A stretch of 64,000 nt of DNA, filler included, from Dirinaria sp. TL-2023a (lineage: Eukaryota): NCBI GenBank assembly GCA_051941275.1. It is 4 parts of 4 records of this genome, joined end to end, with 100 filler letters (N's around TTAATTAATTAA, not from the genome) between each part and the next. Parts side by side here need not be neighbours in the genome. Positions count along the whole stretch, not along the records: positions 1 to 16,705 come from JAVEBF010000474.1; 3 more parts are not named here. One strand, written 5' to 3'. The position numbers and the translations under genes are program-made. The notes under the pieces are model-generated. The model was not told the DNA's origin. It ran no database searches and saw only the letters and a list, made by a program, of their open reading frames with translations. Of this stretch, positions 1 to 64,000 are shown piece after piece; position 1 is the stretch's first letter; each line of letters opens with the position of its first letter.

Positions 1-1900
1 TGAGCGCTGTGCAGGCCCTGACAGATACGATAGTCTTTTATTCATACGCGAGATCTTGAGAACAAATAAGATTGATATTATCTGATTGAATTTAATTACG
101 TGATCATAGCAAATATGCAAAGAACTTAAAAAATTGTGTATTGGAATATCGAAGAAAAAGATCAATCTCATCTTTTGCTAGCATCAACAGGGAATTTAAC
201 TCAGAACTCGTCGATGACAGCGACGAATAATGATCGCTCTATGTTAGAATGTCGAAAATATTATCGTCATTATCATCTAACATTATCTCGTTGAAAACAA
301 TAGATTAGTCTGAGACTGCGGCATTATCTCATATCAAAATTTCACTTTCAAAACGATATTTGATGTCAGCTAATAAGAGTTCTAAACTTCATCGACAACT
401 TATAAATTAAGGAACTATAACAAACTCCCTAAGAAAATAAGAAGATCGTGAGCTTAAAAGTTCTTTATCATAAGTAATTAAACGAAATTATTTGATCTCA
501 CTATTGAGCTTATAACGGTTAATCAAATTTATACTCTTGTTTCTTAAAACGCTTCAAACCTTTGCTCCTAAAGAAAACCACCATCTTCTCCTGCAGAAAT
601 GTACCACCGTGGTGATCCAATATTTTCTTGGAGCCTCCACTCAGAATCGAACTGCGAGGGTCAGTCACAACTAAACATTAACAGTTTGCTCGTCAATGAG
701 TCCCTAACGATCGTGACGAGCGGAAAGTACTCTTTTTCTTACGACCAGACATACAGATTAGCTCATAAGCACCTCTACTATAACACTGAAAACCCGTTGC
801 TAAATAATAAAGCAGTGTGTAGCAATTCCTTATACTACGTCAAAAGAATAAATAAGTCAGAAAAAAAAGAAACGATGTCGATCTCCCCAAAAGCAAAATG
901 ACGCGATGCTGTTATGTATGTCGTGGGAAGAGGCATATAAAGATCATTTACGCTCGTCTTATCGCGTGTGGTATCGTTTTGGAGCGATGTGTAGGAGTTT
1001 TTATATGATTGTAACGATCATACTCTGAAATGGATCTTCAGTGCCTAGAAGAGTTTATTTATAACGATCATTTCTTATCGTATCTCTCTTGAATATCTTT
1101 CCCATTCGCTGAAACTTGATCTCTCTTCGCAGCAAGGTTTAAAAGTCCTCTATTACTCGTGAAACTAAGACTCCGAACGCAGAATCCAAGTTTCATCTCT
1201 ATTATCGCTCTGATCAAATCAGAGATATTCTTACAAAACTTTCAGTTATTTAAAGAAAAAAGATTCGGGATCTTGCGAAACAGAGTCAAACTAACCTCAC
1301 GTCACGATTCCAAACAATAAGAGCACGAAAATCAACTTGAATGTAATATCCTCCGCGATGCAGAGAAAGAATCATATGCGTCGATAACGACAAAAATTCT
1401 CGATAGCAATGAGTCTCGTGATCTGTTGTTATTAATATTTGTTTCGGATTTGCCGTCGAGATATCTTTTTTTTTTTTTTTTTCTTGTTTTTTGAAATTTC
1501 AAATGAGCGATGTATATGCGGGGGCTCTGCTGAATTAGTTTCTCTCTGAATGGCATCAGCATCAGAAATCCTCTGATTCAAGGATTTGAAATGAGAGGCT
1601 CGTGCGAGGAGCATGGTATGGTGACCACTCCGAGTATAGATGTCGAAGATGTTTTCTTCCTGTTCGAGCGGTGAGGGTTATTTAAGAAGCTGCACCACTC
1701 CAAATTTTCTTCGTTTGCTTTTCGAGAGGATGTTATTGAAGTATCTTTCACATACGCTTATTGGCTCTTTCCCGTCTTGGTACTAAATCTTATAGCATCA
1801 TAGATAGGACCACTCTATGGGCTTTTCACACATGGGACTTCTGAGGATTCAGCATTCGGCAAAATCAATTTGAACTCAACAGTGGACTACCAGAGAGCTA
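1..1900. repeat. AT-rich, transition-degenerated relic (RIP-like decayed repeat or pseudogene); family not identifiable
   Basis: Visibly AT-rich with many TA, TC/GA, TCGA and GATC words and few CC/GG; no credible ORF; located at the start of the window. Confidence 0.45.
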
Positions 1901-2043
1901 GGTATGTTGGGCAAGAAGGCTGAAGCCGCAATCTATGTAACATAAGCATACTTTATAGCTAGTCTTCGCTGCAAAGCATCTACGATTGCCATCGCAATAC
2001 CTGTGTAATAGGTTTGCGCCTTCTTCACCAATCTCTTTCCCGC

Positions 2044-2796
2044 TTACTGTGCAGTAGTAGTAGGCTGAAGACTCCAATAACGGCGACGAGGGCAATCGTC
2101 AAGGTAGCTTTGGTATCCCTTCTTTTCATATTCCGTGATAGCCCAGTCCCTTTGCGCCGCCATATTCTCGCTCACCTCTCTGATTTTTTGGACGCTCGAT
2201 TCATGCATTGTTCGATATTTGACTACGATCTCTGCCTCGACACGGATCTGGCAAAGTGCCGCCAGCACCTCATCCGCCATAATCCAGCTGTTTTTAGGAC
2301 GGTCGCGGAGCGGCGCCTTTGTAGCGACGAAGATGATGACTAGGCGGTGTAGCGAGCAGATCGCGGCGAGATGATTCATCGATTGAAGAACGTCATCAAG
2401 AGGCTTATATCCTTCAGTCCAACGGTAATCGCTGATCTCGAGGAAGAGCTGGCGGATTTCGGTCAGGAATTGATGCGGTGGAAGATATTTGAAGGGCTGG
2501 CTGGGAAGGCCAAATGTCCGAGGAAGGCTCAAGGTACAGAGGAACCGGTTTTCTCCATACAGAACGGAACGGGCTTCTCGGTAGACTTGGCTGCAGACGC
2601 GGAGCATAGCGACGCTAAGACGTGGCATGTATACCGGCCAGGGGGTGATATGTTGTTTGCTGGGAACGACAACGAGGAGGCGGTAGACCTTGAGACGTAG
2701 CTCAAGTGGCAGGTCCAGAAAGTGAGTCGAGCCTTTGTCGGGCGTTTTGGAATTGTTGCCATCATTGTGACCATTTCCAGGAGCGTTTGTAGGCAT
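2044..2796 (-). CDS. F-box-like fungal hypothetical protein (FLDLPxExRxxIY...LRxCxQxYxEA...LY.xNxF family), 250 aa
   Basis: Intact intronless ORF with HFLDLPLELRLKVYRLL and MLRVCSQVYREARSVLYGENRF, motifs of a widespread Pezizomycotina F-box-like family. Confidence 0.7.
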   Translation of the reverse strand: MPTNAPGNGHNDGNNSKTPDKGSTHFLDLPLELRLKVYRLLVVVPSKQHITPWPVYMPRLSVAMLRVCSQVYREARSVLYGENRFLCTLSLPRTFGLPSQPFKYLPPHQFLTEIRQLFLEISDYRWTEGYKPLDDVLQSMNHLAAICSLHRLVIIFVATKAPLRDRPKNSWIMADEVLAALCQIRVEAEIVVKYRTMHESSVQKIREVSENMAAQRDWAITEYEKKGYQSYLDDCPRRRYWSLQPTTTAQ

Positions 2797-4059
2797 ATTT
2801 TGGATTGAAGGTGGCTAAAGATCCTTTGGTAAACGGTATACAGCTTGGTGGATAAGTGTAGAACTGTAGATCAAAGGGATATAGTGATGCAGATTAGCAA
2901 AGGGACTGGCTCGATATCTTTGCTGCACAAACTCTTCTTTGCTGTTATTCTCCGTCTGTCCCCCTTTTTTTTGGTTGATTAAATAATATCTGACAGATTG
3001 AACTGGGCTCGATGACAAATTATTGCTGAAATATCGAACTGGAGGCGATGATTTCCCTGCATTAGTAGGAACCGCGTTTTCCCAGTTTTAAGAAAAAAAC
3101 AAGTGAGTCAAAGCCTTGATATCCACGTGCGAATTTCAAATTAGTAATAACACAGTCACCACAAACTTGTGGGATAATGCGACACGACAGTCCAAACTTG
3201 CTCTTTTCCTGAAATTTTTCAACACTCGGCAACTATTCCTCCAATCCATGGTTCATATAGTATAGTATGTGGTATGCTTGATGGCCTAACATCAGAACCT
3301 GCCATTGTGTTGAAAACTAGAGGAAAACCTTCTCACAATGCTTCAGTCCCCCGTTCACCCTCTCTGTCCAAGCTGCGTAGAGATAGCTAAATTCGGTTGC
3401 ATTCTCGTTTCGTTTTTGTTGCTCCAGATCATCCATGCCCGACGCCAATTTGATACGTACACAATCATCAGTAAAGGTTCCATATATTTTCTCAAAAAAT
3501 GTTCAACGGAGGACGCCTTCCGCGCCCTTCCGTTATGACTCAACCTCAAAACTTTTCGCAGGCTATATTTGCCTGCCTCGATTTCATATACAGCACATGA
3601 AAATATCCGCAACCATTATCGGGCACATTATCAAGATTCACTGTCGCTTATTTGACTAACAAATGCATTGCTCATCGTATAGATGTGTTCTCGGTGGAAA
3701 GATCGTTAAAATCCTAGTCAAAACTTGCTGTTCAAGACCATTGAAATGAACGCCAATCGAGATAGAAGAATAAGGAACGTCTCTTTATTGAGTACAGAGG
3801 GCTCATTTCCGGAATATAAAGTCGAAGTCGCCGCGGTGATGGATTGGTTCAAGCCATGAATAATTCGATTCAAGGCAATGACCTGTAGTGGGAGCATAAA
3901 TTGACGCAGGCAAGCACTTCCAAGGCAGTCTTCGATACTATTGTGCTTGTCTGAAAGCCACCATGACGAGGATAGGATCATGCGACATAGCTGAACGGTG
4001 GTACAGAAATTCTAGGGCAAAAGCTTGTTGATCCAGATTCTAGACAGCTCTTCGTGTCG

Positions 4060-6900
4060 TTAGGATCTTTTAACATTGTCATGTGAATACCTCCCAGTGT
4101 CCTCAAGCTCCAAAAGTGCGAGCGTGCCCTCGAGCTCAAAAAGCGTGTGTGCCCCCTCCATGGCTGATTGTGGCTCTGGCCGTCTCTTCGGCCGCTCAGA
4201 GGCATCAGGTAGCTTGACGGGTCCTAGACTTATTGGACTAGCAGACCAAGAAGTCGGCGCAGGAAATTGTTCTTATTGGCGTGTGATCCTTTTGGCTTAT
4301 GAAGCTAAGTCCTGAAGGACTAGTGATTATAGGCTCATTGCTGCTACCTGGCTGTTGTCGTTGCGACTGCGATTGGGAGTTGAGGTTATACCGGGACTGC
4401 GAGCGGCGAATGGCCTCGCGCTCAATTTTTTGGCGCGACGCTTGAGTTAATTACTTTGACTGACTGAAGTTTTTTTGATCGAAATGTGCGGAGAAGACAT
4501 ACGAGTCATTTCGTCATCCCTTCTAAGCTGACGAGGAAACCCGCTTATCGGGAGTTGAATCAGTGATTCTGGGGTGAGATGGAGTGAGATTGTTGTTCGG
4601 ACGTTCTGCCCAGAGATTCAGAAGACTGGCTCTTTCACCATGAAGATAGCCACGTCTATCATCCGATCTATAGACCATTCACTGATGCTATTACTGTCAA
4701 TGGGTGATGACTCGTGATATTCTTCGGTGATGATGAAAGATGGCGCGAAAGGCTCTCCCTGAAAAGATCTAAGGCATTTTCCAAGATTTCGAAGGTTATT
4801 CGAACCATGTTCGAAGCGACAGTGAATCTGCCCTGCCAGTAAAAGCGTTCAGCTTTAGAAATATCAGGAAAGTGGTTTCGTGTCCCTGTAATTTGTGTCT
4901 CAACCGCCTGTACATTAGCTTTTTCAAAATAAAAGCAGCTTACCATTAGTCGATCAGCCACAACGCGCACTTACTTTCTCATGGAACCTAAGCATAGCTT
5001 CACATCTGCTTCGAGGCTCAGAAGCTTGTCTTTGTCATACAATCTTGGTGGCACACCGTTGAATTCTGGATTGACACGAATATACCTCGGCAAAGACCCG
5101 GGTAGTACATGACTGACAAATCTGTTCCATGTCCTTTCGGAGTCCAGAATGCCAAGTGGGTCGCTGTAAATGGGCGAAAAAGTTCGACTGGTAGGCACCA
5201 TCGCCTAGGCGTCTCCCACGTATGTCCTGATGCCCTTTTACGTGCCGCTCTGCAATGTTCACGCATTCCTTGCCGTTTTTACCGCGATAACTGCAGAGCC
5301 ACCAACTATCACAGAACTTGTCAAGCACATTGTCTAAGACTGGCTTGTAGTGTTCGAGTGCTTCTGAGGCAGTCCCTGACTTGTGTTAGACTCGCTGACC
5401 ACCAGCGCTATCAGGGACCATTCACCTTTCACACGAAGCCGAACGAAGTCTAGCATGATGCATGATGCTACCATGCTGTCTAGCCACCAGGATATGTCCT
5501 CTCCTCCTAGGTATGGTCTGCGATTTTCTATTTCAATAGCTAGTCTTAGCATGTTACCCTCAAAGCCAGGAAGTATAGGATTGCGACTCCAAGAGAAAGC
5601 GAAGAAGTCAAAAGGCAATTCGAGAGTCGAAGTGAAGTGATCTAGCCCACTGTGTAAGCATTTCCCGAGCTCATCCGCGTTCAGGTCCCTGCGAGCTAGG
5701 AGTTTGCCTTCATATGACTCTTGGCAACAGAATGCAATGTGATCCGAAAGCCTTTTGATCTGCTGATTCATCAAATAATAGCGACCCCTTTCCGGTACAC
5801 GCACAACCTTGAAACTCGATTAGTAGCACTTTATCAGATCCTCAGCACAGGAGACACTCCTCAGCCCTAGCCAGCTTTGGACTAGCCGATTGACATTGTG
5901 ATGGACTTTCAGTCTGGTTGGCGTCAGACAGCAGCTTCTTGGTGGCCACATCGACGTTAAACTTTGCGTCCTCGAGAAGAGTCAAACACTTATTGCGGAC
6001 AATTATTGCATGAGGAAGCACGCTTTGATTGGTGACACTCTCTATTGAAGTTGCAGCCCACTCCAACAACTGAACGAATCCGGACTCTCGAATGTGCTGT
6101 AAAACCTCAGCGTGCGTATCCTCGAAACATAGTTCAAAAGATTATTGCAAACTCACCATTCGTTATGTAGGACGAATACCGCAACATGAGAGAACGTGTA
6201 AACAAGTCGGGGATAGAATTCGCGAACAACGAATTCTCGGTTTCGTATTTCCTCGCTTTCAGCAAAGCTGAGCTTGCGTCGTTTTGCTGCTCAGGCCCTT
6301 TGCTGCAATTTCTTCCCGTACACGTCATTTGCACGCTGGTCGTAGGCCTTCTTGGGCTCGTTCCATGAGTTGACCACTTCTGCTGCCCGGTGTGCCATCG
6401 GTGTTTTCTCGCCACCTCTAAGGCCTTCACATTCTGCGTATATTCGAGGAAATGGAGTATACTGAGACTCAGGATCTGCATAAAGATGGATGTCTGCCGA
6501 AGTCGGTATACTAGTGCCAAGGCCACCAACCACCCGTGTTGGCAAGTAATCGCTTGACTGGCCTGCGTTTATCTTTTGTAATTCTATTAGCATCTTAATA
6601 ATGGTACTTTTTCCAACTCCTACGGGAATTAGTAGAAGGATGATACACGAGTTCTTCGATCTCCTACCAGTTTGTCCGATGAAGGAAACAAAATGAGGCC
6701 AACGCTCTTCCCACTCCAGAGTGAAGCTATCTTGCATTAAGGTTTTGTACCTGGCATTCTCTTGAAGTTCTCGCTCTTGATACGGATCTCTAACATATCT
6801 TGACCAAGTCGCTTCTATATCGTCTAAATGTAGTTGCTTGTGTCTATCGGGATCTTTTTTTGGGGTTAAGATCCTAACCCTGACTAAGATGGAAGCTAAA
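4060..6900 (-). pseudogene. P-loop + patatin-like phospholipase (PLP, FabD/lysophospholipase-like family) pseudogene lacking the patatin catalytic core
   Basis: Ordered family motifs on the minus strand: PHFVSFIGQTG/VGKSTIIK, PTSADIHLYADP, YAECEGLRGGE, REFYPRLVYTFS, NQSVLPHAIIV, MVASCIMLD, CVN..HVKGHQ, RYIRVNPE, VADRLMVSCFYFE, LPISGFPRQL. In-frame stops at 6291 and 4971 and a frame jump near 5175. No DGGG/GTSTG/DGA motifs seen. Confidence 0.7.
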
Positions 6901-8088
6901 CCACCTGCAGGCTAGCGTTGCCTAAATCCCTTACCTTACCAGTGATATCAGACACGAATAAAACCCACCATCTTACACCTTTACCATGCCAAAACCTCAT
7001 CTCATTGAAGTCTATACCAACTATATCCAATCATCATGCTCACCATGCATCCTTTGGTTTAAACATTAACCAGACAGCATACCATTCCAGAACAGCGAAT
7101 CCAGATCGCTAGCAAACCGCATCAAGCAAGACAAAAGTCCCTCTTGCTTGATCAAACTCCCACATTACTAATATCCATCCTCGATCTCAAGTCCATTTTC
7201 AGACATTTGATATTCTCTACCTTTTGCAGGATTTACGGCATCCTATCAAAGAACCCTGTTTGATGCGTGAAGTTAGAAGATAAGGTTGAAGCATGACAGA
7301 GTGACGGAAGTATAGATTTTGCTCTAAGTCCTCATCGCTGATACGCAACGCCTTAAGCAAAAAGAGCTTGGGAAGGTTGCCAGCCGTTTTTGTACCGTAT
7401 AGCGAGAGACGACACTTTATCTGGAGATAGGTGGGAGGAAAATGTAATGTCAGATGGGACTTGGGAGTTAGTAGCTTGTGTAGCTGTTGTCTTCAGGTCG
7501 CAACTGGAAGTCGTAAATGTGGTTATTTATATGTGGCGCGGAGTTCCGCGCGAAGGTTACGTGGGTAATACTAGCTACACATTGGTTTAGGCAGAATCAA
7601 ATTTCCTGACTTTGGAAACCCAGAGAGGAAGGAAGGAAGAAAAAAAGAAAGAGGAGAGGTAAATAAGTGATATTAAGATATGAGTGGCTGATTCATAAAC
7701 TTGCGAAATTTTTGTTTGTTTTTCTTTTAAGTATAACCGATTCAGCAAGCTCTATCCCTAAAGGCATTTCCCCTTAGCACAAGATATCCATTTCCACCGT
7801 CAAGAAATCCAACACCAACGCGAAAAATGGCAGGCTATTGAGTACAGGACGCGCGACGAGGACAGAGATGCCAACAACAATCTCCGCGGGTCGCAAGTAC
7901 ACAGGGCAGTCTAGATGTGGGGAACCGAAGTATGCAAAGCCGCAAAGGCATTGCCGAGAGCTGATGGTTGAAGAGTTGGTCGATGTATATCTGTGATGTC
8001 GCGGTACTGAAGTGCTCGCACTTAGATGCCAAATGCGCGTGGAAGCCACCACACCGACAGGAAAGCTTCGTCGTGTACCAGAAGAGGA

Positions 8089-8844
8089 TCACGCAGGTCG
8101 TAGTAGCCAAGCCGTTTCAGCATCGGTCCACTCAAACTCTTGTGGTCCACTTTCATAGCTCGATTCAGCTGCCACCATCCACCCTTTCCGCTTTGCCACC
8201 TTGTGCATCATGTCCCTAAGGATATGTAACTCCATGTCCCTCATGATAGGTAACCCCATCTCGTGGGAGTCATTTATTTCGATCTTGAGCTCTTCGTGCA
8301 CCGACGAGAAGCTAGCCCGATTGATCACATCTTCGACCACTTTTAACTCTTTAGCCTCCCACTCCTCACAGGTTTGGAGACCCGCGAAAACTTGCCCAAA
8401 GCATATGCATAATTTTTTGAAGGCGCAGCCGCTATTCTCGAAGTAGACAAAAATATCACGGAGCTCATATGCCAGGACATGAAGCTCAGTACACGAGAGA
8501 TACAAATAAAAGTCCTGGACCAGAGTTAGGCGTAGTGTCGAAAAGCCGAACGGGATATAGTCCTCCCACCAGCGGTAGAAGTGGGGCAGCCGCTCATCGA
8601 GATAGAACTTATTCTCGTGGTAGAAGATGAGGAACGCCTCATTGTAAATCTGCCGGCAAGTGCGAAGAAGTGTAGTGATCGCTGTTCCGTCATAGTAAAA
8701 GCAAAAACGTTCTTCATCGTCGACAAGAGCGAGGCGATATATCTTGTTGCGTACTTCGCCCGGAAGATCCAAGAAGCTCAAACCAGCTTGCGTGCCATTC
8801 CTGGAGGAACACAACTCCTTCGAAGAATTTTTCACTTCAGCCAT
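8089..8844 (-). CDS. F-box-like fungal hypothetical protein, 251 aa (same family as 2044-2796)
   Basis: Intact ORF with SFLDLPGEVRNKIYRLAL and LLRTCRQIYNEAFLIFYHENKF. Confidence 0.7.
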   Translation of the reverse strand: MAEVKNSSKELCSSRNGTQAGLSFLDLPGEVRNKIYRLALVDDEERFCFYYDGTAITTLLRTCRQIYNEAFLIFYHENKFYLDERLPHFYRWWEDYIPFGFSTLRLTLVQDFYLYLSCTELHVLAYELRDIFVYFENSGCAFKKLCICFGQVFAGLQTCEEWEAKELKVVEDVINRASFSSVHEELKIEINDSHEMGLPIMRDMELHILRDMMHKVAKRKGWMVAAESSYESGPQEFEWTDAETAWLLRPA

Positions 8845-9038
8845 TCTTAATTCGTGAGAGATACTGTGGTGTCACTGGGCTCGAGATAGATGTAATGACA
8901 ATTTTGGTATTGCAGATTGCAAGTAAGTGTGATCTGCTTCAAATACTGGTTAATTGCTCATCAGAAAATCTCCAGATGTGGGCTGCTTTAAATACTTCGT
9001 AACCGCTCAACAAAAAAAAGTCGACACTTCTTTGATTG

Positions 9039-9060
9039 TTGTTGAGTCATGACTCAACAA
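9039..9060. promoter_or_regulatory. Perfect 22-bp palindrome made of two abutting TGASTCA (Gcn4/CpcA/AP-1-type) sites
   Basis: TTGTTGAGTCATGACTCAACAA equals its own reverse complement; lies ~200 bp upstream of the 8844 start codon; another TGACTCA at 9343-9349. Confidence 0.4.
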
Positions 9061-10080
9061 GTTCGTGAATCACAAAGAGTGTGGCTACTGAAGGTTGAAA
9101 CACAAAAATCAAAACCCCTGTTCTGCAAATTCAACCGACAACAAAGGGATTGTCACACTCAACCACACCAAATATCATTCCGCATTGACTATCACACACT
9201 GTCAAAACACCTGGTCAGACAATCAGATGTGTCAGAAAATGTGGAAATCCAAGCAACGACACTTGTTGAAAGAAAAGATTCAATCAAAAATTTTAGGCTG
9301 TGACAAATTATTTCTGTTGAAGTGGCAATTCAACAGAAAGGATGACTCACGAATTTTCATGCCAAGAAGACAGAAATCTGCCCCGGCCTCACCCCCCATC
9401 GGGCCTCGAGTGAGCGCCGCCTTAAAGTCGCGCGACCTGGGTGATCGTCGCGCGACCCCGGGTGATCCTGGGTGACTGCGCCCCCTTCTTGAGGGTGAGC
9501 TGCTGCCCGATCGCCATTCTATCCAAGACCAGGTCAGCAGGTCTTTCGGACGTAGTGAATCCGCAGTGATTGGATCCGCAGTGATTAGCGAGACCACTCG
9601 GCGCGGAGCCTTCGCATGTCTACTGAAAAAGCGGCGATAACGGAAAATGATCTGATATCGGCCTCAAACACATTCTTTCCTTCCTGACTTCGTTAACAGT
9701 TTCTATTTCTTTCTCCTCTTTCCTTCGTTTTCCTTCCCTCCCCGCTCGCACAGCTCACGCAGCTGTCGACTTCTCCAGTACCGTCTTAAGACTGTGCGTT
9801 CGAATCTGCATCCCGTACTAGTAAGCGGCGACGATCGTTTTTAGCTTCAACGCCGCCGCCCTCAGTCGAAACGTCCCCACCATGACCACGATATTCCTTA
9901 CTTCTAGCTTCGTATCTTCATCAGCACAATATCATCTGAATTCTTCTTCACGACCCGTTTTCTACGCTCTCTCTCAATCATCGTCTCCTCATCCACGCTT
10001 CATCGAAGTCTCTATATTTTGCCGCTGCCCTCTAGTGTGCTTCAGCTGACATCTGATTGGCGCTTTGACTCGCTTTCTAG

Positions 10081-11900
10081 CTCATTTGACATGATCACTT
10101 GCTTGTGACAAGCAGTGAGCAATCGATATGACTATGAAGATGGTTTCAACGATAGAAAGTCACGGTTGAAGCTGTGCTTCTCACGACAAAGATCAATCAA
10201 ACAAACGCTAGACGTTCGTGAGCAAATTTCAATTTGCTGCGCTGCCGATGCATGCCAACATGATCTGAGGCTGAACTGCTGATCGATCTTCTGACATTTT
10301 CTGTATGAATCGACTTGAACTGATTGAGTCATTTCAATCAAGCTCAGCTCGCATGACTTTCAGAGTTTGATGATTCTTTACTCTGCGCGAACATTGACTG
10401 AGAGTTTCAGCTTGCAAGAAGAATCTAGCGAAAAGGAACTGTCGAACGAGCATATGACTTATTAACAAATGACTCATTTCACATTGCGATCGCTTCAGCT
10501 GTTCATCTGTCGGTCTGATGCTTCGATACGAATCACACATCAACAAGAATTTTGATCTATTACTCGAGAGACTAAACGTCAAGCCAATCTTCGATCGTGA
10601 GTCGAAGCCGACGAATTGAGTGTCAGAATGTCGATCTCGTCTCAATCGACATCGATCTTTGCTTGTCAGTCTGACTGCTCTGACAATGATGCAGCGACTG
10701 CATGAATCTCGTGATGTGATTTCTAGAAATCGATCTTCTCTGACGCTGAGAATCGTAAAAAGCGCAGTAAAGCCGATAAGCTATATGAGCCTCACCTCGA
10801 GGATCTAGTGTGCAGCAGCTGACATGACTTGACGAATGTAGACGTCTTCGAAAGACGCAGTAGAATTCGTGTTGCATGATGAATTAGCAATTGAGTACGA
10901 AACTTCAACGATCGAGAGCTGCGCTAAAGTGTGTTAATGAAACACAACGACTTCTGATCGACGATCGATGATGTGAGAAAATAGTAGAAAAGAAACGACG
11001 TTCGCAAGCTGAGAAGATGACAATGAATGATCTTGCAACTCTCAGCGTAAATGATTCTCTCTCGATCAGTTATTTTCATTGAAATTTCTCAGTCAAATGA
11101 TCGTCATCTTTGCGCATGTGCTGTACAATGACTGACAAGATTTTTCATGAATTCAGTCAAGACTTCGATCAACATGAGACTGCGTGACGACGAACGATCT
11201 GCAGTCTCGAGCTTCTGTATTTCTACAGTTTGTAGAAGAGCAGCAATATTCGAGCTCTTCGACAAGCAAAGAATCGAATAGAGTTCTTTAAGAGTACGAT
11301 CTAATCAAACACGCGCTCTGAGATGAAAAGAAAGAGACTGAGCGACTTCACATCTCTCTTGAGCTGCGATCACATGTTGTGCATCGAAGCGATGACGTCG
11401 TATTCTAGATGATTTGTCTCTCTGCACGATAGATGAACATGAATCGATGTCGAACGAGATGAAACAGTTTATTTTTTAGTCTCATTCTTTTCGCGCATTC
11501 GAATAGATTAGAGCTAGAAGTGATTCGTATCATGTTTTGACTTTGCGACAGCTAGCTAACTCGTCAGTGAACATCTTGTATGCTCTTGCTCAAGATATCT
11601 CTGACAGCTTCAGAAATATATCATTCTACAAGTATAATCATTCTCATTGCAGCACTTTCAGATGAGCAAAACGTTTGTTATCGTTTATCGCTGTATGATT
11701 GTGACTAAGATTCAGCCCTGATTCAGCGGCCCTAAAAGCTTTCAGTAAATAATCACAGTTCTGAAGTCTTCTCATCTCTTCTCGAACAGCCTCAGAATTA
11801 AGAAATTTCAGTGCCGAGTGACGAAGAGTCAGAAATCGTAAACATTGTTGAGAAGAGAAAGACAAGAAGAGATTCTGATTTTAAGACGCGTTAGAAGAAT
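10081..11900 (+). pseudogene. Hypermutated ~600-codon reading frame of unknown family, convergent on the NLR
   Basis: One frame (frame 1) reads protein-like throughout. Its stops are mostly TGA with some TAG/TAA, revertible to Trp/Gln codons by single transitions. Possible upstream exon near 9882. Confidence 0.4.
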
Positions 11901-12439
11901 ACATGACTTCTCAGAACAGAATTGAGAAATGCACATGACTGCTGCCGCAGTCTGAGATCACGTACAAGACGCTGCGAGATGGCAAACGAAAGAGAGTTAC
12001 ATGAGCAGATAAGGATTAGTAGTTATTTTAATGAAGGCTTATCTTCTACGAACATTTGTAAGTCAATCAACATCGAGTTGAGCGAGTTTTAAACTATGTC
12101 AGTTGCTTAAAATTCTCTAGTCTAGCTTTGTGCGGAAACATGCTTCAAGTGTGTTCGTCTTATTGTTGACAAGATGCTAGAATATCAAATCAAGTGATAT
12201 CGGTTTGCTGTGACTTTTCTGAAGTCGTTCATGAAATCTTTTGTCTTTTGTACAAGAAAATCTCTGCATTGCTAAGCTTGACTTAGATTTCAGATGAAAT
12301 AGCGAGGGACATTCTCTTTGAGTGCTTTTCAATATCATCTTTCAGTTTATCTTAGATCAATCTTGTCGGGGAAAGATTTCCCACCAGACAATATCCTTCA
12401 TGAATGCTTCAGATTCCTTTGGAAGATGAAGTTGCTAAC

Positions 12440-15400
12440 TCAACCATCATGTACTTGTAACTTGTTCAGGTTACGTTCGATCATTTTCACTTTTGAATAA
12501 TGTGGATCTCTAAGTTTTGTAAAGTCATTCAGTGCTCGCTGATACATCTTCTCCGCCTCGATCAACTTGCCCTGATCAGCGTAAAGAAGACTCAAGTTGT
12601 TGACGATTGTGAGTGTCGATGTGTGCTCTGAACCTCATGCTTTCTTCTTTTCATTCAGTGCTCGCTGATACATCTTCTTCGCCTCGATCAGCTTGCCCTG
12701 ATTTCAGTAGAGAAGACTCAAGTTGTTGACGATGTCGAGAATCGATGTGTGCTCTCGATCTCATGCTTTCTCTCTTTCATTCAGTGCTCCCTGATACATC
12801 TTCTCCGCCTCGATCAGCTTGCTCTGATCAGCGTAAAGAATGCTCAAGTTGTTGACGATGTCGAGAATCGATGTGTGCTCTCGACATCATGCTTTTTTCT
12901 TTTCACTCAGTGCTCGCTGATACATCTTCTTCGCCTCGATCAGCTTGTTCTGATTCTTGTAAAGATTACTCAAGTTGTTGACGATTATGAGTGTCGATGT
13001 GTGCTCTTGATCTAATGCTTTCTTCTTTTCATCTAGTGCTCGCTGATACATTTTCTTCGCCTCGATCAGCTTGCCTTGATCAGCGTAGAGATTGTTCAAG
13101 TTGATGACGATGTCGAGTGTCGATGTGTGCTCTGAATCTCATCCTTTCTTCTTTTCATTCAAGACTCGCTGATACATCTTCTCCGTCTCGATCAGCTTGC
13201 TCTGATTCTTGTAAAGATTACTCAAGTTGTTGACGATGTCGAGAGTCGACGTGTGCTCTCGATCTCATGCTTTCTTTTTTTCATTCAGTGCTCGCTGATA
13301 CATCTTCTTCGCCTCGATCAGCTTGCTCTGATCAGCGTAAAGAAGATTCAAGTTGTTGACGATGTCGAGTGTCGATGTGTGCTCTGAATTTCATTCTTTC
13401 TTCTTTTCATTCAGTGCTCGCTGATACATCTTCTTCGCCTCGATCAGTTTGTTCTGATTTTTGTAGAGATTACTCAAGTTGTTGACGATGTCGAGAGTCG
13501 ATATGTGCTTCGAATTCAATGCTTTCTTCTTTTCATTCAATGCTCGCTGATACATCTTCTCCGCCTCGATCAGCTTGCTCTGATCAACGTAGAGAAGGCC
13601 CAAATTATGAAAAGCACCATTACAGTCTTCGTCTTCGATCTCATCGAGCTTCTCAGTAATGTGAAGCTGCTGCATACATCGATTGACGTGCGAAAACAAG
13701 CGTCGCTGCATCACTCAAAATGCTGACTCTGATTGCTCAGACACAGCATCTTCAACAACGATCAGAGCAAGTCTTATCAAATCAAGCTTGCCACAACTGA
13801 TCGACTCGATACATCAATCATGCACGATCGAATGCATGAAGTAGCTTTCGATGTCTTGATGCGACTCGATCAACGAGTAAACGAGCAGCCTTTTCATCAC
13901 TCTCTTAAATCTCAACTTCTGTCGAACAATATTTTGCAGTCAGTCTGAGTCTTTCGAGTCTCGACTGTCACGAGTCAGCAGCTCAAATCAGAGATCTTGA
14001 TGATCAAGATACGCTCATAACTGAAGAAGTTTCGTCGCTGCGAGATTCACTTGTCTGATACGATCGTATGAGATCGTTCATGTCGTCTGCACGCTGTCAT
14101 TCGCATAATCACGCATTCGAGACATCTCTGTCTGAAGTGCGAATCATGATGTTTCGTACAATCTAAGATAACTCTGACAGCTCGTCCTCGTTCTCTGCAT
14201 GTATCGATCGATCTGAACGATGACTAGCGAAAGCTCTTTCAGTCTGATCACGAGAATGTTCATCTCTGCGTATTTCTTAGTTCAGATAATCAGAACGAAG
14301 ATCAAAGCACGTGATTATCTGACGTAGACAGACATGCTTGTACGTTATTTCTGACAATCTGACGTTCTTGTTCTTGATCAACACTCGTCATTTTCGTCGT
14401 CGACTCATGTTCTTCAAGATGAGGAAGTCTTGTAATGATCAGAACGAAGTCATGATTATTGACGAAAAAGAAGAACTCGATGTCATAAACTTATTGATCT
14501 TTCGTCTTCGTCTGATAATCTCGATCAACGTTGTCAAAAACTAGAAATCATCGATGATTGTCGTCACGCGCGAGTCATCGAAGAACAGCATTCGTCTTCT
14601 CTCACAATTTCTGATCGTGTTCGATAGCGCTGATCGTCGACTCTCGTGTGTTGTCGATCTCTGTATCTTTTGCAAATGTCGCAAGACTCTGCACAAGCGT
14701 ATCTCGACTGTTGCCGTTTAGTTATAGAATCGCATTATATCTCTTCTGATATTTGCGAGCATATGCGATGACTAGCTGCGTCTTGTCAATGTCGTCGAGA
14801 TCGTGAAAAACGTGAATTCGTCGCTGATCTCGCGCATTCGACGAAAGTAATGATCGTTCGATCGATCTCATCTTCTGATCTCGATCGACAAAGTTATCAG
14901 TAATCGACAGATCAGTAAGACGAAACGGCACGCGAAAACTATTCTGTTCAGAGAAACAATGTTTTATAAAACAATACTGCTTAGAAATCGAGTATCGTCT
15001 GTTGAGAGAAGTGATTTCATATCTCTCGCACTATCTATCTTGATTTCGAGTCGTGATAAGGTCTGACGACTGCTCGATCATCTTTTCGATCATCTCGCAT
15101 ATCGTCTGAAAGTCCTTTTTCTTCGATCGTTCGAACTTGTTCATACTGAAATGATTTCGCGATAAAGAGTATTTTTTCGTTGACTCGCTCTGATCTAGAC
15201 AGTCAGAAGTCTCGTCGATCACAAATTTCTTTCTTCTCGATCAGTCTCGCGCTCTTTTTGAATCTCTCTCACTTATCTGAATTCGAATCTCGCGAAGAAT
15301 GACGCTCACATTGCTCGATTTCTGCTCGAAGAAACAGATTATCTGAGTCTTGTCTTCGTCTCGCCTTGTCTCGAAGAAGTATGCTGTCAGATCTATCAAA

Positions 15401-16153
15401 CTCTCGTTGTCAGAAAATAAAATGTTCAGCATCGCTCTCTGCATTTGATCTTCGACGTATTGACTCTGAGCAGCCCGAAGCATCTCTCTCTGATTCAGCT
15501 TCTCTGCGCCTCGAAATGATGTCTCGAAGAACATCATGTCTGTTATAGACTTGAAGATCTCAGATCATTTGATGTCGAAACGCTGCGCATCGATCATCGT
15601 CTAAGCGCTGTCAGCGTGACATCGTCGCTTCTAGCTGAATATCTTACTCGTAGAACGATCAGATCATCAAAGCAGTGTGCGATGAACAGCAGAGAACGAA
15701 GAGAATCAGTCTGTCGACTTGTAAGCATCACTGAGACATGTCATTTGTCAGTCGAGTCATACTTTTCGAGCTCGTCGAAGACTCAGAAGAAGACGCTGAG
15801 CTACTGTCGAAATCTTCTGACTGATAGTCTCGTTCTCGAATCACTGCGACTGATATTCATATCTCATGATTCGAGCATTCGAAACTATCGCCGACAGCAT
15901 GTGTCGATTCTTAAATCAATTTACATATTTCTTCGACGAGCCGTCTGTGTCGATTCTCTTACATCAGATGTCATCCGAATGAGCGTCAATCCCGTGAATA
16001 GCGACAATGCTGAAGCAAGACTGTCAGCGCCGACGAGATGAAATGCTCGAGAAGAGTATTGAAGTCATACTTCACCGACGATGTAGAAGTCGCGCTCTGA
16101 GCGTTCGAAGAAGGCTCGTAAAGAACCTTGATCCCGATGTCGTCGTTCGTCAT
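12440..16153 (-). pseudogene. Fungal NLR pseudogene: SesB-like alpha/beta-hydrolase - NB-ARC - TPR repeats
   Basis: Decayed motifs: IVAIHGIDAHSDD (HGIGAHPDD), NARIMRYEY, FIAHCFDDL (AHCFGGL), FFETSFRGA, NFVDRD, P-loop HDLDDIDKTQL (HGLGGIGKTQL), Walker B FLVFDNVD, then TPRs of the YQRAL.G.EKAWGPEHTSTLDTVNNLG type. Many premature TGA stops. Confidence 0.9.
12520..13610 (-). repeat. Tandem array of ~9 x 126-bp (42-aa) highly similar TPR-coding repeats
   Basis: The word GCTCGCTGATACAT or a one-mismatch variant recurs at ~12534, 12660, 12786, 12912, 13038, 13164, 13290, 13416 and 13542, a spacing of 126 bp. Confidence 0.92.
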
Positions 16154-16705
16154 CACTCGCATCTAGGTCTCATCAACCGCCGTCTGTCTAGTCTCGATTG
16201 TGCACTTATCATGATGAAGCGCAATCTAGAGGCGTCGGCGAGTAAGACCAACACAAGCAACCGTATAAAATTTGTATTGATCTGTAAAGGTTGAGTAGAC
16301 TTAGATCAATATCTGGGAAACTAATCAGATCGAGTTTAGTATCCGTGTGTCACGATTATGTCATCTTATCTCGGCACTCTTAGCTAATTAGATATAGCGC
16401 CTCGCCTTAGCTCAGCGAACCCACATACTGGTTCCATTGTACATATCCTCTTCCTCTATAGCTAATTTCCTTCTCAAGCTATGACAAGCTGGGCCTATGG
16501 CTCGAAAGGGGTTTCTGGGAGGGGTTCCGGGAGTGTAGGCCCAACCGCAGGACTAGCTAATTTCACAAATTTCCTTCACAGATTGTGATCTGCACGTCTT
16601 GCGAAAATCGAGTAGAATTGTGTGGAGTTGTGTGATATAGTTTAATGTTCTGAATCTGAATGTCTTTATAATGATGCGAGAATCATAAACAAGAGCTGTA
16701 AGCGC

Positions 16706-16805
16706 NNNNNNNNNNNNNNNNNNNNNNNNNNNNNNNNNNNNNNNNNNNNTTAATTAATTAANNNNNNNNNNNNNNNNNNNNNNNNNNNNNNNNNNNNNNN
16801 NNNNN
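16706..16805. other. Artificial contig spacer (N44-TTAATTAATTAA-N44)
   Basis: 100-nt N-run with a six-frame stop linker; identical structure occurs three times. Confidence 0.97.
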
Positions 16806-16872
16806 TAGTAGATGACTACGAACCACCGAAGAGCTCAAATCCCAAAACTACCACTTGGATTCGAAGTCCTGA

Positions 16873-17051
16873 AGTAAGAGAATCGAGCATGGATCATGCA
16901 TAGAGGGGAGAAAAGTAAACAAAAATTTCCAAGTCCCGCACACACAGATGGTTAGATCTGCCGTCTAACCCTGAATTTTCCTAGGGTTCCGGGACTTGGT
17001 CACAAAGAAAAGTCTTCCCTCTATGCATGACCCATGCTCGGTTCTCTTACT
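16873..17051. mobile_element. MITE-like foldback element, 179 bp, with 39-bp terminal inverted repeats
   Basis: Left arm AGTAAGAGAATCGAGCATGGATCATGCATAGAGGGGAGA (16873-16911) against the reverse complement of 17013-17051, AGTAAGAGAACCGAGCATGGGTCATGCATAGAGGGAAGA: 36/39 identical. Inner stems CCAAGTCCC/GGGACTTGG and GGTTAGA/TCTAACC. No clear TSD. Confidence 0.65.
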
Positions 17052-17772
17052 AGTTCGATAGGAACGATTCAATTGATGAACGTATCTAGGAACGCTACCG
17101 ACGTGACCGCTATCTGCAAATTATTTTGTCAAAATGATCTTTGACAGCTTAAAAATTAACTAGCAGCTCAAAAGAGAAAGACACCTTGACAGGCTCTTGA
17201 AACTTTGAAATATCTAAAAAATGTGGTATCTCATTCTCTAGTCGGGTGCGAGTTTTCAAGAACATCAGCAACTCGTCATAAAATTGTGTTGACGAAAAAA
17301 GATGAAAAATTGGTCTTTGCATCGAAGTGCCGCTGTCAGATAGACAAATCGTCAATTCTGAATTGATAAAATAGTAGGAAATCCTGAGGAGGAACCATGC
17401 ACAGAGAAGAAGAAATGGAGTAATGAACTGATTGAATTAGCACCGGATTTTGCAGGGCCATGGGATGGGAACATTCATCTGACTGATATGTGGTCAGAAT
17501 ATCGCTACTCTCTACTCAAAAGAACAAACGGTTCTCCGAACCTCAGTGCTTACTTTTGTTCGGCGCCTTCTACAGAGAAGGGTTTTAGAGTTGAGTACAC
17601 CCTACTTTTTCTCAAAAGCTACGATACCTTACCTAGAGAGCTTAGGTAACATATTCGTGCATCTAACCCTTATCGATAAGATAGCTTTGACTTCAATATT
17701 GGAACGCACAGCACGAAATTCTTCGATTATTTCTGACAATTAACCTCCTTCTGTAACGGAGCTCCGGCTTCA

Positions 17773-19300
17773 ATGGCTTCTGACCTAGGCCTCACAGATA
17801 ATGTGCGGCCAACTCAAGTCAGATTACAATTGAGGTCTCGCGACTCAGACATTTCATTACCGGAGAATACGGGGCCTATACTAGTGAATACAAGTACTTG
17901 GTCCAGTATACGCGATTAGTTTGGAAGGACGTGTGCTAAGAGCCCGCCTAGACCTGCGTCGATATGCGTTGTCGACCTTAGTCAATACTCTCCTTCAGAC
18001 GGAAAAGCCTATACCTCTGGAGTTCCTGGTCAATGGTACCTTTCTCCGGACGTCCCTTGACGAATATCTTATATCCAACGGCATATCTGCTGAGACAGCC
18101 CTTACCGTCGAATATGTCCGTGCGATTGTACCTCCGCTTTACCTTGCTTCCTTCGAGCATGACGCTTGGGTGAGCTCTGTGGACGTGCTTTCATCAACGT
18201 CTACTGCGGCCAAACGGCGAGAGAATGCAGCCATCTCTCTTTCTGGCAGCGAGAGGATAGTATCAGGTAGTTTTGATGGGCTGCTCCGAGTATGGAATCT
18301 GTCATCTGAAGTTTTGGCCACATCAGCGGGAAGCAACAATCCACCTGTCAGGACGGCGAAATTTCTTTCCCCTTCACAAATTGCTTCCGCGGGAGACGAC
18401 TGTACTGTTCGAATATGGAACTACGCAGAAGAGGTAAACTCTCGTGTGGGGTCTCTTGTATCTAAGCTAGAGCTTCTTGGTCATGAACGGTACGTCAATG
18501 ATGTGGCCGTTCATCAATCCTCGAATCGCATCCTTTCGGGATCAGCGGATTGCTCTGTGGGACTGTGGTCCATGAAAAAATCAGATGCCCCAGCAGCGCC
18601 GACATCCCGCCCACCCTCTACCGCGTCCAGTAATAAGCGTCGAAAGCTCAGCAATGCAAATCAAGTCCCTCAACGCGGGCCACTGTCCATGATGAAAGGA
18701 CATGCCGACTGTGTTTCAGCGACCATGTTCGCTCCAAGTGATCCTACTGTCGCATACTCCACTTCTTGGGACCATACTCTCAAGACCTGGGATTTACCCA
18801 CTGCTTCCGTCGTTGATACGAGGACCACTTCGGCGTCCTTGTTCTCCTTGGCTTCACTATCAGCCCTGAACCTTGTAGCTACTGGAAGCTCGGATAAGTT
18901 CATTGCCCTGATCGATCCTCGCGCATCGGCGACTACAGTCACTGCGATGACTCTGAGGGGTCACACCAATAGTGTAGTGAGTCTGGCACCGGACCCGGCC
19001 AGCTCGTACGCCCTAGTGAGCGGCAGCCATGATGGAACATGTCGGGTGTGGGATGTCCGATCTGCAAGTAGTGAAAGGGAGGGCAGAGTGGGAAAAAGCA
19101 TCTATACTATCACAAGAGAGTCTGCGAAAGGCGAGAAGAGGGCACGTGCCGGTGGAGAAGGAAGCAAAGTATTTGATGTTGTGTGGGATGCAGATGTGGG
19201 GATCGTGAGCGCCTCAGAGGACAAGAGAGTACAGATCAACCAGGGCAAAGGGGTGACTAGTGAGAGCAATGATACCCAGGATGTGAAAATCCTTCAATGA
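17773..19300 (+). CDS. YTM1: Ribosome biogenesis WD40 protein Ytm1/WDR12 (one intron, ~17894-17950)
   Basis: N-terminal NLE/ubiquitin-like domain (LRRYALSTLVNTLL...PIPLEFLVNGTFLRTSL...VEYVRA), FEHDAWVSSV, WD40 repeats, SASEDKRVQIN. Confidence 0.93.
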
Positions 19301-19494
19301 AGCATACTGTCAATAGATTTTGAATTCAGGTCATTGCAGGCAGATAGGTCGTTTGCTCCATCGGAAGCACAAAGTATCAAATTCTTCACCCGCCTAGCCA
19401 TTTGCTATGTTCAACGTACACCAGACAGCCGCCGCTAACGCCAACGCTATGCGCATTATAGATGAACCACCTCTGCGCGCCATCCCACCGGTCT

Positions 19495-19978
19495 CTATAT
19501 GTGTCGATCAAGCCGATTGAGCTTCTTCGCCGTCGCGATCTGGTTCCCCGTTCTCTGTCCCCTCACAGGCAGGCCCGCGGCGTGCCTCCTTCCCCTATAC
19601 GCCCCGATCTCGCGCAAAGTCTTGATATTGCCCTTGATCTGTCGCTTCAGATCGTTCTCGATCGTCAGGGTCGAGAGCTCCGCGTTCAGTCCCCGGGTCT
19701 GTTTGCTGGTCAAAGAGCTGACTTTGGCGGTGGGGTGGATGTAGTTGCGGGCCATGAGGCGTGCGGAGAGGTTGGGTCCTACGCCGTAGAAGGCTTCGAG
19801 ACAGGACTGTCGAAGGGGGGAATTAGTTTTTATGCTGCAGGGCGTCGAATGGGGGGAAGGGGATTGTTTTTTTTTTTTTACTTTGACAGAGCGAGTCTCG
19901 GCGAACGGGGTTGCGAAGATGATCTGCTCGTGGTTTAGTCGTGGTTTCGATATGGGATGGAAGAGGGTAAAGCACCAT
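19495..19978 (-). CDS. SWS2: Mitochondrial ribosomal protein uS13m (two introns)
   Basis: Spliced M|IIFATPFAETRSVK|SCLEAFYGVG..., with the S13 signature IGAYRGRRHAAGLPVRGQRT. Confidence 0.9.
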
Positions 19979-20216
19979 CTTGTTGTGCTGAGCTACTTCA
20001 GTCTCTGCGAGGAAATTGTACCTCAGTAAGATATGTACATATACAGGACTGTAGGTTGATTGACCTAGATGGTTGATCTGCACCAATGCTGGCGCTGCTT
20101 ACCTAATCCGCTAGCGCGGCTGTGAAACACCTTGCCTCTTGCATTGACAGGCTTGACAGGTTTCTTCAGCTCCTTGACGCAACATTCGGCCATTTGTGAT
20201 TGACAATCAGCATCAG

Positions 20217-21022
20217 ATGTTCATGAACATGGCGAACTTTCAGCGTCTCATCATATCCTTTCTTCTTATACTAACAGCTGCCTTCCTCTTCTTCGCCCAA
20301 TCTTCCCAAGCGGCCAAGGGACCTAAGATTACCCACAAGGTAGGACCAGTAACTCCAACTAGCTTTATTTAGTCAGGTCTTGACAATTCGAACAGGTCTA
20401 CTTCGATATCACTCATGGAGACGAGCCGATGGGAAGAATTGTAATTGGCCTCTACGGCAAGACCACTCCGAAGACGGCCGAGAATTTTCGGGCTCTAGCC
20501 ACAGGAGAGAAAGGCTTTGGTTATGAGGGTTCTACATTCCACAGAGTTATCAAGCAATTTATGATCCAAGGTGGTGACTTCACCAAGGGTGACGGTACAT
20601 CTATCCTCCCTGATCGCTCTAATCCACGGTGTTACTGACCTCGATGATGCAGGAACCGGTGGAAAGTCGATCTACGGGGCGAAATTCGCGGACGAGAACT
20701 TCAAGTTGAAGCACAGCAAGCCTGGAATGCTTAGCATGGCGAATTCGGGCGTAGATACCAATGGCTCCCAGTTCTTTATCACTACTGTGGTTACCAGGTA
20801 AGTATCCTGTCCTCACTCGTAATGGCACAACACTTATGATATCTTGGTAGTTGGCTTGATGGCAAGCACGTGGTTTTCGGAGAAGTTGTAGAAGGGATGG
20901 ATGTTGTTACAAAGATCGAAGACGTGCCGAAAGGCATGGGCGACAAGCCTTCCAAGACCGTTAAAATCGCCAAGAGCGGCGAATTGGAAGTGCCTGAAGA
21001 AGGTATTCATGCGGAGCTCTGA
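20217..21022 (+). CDS. cypB: ER cyclophilin B peptidyl-prolyl isomerase (signal peptide, three introns, C-terminal HAEL)
   Basis: Hydrophobic N-terminus then [56 protein letters not shown]; ends EEGIHAEL*. Confidence 0.92.
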
Positions 21023-21097
21023 TTTGGCTTCATCCCATCACCTTACTGTTGCATCCCTGACGCTCGGGAATCGCTGATGGTTGGGGCTCTCTTCAAG

Positions 21098-21291
21098 GTC
21101 CTACTGAATCCGCCGAGCCATTGGCAGCAGGGGACGAGCTAGGTGTGACTGCCTCTTCAATCCCTGTGGAACATAGTTCCGGGACTGGCATTTTATCGAA
21201 GCTGATCTTTTTCGGTATCATCATCGGCGCTGTTGCGGCCTTCTTGAGGACCCGGAAAAGCCCTGTTTTGACAGAGAAGAGTTTGGCTTGA
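21098..21291 (+). CDS. cypB: Predicted alternative last exon of cyclophilin B encoding a transmembrane anchor
   Basis: Donor G|GTATTC at 21003, CTGAT branch at ~21074 and AAG acceptor at 21097 give in-frame GPTESAEPLAAGDELGVTASSIPVEHSSGTGILSKLIFFGIIIGAVAAFLRTRKSPVLTEKSLA*. Confidence 0.65.
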
Positions 21292-22020
21292 ATTTGCTAT
21301 ACACGTGATGAAAACATGGGGTGGGAAATAATGTCAAACATGCTGTAGGCAAGCAATGCATCATGCATGTGATCCTTCGAACCATCTTACATGTACCTTA
21401 CATTACCTACTTTACCTTAGATGCCTCACTCTACTATTTCTACCCTGTGCCAGGTTTGTTTGATGTTGTTGCACCGTTCAAACACAGTGACAGCCCTGTC
21501 CCCTTGCCCTCCATCAGAAAGCGGTTTAGCGCACATGTAAGGCGGGTTCTTTTCGGTAAGTGTAGCCTGTACTCCGTACTTTAGGGAGGGTTTGGGAAAT
21601 TCTGACAAAATTTTGCCTCCGTCACTCTCTCCTGTGCACTCAAAATTCTCTGACCACCATTTCACTTCAACCCTCTCATTCCCTTTACACATCTTCCACT
21701 CTCCACAAGTAATAGTGCTCTTGACCCAACTGTCTTGCCTTGCTTGATCCTGAGCAAGGAGCAAGACGAGTTATCTTGAGCATCTAGTCGTGTTTTCCTT
21801 TGGCTGACTTTGCATTCTGCACGGATTAAGTCCTTTCCTGTCATTACTGAAGCACTCTTCTCCGGCAGAGTACTTTACATGCCAGGGCGTCTTTGTGAGT
21901 CACTATCTCATTACTGTTGCTGTTTCTCAGCACGTACATGTCAATTACCAGGCTGACTCAAGGTTATAGCCTACCTCACTACCAAACAAATAGCTGTGAT
22001 TCAGAAGCCGAGATTACATC

Positions 22021-24136
<2,116 letters not shown>

Positions 24137-25579
24137 AAAGGTCTGGTGCATACGCCTTGCTCTTCTCTGCTGGGACCCTTTCGAAAGTCTACGAGCAAGG
24201 CCTTTGGCTGACCAAGTCAGCCCTCAGCACCCCTGACGAATTTTCACAGTTGCTCTATTGCACACGGACTATTCAACTCTCTAGATTTTCTCGGAGCACT
24301 TTTACCTTGCGACACATGCGATTCTTTTCGGCATGCCGGATCTCGGATTGGTCACCTTACTCAACCAAGTCGTCATCTGCAAAGCACCAATTTCTTGCAG
24401 GACAGCGAAGATAGATAGCGTTGGCCTATGCCTTTCTACACCGCACTCGATAGCTCTGCTTCTGGCTTCTAGATGTCGTGGCAGGCTAAAATTGGCCAAG
24501 CGATCAAGATCGGCAACACAGCGTGGTGTCATTGGACGCGAGTGGTCTACAAACCCTACGACGTCTCACGTTGCGGTACCTCGACGACATTCCGGCATCA
24601 CTGCATCTTCATAGATTTTTCTCGATTTCAGCGATCTTTTGTCAGGCCGAGGCCTGATCGATTCCCCGGCATATCTTTGTCTAAAACGCCAATGCGAGTT
24701 AGCCTTTAGCGAACCTTCTCTACTCACATAGACTTGCATGGAGCCCTTCTGCCTTCTCGAGGCATCACTGGTTTACGGCTTCATAGCGATAGATGGGCAT
24801 GAAAGAGCGATTGGCGTTGTTAAGGGCACACTCTCGGCTGCTCACAACCCGCGCAGCTCAATCGTGCTCGATGATTTGGGAGGTTAGTACGCGCTTCTAT
24901 TGGCGGTCGATTCTGATGGTCAACGGCGGACCGGGATTCGGTCTGGGATGCCATCCATGATATGCATTGGATGGCATGCGAGTCTGGCAACCTAATAATG
25001 CTCTAGCTTTCCTAAAACAGAAAAGCAGAGAAACAGCATCTGTAGACCTTCAAGCTCAACTTATTCGTGCCAGATGAACTGCCCGTCAGTACTTGAATCA
25101 TGATCACGTGATATCAATGCAAGCTCATACTAAGCTCACATTTCTCTCGGCTAATATTAATTACACTTCTGATGGCATTTCAATCTGGCCATTGCCTGCT
25201 CTAAATTTGCGATGAGAGCGCAGACCAAGCGAGCCCGCCTCGGCCCCTGAGGTATGTTGAGAAATTACGTAATCCGGAATAGACACATCTAGGTAATCCG
25301 CGTAGGAATCGTACCCCTAATAATGATATGTAGAGGTAAAGCCCAGATTCCACAAACATATGTAGTTTCTCCTATTTTGATTTACACCGGCCAGCTTTCC
25401 AGTGACAGCAGCGGATTTACTAACGCCCTGATCGAATTTTTGTCTACTTGTCAACCTTTCTCGTCCTGGGATTATTGATGGGGTGAAATACTAGGGAGCT
25501 AGGAGATTATGAGCGTTCATTTGGATGCGACAATCATATCTAATCCTTTCGCCGCATTAGGAGATTGCCTGGGACTTCT

Positions 25580-28007
25580 ATGGCTGCTGCCGTCAGTCCC
25601 GAACATGAGCACCTGTCCTCGGATTCTGGACATGCCCACTCCTCGCGCCCTTCGACTCCCCTGAACATTCGCCCTATAGCCGCATCACGAGAGATGTCGT
25701 CGCCATCCATGACCACAAGACAGAACGGCCGCGCCATGTCGCCCACCAGGAACGATGAGCCGGACCCGAGACAATCTCTAAAGCATGTGCTTACGCCGAA
25801 CGATGCTCCCGTTAAGCGCCCTCGTTCTAAAGAATCTTCAGCGCAAGGGAAATCGAGCAAAGCACAGAAGAACATGATCTGGATTCATGAAGGTGGTAGT
25901 GACCCAACAGAGACCGAGACCAGTGTACAGAACGATTCGTATACTCGGGCAGCGGAAGTCAATCCCTCATATACTATGACTGTTGCGCATACGCGGCGGA
26001 ATGCCAATGGAACTGTGGGCTCGGTCTACTCTGGCAATAAAATCAGACATTTGAAGAAGGAGGATGGTATCCCATTGTGGCGGAAAGACATCCAATTCTC
26101 ATTCCTGCGAGCCGTATTCGAGGATCAGACTGCTGTATTCACGAAAGCTTTCGATGGAACGAAAGGGCACACATTCGCTGACATCTACATTGATGCTATG
26201 GCAAGGAGCAGCAAAACGAGCAAGATTCTGAAAGAGAAGCTCTTGTCGGAGCGCACAGCAGCGCTCAATATGGCCATGGTCTGCTTGCTCGTCAACGTGG
26301 GACGAATGAACACTACTTTGAATTGTAAGGTCGCCAAAAGGAGAGACAGCACGACTTCTGCTGATCGTTGACAGTCTTCCCTGAAATGCGCGCTCAATTG
26401 AGGACATACCACGCTATACCATGTCTCCAGGCTCATCAAGATCCTATTGCTTATAAACAATTGCAAGATGCGCCCCGCCTTAAGTCCATCCTAAAAGGTG
26501 CCTCGGAAGATGTAAACCAGCCCAACTCCCTTGACAAAATCAAGTCCATGCCAATCCCTCGCACCAACCCCGTCAATTTAATATTTGTGCTGTCGCAGTA
26601 CGCGCCTAAAATATCAGAAACGCACTTTTTCCCTCCCCGGGACTTCTTCGACTTAGTTATGCGGGGCACGCTGAGCAGCAAGAGCAGGGCAAAGGCTTTC
26701 TTATGGCTGATCTGGTTTTACTTGGAGAGTGACTTCTCAGGTCATGCGGCAGAGATCAATCCGTTCGGCCCAGGGCAGGTTGGAGAGGGGACCGGCGGCC
26801 TTCCACTTAAAGTTCCTAAATTTGACCATCTGACCGAGGCGCAAGCGGATGCTGAGAATGTCGACACAGAAGCCGAAAAAGCATATGGAGAGAGGAAGAG
26901 ACAGGAAAGAATTCGTATACTTGAAGAAGACGCAACGGTTGGACCGCCTCTGAAGAAAGCTAAGAAAGGTACACTTGCCCTGCAAATTTGAATCGTATCC
27001 AATTTTATCTAATGACATGACATCTAGGGAGCAACGCCCCGAACGATATTCTCACATCTGATGTAGATCGCACACGGTCACCCTCACCTGCCGCCGATTA
27101 CGCCGATTCTTTCTATTCCGTGCAGCGCCCGGCTGGTGTAAAACATGAAGTGCCGGGGGACAGCCTTCCAGCATTCCAACCCATCAACCGGGATGTACCT
27201 TATCAGGGATCAGACTCCACACCGTCACAGCGATTAGTTTTAAAGACTCGGCCATACCGTATACATGGCGCTTCCCCTGCACCAGGGCGTGGCTCAAGTC
27301 AGCCGCCCGTGAACAATGCCCACGGCAGTGGAGCTGGATCAAGGCGTTCACGGCCCGAGACTTCTCACCAGAAGGCTGTCAATATTAATCGGAGAATGCG
27401 AATTGATCGCATCTTATTTGAGAAACTCACAGTGGAGCATCGGCGTGTACGCGCTACGCGGAAAAGGCAAGGGCGTACGGGCATCTTTAGAGCCATGAGG
27501 CGTATCCGTAACTTGCCGGACAACTACGACACAGAAGATGAGGATACATGGGGTCCTGGGGGACTGTTCCCGGAACGAGAGGAGTTGGAGGACTACGGGG
27601 AAGAGGCTACCTATGTCAGGAAGATACTGGACAGGGCTGTACGACGGTTAACGCGAGAACTGAACGAGGGCACTGTGAACGGATCGAAGAGAGAGCACCG
27701 CAAGCGAAAGCGAAAACCAGAGAACGTCCCCATGAACGACGGCCAATACGGGTTCAAGCCCCGGAAACGTAGCAGATTCAATGAGGATGATCGTCGCTCG
27801 AGAGGTGGAGGACGTCGCAGGCATGAAGTGGCGGATGATGGGTTGGATGACCTGGACCTTGACCTGCTGGGTGAGAGTCGGGAGGAGGAACCGCTGGAGG
27901 CAGAGACGGAAGGTGAGAGTGGTGGGGTTGGTGGTGGTGGTGGTGGTGGTGGTGAAGCGGATAGCGGAGACGACATGACCGAGGACGAGACGGTGGAAGT
28001 TGCTTGA
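25580..28007 (+). CDS. IES1: INO80 chromatin remodelling complex subunit Ies1 (two introns)
   Basis: GSVYSGNKIRHLKKEDGIPLWRKDIQ, VNVGRMNTTLN|FFPEMRAQLRTYH, KQLQDAPRLKSILKG, PRTNPVNLIF, FLWLIWFYLES; acidic/Gly tail including a (GGT)n run at ~27927-27953. Confidence 0.88.
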
Positions 28008-28996
28008 AGACGCTTGAAGATGCTTTTCATACTTAAGTCGCTATCTGGGAAGCTATTTTGTACGTGCGCCAATGGTGCATGGGGTTACGCAATGACGGCT
28101 GGGTCGTGATACATCATTTTTGTTGTACCTACTTTACCTTACCTTACTTTCACTGCAGCAATGATCTGAGCTTCGTCCAACACCGAGTGCCACCAAGCAT
28201 GCGAGGTATGGATAATTTCTCCATACGGATTATGCAGTATCAGGGAGTCTTGCATGGAATTGGTCCCCTTATGACGTGGTGTGCCATTGCAACACCTTAC
28301 TTTACATGTATGTAGGCTACAGTTACAGTATCTACCTTAGCTCCTAAGGCAAGGTACGTCAGCCTTTGCCGAAGGTGGGCTGAGGGACGTTGGGTTATCT
28401 ATCTGCCTTCCATTTACCTTCAAGGCCCTCGTCCAAATTTTCAGCCGGTTGTTTGCTTCGGCTCTTGGACAGACACAAAACGGCGGGCCGGATGTCGGAC
28501 GATCTCTGCACGATCGGCCGGAACGGAAGCGGGAAAACTAAAGGAGAGAGAGCGAGAGGGAGAGAGAAGAAAGGGAGAGGAAAAAAATGCTCCGGTGTTC
28601 ATGTTCACATGCATTTGAACGCGCCATCAAGCGCTTTCGGATTGGACCCTTTCATTATTATGCAGTCATTCCTTCCATCTTACATGGATCATTGGCCATG
28701 TCAGCTCCGACTCCTCACCGACTTCATCACAGTACGAGTACGAGTAAGGTACAAGCTACATACTTTGATCCTCTGTCTCCCTCGCTATTGGGAATGGGAA
28801 GATCCGCTACGTCATTGGTTTAATCTGTAATATCTACAAACATCTCATTGGTGTTATACCCGGCCAGGCTGACGTTTATATCTGCTTTATTCAAAGCCAT
28901 CCCTAAAACCTTCCAGCACCAAATGCTCATGACCGCCCACGATCATTAAATGCGAAGCCTTTACGAAATAAGATTTCCCAATTGCATTCAGGCGAG

Positions 28997-30148
28997 ATGA
29001 CGAGTACTTCACCAGTTCTCCGGCCGATTCCCCGGCGGAATTTCGACTTGACCGCATCGTCGACGACCTCTTCCAGTCCCAAAACTCCGTCACCCACAAG
29101 CGAGAGGATCGACTACCCACAGTCGGGCCAGGGGACGCCGAAGTTCAACAGAACACGGTCGATCCTCAATTTGACCTCATCGACCTTGTTCGGCATTTAC
29201 TCCCCCTCCGAAGACTTATCGACGCCTTGGGGCAATGGTGCTCAGACACCCGCGTGGAGGGGAAGCCTGGACGACAACAGACCGCCGGTTATTGGCGCTT
29301 ATATAACCCCTGCCCTGCTGAAAGCGCATCCACGCAATCAATTCGTCGTTCGCGATACATTCATTTCACTCTTGCTCCGTACCGGTCTGCTCTTCATCCT
29401 TGGCATAGCTTATGGAGTAATTATCATTCATCTGCATGACGACCATCGGCTGGCTCCGGTCAAGGTTGCTGGGATCGAACGATATTCGTCCTGGTACCTG
29501 CTGACGTGGGGTGTAGCCGGCGTCTTGCTTGGTAACCTGTTGCCGTGGGTGGACACGTTCTGGGAAGAGACTGCTACAAAGGACCAGGAGTCGTATATGA
29601 ATGTGAGAGATGAGAAAGACCATATTGGGCCTTCTGGTCCGGGCGAAAATGAGGACGAAGGGCATCCGCCTCGGTCCGAAGGAGGGGACGGCGCAGATTG
29701 GACGCTCGTCATTCGAAGTATAGGAGCATTCATCGGGATTGCCCTGGCTATAGTAAGATCACTTGCCAATGATTTGTGGTACAGAAAGCTAACTTCACTG
29801 CAGAGGAGACTTCCCTGGGAATCCACGCTTCAAGCCTCACTGACACTCGCTCTGGTCAACCCAGTGCTATGGTATTCAGTAGACCGCTCAAAACCAGGAT
29901 TTGTGCTATCAACGATAGTCGGCATTGCAGGCACTGCAATCGCACTGCTCATTAACCCTAACATGGTGCCCTCCCCAGCCCCGAATGCGGTTCGTGGCTT
30001 GCACCGCAGCGCGGGTCCCATCAGCAATGAGAGCATCGCAGTCAGCACTTGGATAGCGAGCGTCCTGTTCTGCAGCAGCGTATGTTTTGGCAACATTGGA
30101 CGAATGCTATCCCTGGGTCATCAGGAGCGAAGAATGAGCACTCCATAG
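28997..30148 (+). CDS. INSIG-domain membrane protein (Nsg1/Nsg2-like sterol regulator); 51-nt intron 29753-29803
   Basis: RTRSILNLTSSTLFGIYSP, WGVAGVLLGNLLPWVD, VIRSIGAFIGIALAI|RRLPWESTLQASLTLALVNPVLW, VLFCSSVCFGNIGR. Confidence 0.88.
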   Translation: MTSTSPVLRPIPRRNFDLTASSTTSSSPKTPSPTSERIDYPQSGQGTPKFNRTRSILNLTSSTLFGIYSPSEDLSTPWGNGAQTPAWRGSLDDNRPPVIGAYITPALLKAHPRNQFVVRDTFISLLLRTGLLFILGIAYGVIIIHLHDDHRLAPVKVAGIERYSSWYLLTWGVAGVLLGNLLPWVDTFWEETATKDQESYMNVRDEKDHIGPSGPGENEDEGHPPRSEGGDGADWTLVIRSIGAFIGIALAIVRSLANDLWYRKLTSLQRRLPWESTLQASLTLALVNPVLWYSVDRSKPGFVLSTIVGIAGTAIALLINPNMVPSPAPNAVRGLHRSAGPISNESIAVSTWIASVLFCSSVCFGNIGRMLSLGHQERRMSTP

Positions 30149-30211
30149 AGTATGCGACGGTCGGGTTTTGGGTATCGCCTGCGATGCATGCATCATCAGT
30201 CAAGAAAGCTG

Positions 30212-30286
30212 TCTTTTTCTTTTTCTTCTTCTTTTTTTTCTTTTTTTTTTTCCTTTTCCTTTTTTGGCCTCTGCTTTTTTTTTTCC
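30212..30286. repeat. Poly-T/pyrimidine low-complexity tract in the INSIG 3' flank
   Basis: Long T runs interrupted by C. Confidence 0.8.
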
Positions 30287-31468
30287 GGGTTTCTCAGCCT
30301 ATGCTTACATTGATGATTAAAAGTTTCGATTCGAGTTCCGGTAGAATCATGACCGTGGGGGAAAGGATGGGCGGCATTCTTCGCATTTATCAGTTTAAGT
30401 GTGTCATATCGCGAATCTGCAACCGCCAAAATATAAAAAGGAAAAAGACAGCGCATCTTGATGCGACGCGGCTATCGATGGACCTTAGCTCACACGAGAG
30501 TTTTGAATTTTGAGGCAATCCTCATGGTATCTTTTCGTCCATGTCACACGATTGTAAGACGGTCGCTTCATTGTTGCTCAGATGTCATTGTAGCGGATTC
30601 ACTTTTTTACCTCTCCCTGTATACCACGATATTGAATGCAATGAAGCTGGTGCTTATTTGCCTAGCGATATATCTGCAGATGAGCCCTTTTATGAAGTTA
30701 CCGACGGTATATGTATATTTACATGTTTGATCTCAAGGATTTTTGATGTAGAGAGACTGAGCTTGGTAACGCTGAATTCTAAGGTTGATAGGTCAAGCCA
30801 ACGACTGAACGCGTGGAGCAGAATATCTCCACGATAGAAAAGACTTGAAAAAGCTCTCCACCTCACATTCTCCATGAAAACACACACACTCGCTTGGCTA
30901 CCAGTTTCTCGTTCGCGCCTGATAAATTTGTACAGCCAATCATTGCGGCCCTCCCCACAGTGCAGAAAGGGGAGCACCGCACCCAAGATCAACGGTGCAG
31001 AAGAAAAACTGCTTGGGTCTCCGATCTCGTAGACGGTTTCCTCGGTCCTGGAGACTACATGGGGTGTAGATCTTCTCGAAGGAAATGCTTTTATTGAGAT
31101 CGTGGATTGTTTGTTTTTTGCGTTGTATATGGAGAGGAAAGGTGGTTTAGCTGAGAAGTGAACTTGGATAAATGGATTGAATTCGGTTAGATACAGCCGA
31201 ACAACGCTAGATTAGCGTGTGCGGGAGATATCATAAGTACCTAGTGAATAGCAATCAACATTGCATCATGCCGCATGTAAACATTTTACGAATTTAAGAT
31301 CCTTTACTCTGATTTCCTTTCCTAAGACATTATCGCTTGCAGCCACCGAGCAATTATATCCCCATTACTGAGGCGCATGCATCTATTGCTATCCACATTG
31401 CTCGATTGAATTATCTGTGCATATCTAAAGCCTTGAACGTAAATCCTTGAAACTGCTATTAAGCCGCA

Positions 31469-33467
31469 ATGGGCAACGAGGAAGTTCAGCGGACGGGTAG
31501 GTCCAACTTATGCTCAAGCTCTTACTCAGGCTCATTGAGTGCTGACTGAATTCAAGCTATTTTGTCGGTCTACGACAAAACCGGTCTACTCGATCTAGCG
31601 AAGGGCCTGATTAAAAACAATATTCGGCTGCTCGCCTCTGGAGGTACCGCAAAGCTCATCCGGGAAGCAGGTTTCAATGTAGAGTAAGCAGCGACTAAGC
31701 GGCCTTTGATGGGCTTAGAATTGACTTGTCTTAATAGCGATATCTCAGCTATTACCAAAGCCCCAGAGATGCTGTCAGGCCGAGTGAAAACCCTACATCC
31801 TGCAGTACATGCCGGCATCCTTGCGCGAGATTCGGCGTCAGATGAGAAGGACTTGGCGGAGCAGAATATCCAAAAGGTCGATTACGTCGTCTGTAACCTC
31901 TACCCATTCAAGGACACCATCGAGAAGATAAATGTTACCATTCCAGAAGCAGTGGAGGAAATTGATGTCGGCGGCGTCACCCTCATACGCGCGGCTGCAA
32001 AAAATCATTCCCGAGTGACCATCCTGAGTGATCCGGCAGACTATCCGGAGTTCTTAAAGGCACTCGACAAGGGCGAGATTGTGGACTCGACGCGCCAGCT
32101 GTATGCTTTGAAGGCGTTCGAACACACGGCGGACTACGACGCAACCATAGCAGATTTCTTCCGCAAGCGATATGCGGGCGATGGGCTTCAGCACATCTCT
32201 CTCCGGTATGGTGCAAATCCGCATCAGAAGCCTGCGTCCGCATTTTCTAAGACGGGCCAATTACCGTTCAAAGTCCTCGGAGGCGCTCCTGGTTATATCA
32301 ATCTCATGGACTGCTTAAACGCGTGGCCCCTTGTCAAAGAATTGAAACAAGCTCTCGACATGCCAGCTGCCGCCAGCTTCAAGCACGTCTCGCCCGCTGG
32401 GGCAGCCATCGGCGTTCCGTTAAGTGAGGTGGAGCGGAAGGTCAACATGGTGGACGATATCGAAGGTCTTGAGAGCTCCCGCCTAGCACAAGCTTATGCT
32501 CGCGCACGAGGTGCAGACCGAATGTCGAGTTTCGGGGACATCATTGCGTTGTCGGATGAAGTTGACCTTCCCACCGCCAAGATAATATCACGCGAGGTCT
32601 CCGATGGCGTTATTGCCCCGTCATATTCTCCCGAAGCGCTCGAAATCTTGACGAAAAAGAAAGCAGGCAAGTATCTGGTCCTGCAAATGGACGAAACGTA
32701 CGAGCCTCCACTGTTTGAGACAAGGAGCGTATACGGTGTTCAATTACTTCAACACCGCAACGATGTACAGATTAGACCCAAGGATACTTTCAACTCCATC
32801 ATTACCCCCAAAGATTCCCTTCCCCTGCCCGATTCTGCCCTGCGAGATCTCACCGTAGCCACCACAGCCCTAAAGTATACACAGTCCAATTCCGTTTGTT
32901 ACGCGATTAACGGCCAGGTCATTGGTCTCGGCGCTGGCCAGCAGTCGCGGATACATTGCACGCGGTTAGCAGGCGACAAAGCCGATAATTGGTGGATGAG
33001 GTTTCACGAGCGAGCGTTGAATATCAAGTGGAAGAAAGGCACGAAGCGAGCCGAGAAAAGCAACGCCATCGACATGCTGTGCAGCGGGCAACTACCCAGG
33101 GAAGGCGCGGAGAAGGAAGATTATGAAAAGAACTTCGACGAGGTCCCGAAACCGTTCAGCGCGGAAGAGAGGGTGGAATGGATAAACAAGCTCAAAGAAG
33201 TTTGCGTGTCGAGCGATGCCTTCGTAAGTGTTTCTTTCTCACACCCGAGAAAACATCTATCTGCCTTCCGTCCGATTTTGGAGGAAAGTGTGCTAATTTA
33301 TTTAACCACAGTTCCCGTTCATTGATAATGTGCTGCGCGCAGGCAGATCAGGCGTCAAGTATATCGCTGCCCCCGCAGGCAGTCAGAATGACTCGATGGT
33401 TTTCGCGACTGCGGAGAAGCTGGGTATCACTTTCGTGGAGCAGAATGTGCGCCTCTTTCACCATTGA
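31469..33467 (+). CDS. ADE17: Bifunctional AICAR transformylase/IMP cyclohydrolase (PurH; Ade16/17); three introns
   Basis: [82 protein letters not shown]. Confidence 0.96.
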
Positions 33468-33486
33468 GCCCCCGAAGGTCCGTAGA

Positions 33487-33586
33487 NNNNNNNNNNNNNN
33501 NNNNNNNNNNNNNNNNNNNNNNNNNNNNNNTTAATTAATTAANNNNNNNNNNNNNNNNNNNNNNNNNNNNNNNNNNNNNNNNNNNN
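33487..33586. other. Artificial contig spacer
   Basis: N-run with the TTAATTAATTAA linker, 100 nt. Confidence 0.97.
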
Positions 33587-34675
33587 CTAATCACCCTTAC
33601 GAAGCACATCATACTCCTCGACTATCAGATTTTCTTTCCTTTGTAGCAATGAGAAAGCCCTTCACTTTCTATGTCTACTATCATAGAAATTTAAGCCTAA
33701 GAGAACGGGAAAGGCAAGAAGATGTAGTAGGAGAGAGTCTCGGTTCGATATTCATAGCCTTGGGGAGGACTTGTGTTATAATGAGTTTGGGTTTTAGATT
33801 AGGAAGGTAGCTGCAGAGCGTGAGGAAGTGTATTGGGATATTTTATGAAGGGGTTTGGTTTCGGGAATTTTGCTTCTCAGTATTTTCACGCTGAATTGTT
33901 TTGAAGCGTATGCTGAAGATTCTCTTCTGTACATCTTTCAGCGAACAAGGAAGGTTCGCGGCCTGAATAGTGTCGTGCTATTTTTCTGGCTCTGCTTCTA
34001 TCAGACTGCTTGTTTTGGGGGATTAGTTTAAGGGAGCGGATTGAGTGCTCTGAAATCATGACTGAAGTGATGGAGGAGGTGATTGAAGTTAAATTGTGTT
34101 CACACAAGCAGCAATTAAGGCAATTAATCAAGCAGTATGCATTGATTCTATGTGAACTACCTAAGAAAGAAAGAAAACATGCTGATGAAAAGAAATCTAT
34201 TTGTGTGAGAAATTAGATGGTACTAGGCCTAATAAGGCTAGTCCACGGTATGGAGTTAGGCCGGTTGCCTGGTTGACCATTTACAACACCAACAAATTGA
34301 AAATTTAGTAGGTAAGAGAATGCCAAGACATCCCACAGGCCGGCGCCATCAAGTAGGATACCATATCGCAAAAGTGTTTTGGATACGCTGCATCGAGCTC
34401 GCTTTACGCATACATATTGGCATCACCAGATGAAGGATCCTTGACTCTCATCAGGTGTCTTAGAGGGCGACTATTAGAGTTATCCGCGCGTGTGTGTACT
34501 ATGTAGTGCATCACATGATCAAATTCAAAGTTTAGCGCCGTTGCTCCGTGCAACAGAAAGCTCCCACACCTGAGTGTACGTGTACCCGAAAACACCATCA
34601 TCAGCGACCCGCCTACCGGGAACCCTTTTTACACTATTTAAACCACCAGTCTATGGACTCACCGTGTCTGCGCAA

Positions 34676-36250
34676 ATGTCTAAGTTTGATATCCTATCAG
34701 CAGTTGAGGCCCAGTCTTCAAGTGCGACTTCGACCCACGGCGTCGAGATTTGGTTGGACGATCAGCCGCTGCCGGCAGACTACGAAGCGGTCGCTGATGG
34801 CGCAGCGGCGCGTTCTTCCGACAAGAAGAGGCAACCTGCTACCCATAAGCAATTAAAAGGACGCCGAAAGAAGCATCAAAAGCTGTCCGAGATTCCTGTC
34901 AACATCATGAGTTCATCGGAGGGCCGCATCACTCGTAGTAAAGGTGCCAAGCTCAAGGAAAGCCCCGCCAAGCACCAGTCCAAGTCTAGAGAGCGTGTTC
35001 CTTCGACCCCGAAAAACCGTCGGCGTGAATCCGACGAATGGGAAGATCCCACTCCGAAAGCTCAAGTGGATCCTTTCGTGTCCAAGCCGCCGCTTCCTAC
35101 TCCGTCACGTGACGACCGGCAGCCATCTCATGCAAGCTCCGCGGCGTCGTCGAGTGTCCACCCCGATTCATCAGTGTCGAATGTGTCTAAACGATCGAAG
35201 AGTCCCACAAAGCGGGACTTTGACTTGAAGCTCACCGATATTTCGGTTGATTGGAAACTATTCAGCTATTCAAGATCATCGCTCTCCAAAAAGGCCAGCG
35301 ATCTGCTCAGGGATTTAGAACGTATCGCAGATGGGAGACAGGTCATACCAATAGCTGTTGAAAACATGTTCAAACAGTACATGAAAGATGTAGCCAATAA
35401 AGAGCTTGATGACCACGACCCTCGCCTGTTCTCATCACCGGATTCCGCCGGAGATCTATCGCCAAAGCCAGGCGATCTGAGTCACGAAGTGTTCTTCGAC
35501 ATGGCGGTGAGGGTTCTTCGAGCTGCAGGGCGATGCAGGGTGCATGAGGTCTCTGAGCCCCAGTGGAATAGTGCCGTGCACTTTCGGATTTTGGATCTCG
35601 CTCTGGAGAGCTCGTGGCTACCCAAAGGCGTCTGGTTTCAAGATATCAGCGCTGCGCGGATCACGGACGAGTCTTTGTTGCCTAGGATATCCTCCCAATC
35701 CAAGGTTATGCAAAGTCAAATGGTAGATTACGCTATGGTCATTCAGCCTTCGGAAGCCCTTGAAGAGCGGATCAGGTCCAAACTGGTGGCGAAATCCGCC
35801 TACAGCATTAACCAGACTGACACAAAATCTTTACGTTTTTCGCCAATTGCACTGAGCATCGAAACCAAGCGCGCTGCCATCGAGGAGGACAAAGCCAGGA
35901 CCCAGCTGGAGGCCTGGGTGTCGGCCCATTTCGCGAAACTCAGGCAGCTGATCGGCGGAGATTCGACTGTGCCCTTCCTTCCCCTTATCATGGCACAGGG
36001 TAACAAGTGGCACTTTTTGATAGCGGAAATGGCGGATAGGAAGGGACCGGCGGGTGTCAAAAAGAGAATCTTCATATACGAAGATCATGAACTTGGTCAT
36101 ACCAAATCGCTACTGGGTGTCTATCAACTTTTGGCCGCCATCCAGCGACTGGCGAAGTGGATAGACGAGGAATATCGACCCTGGTTCGAGAGTCAGGTGC
36201 TGGGCATGGAGTCAGAGCAGAACGGTAATCGGCCAATCGCTGAATCCTAA
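34676..36250 (+). CDS. Fungal PD-(D/E)XK nuclease-like protein with a disordered Ser/Pro/Lys-rich N-terminus, intronless
   Basis: SEPQWNSAVH, MVDYAM, SINQT..LRFSPIALSIETKR, QLEAW.SAHF, FLPLIMAQGNKW, LGHT.SLLGVYQL, EYRPWF. First good ATG at 34676 follows TATTTAAA (~34635); the ORF is open from 34574. Confidence 0.8.
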   Translation: MSKFDILSAVEAQSSSATSTHGVEIWLDDQPLPADYEAVADGAAARSSDKKRQPATHKQLKGRRKKHQKLSEIPVNIMSSSEGRITRSKGAKLKESPAKHQSKSRERVPSTPKNRRRESDEWEDPTPKAQVDPFVSKPPLPTPSRDDRQPSHASSAASSSVHPDSSVSNVSKRSKSPTKRDFDLKLTDISVDWKLFSYSRSSLSKKASDLLRDLERIADGRQVIPIAVENMFKQYMKDVANKELDDHDPRLFSSPDSAGDLSPKPGDLSHEVFFDMAVRVLRAAGRCRVHEVSEPQWNSAVHFRILDLALESSWLPKGVWFQDISAARITDESLLPRISSQSKVMQSQMVDYAMVIQPSEALEERIRSKLVAKSAYSINQTDTKSLRFSPIALSIETKRAAIEEDKARTQLEAWVSAHFAKLRQLIGGDSTVPFLPLIMAQGNKWHFLIAEMADRKGPAGVKKRIFIYEDHELGHTKSLLGVYQLLAAIQRLAKWIDEEYRPWFESQVLGMESEQNGNRPIAES

Positions 36251-39200
36251 AGATATTAGACCATTTAAAAAATTAAGAAAAAAATAGAATAAAATTAGAA
36301 TTAAGATAAAACGGATTTGCAATTAACAATTCTCACAGTGGAATTAGACTCCAGAGTCCTTTACAGGGCTCGCTCGGGCCGGCCTTGGTGACCATATTGA
36401 GCCCTAGTCCAGCCCCCGGGGGGCGCCAGAAGCGCTCGTCCGCGTCTTTTTGATATCACCAAACGCTTTCTTTCCAATTTCCTTCAGTATCTACCACCTT
36501 GTTCTACTTCACTTAAAAAAACCGCGTATACTCCCGAGCTCGAGTTGTCGGTTTCCTTTCGCTTTCTTGGATCGTGAAGAAGATTTTTTGTCTATATCAT
36601 GCAAGCCACGTATTTCAGAACCAGTACCGGACTGTGTGAAGCGGCGCTACATGACCGTGCAATCCTAGCGTCATTCGGATGCGTTGACTCCCTAGTACTT
36701 CTCAATCGACCGATGTTTGTGTCTCCCAGAAGCGCAATTGACTGAGGTACTCGTATGTACATGTTACCCGTAACTTGATATTGGCTCCGGTCGGTCGGCG
36801 CGCGCCGATCGGCCCGCAACCACTAAACTATGCGCAAAGTTTCTGCACAATGCTTGACGAAGATCGCGTAGCTCACTAGATGTAGGTTAATGCGATGAAG
36901 ATCTAGATTCCCGCCGCTAGTATCCCATCCGCGCGAAGACGATGCACGTACATGCAAGTTAGTCGAGCAGCCGACAGCTCAAAGATGTGCACGCGTGGGG
37001 GCACGACGTCGATAGCTGGGCTGTATGAGGGATTTTGTTTTCGATTTGATAATTTAGGTATAGGTTGTGGAGTTCGTATAGGACTTTCCTAGGTTGAAAG
37101 GCAGCGAGGGAGAGCCGAGGATTAAAGTGCTTTGGCGGCACCGGCATTGAATTTGCTTAAGGTTGGTTGTAGCACTTGTTCAGCCATGCCATCGAAGTGT
37201 GCTCTGCAGCTTCATCCGAATATTCAGTGTTGACTCTATCCTTGGGACGCGCGAGATTTATCGCTGAGTGATGAGCTGATGAAAGAATCCGGGTGATGCG
37301 CAGTGCTCTCTGGTATCGGGACATGATAGGCTGTTGTCAATAAAGAGAGGTTGGCGGCATGCCGCATTCATATTTTGGTGCTGCTTTGGGAACAGAGGCT
37401 CATATCCTGCGAGGAAGGGGCACCATGGACCATGGGGCTGCATTCATTGCCATAATTGGGCGATCGTCGGCTGAAGGTTGATCAGACTCTTTCAGCTGCG
37501 GATCCTCCATGTTGTGGTGTGCTCTTAAAGATCTTGCTGAAGATATGACTGGGGGTTGGTCCTCATTCCTGCCATAAAAATTAGTGGTAAGCCTATGGAT
37601 AAGAAGTCTGATAGTACTGAGCCTCTAGGCTGACCCGCATATAGAGACCAAAATTTAATACCCAGGTCCTAACTTCATCGCCAGGCAAAGCTGCTCTTCC
37701 TACCATGAGTATCCTTCCAGCCGACAACGACTAAGCTATTCCCATGTCTGGCCCTGTTTAACCGGCGCCGGTGCTCGGGAATCCTTTCAAGTCTCAAGTA
37801 ATCGCTGCTAGTAACACGGCGACACCTCGATAAGAGCTAGTGAGATTGTTGGTACTCGGTAAAATGGAATGAGAGCCTTGGCCCTGGTGGTTGGATCAAG
37901 GTAAGCTGGGTATGCGATTCGATCCTGAAGGTGATAATCACCGGCAAATGCATGTCCATTCAGCTTGAAGCCCAATTTTGATTAAGCCAGGAGTGTAGGC
38001 AATATTTTTCTCGGTGGAAGTAATGGCAAAAGTCACATGTGTGTAGTCGGTCATAGATATGGTAACAGGTCCCTCTGGGGAGATGTGGTGGATGTAGGTA
38101 GGAGGTAAACAGCGACCTTGTGCGTCTGTATGTAGCCGAATCAGCTGGTTTATCGGTTGGGCTTCCTCCATGCTAGGTCAATGACAAGAATTCTGGCGAT
38201 GCCCATGGACTTGAACACGTAGTGGAGATAATGTAAGTCTTGGTCGGCGAAGCGTCGAAACAATCACGTTGTAGTTGTAGACATTTGTTCCAAGCTGTCG
38301 TTTTGGATGTCAGGTCGATGGAATACCGGAGAAGTATTGGCCCTTATCACAGTCGTGAGATGCTGCTCGTAATGACTAATTGCGGGTATAACATGATATT
38401 TCAGAGAGAAGCTCGAATTTGCTCCCAACTCGAGATCAGAACTTGGAATCCAGAACGATTCGGAAATTTGCCGTGGGACACGAGATTCCGGCAGTGAAGT
38501 CGAGCTGAGACGGGGGAGCCGGCAGCCTTGCGACCGTCTAAGCTCCTTCTAGCGCCACGTATGTCAGTCCATCAATTCTCAATGCTACATCGCAACAAGT
38601 GATAAAAACCGAACACGCCGGGGGAAGCTGGGACGCTGGTATTCACACGAACTTTGCATGTCCATAGTCGTATTGCAGAGTGGATGAAGCAGGGTACAGG
38701 CAACATGGAATCAGCGAACCGACCCTGGGTTGATTGAAAGTCAATCCCTGCTGTGAAGTCTGCTGGAAACGCACAAATTTCACTTTCAGAGTCTCATAAA
38801 GTACATGGACTGCGTGGATGTGCACTGAATTCTTTGCGAATCCGCGAGCTGCATCCTAGGGGTAGAGCCGAAAGTACGTAGCGCACACTTCACTAGTTCC
38901 TAAGACTGGTTTGCAGAGACCAAGTTAGGATAACCCCTGACGGCGCTTCCTGTGTCAAATAGGTGCCCAAACTCGCTACAGGTACCTTACCTTATCTATC
39001 CAATGGCGCGTGCGGACAACGCGCGTTTCGGGCCGCTTTCGAAAAAGCAAGACTAAAGGTAATATCGTCTCCGGGTGATACTGCCAGGCTCCAATCGCCG
39101 CAATGCTACCCCTTCCTGCTTGTAGGGATTGGGCATTCGACTGGTGATGCCTAGAATTTGATGCTTCAATCGAACGGCAGCAGACTACGGTACATCGCAG

Positions 39201-42200
39201 TGCTTTACCTTGTGATGGCAGGTCTTCGGTGACGAAAGCTGAGCTGGGCGGTAAGGCGTTCGGCCAACAAGGGAAGGATCAGCCACTGGCGTTTCAGGCC
39301 AGTCAACTCATTACTATAAGTAGGGGTGTCAGCTGCTTCACCGGCACTCAACCATGCCCCAGCCTGGTCGGAAAGAGCTTGCTACGTAGATAGATTTTGA
39401 TCACAGCGCACCCCGGTGATGAGTGCCATACAATAAGCTCTTTTTCCGCTGCTCCCCATGGCAGCCTTACGTCGCAAGAAGTGTTTAGGTCAATATTTAG
39501 CTTTCCCAAGCCAGTAGTATTGTGAAGGGGAACAGGACCTCTTGCGTGTCACTTACCTGAAAGCTGGTCCGAAATATTGTGCATGTAAATGATGCACCGC
39601 GCAGCTAAACAAGCGTCATCATCCCTTTTGATTGCTACCCGCTAATTGGATGGTCATGATTCCCTCTCCTGTCATGCATGTCCAAAGGTATCTCCTCCTC
39701 GCGTCCCGATGTTGCATGCGTCCTTTTGCCACCGAAACTGTTTAGTGATGTTCATTCCCGTCTCTCGATTGTTCTTGTGCGTTCTGTCTGAGACTTGCGA
39801 TGCCCAATTTGATGGATGTGGATCCCTCGTAACTCGTGTTGACTTGAGTTTTTTCTAGAGACATCATTGCGAATAGAAGTTATTACGAAATTTTGGTTCA
39901 AAGGTATACTCATAGTATGATCAAATCTGCTCTTTACTAGGCACCCGTTTCGCTCCAAGGTTCTGCAGGTAAATTCAGGCCAGTGCAGACATTTAGCTGT
40001 CATGTGCAAGTGACAGGCACTATTGCTGATCAAGACCGAGTGAGTGCGTCAACGCAAGCAGCGTACATGTCAATCATGTCGAAAATAACCTTGCGCAAAC
40101 GAGTAATCAGTAGCGGTGAAGATGAACGAACAAATATGCTTCAGAACGTCATCAATGCTCTCGATTCGGCATGCCTATCAGAAATTGCAATTGAATCCTT
40201 CAGCGCTACTGCATGGAAAATTCCTGGATTAGCGTCGCCCGGTTTCTTAGACAAAATTGTTTGCGCAATGTAATACTTCGGCAAATTAACAGTATGGAGC
40301 ATAACGCCATGTCTGCATGGGACGTGCTATGAGCACATCCAATGATGCGAGTCTTTGTGTACTCTTGCCATCAGCTCTGTGCATTCGCCAAGGTTGCGAG
40401 AGTCGTAGAGGACCGGCATCTCTGCCAGAGCGTTCCGATATTGTTCCTCGCATAAAGGAGCGGCGGGACCTGTAGAACTTATGTATATCTAATAATAGTG
40501 TCGCGAAAAGATGTAACCTCATTCGCAAGGGCATCAATGAACGGACCGCTTACGCTCCAGAAGGTAAGGATGCCTTTTCACCTATGAGGGCTATAATCCA
40601 ATGAGATGGCCTGTTCATTGGTCGAGGACATGCCCTGCAATAGGCCCCCTGCGAGTCTTGTCAGAGAATAGGATACGAACAAATTGAGAGGCAGTCATTC
40701 GCTACTAGGTTGCCAACAAAGTGGTCAGGGGAAGCGTTTCCTCAGCGCTATCTGATGCATGATTCTTTAATTCTGCTCCGTGAGCTGGGGCTACTCAGTC
40801 TTGGCGGGCTTACTCAGTCTATTTACCAGCCAGACCCTCCCAGCGTGGCCTGCTCCAGCTATGTACATCCGTGTAGAAGAAAACTTCTGTGGCTAGACTG
40901 AGAGTACTGTTCCGAGGCCGAAAGAATCGGCGGTCAGCCAGTCGATCACCCTTTGGCCAGTACTCAACTGTCTGTGCGTCGAGAACAGAACATTGAAGTG
41001 TGACCTAAGCACTAGCGCGGGTCCTAGTGGCAGGAAGTCCCCCTTAATGCTATGTCGAAGATACCGGGCTGGTTTCAATACCTTCTGCGAGACGTTCTTC
41101 TAGCCAAGCTCGTGAAAATGTCGGTAGGCCGGAACGTGGTGGACCCTCTGCGATGCAAGTTTCCTCTTCCCCTTCTAGCGCTTGACTGACTCGGCGCGCG
41201 TGGGACACCAGAGACAATGTCAACCTCCGGACGATGCAAACGCTAGCCAGCAGTGCTTTTGACACTCGGACTCTCGCATGATGTCTGCAAATCCCAGGGA
41301 CCCGGATAGACCCCACGATGCTCTACTCTGCGTATCTAGGAGCGCGTTGCGTCCGAGCGAATGGTAGCGTACTTAAATACACTTTCGTGCCACTACCTGA
41401 CGTCGCTAACATCACTCACAGACTCTTCATCTTCGAGACATCTCACTTGTGTCAAACTCGTCACACCTGGAGTATCAAAGATCACACTGCGTACGGTGGC
41501 TTCATAGCTTCGCAGCCTGGACCCAACAAAAAAAAGTGTATGCGCAAGGATGGACATATACAACGGGAGCCTTCAGTACACAGACATCGGGTTGGGGAAC
41601 TTTGAGTGGACTTCTTCTCAGGAACACGCGCTGTGAGTGACCTGCGGACTCTTTCCAAAAGGTAGTAGCACTAAGCGAAAAGGGCAGTTTTCCAGGCCTT
41701 AGGAGCCAAAACACGAACTTAACGACCCCACAACGTGTTCGAAATGTAATCCTCCTAGGATGCATTGGTGAGCGACCAGAGGTCATTAACTCCGGGAACC
41801 CCACTGGCCCAAAGCCCAAACCGCCTGGGCATCCGAAACCGAGCCCTCCTCCACAGCCTTTCGAGGGATATTGCGAGAACAAAAGCCCTCGTTGCCGATA
41901 CCGTCTGCAGCACAGCTTCTTCTTCGAAATCAAGTTCAAGATGGCGGCTTACACTTGGAGGAGATAGCGATTCTCTATGTGATTCGTTGGTCACTTGGAT
42001 GAGGCTTTGGAAATGGCTCGGCTACTTACGAAGATGTTGGTAAGGAAGGTGGCATTCACAGTTCTACGTCCTTCGCGACTGATCTTGTACAGCTGCCCAT
42101 GGATACTTACACCAAGGCTACGAATTGATCCAATGGCCACCTTGTCCATGCCCAGGATTGACATAGAGGTTCTGCATTGAGGAAGGATCGTTGGTATCAA

Positions 42201-42345
42201 CCGAAGAAAGCGCAAGGGTCTGGTTTATAGTCAGCCTTTAGGGATATCCCATGAATAGCTATCAGACCCTAATCGGCCCAATCGTAAGTCCAAGACTTAC
42301 CTCCATTGATGTACACGTGCCTGTTCGATTATACTTTGTCACACA

Positions 42346-44910
42346 TCACGCAATCGTCTGGCTCTCTGGATACCCGAAAGGAAAGTCGATGAGCCCATCT
42401 AACGTCCAAGCTAGAGGGTCGAAAACTTCGTAGGTTACATCTCCGAAGACGTTACTATCCGCAATAAGAGCTGGAGGTGCTAAGCTGGGGTCCATGGCGG
42501 AGTTGGCGGAGCTCTCTGCAGCAGAGTCCGGATTTGTTGGATTAGTAAGCGCAACTACTGGCTTGATTAATGACTACGAAAACTCGAGAGAGAAGATGTT
42601 CCTACCTTCGAGGTTGCCTCGTCCTTTGGCCTGGAACTCCTCCCTCCACCGCCATACTGAATCGTACACAAGGCTCATGCTTGCTCGACATCGAACTTTG
42701 AGCTGCAACGAGCTATCGCCGATCGCGTTACCTCGCTGAGCCACTCTCGAGCCTGCGCCACCACTCTTCCATAATTGCGCTAAGACCTCTGCCAATCGGC
42801 TGGGTAGGTCATTGTTAGTGACACTTATCGATCGAATCAACCATATACAGCGACTGAACAGGAGCTTTCCATAGTCAAGGTCGACATGGCTGGCAAAGAC
42901 GCTGTTTAGCAGCTTCAGGAGAGCAAAACCGGCCGCAACAACCATTTGTAGAATATAATTCGTGGCATAGGCCGCGATGACTCCAGCTGGCGTCTGAATA
43001 GTCAACGCACTCTCCAGAAAGGTAGTTGTTGACCACCAGAGAGACAAAAGATCATTTTGATAGTCTTTCGACGCAGGAGACGCGAAAAATACCGAGAGCC
43101 GAAGGTGGAGCTTCGCAGCGCGCAGATAAAGTGTGTTGATGGCTAGTGCGTTAATCAGCATCTTGCAAAATTTGATCTCAAATTAGGAGGGTAAACACTA
43201 GATGGTGGTATGCTCTGGAGGGCTGGTTGACTTGCCTGTAGGCTTCGCATCGGACTGAAACTTCGCCTCAAGATCCTTAAGATCCTGCACGAGAAGTGTT
43301 GTGAGGGCTGATCTCTCTACGTCGCTCGGCAATCCTACTGGGTCAGAGTCATTGGTATAGAGTGCCTTGGTTACTTTGTTACAGAACTTCTCTATCATGA
43401 GTCGCCCCTCCGCCTCTTCTGGAAGCTTGAAGCTGGTCTCGTTAGAGATTGTCGGAGCTAGTGTCCAGTCGTAGACAGTGTTTGGGGGCTGCCCATATCC
43501 AGTGGCAACTCTGGAGGTTCTTATTAGTGATTCATCTTGTGATATTACAATATCAACGACTTACCGTTGAGCCACTGCGTTACAGGAGGCCCAGGTCCGA
43601 ACCCTGTCCCTTAGCTCCTCTTCCCTCAATTCTACTTTGAATTTGGTAAAGTCTTGAGCGTGTGAAGGTCTGTGGATGCCTATTTGCATTGCAATCTGCA
43701 TCATCACTCCACTCAAAATAAATGTAGGGTCTGCAGACGTGCTGCTGATGGGCAATGGCCATGTGCAGAGTAAGCATAAAGCTTTGACCACGACATAATT
43801 TTGAGGCACATCGGCCAACGTTGCCCAAAGTAAGCGAGAAATTGGCGCGCAAAGGGAAGTAAGAAGTCTCGGGTCTGCCTCGTAATGTCTTGCGCCAACG
43901 CTGATGAGGACCCAGAAAAGCAGAGGAGAGGCCTCGAAGAACTCGTCAGGGCTCTTGCGCGGATCGAGGACTGGCAAGAATGGATGGTATAAAGTGAAGT
44001 ATCTAGACGTAAGCGTTAGAAAGTAGATTAATGGTCGCACGTGGACGTCAACCTACCGCCGGAATAGGTCATGGACATGATCGTTGATCAAAATCACATT
44101 CTCGAGCCTACGCGAGGGAGAGCCGTGCCCACTGGCGCCCCGCAGAAAAGGCGCGCCATCAATGCCGGAACCAGCACGCAGCTCCATAAGGGAAGCCACC
44201 GCTTCGTGCGAGCCAATATACTGGTCCATTGAGGAGCGCATCCGAGGCATGGGGGGGCTCTCGTTCGCGCTAGGCGAAGATTTTATATAAGGTGTAGGCG
44301 TGGTTGGAGAAGCTTGCTGACTTGAGAGCTGCTTCCTCAGCTCTACAATCTCACGTTCCATCTCGGCGTTCTTGCTGCGTTTCCCCACCCGCTTGAAATT
44401 GGCGTCTATTTTGCATTCGAGACTGAGGCGTTGACATCTTCGACAAGGGACGTAGTGTGGCTCTGTAAGGACATCGCATCGCAGCTACATGTGAATCAGC
44501 ATGTTGCCGACTGTTGTTGTGGGGGACGGAGTCTTTCCAATGACCTTCTGCTGACGGCACTCGTTGCATGCTCGTTTTACCCCAGGTAATCTCCTCTTAT
44601 CTTCCGAGCCACCAGGACCATCTTCGCCGCTTTCTGGCGAGACAACACCAGCACCTTCAAGGGTCCTTTTCCGGCCTCTCCCTCCTGCTGGCTTGGTGGT
44701 TATTGGAGTGGACGTAGGGCTTACTGAGCCAATACTGCCCTTGGCAGCTTTAGGTTCCGGTGGCAGAGAAGCTCCAGCCTCCGGCAGGCCGCTCATAGGT
44801 TCGGGCGCCGTGCGATGGGAGTCTCCGATGTCGCTGATGCTGGTACGATGTCGAAGTGGGGCAGATACAGATGTGGTTTGGGTGGTCTTGGCAAAGATGA
44901 TATCATACAT
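42346..44910 (-). CDS. Zn2Cys6 transcription factor, Leu3/LeuB-like (multi-exon; start uncertain, 44910 or 44796)
   Basis: KRACNECRQQK|LRCDV...PCRRCQRLSLECKIDANFKRVGKRSKNAEMERE; fungal TF middle domain YFTLYHPFLPVLD; VRCRASMSLVYDSVWRWREEF; acidic tail VFDPLAWTLDG. Confidence 0.85.
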
Positions 44911-45387
44911 GGATGTAGCCGAGGCTGAACGACTTCAGGCCAAGCAGCCAAGGCAAGTACGAGTCAATTGGAAGTCGGGTATTGGGAAGAATATCAATCG
45001 TCTTCAGAAATCGCTAAATTGCATCATCCAGCCGATCACAGATGTCTGAGAAGGGACAGGAAAAGAGTGTCAAGAAAAGGCTCGATCCAATCCGCAAGGC
45101 AAACATGACTCATAGCACAGCTTATTCACAGCCTGCGTTATCCAAGGATGAAGTCCAATTCGTGAAAGACAAGCCGATCGCTATCAAAGGTAGATATTAC
45201 CGCGTGGCAGATACATCGTCTCCTCAGGACGAACTGATCAATGCCATAAGTTTGTACGTTCTCCTCGTCCCAAACAGCACAACCTTTTCTCAAACCCTCT
45301 TCGCTTTCCCAAATTACAGCCCGACAAAAGTATAGATGATCTGGATGAAGACTTCGGACGATTTCGCTTCGCTTCGCTTCGTGGATC

Positions 45388-46849
45388 TTACATACGAACC
45401 ATGAGCTTGAAGCCTGTTCTGGAGATCCTCGCCATTGTAAGAACGAGACCCCCAGCTACAATGACCGTTGCAGCCCACATCTGCGCGTTGAGATAACATC
45501 CATTGTCACGCTGTATCAGTGCCCCTCCTAGAGGCGGCCCGGTTAAGACAGCAATGCTGGTCACGCTGAATATCATACCCATCCTTACACCCGTCCTCTT
45601 CAGATCTGTGGTCAAGCCTGCAATCATCGCGGCAAAAAGGCCCTGCATACCGGCTGTAAACCAGCCATAGAGTACAGACCAAGCCAACATAGCTTCGTGA
45701 GATCGCACAGCAGCCCAGCAATACAGGATGATACCCGTGATCATCGCACAAGGGATGACATAATTGAATGGGCCACACCATCTGTCGGATATATATCCAG
45801 GTATAAGACGCCCAAAGAAGCCTATACCATTCATGATAAGCACGAGATTGATGGAGTCTGCCTGTTTCAAGTGGATGATATCGCGACCAAAGGAACCGAT
45901 GTAGAAATAACCAAAGTATTGGCCCCAAAACATCAGAAATACTCCAACCGCGAAAAGAGAATAAGTTGTCTCGCGGAACGCGCTGATTTCGAGCAGGGGA
46001 CCAGCTTTTCTTGGTGGTATTCGTGTCCTCATGATTGCTATATTAAGTACGGCAATTCCAAGCATCAAAAAACCCAAAGCGCGCATTGTCCACGGGAACC
46101 CAATCCTCGGTAACAAAGTTTCCACCATAGCAGGGAAGACCATTCCTCCGGTAGCGTTACCGGATGCTGCGACGGCAAGGGCCAATGCTCTGTTTTTGTC
46201 AAAGTACGTCGAGATCAAAGCAAAGGCTGGACAGAATAGTAAGCCGTTGCCGGTACCAGTACACAGCCCCTGCGCTAGGAAGATTTGCCAGTATTCGGTG
46301 CAGAAAGAAGTCATAAAGATCCCGACCAGTTGCAACACCGAACCCGTGACGAATGTAATCCTAAAATAACCGGCATCGGTGGCTCGTCCAGACACTGATC
46401 CAATCATGAGAAGAAGAAAAATCTGAACAGAGCCAATCCACGATACGGCAGATGGCGATTCCCTAAAAGCCGTGACATAGTATATCTCATATTCATCAGT
46501 CACAATAAACATCGACAGACGTGTGACACACTTGGAAGACTCCAAAAGAGTTGATATAGCCCCAAGTGTTAAACACGACTAAATGACCCATCCAAGCCTG
46601 CGTCCACGCCTTCAGTCCACCATCCGGTGGTGGACCAGGATCTTCTGGTTCTCTTGATATCGTTCGGCCCAGGAGTTTTGTCATTGATCCCCCCAATCGC
46701 GAAAAATTCTTCACCTTATCTTCAATCCGGACCGGCTCGCCGTATTCGCTTGCGGATTGCTCACTGGGGCCATTTCCTGCGGCAATGGGGCTTTCTGCTG
46801 AAATTACGTGGGCCCGTACCTCCTTATGCTGCACGTTGGAACTGTTCAT
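45388..46849 (-). CDS. MFS monocarboxylate-porter family transporter (Mch-like); one intron ~46482-46529
   Basis: PPPDGGLKAW, FNTWGYINSFGVFQ, SAVSWIGSVQ, SGRATDAG, about 12 hydrophobic segments, LTGPPLGGALI. Confidence 0.9.
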
Positions 46850-47425
46850 GATTCAATTCTCATTTGTGCGCTGATATGGTTACGGCAAATTTCTTTAGAT
46901 ATGGAGAACGCTATGGTTCTAGAGGTACGAAAGGACGGGTGCGAATTCCAGAGAAGTTGAGAAATGCGTGAGCCATTAAAGAGGAAACAATATCTCATGA
47001 TATGATATCGGTCTTCTCTCCACCTCCGATGATCGGATTTATAAGCCAATGGCTCTGAGACATGGCAGGCAAGAGCCCAACCACTACCACCAGAGCTTAT
47101 CGTTATCTCTACACATCCAACAAATCAGTGCAGTGCAAACCCAGACATGGAATCTCCAAGGTAGGCATTATCCAGCGTATGCCGTTCTACCCGTACTTTC
47201 ATGTCCATGTCTTTGTGATGCTGCGGAGTCTCGGCTACCGACGCTTGGGAACGGCACGATACTCGATCCAGAAGGATTTCGGAGAAGCCAGAAAGATGTC
47301 TTGGCATTTCTTCTGCCTGTGGAAAAGGTGCTGTGCACTATTTCTGTTGATCATTGACTTCAAAGGCATTCAAAAGCAGTAAGAAGATCTCTAGAGAGCT
47401 TGCTATACGCACTTGCGCTACTTAC

Positions 47426-48943
47426 TCAATCCTTTTCATTCGCTCTGACAACTTCCATAAGACCCATGGCACTCCCAACTGGAAGCTTATAACCCTTCAG
47501 CTTCAGTTTCGGCGTTGTGTTCTCAAAGAGCTGGATCCAATCTTCCATTTCACGCTCACGGCTATTCAAGTTTTGCGCCATGGTCAGATCCGTCGCGCGC
47601 ATGATAGCCTCACGCAATGGTGGCTCCGTTCCCGGTGCGGGCATCAGCTGATCCATGATCAGGATGCGGGCGCCGGGCTTGATCAAAGCGGTAGTCAAGT
47701 GCTGCAGAATGATACAAGCTTCAGCTTTGGGCCAGTCGTGCAGGATACGGCGTAGGAAAAAGATATCTGTGCGTGCGGCCACGTCTGTGGGCTGTGGCTT
47801 GAAGAAGTCATACGCGACGAAGGAAAGGCGCGAAGAGACTTCAGGATCAAGAGCGGAGCAGATCTTTGAGGCATCTGCGATGGTGCCAGGTAGATCCTGG
47901 ACTGTGTAGTGGAGTTTAGGGTACTGCTTTAGAAGGAGGATGGCTACTTGTCCCGTGGAACCGCCAACCTAGATCACTTATCAGAGGCGGTAAAGACATA
48001 AAAACCAAATAGCCTGCCGGTCGGTGACAAATGTTCCAAGGGCCTTTTACCTCGACAATATTTGCCTCTCCAAGCTTGTCAAAGTCAAAAGCAGTGAGCA
48101 CGTGGTCCGGCCTCAGTTCTTCACTTTCATTTCGGCTGCGCATGTATCTCGCGAAGAGACCTGTTCTGTCACTGGACGACGCTAGATAGTCAAAGAACGA
48201 TGAGTCCGTATCGAACGCAACGTTAAACGCTGTTTCACTCGTGGAGCTGGTGTCGCCCCAGCGCTGCGTGGCTTCGGAAAAGGCATGTGCTATAGGTGCT
48301 GAGTAGGTTGTGGCAAACTCCGCCCAGTCGAAGTACTGCGGATGGTACAAAAATTGCGCCGAAATGCGACTATGTGCGACATTGTCAGGAGGCACCACGC
48401 GGAGAAAGTTCATTGTGGCAGTCATGAGCGCGACGCTCTTCAACCGAGAGACGGCAACTTTCGCAGACGAGGCCACAGTCTCCCAGGAGGCGCCGTCTTC
48501 CGTGAGAGGGATGTGATGAAGGATCTTAAAATGAATGAGCCATCGGAGGCACGCTAGTTGTTGATACTGAGATAGCCATTGTGTTAGATCTTGTCTCAAA
48601 AGTGAAACCAGGTTAGCTGGAAATCATTCCGAAACACGAATGAGATCCCAATAAGGTGATAGACGAAAGAGAAGCTTATCGGCTATACATTGATACGATG
48701 CTGCGCCAATAGGTTCCCGGGCGCTGCACATAGCCACTGAAGTTCCCAGCTGCTCTCAAGCAAGGATCTGCGCGCCCGCAGGATCTCGTCCGGGGCCCCC
48801 CGAGGGACTAATTCTTCCAGAGGGGACAAAGACTCATCATCTTTGCGTGATCGCTTCCCTGATTCTGTCAAGTATTCGCCGAGTATCTGAGCATTTTCTT
48901 GGATTAGTTGGGCGAGCCCTTCCAGTCGTTCCTTCACATCCAT
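47426..48943 (-). CDS. SAM-dependent O-methyltransferase of the secondary-metabolite (OmtA-like) type; two introns
   Basis: N-terminal dimerisation region ARRSLLESSWEL, QLACLRWL.HF, NIVE|VGGSTG, VQDLP, YDFFKPQP, FFLRRILHDWP, NSRERE..DW. Confidence 0.88.
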
Positions 48944-50234
48944 GGGCTTCAAAGTCCACTGGGACTGTACCTCGTATTGTCGCTGCTGGGCCTGACTGAT
49001 AGGTATGGCAAAGGGCTCAGAGTCGCTCATCAAAATCAAGATATAAACTTTGCACTTGACTGCACAGGACAATCGAAAGAATGAACACGGAAGCGGAAAT
49101 ATGTCAGACTTTATCGCTATTGAAACATTTCTGAACACAAAAAGTAAGTACCCCGAACTAGTGCATCATTTAATATCCACGTCATGTTGCCTTAGCTATA
49201 TGTATATAGTTTAGAGGATATGTTTATCATGGGCTAGTTTTAGTGTGCTGCCGTTTACAGTTTAACACCCTCCTGCATGCTGACGGTATACCATCAGCAC
49301 TATCTATGCCAGTTTAATAATAGGTTATCCTACCCTGCATGGCACTCTGCCATACTGACCCTGCTGATCTTGCCGTCATTCATGGAAATAATCTCGTTGT
49401 CGTCTATTGAACCATTTTGTCATCTGATTCAGATTGACCTCTCTATACCAACACAGCCGATTCCGCTACAACGATTTTCACATTGGCTTCCTCAACATGC
49501 ATCGGTTCTGGTATAGTCAGTGTTCTGATGAGACGCCGATGAAAGCAGAAACAGAAGACACAGGCATACAATCGCGCTGATGTCTGCGCTACTGAGGAGA
49601 CGATGAGGAAGGTGAAGCGAAAAAATTTGGAGTCAACTCATTATGCTTTAGATCATGACATTTACAAAGATATTCTATCAATCAACGACAACAAGATGCG
49701 ACGAGGAGATCAGGCAGACACATCGACAGACAGACAGATACATAGCGACGACGATGATGAGATGCTGAGCAGCATGGGGGGTAGGATATTTTGCAAGGTA
49801 ACGTGGCGTAGATAGAGCTGTTTATGATATACCATCAGCATGCAGGGAGGGCGGGGGTGGTATATTATTGTAAACTGCAGCACATTAAAACTTGCCCATC
49901 ATAAACTTGTCCTCATCTTCCTTAGTTTACCTAAGATGTCTATGTTAGGAATGTCACATAGATAGGGCAATCCCTCGAAGGTCTAGACTTGTTCTAGTGT
50001 GCTTGGCACGCATAATGTCTTGGCTCAGCACTCAACCAAAAGATTGCGACCTAGTCTGACGGAGATGTTCACTATGAGGAAAAGGTATGTATGACCCATT
50101 ATTAAGCGTGTATATTGACCTCTAGGACCGACGAGTGCGGTACGGGAGTCGAGAGACCTCAAATCAATCATTGTTTACTTAACCTTCTACGCGTGAAGGC
50201 TCGTCGCCGTCACGTACACAAGGGGTATCGTATA

Positions 50235-50334
50235 NNNNNNNNNNNNNNNNNNNNNNNNNNNNNNNNNNNNNNNNNNNNTTAATTAATTAANNNNNNNNNN
50301 NNNNNNNNNNNNNNNNNNNNNNNNNNNNNNNNNN
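50235..50334. other. Artificial contig spacer
   Basis: N-run with the TTAATTAATTAA linker, 100 nt. Confidence 0.97.
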
Positions 50335-50701
50335 CCCCCTCCTCTCACCATCCATCGAAGAGGGAGCTTTTTTTTTTTTAATTTTGCATTTCATATTCTA
50401 GGAATCTTTTCGCTACGTACTTTTAACTATCGCTTTGCGAATTTTTTGAAGTACATGCATAACAAACTACCAGACCCGACCGCTATTTCGGGTTCTCGTT
50501 TGTTCGTTTGTTCGTTTTTTCGTCTTATTGTACAGCCATTTTGTGATGTAAAAGTGATTTGAGTGAAGTTTTTTTTGGGACACCGAATCGAATCGAATCG
50601 CAAAAATTCAGAGAAAAAAAATCTATCGCTCCACGCTTTGCATTCCTAGCCTGCCCTATCCACGCCTTTTTCGATGCTATGCGAGCGGAGGGGATTTAAA
50701 A

Positions 50702-53700
50702 TCACGTCCTACGATACCGATAAAGCTCGCTCAAGAAGTCATGTTGGAAGATCTCGCCTTTGCAGCGGTCGTCCCTGAAAATGAACGTGAGCATCTCCAT
50801 CAGGCGGTCGGTGGTGGGTGGATTCATCTCGGCCTTGGAGTGGGTGAAGAGGTGCTCGAGGGCGGCGATGATCTGGGGCATGTGCGCGAGGACGACGGGC
50901 TCTTCTTTTGCGTCTGTGTGTTTTTGGTTAGTCGAGACACTTTTTTCTTTTTTTGGGGGGGCGTTTGGAAAAAGGAGGGGGATTATGGTATGGTGCTTAC
51001 AGAGGTCTGACAACATGAACCAGACTGGCTCGTTCTCCTGGAAGTCTTCTTTAAGCGGTAAGAGGTTGACGAGAGCTGGTACAACGGCGTTGATAGGAAC
51101 GTGCTCTTGATGGCTCATTATCATCCGGCTAACGCAGCCGGCTGCATTGTCCACCGCACGAGCGTTGTCCGTCCGGAGTAAGGGCTCCAGCTTTGCGAGA
51201 ATGGTGGGAAAGGCCTTGGTTATTTCCGGTTTGCTTTTGCTCTTCTCCTGCAGGAGACCGATCCCGTAGGCGGCATTGGCTTTCGTCTCGTGGTCTTCGT
51301 CGCTGAGGCGGTGGAGCAGTAGTTTGAGTAGGGTCGTGGTGCATGGTGTAATAGACTCGCCCGTTTCACGGACTACTTCGGCGATGACACCCACCGCGGT
51401 TGAGCGCTCGACGTGATCACTCGAGCTGGCGTACTTCATGATCGGCTTCTCGAACATGTCCCACAGCTTTATAAAGGTCGGTCCCAGCGCGGTTGCAAGG
51501 CCGATGACAGCCTCAAGAGCTGTGTCGAGCATCACGTATTCGTACTCGGCGGATTCGGTGCCAGTGGCTTCATCGTCTTCATCATCTGAAGCTTCGCCGG
51601 AGAGCTGGCAAGGATGTTTGTGTGTGAGCATCTCAACGAGAGTTTCCGTTACTGTTTTTAGCGTCGAGGTAGGTGCAACGATGCAGGGGCCAGCCACTTT
51701 GAGAGTCGCGCCAAGGAAGCGCGAGGTCTCCGTTACCGAAGATCTGCATTGAGAGGAGAATTAGCAGAGAGACCTTTGATGGATGGGATAGACTGCATAA
51801 AAGCAATTGGATGAGGGCGGTCAGCAGTAGATGATTCGTCTTCTCAACAATGGGTACGCTTGGTACTTCTGAGTGAGCTGGGATTAACGATAGGTGTGTC
51901 ATCATGTCAAAGAAGATAAAGGTGCTAAAGACTTTGGGGGAAACATACGGCTCATCATCCTCAGGCCAGCTTGCCAACACGGCCTTCATGATCATTTCTC
52001 CGAGCGCAATAACCTCATCGGTCGGCCTGCTCTGCAGGGGCAGACCAGGCGACCATTCCTTGAACTCGTCCGGCTGAAGCTCCCAGCAAGAGTTGTATAG
52101 ACGGAATAACGTCCCAGTTGCCGCGCGCCTCACGCCTTCATAATGATGCTCCACAAGTGGTAGCACAATCTTCAAAGCCTTGTCCAGATACGGCGTGAAT
52201 TCGTTCGTCAAATGGCTCATCATGTCTCCCAGCACCTCAACAGCGATCTCTTTCTCTTGCGCAACAGCAGTGACGGCCTGCAACTCATCATCCCAGTCTT
52301 CGTCATCGTCATCTAGCTCGGCGACATCAACATCCTCAATATCACTCCCGCCATTAATCTCCTCGTCGCTCATTTCGGCAACTTTGATTTTCTTTCCGCC
52401 GATGATAACCTCTTTCCCTGCAAGGTCTGCGGCATTAGCGCCGAGGTCGACCTCCAACTCTGACTCTTCCGCCTCGAGAGATTCGAAAAGACATTTCAGC
52501 GCACCGTCAAGGAAGGGCTTGAACTCGGCGCCGTAGTTTTTGGCCATATTACCCCAGAAGAGAAAACTAGTTTCCTTGAGCTTGGGATGATCGAGATGCA
52601 TGGCCTCCCCAGTAGCCTCCATCATGGGGCGCACGTAGGGCTGGAATGGTTCGGGACCCACGGCCAGAGCTATGAAGCCCATAGCATCGCAGGTGGTGCA
52701 CCTCAAGTCGAGCTCATCGTCACTCCCTTTGATCCGGACGTAATCTGACCATACTTTCATTGTGTGCTCGAAGTACGGGACGAAGGCGTCTTCGGCAGCA
52801 CCAGCGATAGAGCCAATAGCTTCGATTGCTGCAGCTTTGATCTTGAGATCGGGATGTGAGAAGAGTCTGCTCATGCGTGGGTAAACTTCCTTTAGAAGAT
52901 TTTTAAGGTCATCTTCCTCCATTCCTTCAGCTACTGTTCCGAGCGCATTGCAGCTCGCTTTGATTATGCCGATATTAACCTCGTCACTTGGCGTGGTGAG
53001 GCCATGAACCGCCCTATCCATTGTTTTGACGAGAGCCGGAGTGAGCTCTTGATGCTGTTTAGCCAGGTCTTCGGAAAGATCCTCTCCCATCTTGATCAAG
53101 CAGTCCAGCGCAGCGCGTCGAACCCGGGGGTGGTTGTCAGCAAGGAGGCGTACTATCAATGGGATGATCTCTGAAAGCTGGGTTGTCACAAAGCCTGGAG
53201 CACCCTCGACACACATTGCCAAGGCCAGGATGCCAGCTCGTCTACGGTCTGTATTGTCGCTATTGACGTACGCTCCCATCGCGTTCAGAAGCGGGACGAC
53301 AACTTGACTCGGAGGGAGTTTTTCGGCCAGAATAGTTAGTAGGCCAAGAGCCGATCGTGAGGGATTGATTTCGTCGTCGTCATCGTCCGGGTCTTCTCCG
53401 AGCTCGGTCGCAATCTCCAAGCACTTCACAGTGATTTCCTCTCCCAGCTTAAGACCCAGGATTTTCAACGGGCGAAGATGGACGGCTGCCATCAAGAAGC
53501 TTATAGCCTGTGTACGATAGTCTTCATCCAATGCCTTCTCGGCGGCGACTTGGATCATGAAATGTACCAGATCTTGAAAGTATTTGTTCAAGACCTGAGC
53601 ATCACATGATAGTAGTGTCTGAAACACCTCGAAGGCTTGTAGCACACGATCTTCGTCATCTATGTCGATCGCAGCCTTGATAACGCGAACCATGTGTGGT

Positions 53701-54380
53701 ATAGAGTCTTGTAGCGCGTGTAATGTTTCCTCGTCATTGTCGGGACTGAGGATGACTGCAATGTGGCCAAGCGCGACCATTGTGTTAGCCCTCACTTGGC
53801 TCTCGGGGTCGTTGATCGTCGTCGCGAACAAAGGGAGTATTTTCTTCATCTGGTGCAACATCGTCTCTCCGGCTGATTCTATGGTGGAGCAGAGAATGTG
53901 AGTGCTCACTTCGCGCGCCTGAGGGCTTTCGCTCACTCCCGCTTGAAGCAGCGTATCGATCAAATCTTGCCATTCTGTGTTCTCGAAATCGATCTTTGCT
54001 ATAGCGGCAATGACCCGCGATGCGCCGTGCCTCACCAACTTTTCCTGCTCAAAAAGAGTGCGCTGGAGCAGGCGTCCACGGATCTGCGGTTTCTGACTCT
54101 GAGGAACCGAATTCCAGTGCTTTGGGACCAGATTCTTGGCTTGAGTAGCTGCTAGCTGCCTCAGAGAGGCTTCCTCGTCAGAGACAAGCAGCTCGATGAG
54201 AATGAGCAGAGAGTCGGGAAAGGGGTAGAAGTCTCTCTTCAGTTTGACTGTCGCAACCTTGACGCGCTCAGTATCAGCTGCAACTCGGTTAGAAGAATAC
54301 TTTGATGCGATGAAACCAAGCCTGAGGTGCTTACAGGCAAGAGCCTCCTTGAAGGTAGCATAGAAGCTACTTGTATCCAT
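50702..54380 (-). CDS. KAP123: Importin beta-4 / karyopherin Kap123 (HEAT repeats; three introns)
   Basis: DTERVKVAT, LRQLAA, RSALGLL.LAEKLPPSQVVVPL, CVEGAPGF, VTAVAQEKEIAVE, DNAAGCVSRMI, LPLKEDFQENEP. Confidence 0.9.
51817..51910 (-). ncRNA. Intronic box C/D snoRNA, snR71-like (predicted guide for 25S rRNA Am2946, yeast numbering)
   Basis: Inside the 205-nt KAP123 intron (51744-51948): box C ATGATGA (51905-51899), guide TAATCCCAGCTCAC complementary to conserved LSU rRNA GUGAGCUGGGUUUA, D' CAGA (51871-51868), box D CTGA (51824-51821). Confidence 0.8.
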
Positions 54381-54924
54381 GGCGGTCGATCTGCTAGCCA
54401 CGCACAAGGGGAAGGTAGGAGTTTTGTGAGAGTGTAGCTCACCAAGCAGCAGAAAGACGCGATCTTAAAATCCATGATAGTATCGAGAGTGTTATCGTGG
54501 TTTATCGTAGTGCTCCGATGTTCTACCGGCTGTCACGTGCGATAAGAGCTTACCTCGGTATTGCGCTGCAGCCGAGGCAGTAATAGTTAAAGAGAGGAAC
54601 ACTTAAGGTACAGTACAATAATGAACAAGAAACTACCTTCAGCTAGCCAATAGCTCGGGTAGGATTTTTGCTGGGTTGGAAGCCACGAGACAGCGATTCT
54701 TACCAGTGAAAATACTCGCAAGACTTATATTCTCAAACCTCGAACAAAGTCAGATGGGATATGAGACTCACATCATAAGGATGGATGGCCAAGTAGCTAG
54801 CCATTTCTTCTGTGCAAATGCAAACCTTGCCAAAAGTATGGGTATCACGTATGGGTATCTTCATTTGCTCCCAGCAATAACGCCGTACTACCCCTCGAAG
54901 GTTGGGGGTCTTTGGCCACCAATC

Positions 54925-57463
54925 CTACTCTTTTGTCCTATCTTCTCCTGGCTGATAACCTTCTTCACCACTGGCAGGACTTGTACCTAATCCCTCATCT
55001 AGGAGCCCCGTCGCCGGCTTTGACAGTTGACTCCCTCTGTTCATCATCTCCCGTTCACCTGCCAGACCTTTCTGTAACCTCGCTGGCGTTCCTCGCCCAC
55101 TAGAGCTCCTGGGGCTCGGTTTCCCCTTCAGCAGCAATGGTGGTGTTTGTGGAGAAGAAGTTGTCCTCAGTGTGGGTGGACGGGAATGTCGCGATGATCT
55201 CTCCCAAGCACGCGTTTCGTACCCTTCGTCATAGCGTAATGGAGAATCATACCTATTGACTCCCTGTATCGCCGGACTGCCACTCTCATGTCCTCTACCG
55301 TCGCCATATGCCTCATCTCCATGCCAGGTCACACCTGTCTGATTTTGATACTGGTAGTCTTCCCCGCGGCGCTTGACTGGACTTTCGTCATACGGATCAA
55401 ACCCCACCCGTCTCCTTGCCTCTTGCCTTACGCGTTTACGTTCCTCACCATCCGCACCCGTAGACGCCGATTCGGACAGGAAGAAGGTTAGAAGCTCGTC
55501 GGGAATAGAGAGGTGTGGGGCTTGTTGAAACTGTTGCAGAGAGAGGAGGCGTAAAAGTACCTCGAGTAAGGAGAGGGATGTGCGTATCGACGGCAACGAT
55601 AATTGCGCATCGCTCTTCTCCATTACTGGACTCGAGGCCGGCTCTTGAGAATGCGTGGGCGAATTTAGGTGTAAGCGGGAAAGAGCGGCAGTAGGGGATT
55701 GAAGGGAAGGGGAGCGGGAGGCAGATTTGCAAGCTGGTGTGACGGAGGTTTCAGACTCATTGTCTGAATCCTGTCTTTCTGTATAGACCTCAAAGGCCAT
55801 CCATTCGGGGTCAAGGTTGGGTGGAAGACGCCAAGCGTTTAGGGTCGGTACAAGAGCACCGGCCCGGACGAGTGGATCGTCTGGCCTCGCTGAGCATTTC
55901 CTGTGCTCGAAGAGCAGGGCTTCAGATGAGCCTTCTACCTTGCTTTCGCTGCCATCATGCGGTAACGGCCGTTCAGGTCCGTATATGTTGTCCGCCACAT
56001 AATTCTGAGCCTCATTGTCGTTCGAGCGCTCCATCATGCGCCTCGGTGGGATTGCGTTGACATCTCGCTTCAGTAGAAGAATGGGGCTATTGGCCTCTCC
56101 TTCACTGCCGATATTCAAGATTTTTCCGGTATCTGCGTAGAAAATTTTGGACAGCTCATGGATCGGTACGACTTCTCTAATTCCGGCCAACTCAACATCC
56201 TCGCAAGAATCAGGTTGTTCCTCATCGTCTCCGAAAGAGTGAACTCGATCATCATCCAGGTCCTCGATGATGCGCACTTGGTAGGCATACTCATCGGCTT
56301 TGCCTCGGCCTTCTAATTGGGGAGGAAAGTAGCCACTGCCACTCTCTTCCGAAGTCGGTTGATAGCCGCTTTTGTGTGCCTTTCCCTCAGTACTCTGATC
56401 GTTTCCTGGAAGATCGTACACCGAGTCAAGAGGAACGCGCATTAATTTTACATTTGCTTTGTGAATTACTTCTTTCCAAGTATTCTCACGGATGTCCTCC
56501 TCGGTCTGAGGTCGAACATGTCCGACAAAAAGCATATACAGTGACAGCGTAAAGGTGGGTCCGATCTGTGTTGGCCGAAAAGGCGCTGCAGTATACTGCG
56601 AGTCACCAGCTGTTAAGAACGTGCTGGCTTGCAGCAGCCTTGATGGAGACACTGTAGATGGTAAGGTGGAGGATAGGCTAGCACCCGAAGCGGTAATTGC
56701 TAAATTGATGAGCGGAACAGCGTCCTCTATGCGTGCTAGAAGTTTTCGAATCGCCGAGATGATCTGCTTTATCTCTATTTGGAGCTGTGACCGATCTTTT
56801 GACTTTGAAGCCTTGCGGTGGATGAGCTCTTCAGAGTCCGCCGCGGCCGTGAAGCGTTGGCCGAGGTTTTGGATTTCCCATCGAAGAGACTTTGTCAACG
56901 ATACAGCAGATTCAAGCGAGGTATTTCCTCGCGCAGAGCTAATGTATGAATCAGAAGCCATTCAACAAATATCCTACATCCACGCACGTACATCAACTCT
57001 ATCATATCAATTGCAGGAGATATGATCTGTCACCCAAGTAGTCAGAAAGCAGAATTACAAAGGTAAGATGTCAAGTGGATGAAGTGAGAAAAGAGATTGA
57101 TGTATGCTTGTGGACCAAGCACCATCGGACTGTCAGGACTTGGCTTTTGGAGCAATGATCACTCCTGGCGCCTGGTGAACGGACCCTTATCTTACTGTTC
57201 AGGCGTTCTTGAAGGTCTTGGAGCTCCTCCTTTTCAGTTCCCTCCACGGTCTACTGCTATCAGTTAAGGTCCCGTTCTGGCACACATCTTGTTTGGCTTG
57301 TACCTTGAGTAATCTGGTCGATTGGCGAATAGCATAGCCTGCAGTGATGGTGATGCCGGATCTGGAATCTGTGAGCGAAGGCTAGAAAACAGTGAGTCGG
57401 CCTTGTTGACCTGATGGCATAGTTCATCGCCTGCTGAGTGACTTTTCCCAGAAATATGTCCAT
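54925..57463 (-). CDS. YRB30: RanGTP-binding protein Yrb30 family (four short 5' exons plus a long last exon)
   Basis: MDIFLGKVTQQAMNYAIR|SGI, KIR|IISPAIDMIEL, ARGNTSLES, RIEDAVPLINLAIT.SGASLS, SPSRLLQAS, WKEVIHKA, KIFYADTGKILNI. Confidence 0.88.
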
Positions 57464-58975
57464 TGTCTCTGCCCGCTTCTAATCTTCAGAATCTACGGAA
57501 GGTCAAGTCGAAACTGGACGCCATTCCAATTGTGAAGTCCAACTTTTTCATTAAATGGAGACTCCCTTTGGGGTCATATTTTGAATGCAAGTAAGAGATA
57601 AAAGCTATGCTTTGGCAAATACTTCATCGTGTGATGGTGGGAAATGTTAAGCAAACACAGAGGGTTATGTGCAGATTCAACGCGCTGTGATTGGTACTGT
57701 GGTGACCAGCTTAGTCAGCCGACTATCTTAGCGTTCCCCAATCCAATAATCGGCGCCCACACCTCAAAACCGTTCTCTGAGGTACTCTATGATATCTTGT
57801 GTCTATAGAGTGAGCTTGGTAATCGCAACAAGATCAGAGCTGGTGCATTTTTCAGTCGAAGCAGGCTACACCGTCCATGCGAACGGTGATCTAACAGGCA
57901 ATAATTCAGCCAATATCGAAATGACTCATTATCAACAATAACTACTTACTGGATTATTACTAGATTTCAGAGATTTTTAGCAGAATTGCAACTACGCTGA
58001 TAGTGACAGTCGGATTTGCTAGTCTTCCAAACTAAGTCCGCGCTCATTACTACGATGAAGTAAAGACCGAGGCACGCATACCATTAATGCCTTCAAGACT
58101 TGGTAGCAGGGAAATCCTGATGTTAGCGACCTCATTCCCCGCAAGCTCAGACCTGCAATCGCACTCATCGAGAACCGCTCTGTATATGTCACAATCGAGG
58201 CTTGGACGCTTCAATACCAATTCTAGTCCCGTTATTGAAGACGCAATAATCCTGGACTACGACACAAGAACCGCCCAATAACGACTCAAAAGTCCCGAAC
58301 CTCTCCACATTGTGGCCGGCCATTATTTACTTATAGTTGGAAAGCACGTAGGAATGTGTTACCTTTGGCCAAAGCTCAAAAGATCGGCTTGCAAAGGCTA
58401 GATGTTAAAAAGAGGGTTGATGGGTCAGAGAGAGCTGGGGAATGCGAAAAAAAAAGGCGTTCCAATCTGAAGGTAGGCTTTTCTGAGCTAAGTCGGCTTT
58501 TCTAGAAGATTTAATGAGCAGAATGGAAATAATCATGGCCAATCTGGTGGTCGACCTCGCCAAATATGCAGCGAGGGGTCTGAACCAGAATAACTTATGT
58601 GATTACCATTCTACCCTCGCTTTACAACAATTTGAAATAGCTTTATCAAAAAAGGAGCTAGGAAAGACCGATATCTCTACGAAGTACAGAGACATGTTGA
58701 AAATTGTCTAGAGTAAGTCTCAGTGAACTATGAAGATTCAAATAGCTACTCCTCATCGTTGGAGTCCTGATACTTCAAATTTCGAGACCTTTTCCTTTTC
58801 CCATACGGCAAGTCAGTAGGGGAAATGGCAGAAGCACGGCGCACAGAATTAGCTGAGGTTTGGGACCGTTCACTACGTTGCATCATCATGAAGAAAGAAT
58901 TGTTTCTTTTCTGGGGTTCTGAGGTTAAGTGCGCTGTGAGAGACAACTTGCTTTCATTCATTCTTAAGAAAACAT

Positions 58976-59446
58976 TTAATTAGTCGCTGTAGCATAACCT
59001 GAATCCCTTCTCTCAATCGACGCTTGAGCTCGTCTAGCAATTCTTGCCTCCCTCTCTGTTGCCTCGACCCGCCTACACTCAGCGCATCTCACACTCCACC
59101 AATCCTGCTGAAGCAATTTGCCCTCGTTACCACACCGCTCGCAAATCGTTTCGCTCGATACCTCTGCTCGTATAATACATTTGAGCATTTCATCCGTACA
59201 ACCAGACATGTAGACCCTCAATAGCCCGAATTTCTCCTTAACCTGCGAGAAACAGTACTCATCGGGATTGAGCTTTCGAGTCTCGATGATGAGTTGGATG
59301 TGTTTACAAAGGGCATAATAGAGTTTGTACCACCCGTCGTCAATGGCGATGCCATCGCACATACGACTCTCGGAAGAGGGAAGGGTATGCTCCTGGTGGA
59401 GGGCTGGAAATTGGGTATAGAGCGTTTGCTGGAGTTCGGGTGTCAT
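58976..59446 (-). CDS. Intronless hypothetical protein of the 'GW...QxKEKFGxLRxY...CExCG...C' family (putative Zn-ribbon)
   Basis: MTPELQQTLYTQFPAL...IDDGWYKLYYALC...FSQVKEKFGLLRVY...AEVSSETICERCGNEG...WWSVRCAEC; likely ATG at 59446. Confidence 0.7.
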   Translation of the reverse strand: MTPELQQTLYTQFPALHQEHTLPSSESRMCDGIAIDDGWYKLYYALCKHIQLIIETRKLNPDEYCFSQVKEKFGLLRVYMSGCTDEMLKCIIRAEVSSETICERCGNEGKLLQQDWWSVRCAECRRVEATEREARIARRAQASIERRDSGYATATN

Positions 59447-60263
59447 AGAGGATATTCCTATCTGCTTGAGGTCTGTTAACAAAGGTGACAAAATGTACGC
59501 AACTCCAAGATTAACTACCAACTTAGACTAAATGACTATATGGGCGCTCAGCATTCGACATACATCTACATACTTAGCTTCTTGATTCGGTCTAGAATGC
59601 TATTGACGACAGTTGGAAGTTGAGAAGTTGATGTGCAAAGGTAAGTCACGCGGCTGAGAAAAGATCTTCGTGAGGGATTTTCTGAGCATCACATGATTTA
59701 AGCATGCAGAAGGTGGCTTTAAGTGAATAGGAGCACATAATGGATAAGGCATCGCTTATCTAGGCGTTGGCATCAGCGAAATGATCTATGCCAGTTGCCT
59801 AAGGCTTTTTTCTGTTTTCTCGCCACGGAAACCTGGAGTAGCATACGCAGTCTCAACGCAGATTATCTACACAGAAGTAATCTTATTTCCATGAAGCTCT
59901 TAATGTGATCAAACATGCCGCTGACTGACTTTTCTGCACAAAATGCTTTGACTGGGCCATCAAGGAGAGACTGTCTTGACTGAGCCAATGAATGCATGAC
60001 TGCTGTACTGAGTATCTATGACTGGCATAAGATGTTTCAACGAAGATGCCAAGTCCCTGACAATACGCTAAGCCACAAAAAGGACTAGCGTACAGACTGA
60101 TGTTCAACATCCAGTTTCCGAGTCAAGTAGTTTGTGGCGCTGGCTTGATCATTTCGATAATTACTGTACACCAGTACAGGCTTATGTAGATAGCCGTAAA
60201 GTGCACAGGACGTCAAAAGTACTCACTCTCGAAAGACATCTCCATCTCTAAACACAATACAAA

Positions 60264-62684
60264 ATGTCTGGCCTTGACTCTTGGGAAGACGACCCTGCTG
60301 CTCAAGATGACAATCTTTCTCGTCAGGCTCAACAGAATTTGAATATTGGGGCATCCAATGGTAGGGCGACTAATTTTATGCCGACCGCAACTTCTTTCCA
60401 ACCAGGCGCACAGTCATTTCAACCAGGCCAGCAGTATCAGCAGTATGGTCAATACAATCAACAACCTTCGCAATATGGTCAGTACTACGGGCAACAGCAA
60501 CAGTATGGAGGAGGTTACCCTCAGTACGGGCAACAAGATTATGGACAGTATAACCAAGGCTATCAACAGAACGGCTACCGATCCAGTTACGGTCAACCAC
60601 AGCAACAACAGAGCTATCAGCAGTCTTCTTCCCAACAGCCATTGCCCGGACGAACCCCGATCATCGCCAAAAGGCCAACTGGCGGTGACTCTGCCGCTCC
60701 TGCCGCTGCACCTAAACCCACAGAGCAAGCGAATACATCAACACCGCCAGTCGTGAAAACACTCTCAGTGGGCACGGAGTCTGTTGCGCCTGCTGCCCCC
60801 AAGACCAAGGTCCTGTCAATTGGCAGCGATGACACTGGTGCTACTCCACCACCGAAGCCCGTCCCTTCAGCAGAGGATGGCACGAAGGTCACAGCTGCCA
60901 AAGCGATTGAAAAGACGGATAAATCAGCTGCGTCACCAGCCACAAAGACATCTCCATCGCCTTCAACAGGGAAATCGAGCCCGACTCCAGCTGAGAACAG
61001 AGCAGCGCAGCGGGAGGCTGATGCGGTTGCCAAGGAGCAAGCGGCTGATGTTGACGAAGAGATTCTGGAGGAGATCTACGGGAAAGAGCACGTAAACATT
61101 ATATTCATCGGACATGTGGATGCTGGCAAATCTACATTAGGCGGTAGCATTCTGTACGCTACGGGCATGGTAGATGAAAGAACAATGGACAAATACAAGA
61201 GAGAAGCAAAAGAGGCTGGTCGAGAGACATGGTACCTTTCATGGGCGCTTGATCTGACCAAGGAGGAACGATCGAAGGGCAAGACTGTCGAGGTTGGACG
61301 GGGATTTTTTGAGACCGAAAAACGGCGCTACAGCATCCTTGATGCGCCTGGGCACAAGACGTTTGTCCCGAGCATGATCGGTGGGGCTTCACAAGCAGAC
61401 ATTGGAATCTTGGTCATCTCGGCACGCAAAGGCGAGTATGAGACTGGATTTGAAAAAGGCGGCCAAACAAGAGAGCACGCCATCCTCGCCAAAACGCAAG
61501 GGGTCAACAAGCTTGTAATGGTTATCAACAAGATGGATGACCTGACCGTTGAGTGGAGCGAGGCCCGCTACAAAGAATGCTCTGAAAAGCTCATGACTTT
61601 CCTCAAAAGTGTCGGCTATAGCAAGAATGATGTCATGATCATGCCAATTTCAGCCCAAACGACTGTAGGTATCAAGGACCGTGTTCCGGAAAAGCTCGCG
61701 CCATGGTACAAAGGCCCTTCATTACTGGAGTATCTCGATAACCTGAAGTCGTTAGAGCGGAAAGTCAATGCTCCCTTCATGATGCCCATCAGCGGCAAGT
61801 ACCGGGATATGGGTACCATGATCGAAGGCAAGATTGAAGCAGGCGTAGTCAAAAAGACCAACAATTATATTCTAATGCCGAATCGAGACGAGGTCTCGAT
61901 ATCTGCTTTGTACGGAGAGACTGAGGAAGAAGTGCCCCAGTGCTCTAGTGGTGACCAGGTACGAATGAGATTACGGGGCATCGAAGAAGAGGATATTCTA
62001 CCTGGTGAGCAGTCCCGCACGATCCGAATCTTAAGATATCCAAGGTCTGACCTAGCATAGGTTTTGTCATGTGTTCGCCCAAACGTCCGGTACATTGCGT
62101 AAAAGCATTTGAAGCGCAGATCATGCTCCTGGAACTGCAAAGTGTTCTCAGCGCTGGCTTTAATTGTGTGCTACAGTAAGCGTCAACCGTTGCGCTCTAA
62201 GACAGACAAGTCTCTAACGCGGCCTTTAGCGTACATTCGGCGATTGAAGAGGTCACCTTCGCAGCATTACTACATAAGCTCGAGAAAGGAACGGGAAGGA
62301 AGTCTAAAAAACCACCGCCATTCGCTAGGCAAGGAATGAGCATCATCGCAAGACTCGAAGTGACCTCTGGCGCAGGTTCCGTTTGTGTCGGTATGTTATC
62401 CTGATTAATCCCAGCGCAGGACTCCTCACGCTCCGGATGAGCAGCTCGCTATCAATGGGCGACTTAACACTCAAGTAAAATTCGTGTAATTTAGACACTT
62501 ACTAACAATCACCAGAAACATATGCCGATTATCAACAAATGGGGCGATTTACCCTTCGAGACAAGGTAACCCATGATCCTGAAATCCCCATTTTATATCA
62601 TCAATGCGCTAATACGCGGGCGCGCAGGGTATCACAATAGCAATCGGTAAAATCACAAAACTGATCACCGACCCCACGACCTAG
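60264..62684 (+). CDS. SUP35: Translation release factor eRF3 (Sup35) with a Q/Y/G-rich prion-like N domain; four introns in the 3' part
   Basis: DSWEDD N-terminus, KEHVNIIFIGHVDAGKSTLGG, LDAPGHK, NKMDD, GRFTLRD, TIAIGKITKL. Confidence 0.96.
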
Positions 62685-63682
62685 ATTCGGGCGCCGTCCA
62701 AGCCAAAAACGCAACCAAATCCTTGCGGAAAAGCTTGAAGAGCCGCCACATAGATGTACCTGCCTGCAACCGACATTTGTCTTCATTTGATAGTATTGGC
62801 GGCTTCTGACCGGGGGGTGGTGCACAGCGATGGCAGGGACCTACTTATGGATGGCAGATCATTTGCATTAAGGTGGTTATCGGCTCCGCTATCATATGCC
62901 TCTCTCTCTCTATCACCTACCTTACCTCGTCAAGCTAGATCGATCCTTCCCTTCCCTGCGGTTTTGTTTCTATGTAGAAGCATGCGGCGATTGTTTCATG
63001 GCAAGGTAAAGAAGTAGGTAAGGTGGAGCATCTTCGATATAGAAAACCTTTGCAGAAACACGAAATCGGAGTAATTTGTGTCACTGAAACTGAACTCTTA
63101 CGATCTCTTCTACCTCTCGCTAGTACTGAGAATCGATCCTGACCCCCCTGCCCCCGGGGATTTGATAAAGTATAGGGTAAGGTAAGGTGGGCAGGCAGGT
63201 AGGACAAGCATCTCTGCATTACTATGTATACAGCCCTGTAATCGCTGTGTTCCCTATTCTTTTCTGTGTGGTTCTACGTTGAGGGGGAGTTGATTTTCTT
63301 CAAACCTCTAAAGATTCAAACCTCCAGACTTTTTTTTGGTCCTCGGATCATAATAGTGTACTCGTACATGTAATAACAAGTCTACCAGGTGGTTCCTGAA
63401 AATCCAATTCAAACTCCCGAACCAGAGAGCCGCATACATTACCACCACTATCCATCTGTCTCTGCTGGAGTTTGCTCACGATTACGGAATTTAGAAGGAA
63501 AAGCTGCAGGCAGAGACCGAACTAACATTGCGCTATACCAGACAAACGCTGAATAGTTGCCACGTTGACTGGCCCTATATTGGTTGGGGGGAGGGGGGGG
63601 AACAAGAGGCAGATTATCACCCCATCACTCTTTCCCCCCCAAAACACAACCACCTACCCATACCCAGCAAGATACGCATAAC

Positions 63683-64000
63683 TCATCGCCATGACCGGGT
63701 ACTCCTTGGCCTGAAAACACAAATCCCTCTCCGCGGTAATACTCGATAATGGAACGGCATCCCGTTACAATGCGGGTCCGCATAAAAAACCACCAGCCAT
63801 TCATCATCCTTCGTATGATCCCAGTTGATCCCGAATCCCGGCAGGGTCGGGTTGAAGGGGGTGCACTTCTCCATATCGATCTGGATCTCGGCGCCGACGA
63901 TGCCGCTGGTGCAGGTCGGGGTGTCGTAGATTTTTAGGAGGGGTAGCTGGGGGTCCTTTTTGTTGTAGTAGGTTTTGTTTCTGGGGGTTAGGGTGGTTGG
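63683..64000 (-). CDS. 3' part of a small Cys-containing, possibly secreted protein; start lies beyond the window
   Basis: Frame open from the window end: PTTLTPRNKTYYNKKDPQLPLLKIYDTPTCTSG...KCTPFNP...FGINWD...VFYADPHC...GICVF. Signal peptide not visible. Confidence 0.45.
   Translation of the reverse strand, partial: PTTLTPRNKTYYNKKDPQLPLLKIYDTPTCTSGIVGAEIQIDMEKCTPFNPTLPGFGINWDHTKDDEWLVVFYADPHCNGMPFHYRVLPRRGICVFRPRSTRSWR

Follow-up and report, generated by a model that had tools for sequence, protein, structure and literature searches.

A 6.2-kb block containing an NLR pseudogene in Dirinaria sp. TL-2023a bears a RIP-like pattern of C-to-T mutation at CpC

The hypermutated block and its contents

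Here we describe a hypermutated block of approximately 6.2 kb (10035–16250, no strand assigned) on a lichen-type fungal contig of Dirinaria sp. TL-2023a, which contains an NLR-like gene and in which the dinucleotides CC and GG lie some 87% below expectation, TC and GA are raised, and CpA, CpG and CpT are kept. Coordinates refer to the window, the whole 64,000-nucleotide stretch of DNA analysed, which joins four contigs. The gene occupies 12440–16153 on the minus strand and is classified as an NB-ARC/TPR fungal NLR pseudogene from its Pfam matches, its 239 homologues (every named one a fungal NLR) and a full-length colinear match to P0007. Its parts follow the order alpha/beta-hydrolase-like N-terminal domain, NB-ARC, DUF7779, eight TPR units and a short tail. 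Within the N-terminal domain, where P0007 gives a weak sub-threshold match to DUF676 (putative serine esterase; E 0.0039), the motif AHCFDD (15663–15680, minus strand) is a mutated AHCFGG, the form found at this position in all four full-length homologues (P0007, P0020, P0057 and P0052). The Pfam model for NB-ARC has no match in the mutated translation; the region is colinear with the PF00931 segments of these same four proteins, and its Walker A motif, or P-loop, reads HDLDDIDKT (14780–14805, minus strand) where homologues have (H/Y)GLGGIGKT, four GGN codons having become GAY. At the junction of NB-ARC and DUF7779, a probable intron (GT...CAG; 14264–14343, minus strand), predicted from the alignment, would explain the frame change between two tblastn segments. 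DUF7779, the winged-helix region after NB-ARC in fungal NLRs, was matched by Pfam at 13796–14053 on the minus strand (30.1 bits, cut-off 27; 5.9e-7; residues 750–835 of the frame starting at 16300), and precedes the TPR_10/TPR_12 repeats as in fungal NB-ARC/TPR NLRs (STAND). The repeats themselves scored above cut-offs at 154.4 bits (3.4e-46) for TPR_10 and 133.2 bits (3.6e-39) for TPR_12.

These repeats form a tandem array of 126-bp units (12525–13603, minus strand), about 1 kb in length, whose units remain 85.7% identical pairwise despite mutation. An earlier examination of this DNA from sequence alone (the sequence-only reading) had counted nine repeats; the array stands, but the count falls to eight full TPR units, with TRF giving 8.5 copies of the 126-bp unit over 12525–13596. 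Intact TTGGGCCTT occurs at 13595 and TTGAGTCTT at 12587 and 12713, and every sequence example given in that reading was located in the block. The pseudogene holds 29 in-frame TGA codons and no in-frame TGG, together with an apparent ordinary frame slip at ~15640–15650 and non-CpC differences; judged from its sequence, the gene is dead.

Downstream of the NLR, a further 2.4 kb is hypermutated (10040–12440, no strand assigned), and in this stretch we found neither Pfam domains in any of the six frames nor a long frame free of TAA and TAG. Its relatives are three predicted ORFs from other public assemblies, P0121, P0122 and P0123, which have no Pfam match themselves and are probably not real proteins; an Atlas search recognised P0121 poorly (1155; best score 0.80). 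P0123, known as a protein from another public assembly, is 79% identical to the frame at 10212–10805, and transitions make up 43 of the 45 nucleotide differences derived by parsimony, running in both directions, a hint that P0123 may represent a second, independently transition-mutated copy of this part of the block.

The loss of CC and GG is real and strong. Observed/expected ratios over 9900–16300 are 0.24 for CC and 0.11 for GG, compared with 0.93 and 0.99 in the control (16806–33486), which bears out the CpC depletion relative to core sequence predicted by the sequence-only reading. For the remaining dinucleotides the block gives TC 1.68, GA 1.74, CG 1.35, CA 1.10, TG 1.18 and TA 0.45, and the control TC 1.12, GA 1.17, CG 0.92, CA 1.08, TG 1.08 and TA 0.71. 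With both strands counted, CC falls to 7.3 per 1000 dinucleotides in 10040–16160 from 56.5 elsewhere in the window (ratio 0.13); the corresponding ratios for CA (1.02) and CG (1.11) agree with the earlier claim that CA/TG and CpG survive, only TC being raised (1.47), and CT stands at 1.10 and TA at 0.78. The same interval holds 89 CC+GG dinucleotides, compared with 543.6 +/- 19.5 (minimum 483) in 1000 shuffles and 503–805 in 65 other N-free windows of 6121 nt. In a 200-bp profile the left edge is sharp (~10030), and the right edge is gradual, fading over ~16000–16400; the flanks and the three other contigs have normal composition, leaving about 57 kb unaffected. A less mutated AT-rich stretch (11700–12500, no strand assigned) separates two fully mutated parts of the block, with 26 CC+GG in 800 bp (~32/kb) against ~12/kb in the remainder.

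Classical RIP indices fail on this block, as had been anticipated. TpA/ApT is 0.42 and (CpA+TpG)/(ApC+GpT) is 1.38, where the thresholds for RIP are at least 0.89 and at most 1.03, respectively, so that Margolin/RIPCAL/RIPper criteria class it as unaffected. GC content is lowered only to about 42%. The CpC index defined by RIPCAL, by comparison, is 0.069 in the block against 0.848 in the control.

Direction and sequence context of the mutations

With ancestral states taken from the consensus of 100 homologues at 454 conserved codons, 97 of 135 CpC sites were found to be mutated, far above the 7 of 116 at CpA, in keeping with the preference that the sequence-only reading had proposed; the corresponding counts were 2/47 at CpG and 7/45 at CpT, where in five of the seven changes the adjoining T may itself be a former C. 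Stops aligned with tryptophans of P0007, the closest full-length homologue, are TGA in 13 of 14 cases, TAA in one and TAG in none, and therefore the 5' C of CC is the target. A minor CpA component, also suggested earlier, was not found or is at most weak, one of these 14 stops (TAA, 14724) needing a CpA-type change. Conserved glutamine codons were kept as CAG/CAA in 17 of 18 cases, with GAT in one and TAA or TAG in none. The first G of conserved glycine codons was mutated in 16 of 19 cases after G and in none after T (0/14) or C (0/5); after A it was mutated once in nine, and in that case the A had itself arisen by mutation of a TGG. Proline changes comprised five P>S against one P>L.

An independent public contig with an NLR relative, L001, provided a reference at the DNA level, at 72% identity. 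Against it, C>T changes were counted at 79/143 CpC, 28/198 CpA, 38/191 CpG and 41/185 CpT sites, CpG (20%) and CpT (22%) lying above a reverse-direction background of 10–13% at CpA, CpG and CpT. The specificity for CpC may accordingly be read in either of two ways, as strong yet not absolute, or as blurred by noisy assignment of neighbours at 72% identity. Substitutions relative to L001 comprised 93 C>T and 93 G>A; the reverse transitions numbered 34 (T>C) and 40 (A>G), and transversions, summed over the eight kinds, 148. For the eight TPR units, polarisation by the L001 unit was substituted for a RIPCAL-style highest-GC consensus, which is noisy given two alternating repeat subtypes, and showed 67 of 112 CpC sites mutated compared with 30 of 376 others (Fisher p 4.5e-29). 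In addition, comparison with the closest intact protein relative, P0127, for which as for P0123 and P0129 the sequences are of protein only and nucleotide changes come from parsimony, assigned 28 transitions derived in the window to CpC, four to CpT, two to CpG and one to CpA, with eight reverse-direction changes and six transversions completing the 49 inferred changes. From these comparisons, the second-ranked context is probably CpT rather than CpA.

The earlier claim that both strands are affected was likewise upheld: on the coding strand 36 of 65 CpC and 43 of 78 GpG sites are mutated, and the two types are interleaved (runs test z 0.18). In direction, dinucleotide rule, strand symmetry and confinement to the block, these observations define a region-limited, two-strand C-to-T process in which the 5' C of CpC is favoured about tenfold or more over other contexts.

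A probable RIP-like origin and its alternatives

We consider it fairly probable that the 6.2-kb segment, comprising the complete NB-ARC/TPR NLR and 2.4 kb downstream, underwent RIP-like hypermutation at CpC, with a repeat as the presumed trigger and a RID/DIM-2-type protein as the presumed enzyme. Such a process would have acted on the double-stranded DNA of the segment, converting the 5' cytosine of CpC to T, and GpG to GpA through the opposite strand, until CpC conversion approached saturation. On the coding strand it would change TGG to TGA, GGN to GAN (AGN if a G precedes), CCN to TCN and ACC to ATC, with non-CpC contexts mutated at around one tenth of the CpC rate or lower and CpT probably second among them. 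Duplication would have been the trigger; the partner may have been a sister copy, since lost or not sampled, and the tandem TPR units of the gene, themselves highly similar, may have served in its place or in addition. Mutation would have taken place during the sexual cycle, and as candidate enzyme we propose a homologue of the RID/DIM-2-type cytosine methyltransferases in which the preferred 3' neighbour would have changed from A to C.

The sharp-edged block, the internally repetitive TPR array and the P0123 copy are hints of a repeat trigger. If RIP targets are defined as duplicated sequence of at least ~400 bp sharing at least 80% identity, the array of 8 x 126-bp TPR units might count as one on its own. 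Blastn found no second copy of the block within the 64-kb window, and the block ends showed no convincing terminal or inverted repeats. A DUF7730/2EXR paralogue pair on the same contig, tried as a test of repeat targeting, was uninformative at only 32% protein identity. Symmetric spread from the TPR array, suggested by a block that reaches ~2.5 kb to each side, was also rejected, the adjoining flank (11700–12500) being the least mutated, against simple distance decay.

The main alternative, which we regard as unlikely, is methylation-driven decay without repeat recognition, in which CpC in heterochromatin would be methylated by a DIM-2/DNMT5-type enzyme and 5-methylcytosine would turn into T over generations. 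We know of no CpC-specific methyltransferase in eukaryotes. Decay of this kind would likewise produce C-to-T changes on both strands of a bounded domain, and the available text of a 2026 review describes DIM-2 as methylating all CpN with a preference for CpT, i.e. for a pyrimidine 3' neighbour (PMC13297926), which would suit the apparent second rank of CpT here. However, 85–90% of CC has been lost beside ~5% change elsewhere, intact homologues are still recognisable at 61–71% protein identity, and transversions account for just six of the 49 inferred changes relative to P0127. Slow decay would bring many ordinary substitutions, so that near-saturated CC loss combined with this level of identity points to a fast, enzyme-driven burst.

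Cytidine deaminases have strong dinucleotide preferences, CC being the target of APOBEC3G, which acts on single-stranded DNA, deaminating the 3' C, with a G-to-A bias confined to one strand as its trace. An AID/APOBEC-like enzyme acting during transcription, replication or repair, without homology sensing, would thus share both the dinucleotide and the C-to-T outcome with the block, and an NLR gene that is expressed would offer it single-stranded DNA. Yet it is the 5' C that is mutated here, and as in RIP the base that follows it determines the specificity; editing from CC to CT would predict TGG to TAG and proline to leucine, contrary to the absence of TAG among the 14 W-aligned stops and the excess of P>S over P>L. 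Both strands are equally affected without strand patches, and the 2.4 kb in which no gene can be recognised carries as heavy a load of mutations as the NLR gene, which makes such a deaminase highly improbable and leads us to reject APOBEC3G-like editing in particular.

A sequencing or assembly artefact, such as modified C miscalled in long reads or DNA damage, might be suspected in a window joined from four contigs but is scarcely credible, given that one sharp-edged block is affected amid 57 kb of normal neighbouring sequence, that the gene also carries the apparent frame slip and non-CpC differences, that independent assemblies hold similar sequences, and that UV-type dipyrimidine damage would lower TC, which is raised here as product rather than substrate. 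Among those independent sequences, L001 shows the signature in its NLR relative as well, though less heavily (10/63 at CpC-type sites against 3/98 at others, p 0.006), and the predicted proteins P0123 and P0129, from other assemblies, have the same Gly/Pro-poor mutated look, although W in both could be TGA read under another table by the source gene caller.

Relation to known RIP systems and wider implications

CpC is the least used RIP context in Neurospora. RIP as found in Neurospora crassa and in further Pezizomycotina, which acts before meiosis and depends on RID and/or DIM-2, shares with the block C:G to T:A transitions on both strands of a sharp-edged, kilobase-scale segment, specificity set by the 3' base, and a stop-riddled gene. 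It differs in preferring CpA, which by the available account is set apart by as much as an order of magnitude (bioRxiv 10.1101/344036), whereas the block is mutated at CpC and no TpA is produced. Variants away from CpA demonstrate that fungal lineages differ in the context at which C-to-T mutation of repeats occurs, those described in the portions of the sources at hand being TpCpG in Microbotryum, CpG and CpA in the Aspergillus nidulans MATE element, and CpT in Magnaporthe and Stagonospora (PMC2621366; Horns et al. 2012, PMC3318451); none of these is CpC, and the block leaves CpG intact (1.11). The RIPCAL paper defines a CpC index, and its available sections report no organism in which CpC is dominant (PMC2621366). 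For Podospora, the accessible part of one study gives duplicated NLRs and NLRs with highly similar internal repeats as known RIP targets, and the P. anserina paralogues nwd6/nwdp-2 and NWD pseudogenes offer a similar case of internally repetitive NLRs pseudogenised by massive C-to-T change (PMC13449251). There, however, CpA/CpT sites are those counted as RIP-like, and the pseudogenes reportedly keep their WD40 repeats nearly intact (PMC13449251, same part), whereas the TPR repeats here have been mutated no less heavily than other parts of the gene.

In the literature searched, which covered papers open without subscription, we found no description of CpC-dominant RIP. A 2025 k-mer survey of 1,239 fungi, in the section available to us, treats CpA preference as common to RIP-like defences (PMC12543289, section 9), and in the portion of its supplementary table at hand at least two of three rows for Lecanoromycetes read 'no_rip' (PMC12543289). 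Whether lichen-forming Lecanoromycetes, or at least this lineage, possess a defence mutator whose context preference inverts that of classical RIP, with the ranking CpC >> CpT > CpG and CpA, and which would strike host NLR genes along with transposons and perhaps be nucleated by the near-identical tandem repeats of the NLR, we judge to be evenly balanced. If they do, the shared-CpA view and the 'no RIP' status of the few Lecanoromycetes sampled would need revision, and a mutator that leaves GC nearly intact and makes no TpA would be invisible to every screen based on indices or GC. Genome papers seldom detect RIP by anything other than TpA/ApT-type indices or low GC; a CpC-directed form escapes both, and therefore the extent of repeat-directed mutation among lichen fungi may be greater than estimated. 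If the lineage has such a mutator, it would also provide a naturally occurring RID/DIM-2 variant in which the flanking-base specificity is altered. The available text of the 2026 review states that no RID catalysis has been detected in vitro to date (PMC13297926), and a naturally occurring enzyme whose neighbour specificity has switched would give direct access to the way in which RID/DIM-2-type enzymes select cytosines. The destruction of a host NLR gene also bears on the expansion of immune-receptor families in fungi with such a defence.

At the contig end, a second AT-rich stretch (1–1500, no strand assigned) shows partial loss of CC/GG, with a CpC index of 0.03–0.38. In the genes between this stretch and the block, the index is about 0.5–1.2.

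The CC/GG-depleted block and its NLR pseudogene

Our analysis is based on the window together with public relatives of its sequence. The mutated block lies within contig 1 (1-16705), and the N runs at 16706-16805, 33487-33586 and 50235-50334 are linkers between the four contigs (N/TTAATTAATTAA). Observed/expected ratios in 9900-16300 were 0.24 for CC, 0.11 for GG, 1.68 for TC and 1.74 for GA, compared with 0.93, 0.99, 1.12 and 1.17 in the adjoining control contig; the corresponding values for CG, CA, TG and TA were 1.35, 1.10, 1.18 and 0.45 in the block region and 0.92, 1.08, 1.08 and 0.71 in the control. The loss of CpC relative to the control contig proposed in the sequence-only reading is thus borne out, the CpC/GpG depletion is confirmed, and the sequence examples offered in that reading are all present in the window. 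Counted on both strands of 10040-16160, there are 7.3 CC per 1000 dinucleotides versus 56.5 in the remainder of the window (ratio 0.13), with TC up 1.47-fold, TA down (0.78) and CA, CG and CT unchanged (1.02, 1.11 and 1.10). The block retains 89 CC+GG, against 543.6 +/- 19.5 (minimum 483) in 1000 shuffles and 503-805 in 65 other windows of 6121 nt. In a 200-bp profile its left edge is sharp, near 10030, and its right edge gradual, at 16000-16400, with weaker depletion over 11700-12500 (26 CC+GG per 800 bp).

Translation of the minus strand of 12300-16300, with X for stops, matched TPR_10 (3.4e-46), TPR_12 (3.6e-39) and DUF7779 (5.9e-7). A protein search returned 239 matches, and every named protein among the matches listed was of fungal NLR type; many of them carry NB-ARC, and some are from lichen fungi. 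The full-length homologue P0007 (1400 aa; source organism named by the source as Sticta canariensis) is colinear with the window from 16159 down to 12443, beginning at its residue 3 and running through the TPR array. It and three further full-length homologues (P0020, P0057 and P0052) combine NB-ARC (PF00931) and TPRs with an N-terminal region lacking a significant Pfam match, the sole match being a weak one to the DUF676 esterase family (E 0.0039). An AHCFGG motif conserved in all four reads AHCFDD in the block (15663-15680, minus strand); in this NLR clade it falls within a weakly DUF676/alpha-beta-hydrolase-like N-terminal domain for which no Pfam family exceeded threshold, and its cysteine occupies the place where a lipase-type nucleophile elbow would carry serine.

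The array at 12525-13603 comprises eight full TPR units; the unit length of 126 bp given earlier stands, and the count of nine does not. The units remain 85.7% identical in pairwise comparison (transitions 9.2% and transversions 5.0% of site comparisons) after mutation, and the array was therefore highly uniform before it. The reading frame is marked by a probable intron at about 14264-14343, an apparent frame slip near 15640-15650 and 29 in-frame TGA codons alongside zero TGG. Stops in 14314-12440 are 16 TGA with neither TAA nor TAG, and those in 16008-14344, a stretch that takes in probable introns and the frame slip, are 13 TGA, 2 TAA and 3 TAG. In the remaining 2.4 kb (10040-12440) none of the frames matched a Pfam family or ran for long without TAA or TAG.

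Three other features lie on this contig. Its AT-rich left end (1-1500; 29-38% GC) is in part depleted of CC/GG, the CpC index over windows of 200 bp being 0.03-0.38, and probably belongs to the margin of a different, older mutated block that the end of the contig truncates. At 9427-9467, inside a stretch of 62% GC, two copies of a GC-rich 21-bp sequence stand in tandem, some 0.6 kb beyond the block's sharp left edge. Two intact minus-strand ORFs (2044-2796 and 8089-8844), each roughly 250 aa long and matching DUF7730/2EXR, share only 32% identity and are normal in CC/GG content.

Mutated contexts and direction of change

The block shows a host NLR gene as a target of CpC-directed mutation, which makes possible a clean reconstruction of ancestral states. 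For this purpose 100 of 120 listed homologues were placed on the DNA by tblastn, yielding 454 consensus codons (at least 20 homologues voting, at least 60% agreement). All ten conserved tryptophans have become stops (nine TGA, one TAA), and among 48 conserved glycines GGN is kept in 7, the others reading GAN (23), AGN (10), AAN (7) and TGT (1). Conserved prolines (n=13) read TCN or TTC in eight cases, CCA in one and CGA or CAA in four, the last of which are not transitions from CCN. Conserved glutamines read CAG or CAA in 17 of 18 cases, none being a stop, and CGN is kept at 13 of 17 conserved arginines. When consensus sites were classed by their known or current neighbour, 97/135 CpC-type sites (C before C, or GpG on the other strand) were mutated versus 7/116 CpA-type, 2/47 CpG-type and 7/45 CpT-type sites; in five of the seven CpT cases, where C is followed by T, that T may have arisen from C by mutation. 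These context counts uphold the proposal that CpC rather than CpA is the favored target.

Parsimony against P0127, the closest intact protein relative (71% identity), assigned to the window 28 transitions at CpC, 4 at CpT, 2 at CpG and 1 at CpA, with 8 reverse transitions, 6 transversions and 3 ambiguous codons skipped, and the intact fragments P0124, P0125, P0126 and P0128 gave 39-46 CpC changes versus 1-8 in each other context. At the DNA level, we used as reference L001, an independent public contig from a metagenome scan carrying an NLR relative (identity 72% over 867 nt, 79-90% over single TPR units). Across a 1557-column alignment, 79/143 CpC sites of L001 (55%) are T or A in the window, compared with 28/198 CpA (14%), 38/191 CpG (20%) and 41/185 CpT (22%) sites; the reverse direction gave 11%, 13% and 10% for CpA, CpG and CpT. 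Polarizing the eight TPR units by the L001 unit yielded changes at 67/112 CpC, 5/136 CpA, 12/112 CpG and 13/128 CpT sites (Fisher p 4.5e-29). Eight of the 12 CpG cases and five of the 13 CpT cases come from two sites, for which the simplest explanation, in our reading, is a change in L001 or a G neighbour in the ancestor.

The changes affect both strands, as had been claimed: on the coding strand 36/65 CpC and 43/78 GpG sites are mutated, and the two classes are interleaved (41 runs versus 40.2 expected, z 0.18). The process acts on double strands and is at or near saturation. As to which C of the pair is altered, the 14 stops aligned to P0007 tryptophans are 13 TGA, one TAA and no TAG, and the first G of conserved glycine codons is mutated in 16/19 cases after G, in 0/14 after T, in 0/5 after C and in 1/9 after A, that single A having itself arisen by mutation from the final G of a TGG. 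The use of TGA rather than TAG, together with the glycine pattern, points to the rule 'G preceded by G'; on this codon evidence the 5' C of CpC is the mutated base and specificity depends on its 3' neighbour, as it does in RIP (repeat-induced point mutation). An APOBEC3G-type rule, which would predict the opposite pattern, was rejected. Where the TPR units hold GGG runs, mutation has reached the middle G in 23/24 unit-sites and the third G in 4/24, and a GAGGCG site is unmutated in 7/8 units. These figures suggest that the base on the 5' side of the target C has a secondary effect, GCC being a poor target. Judged by residual trinucleotide ratios, GCC (0.22) and CCT (0.20) seem to be the targets used least efficiently, the ratios for CCA, ACC, CCC and TCC being 0.06-0.12.

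Relationship to RIP

A CpC-directed mutator is well supported by these results. The process shares with RIP its restriction to transitions, its action on both strands, its confinement to a block, its 3'-neighbour specificity and the destruction of a gene; however, classical RIP is defined by a CpA preference, which the block process does not display. As anticipated, standard RIP indices miss the block: its TpA/ApT of 0.42 and (CpA+TpG)/(ApC+GpT) of 1.38 would both be scored 'no RIP' under the thresholds given in papers (at least 0.89 with at most 1.03, or above 1.15 with at most 0.75). The optional RIPCAL index (CpC+GpG)/(TpC+GpA) is 0.069 in the block versus 0.848 in the control contig. The RIPCAL paper defines this CpC index and describes other deviations in context (TpCpG in Microbotryum, CpG and CpA in Aspergillus nidulans, CpT in Magnaporthe and Stagonospora), and its available portion reports no case with CpC dominant (PMC2621366). 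Neurospora favors CpA by as much as an order of magnitude (bioRxiv 10.1101/344036), and a 2025 survey of 1,239 fungi describes RIP-like defences as sharing a CpA preference, the accessible part of its supplement holding three Lecanoromycetes rows, at least two of them classed 'no_rip' (PMC12543289). Accounts of RIP in Cladonia rangiformis (PMC12542154), in the Xanthoria 'Tangerine' preprint and in Endocarpon pusillum (PMC3897900) base their calls, in the text available, on RIPper or on the GC level and do not state a sequence context. We found no report of CpC-dominant RIP in the literature searched; reports may exist elsewhere.

We lean towards a repeat-induced mechanism of RID/DIM-2 type, which would be the most likely reading. 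Possible hints of repeat involvement are the sharp block edge amid normal DNA and the TPR array, with about 1 kb of tandem repeats; the 64-kb window holds no second copy of the block, and no terminal repeats of the block were found. In Podospora, NLRs with highly similar internal repeats are described as carrying RIP-like mutations in excess, and duplicated NLRs as heavily RIPed (PMC13449251).

Apparently mutated relatives in other assemblies

Two relatives known as protein only give further possible hints of repeat involvement. P0123 is an ORF of 226 aa, predicted in another assembly on a contig of 18.3 kb, and its identity to the 10212-10805 plus frame is 79%. Of the 45 nucleotide differences inferred, 43 are transitions, the derived state being in the window in 20 and in P0123 in 23. 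This looks like the pattern of two independently hypermutated copies; were both saturated at CpC, whatever differences remain would be expected chiefly in minor contexts, and this is what is seen. P0129, on a contig of 1.9 kb, resembles an NLR copy mutated still more than that of the window: 28 of its 58 derived residues share columns with the window's 40, and its extra changes (L>F, S>N, R>K, D>N and E>K) suggest CpT as a candidate second-tier context. Both proteins are nearly free of Gly and Pro, like translated hypermutated copies, yet keep every W; we conjecture that these W may be TGA codons read by the source gene caller under another table.

The NLR relative on L001 (L001:5037-6932) is itself broken into ORFs and has a P-loop reading GLDDIGKT. 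In the homologue-consensus test 10/63 of its CpC-type sites were mutated versus 3/98 others (p 0.006), and of its ten conserved tryptophan codons seven are TGG and two TGA. An artefact peculiar to the window's assembly is argued against by this lighter CpC signature on an independent contig. A useful contrast to the block comes from L002, a contig of another organism, in which 5500-9958, beside an NLR-like TPR fragment, is classically RIP-like (TpA/ApT 1.6-2.2, GC 32-41%) with normal CC/GG.
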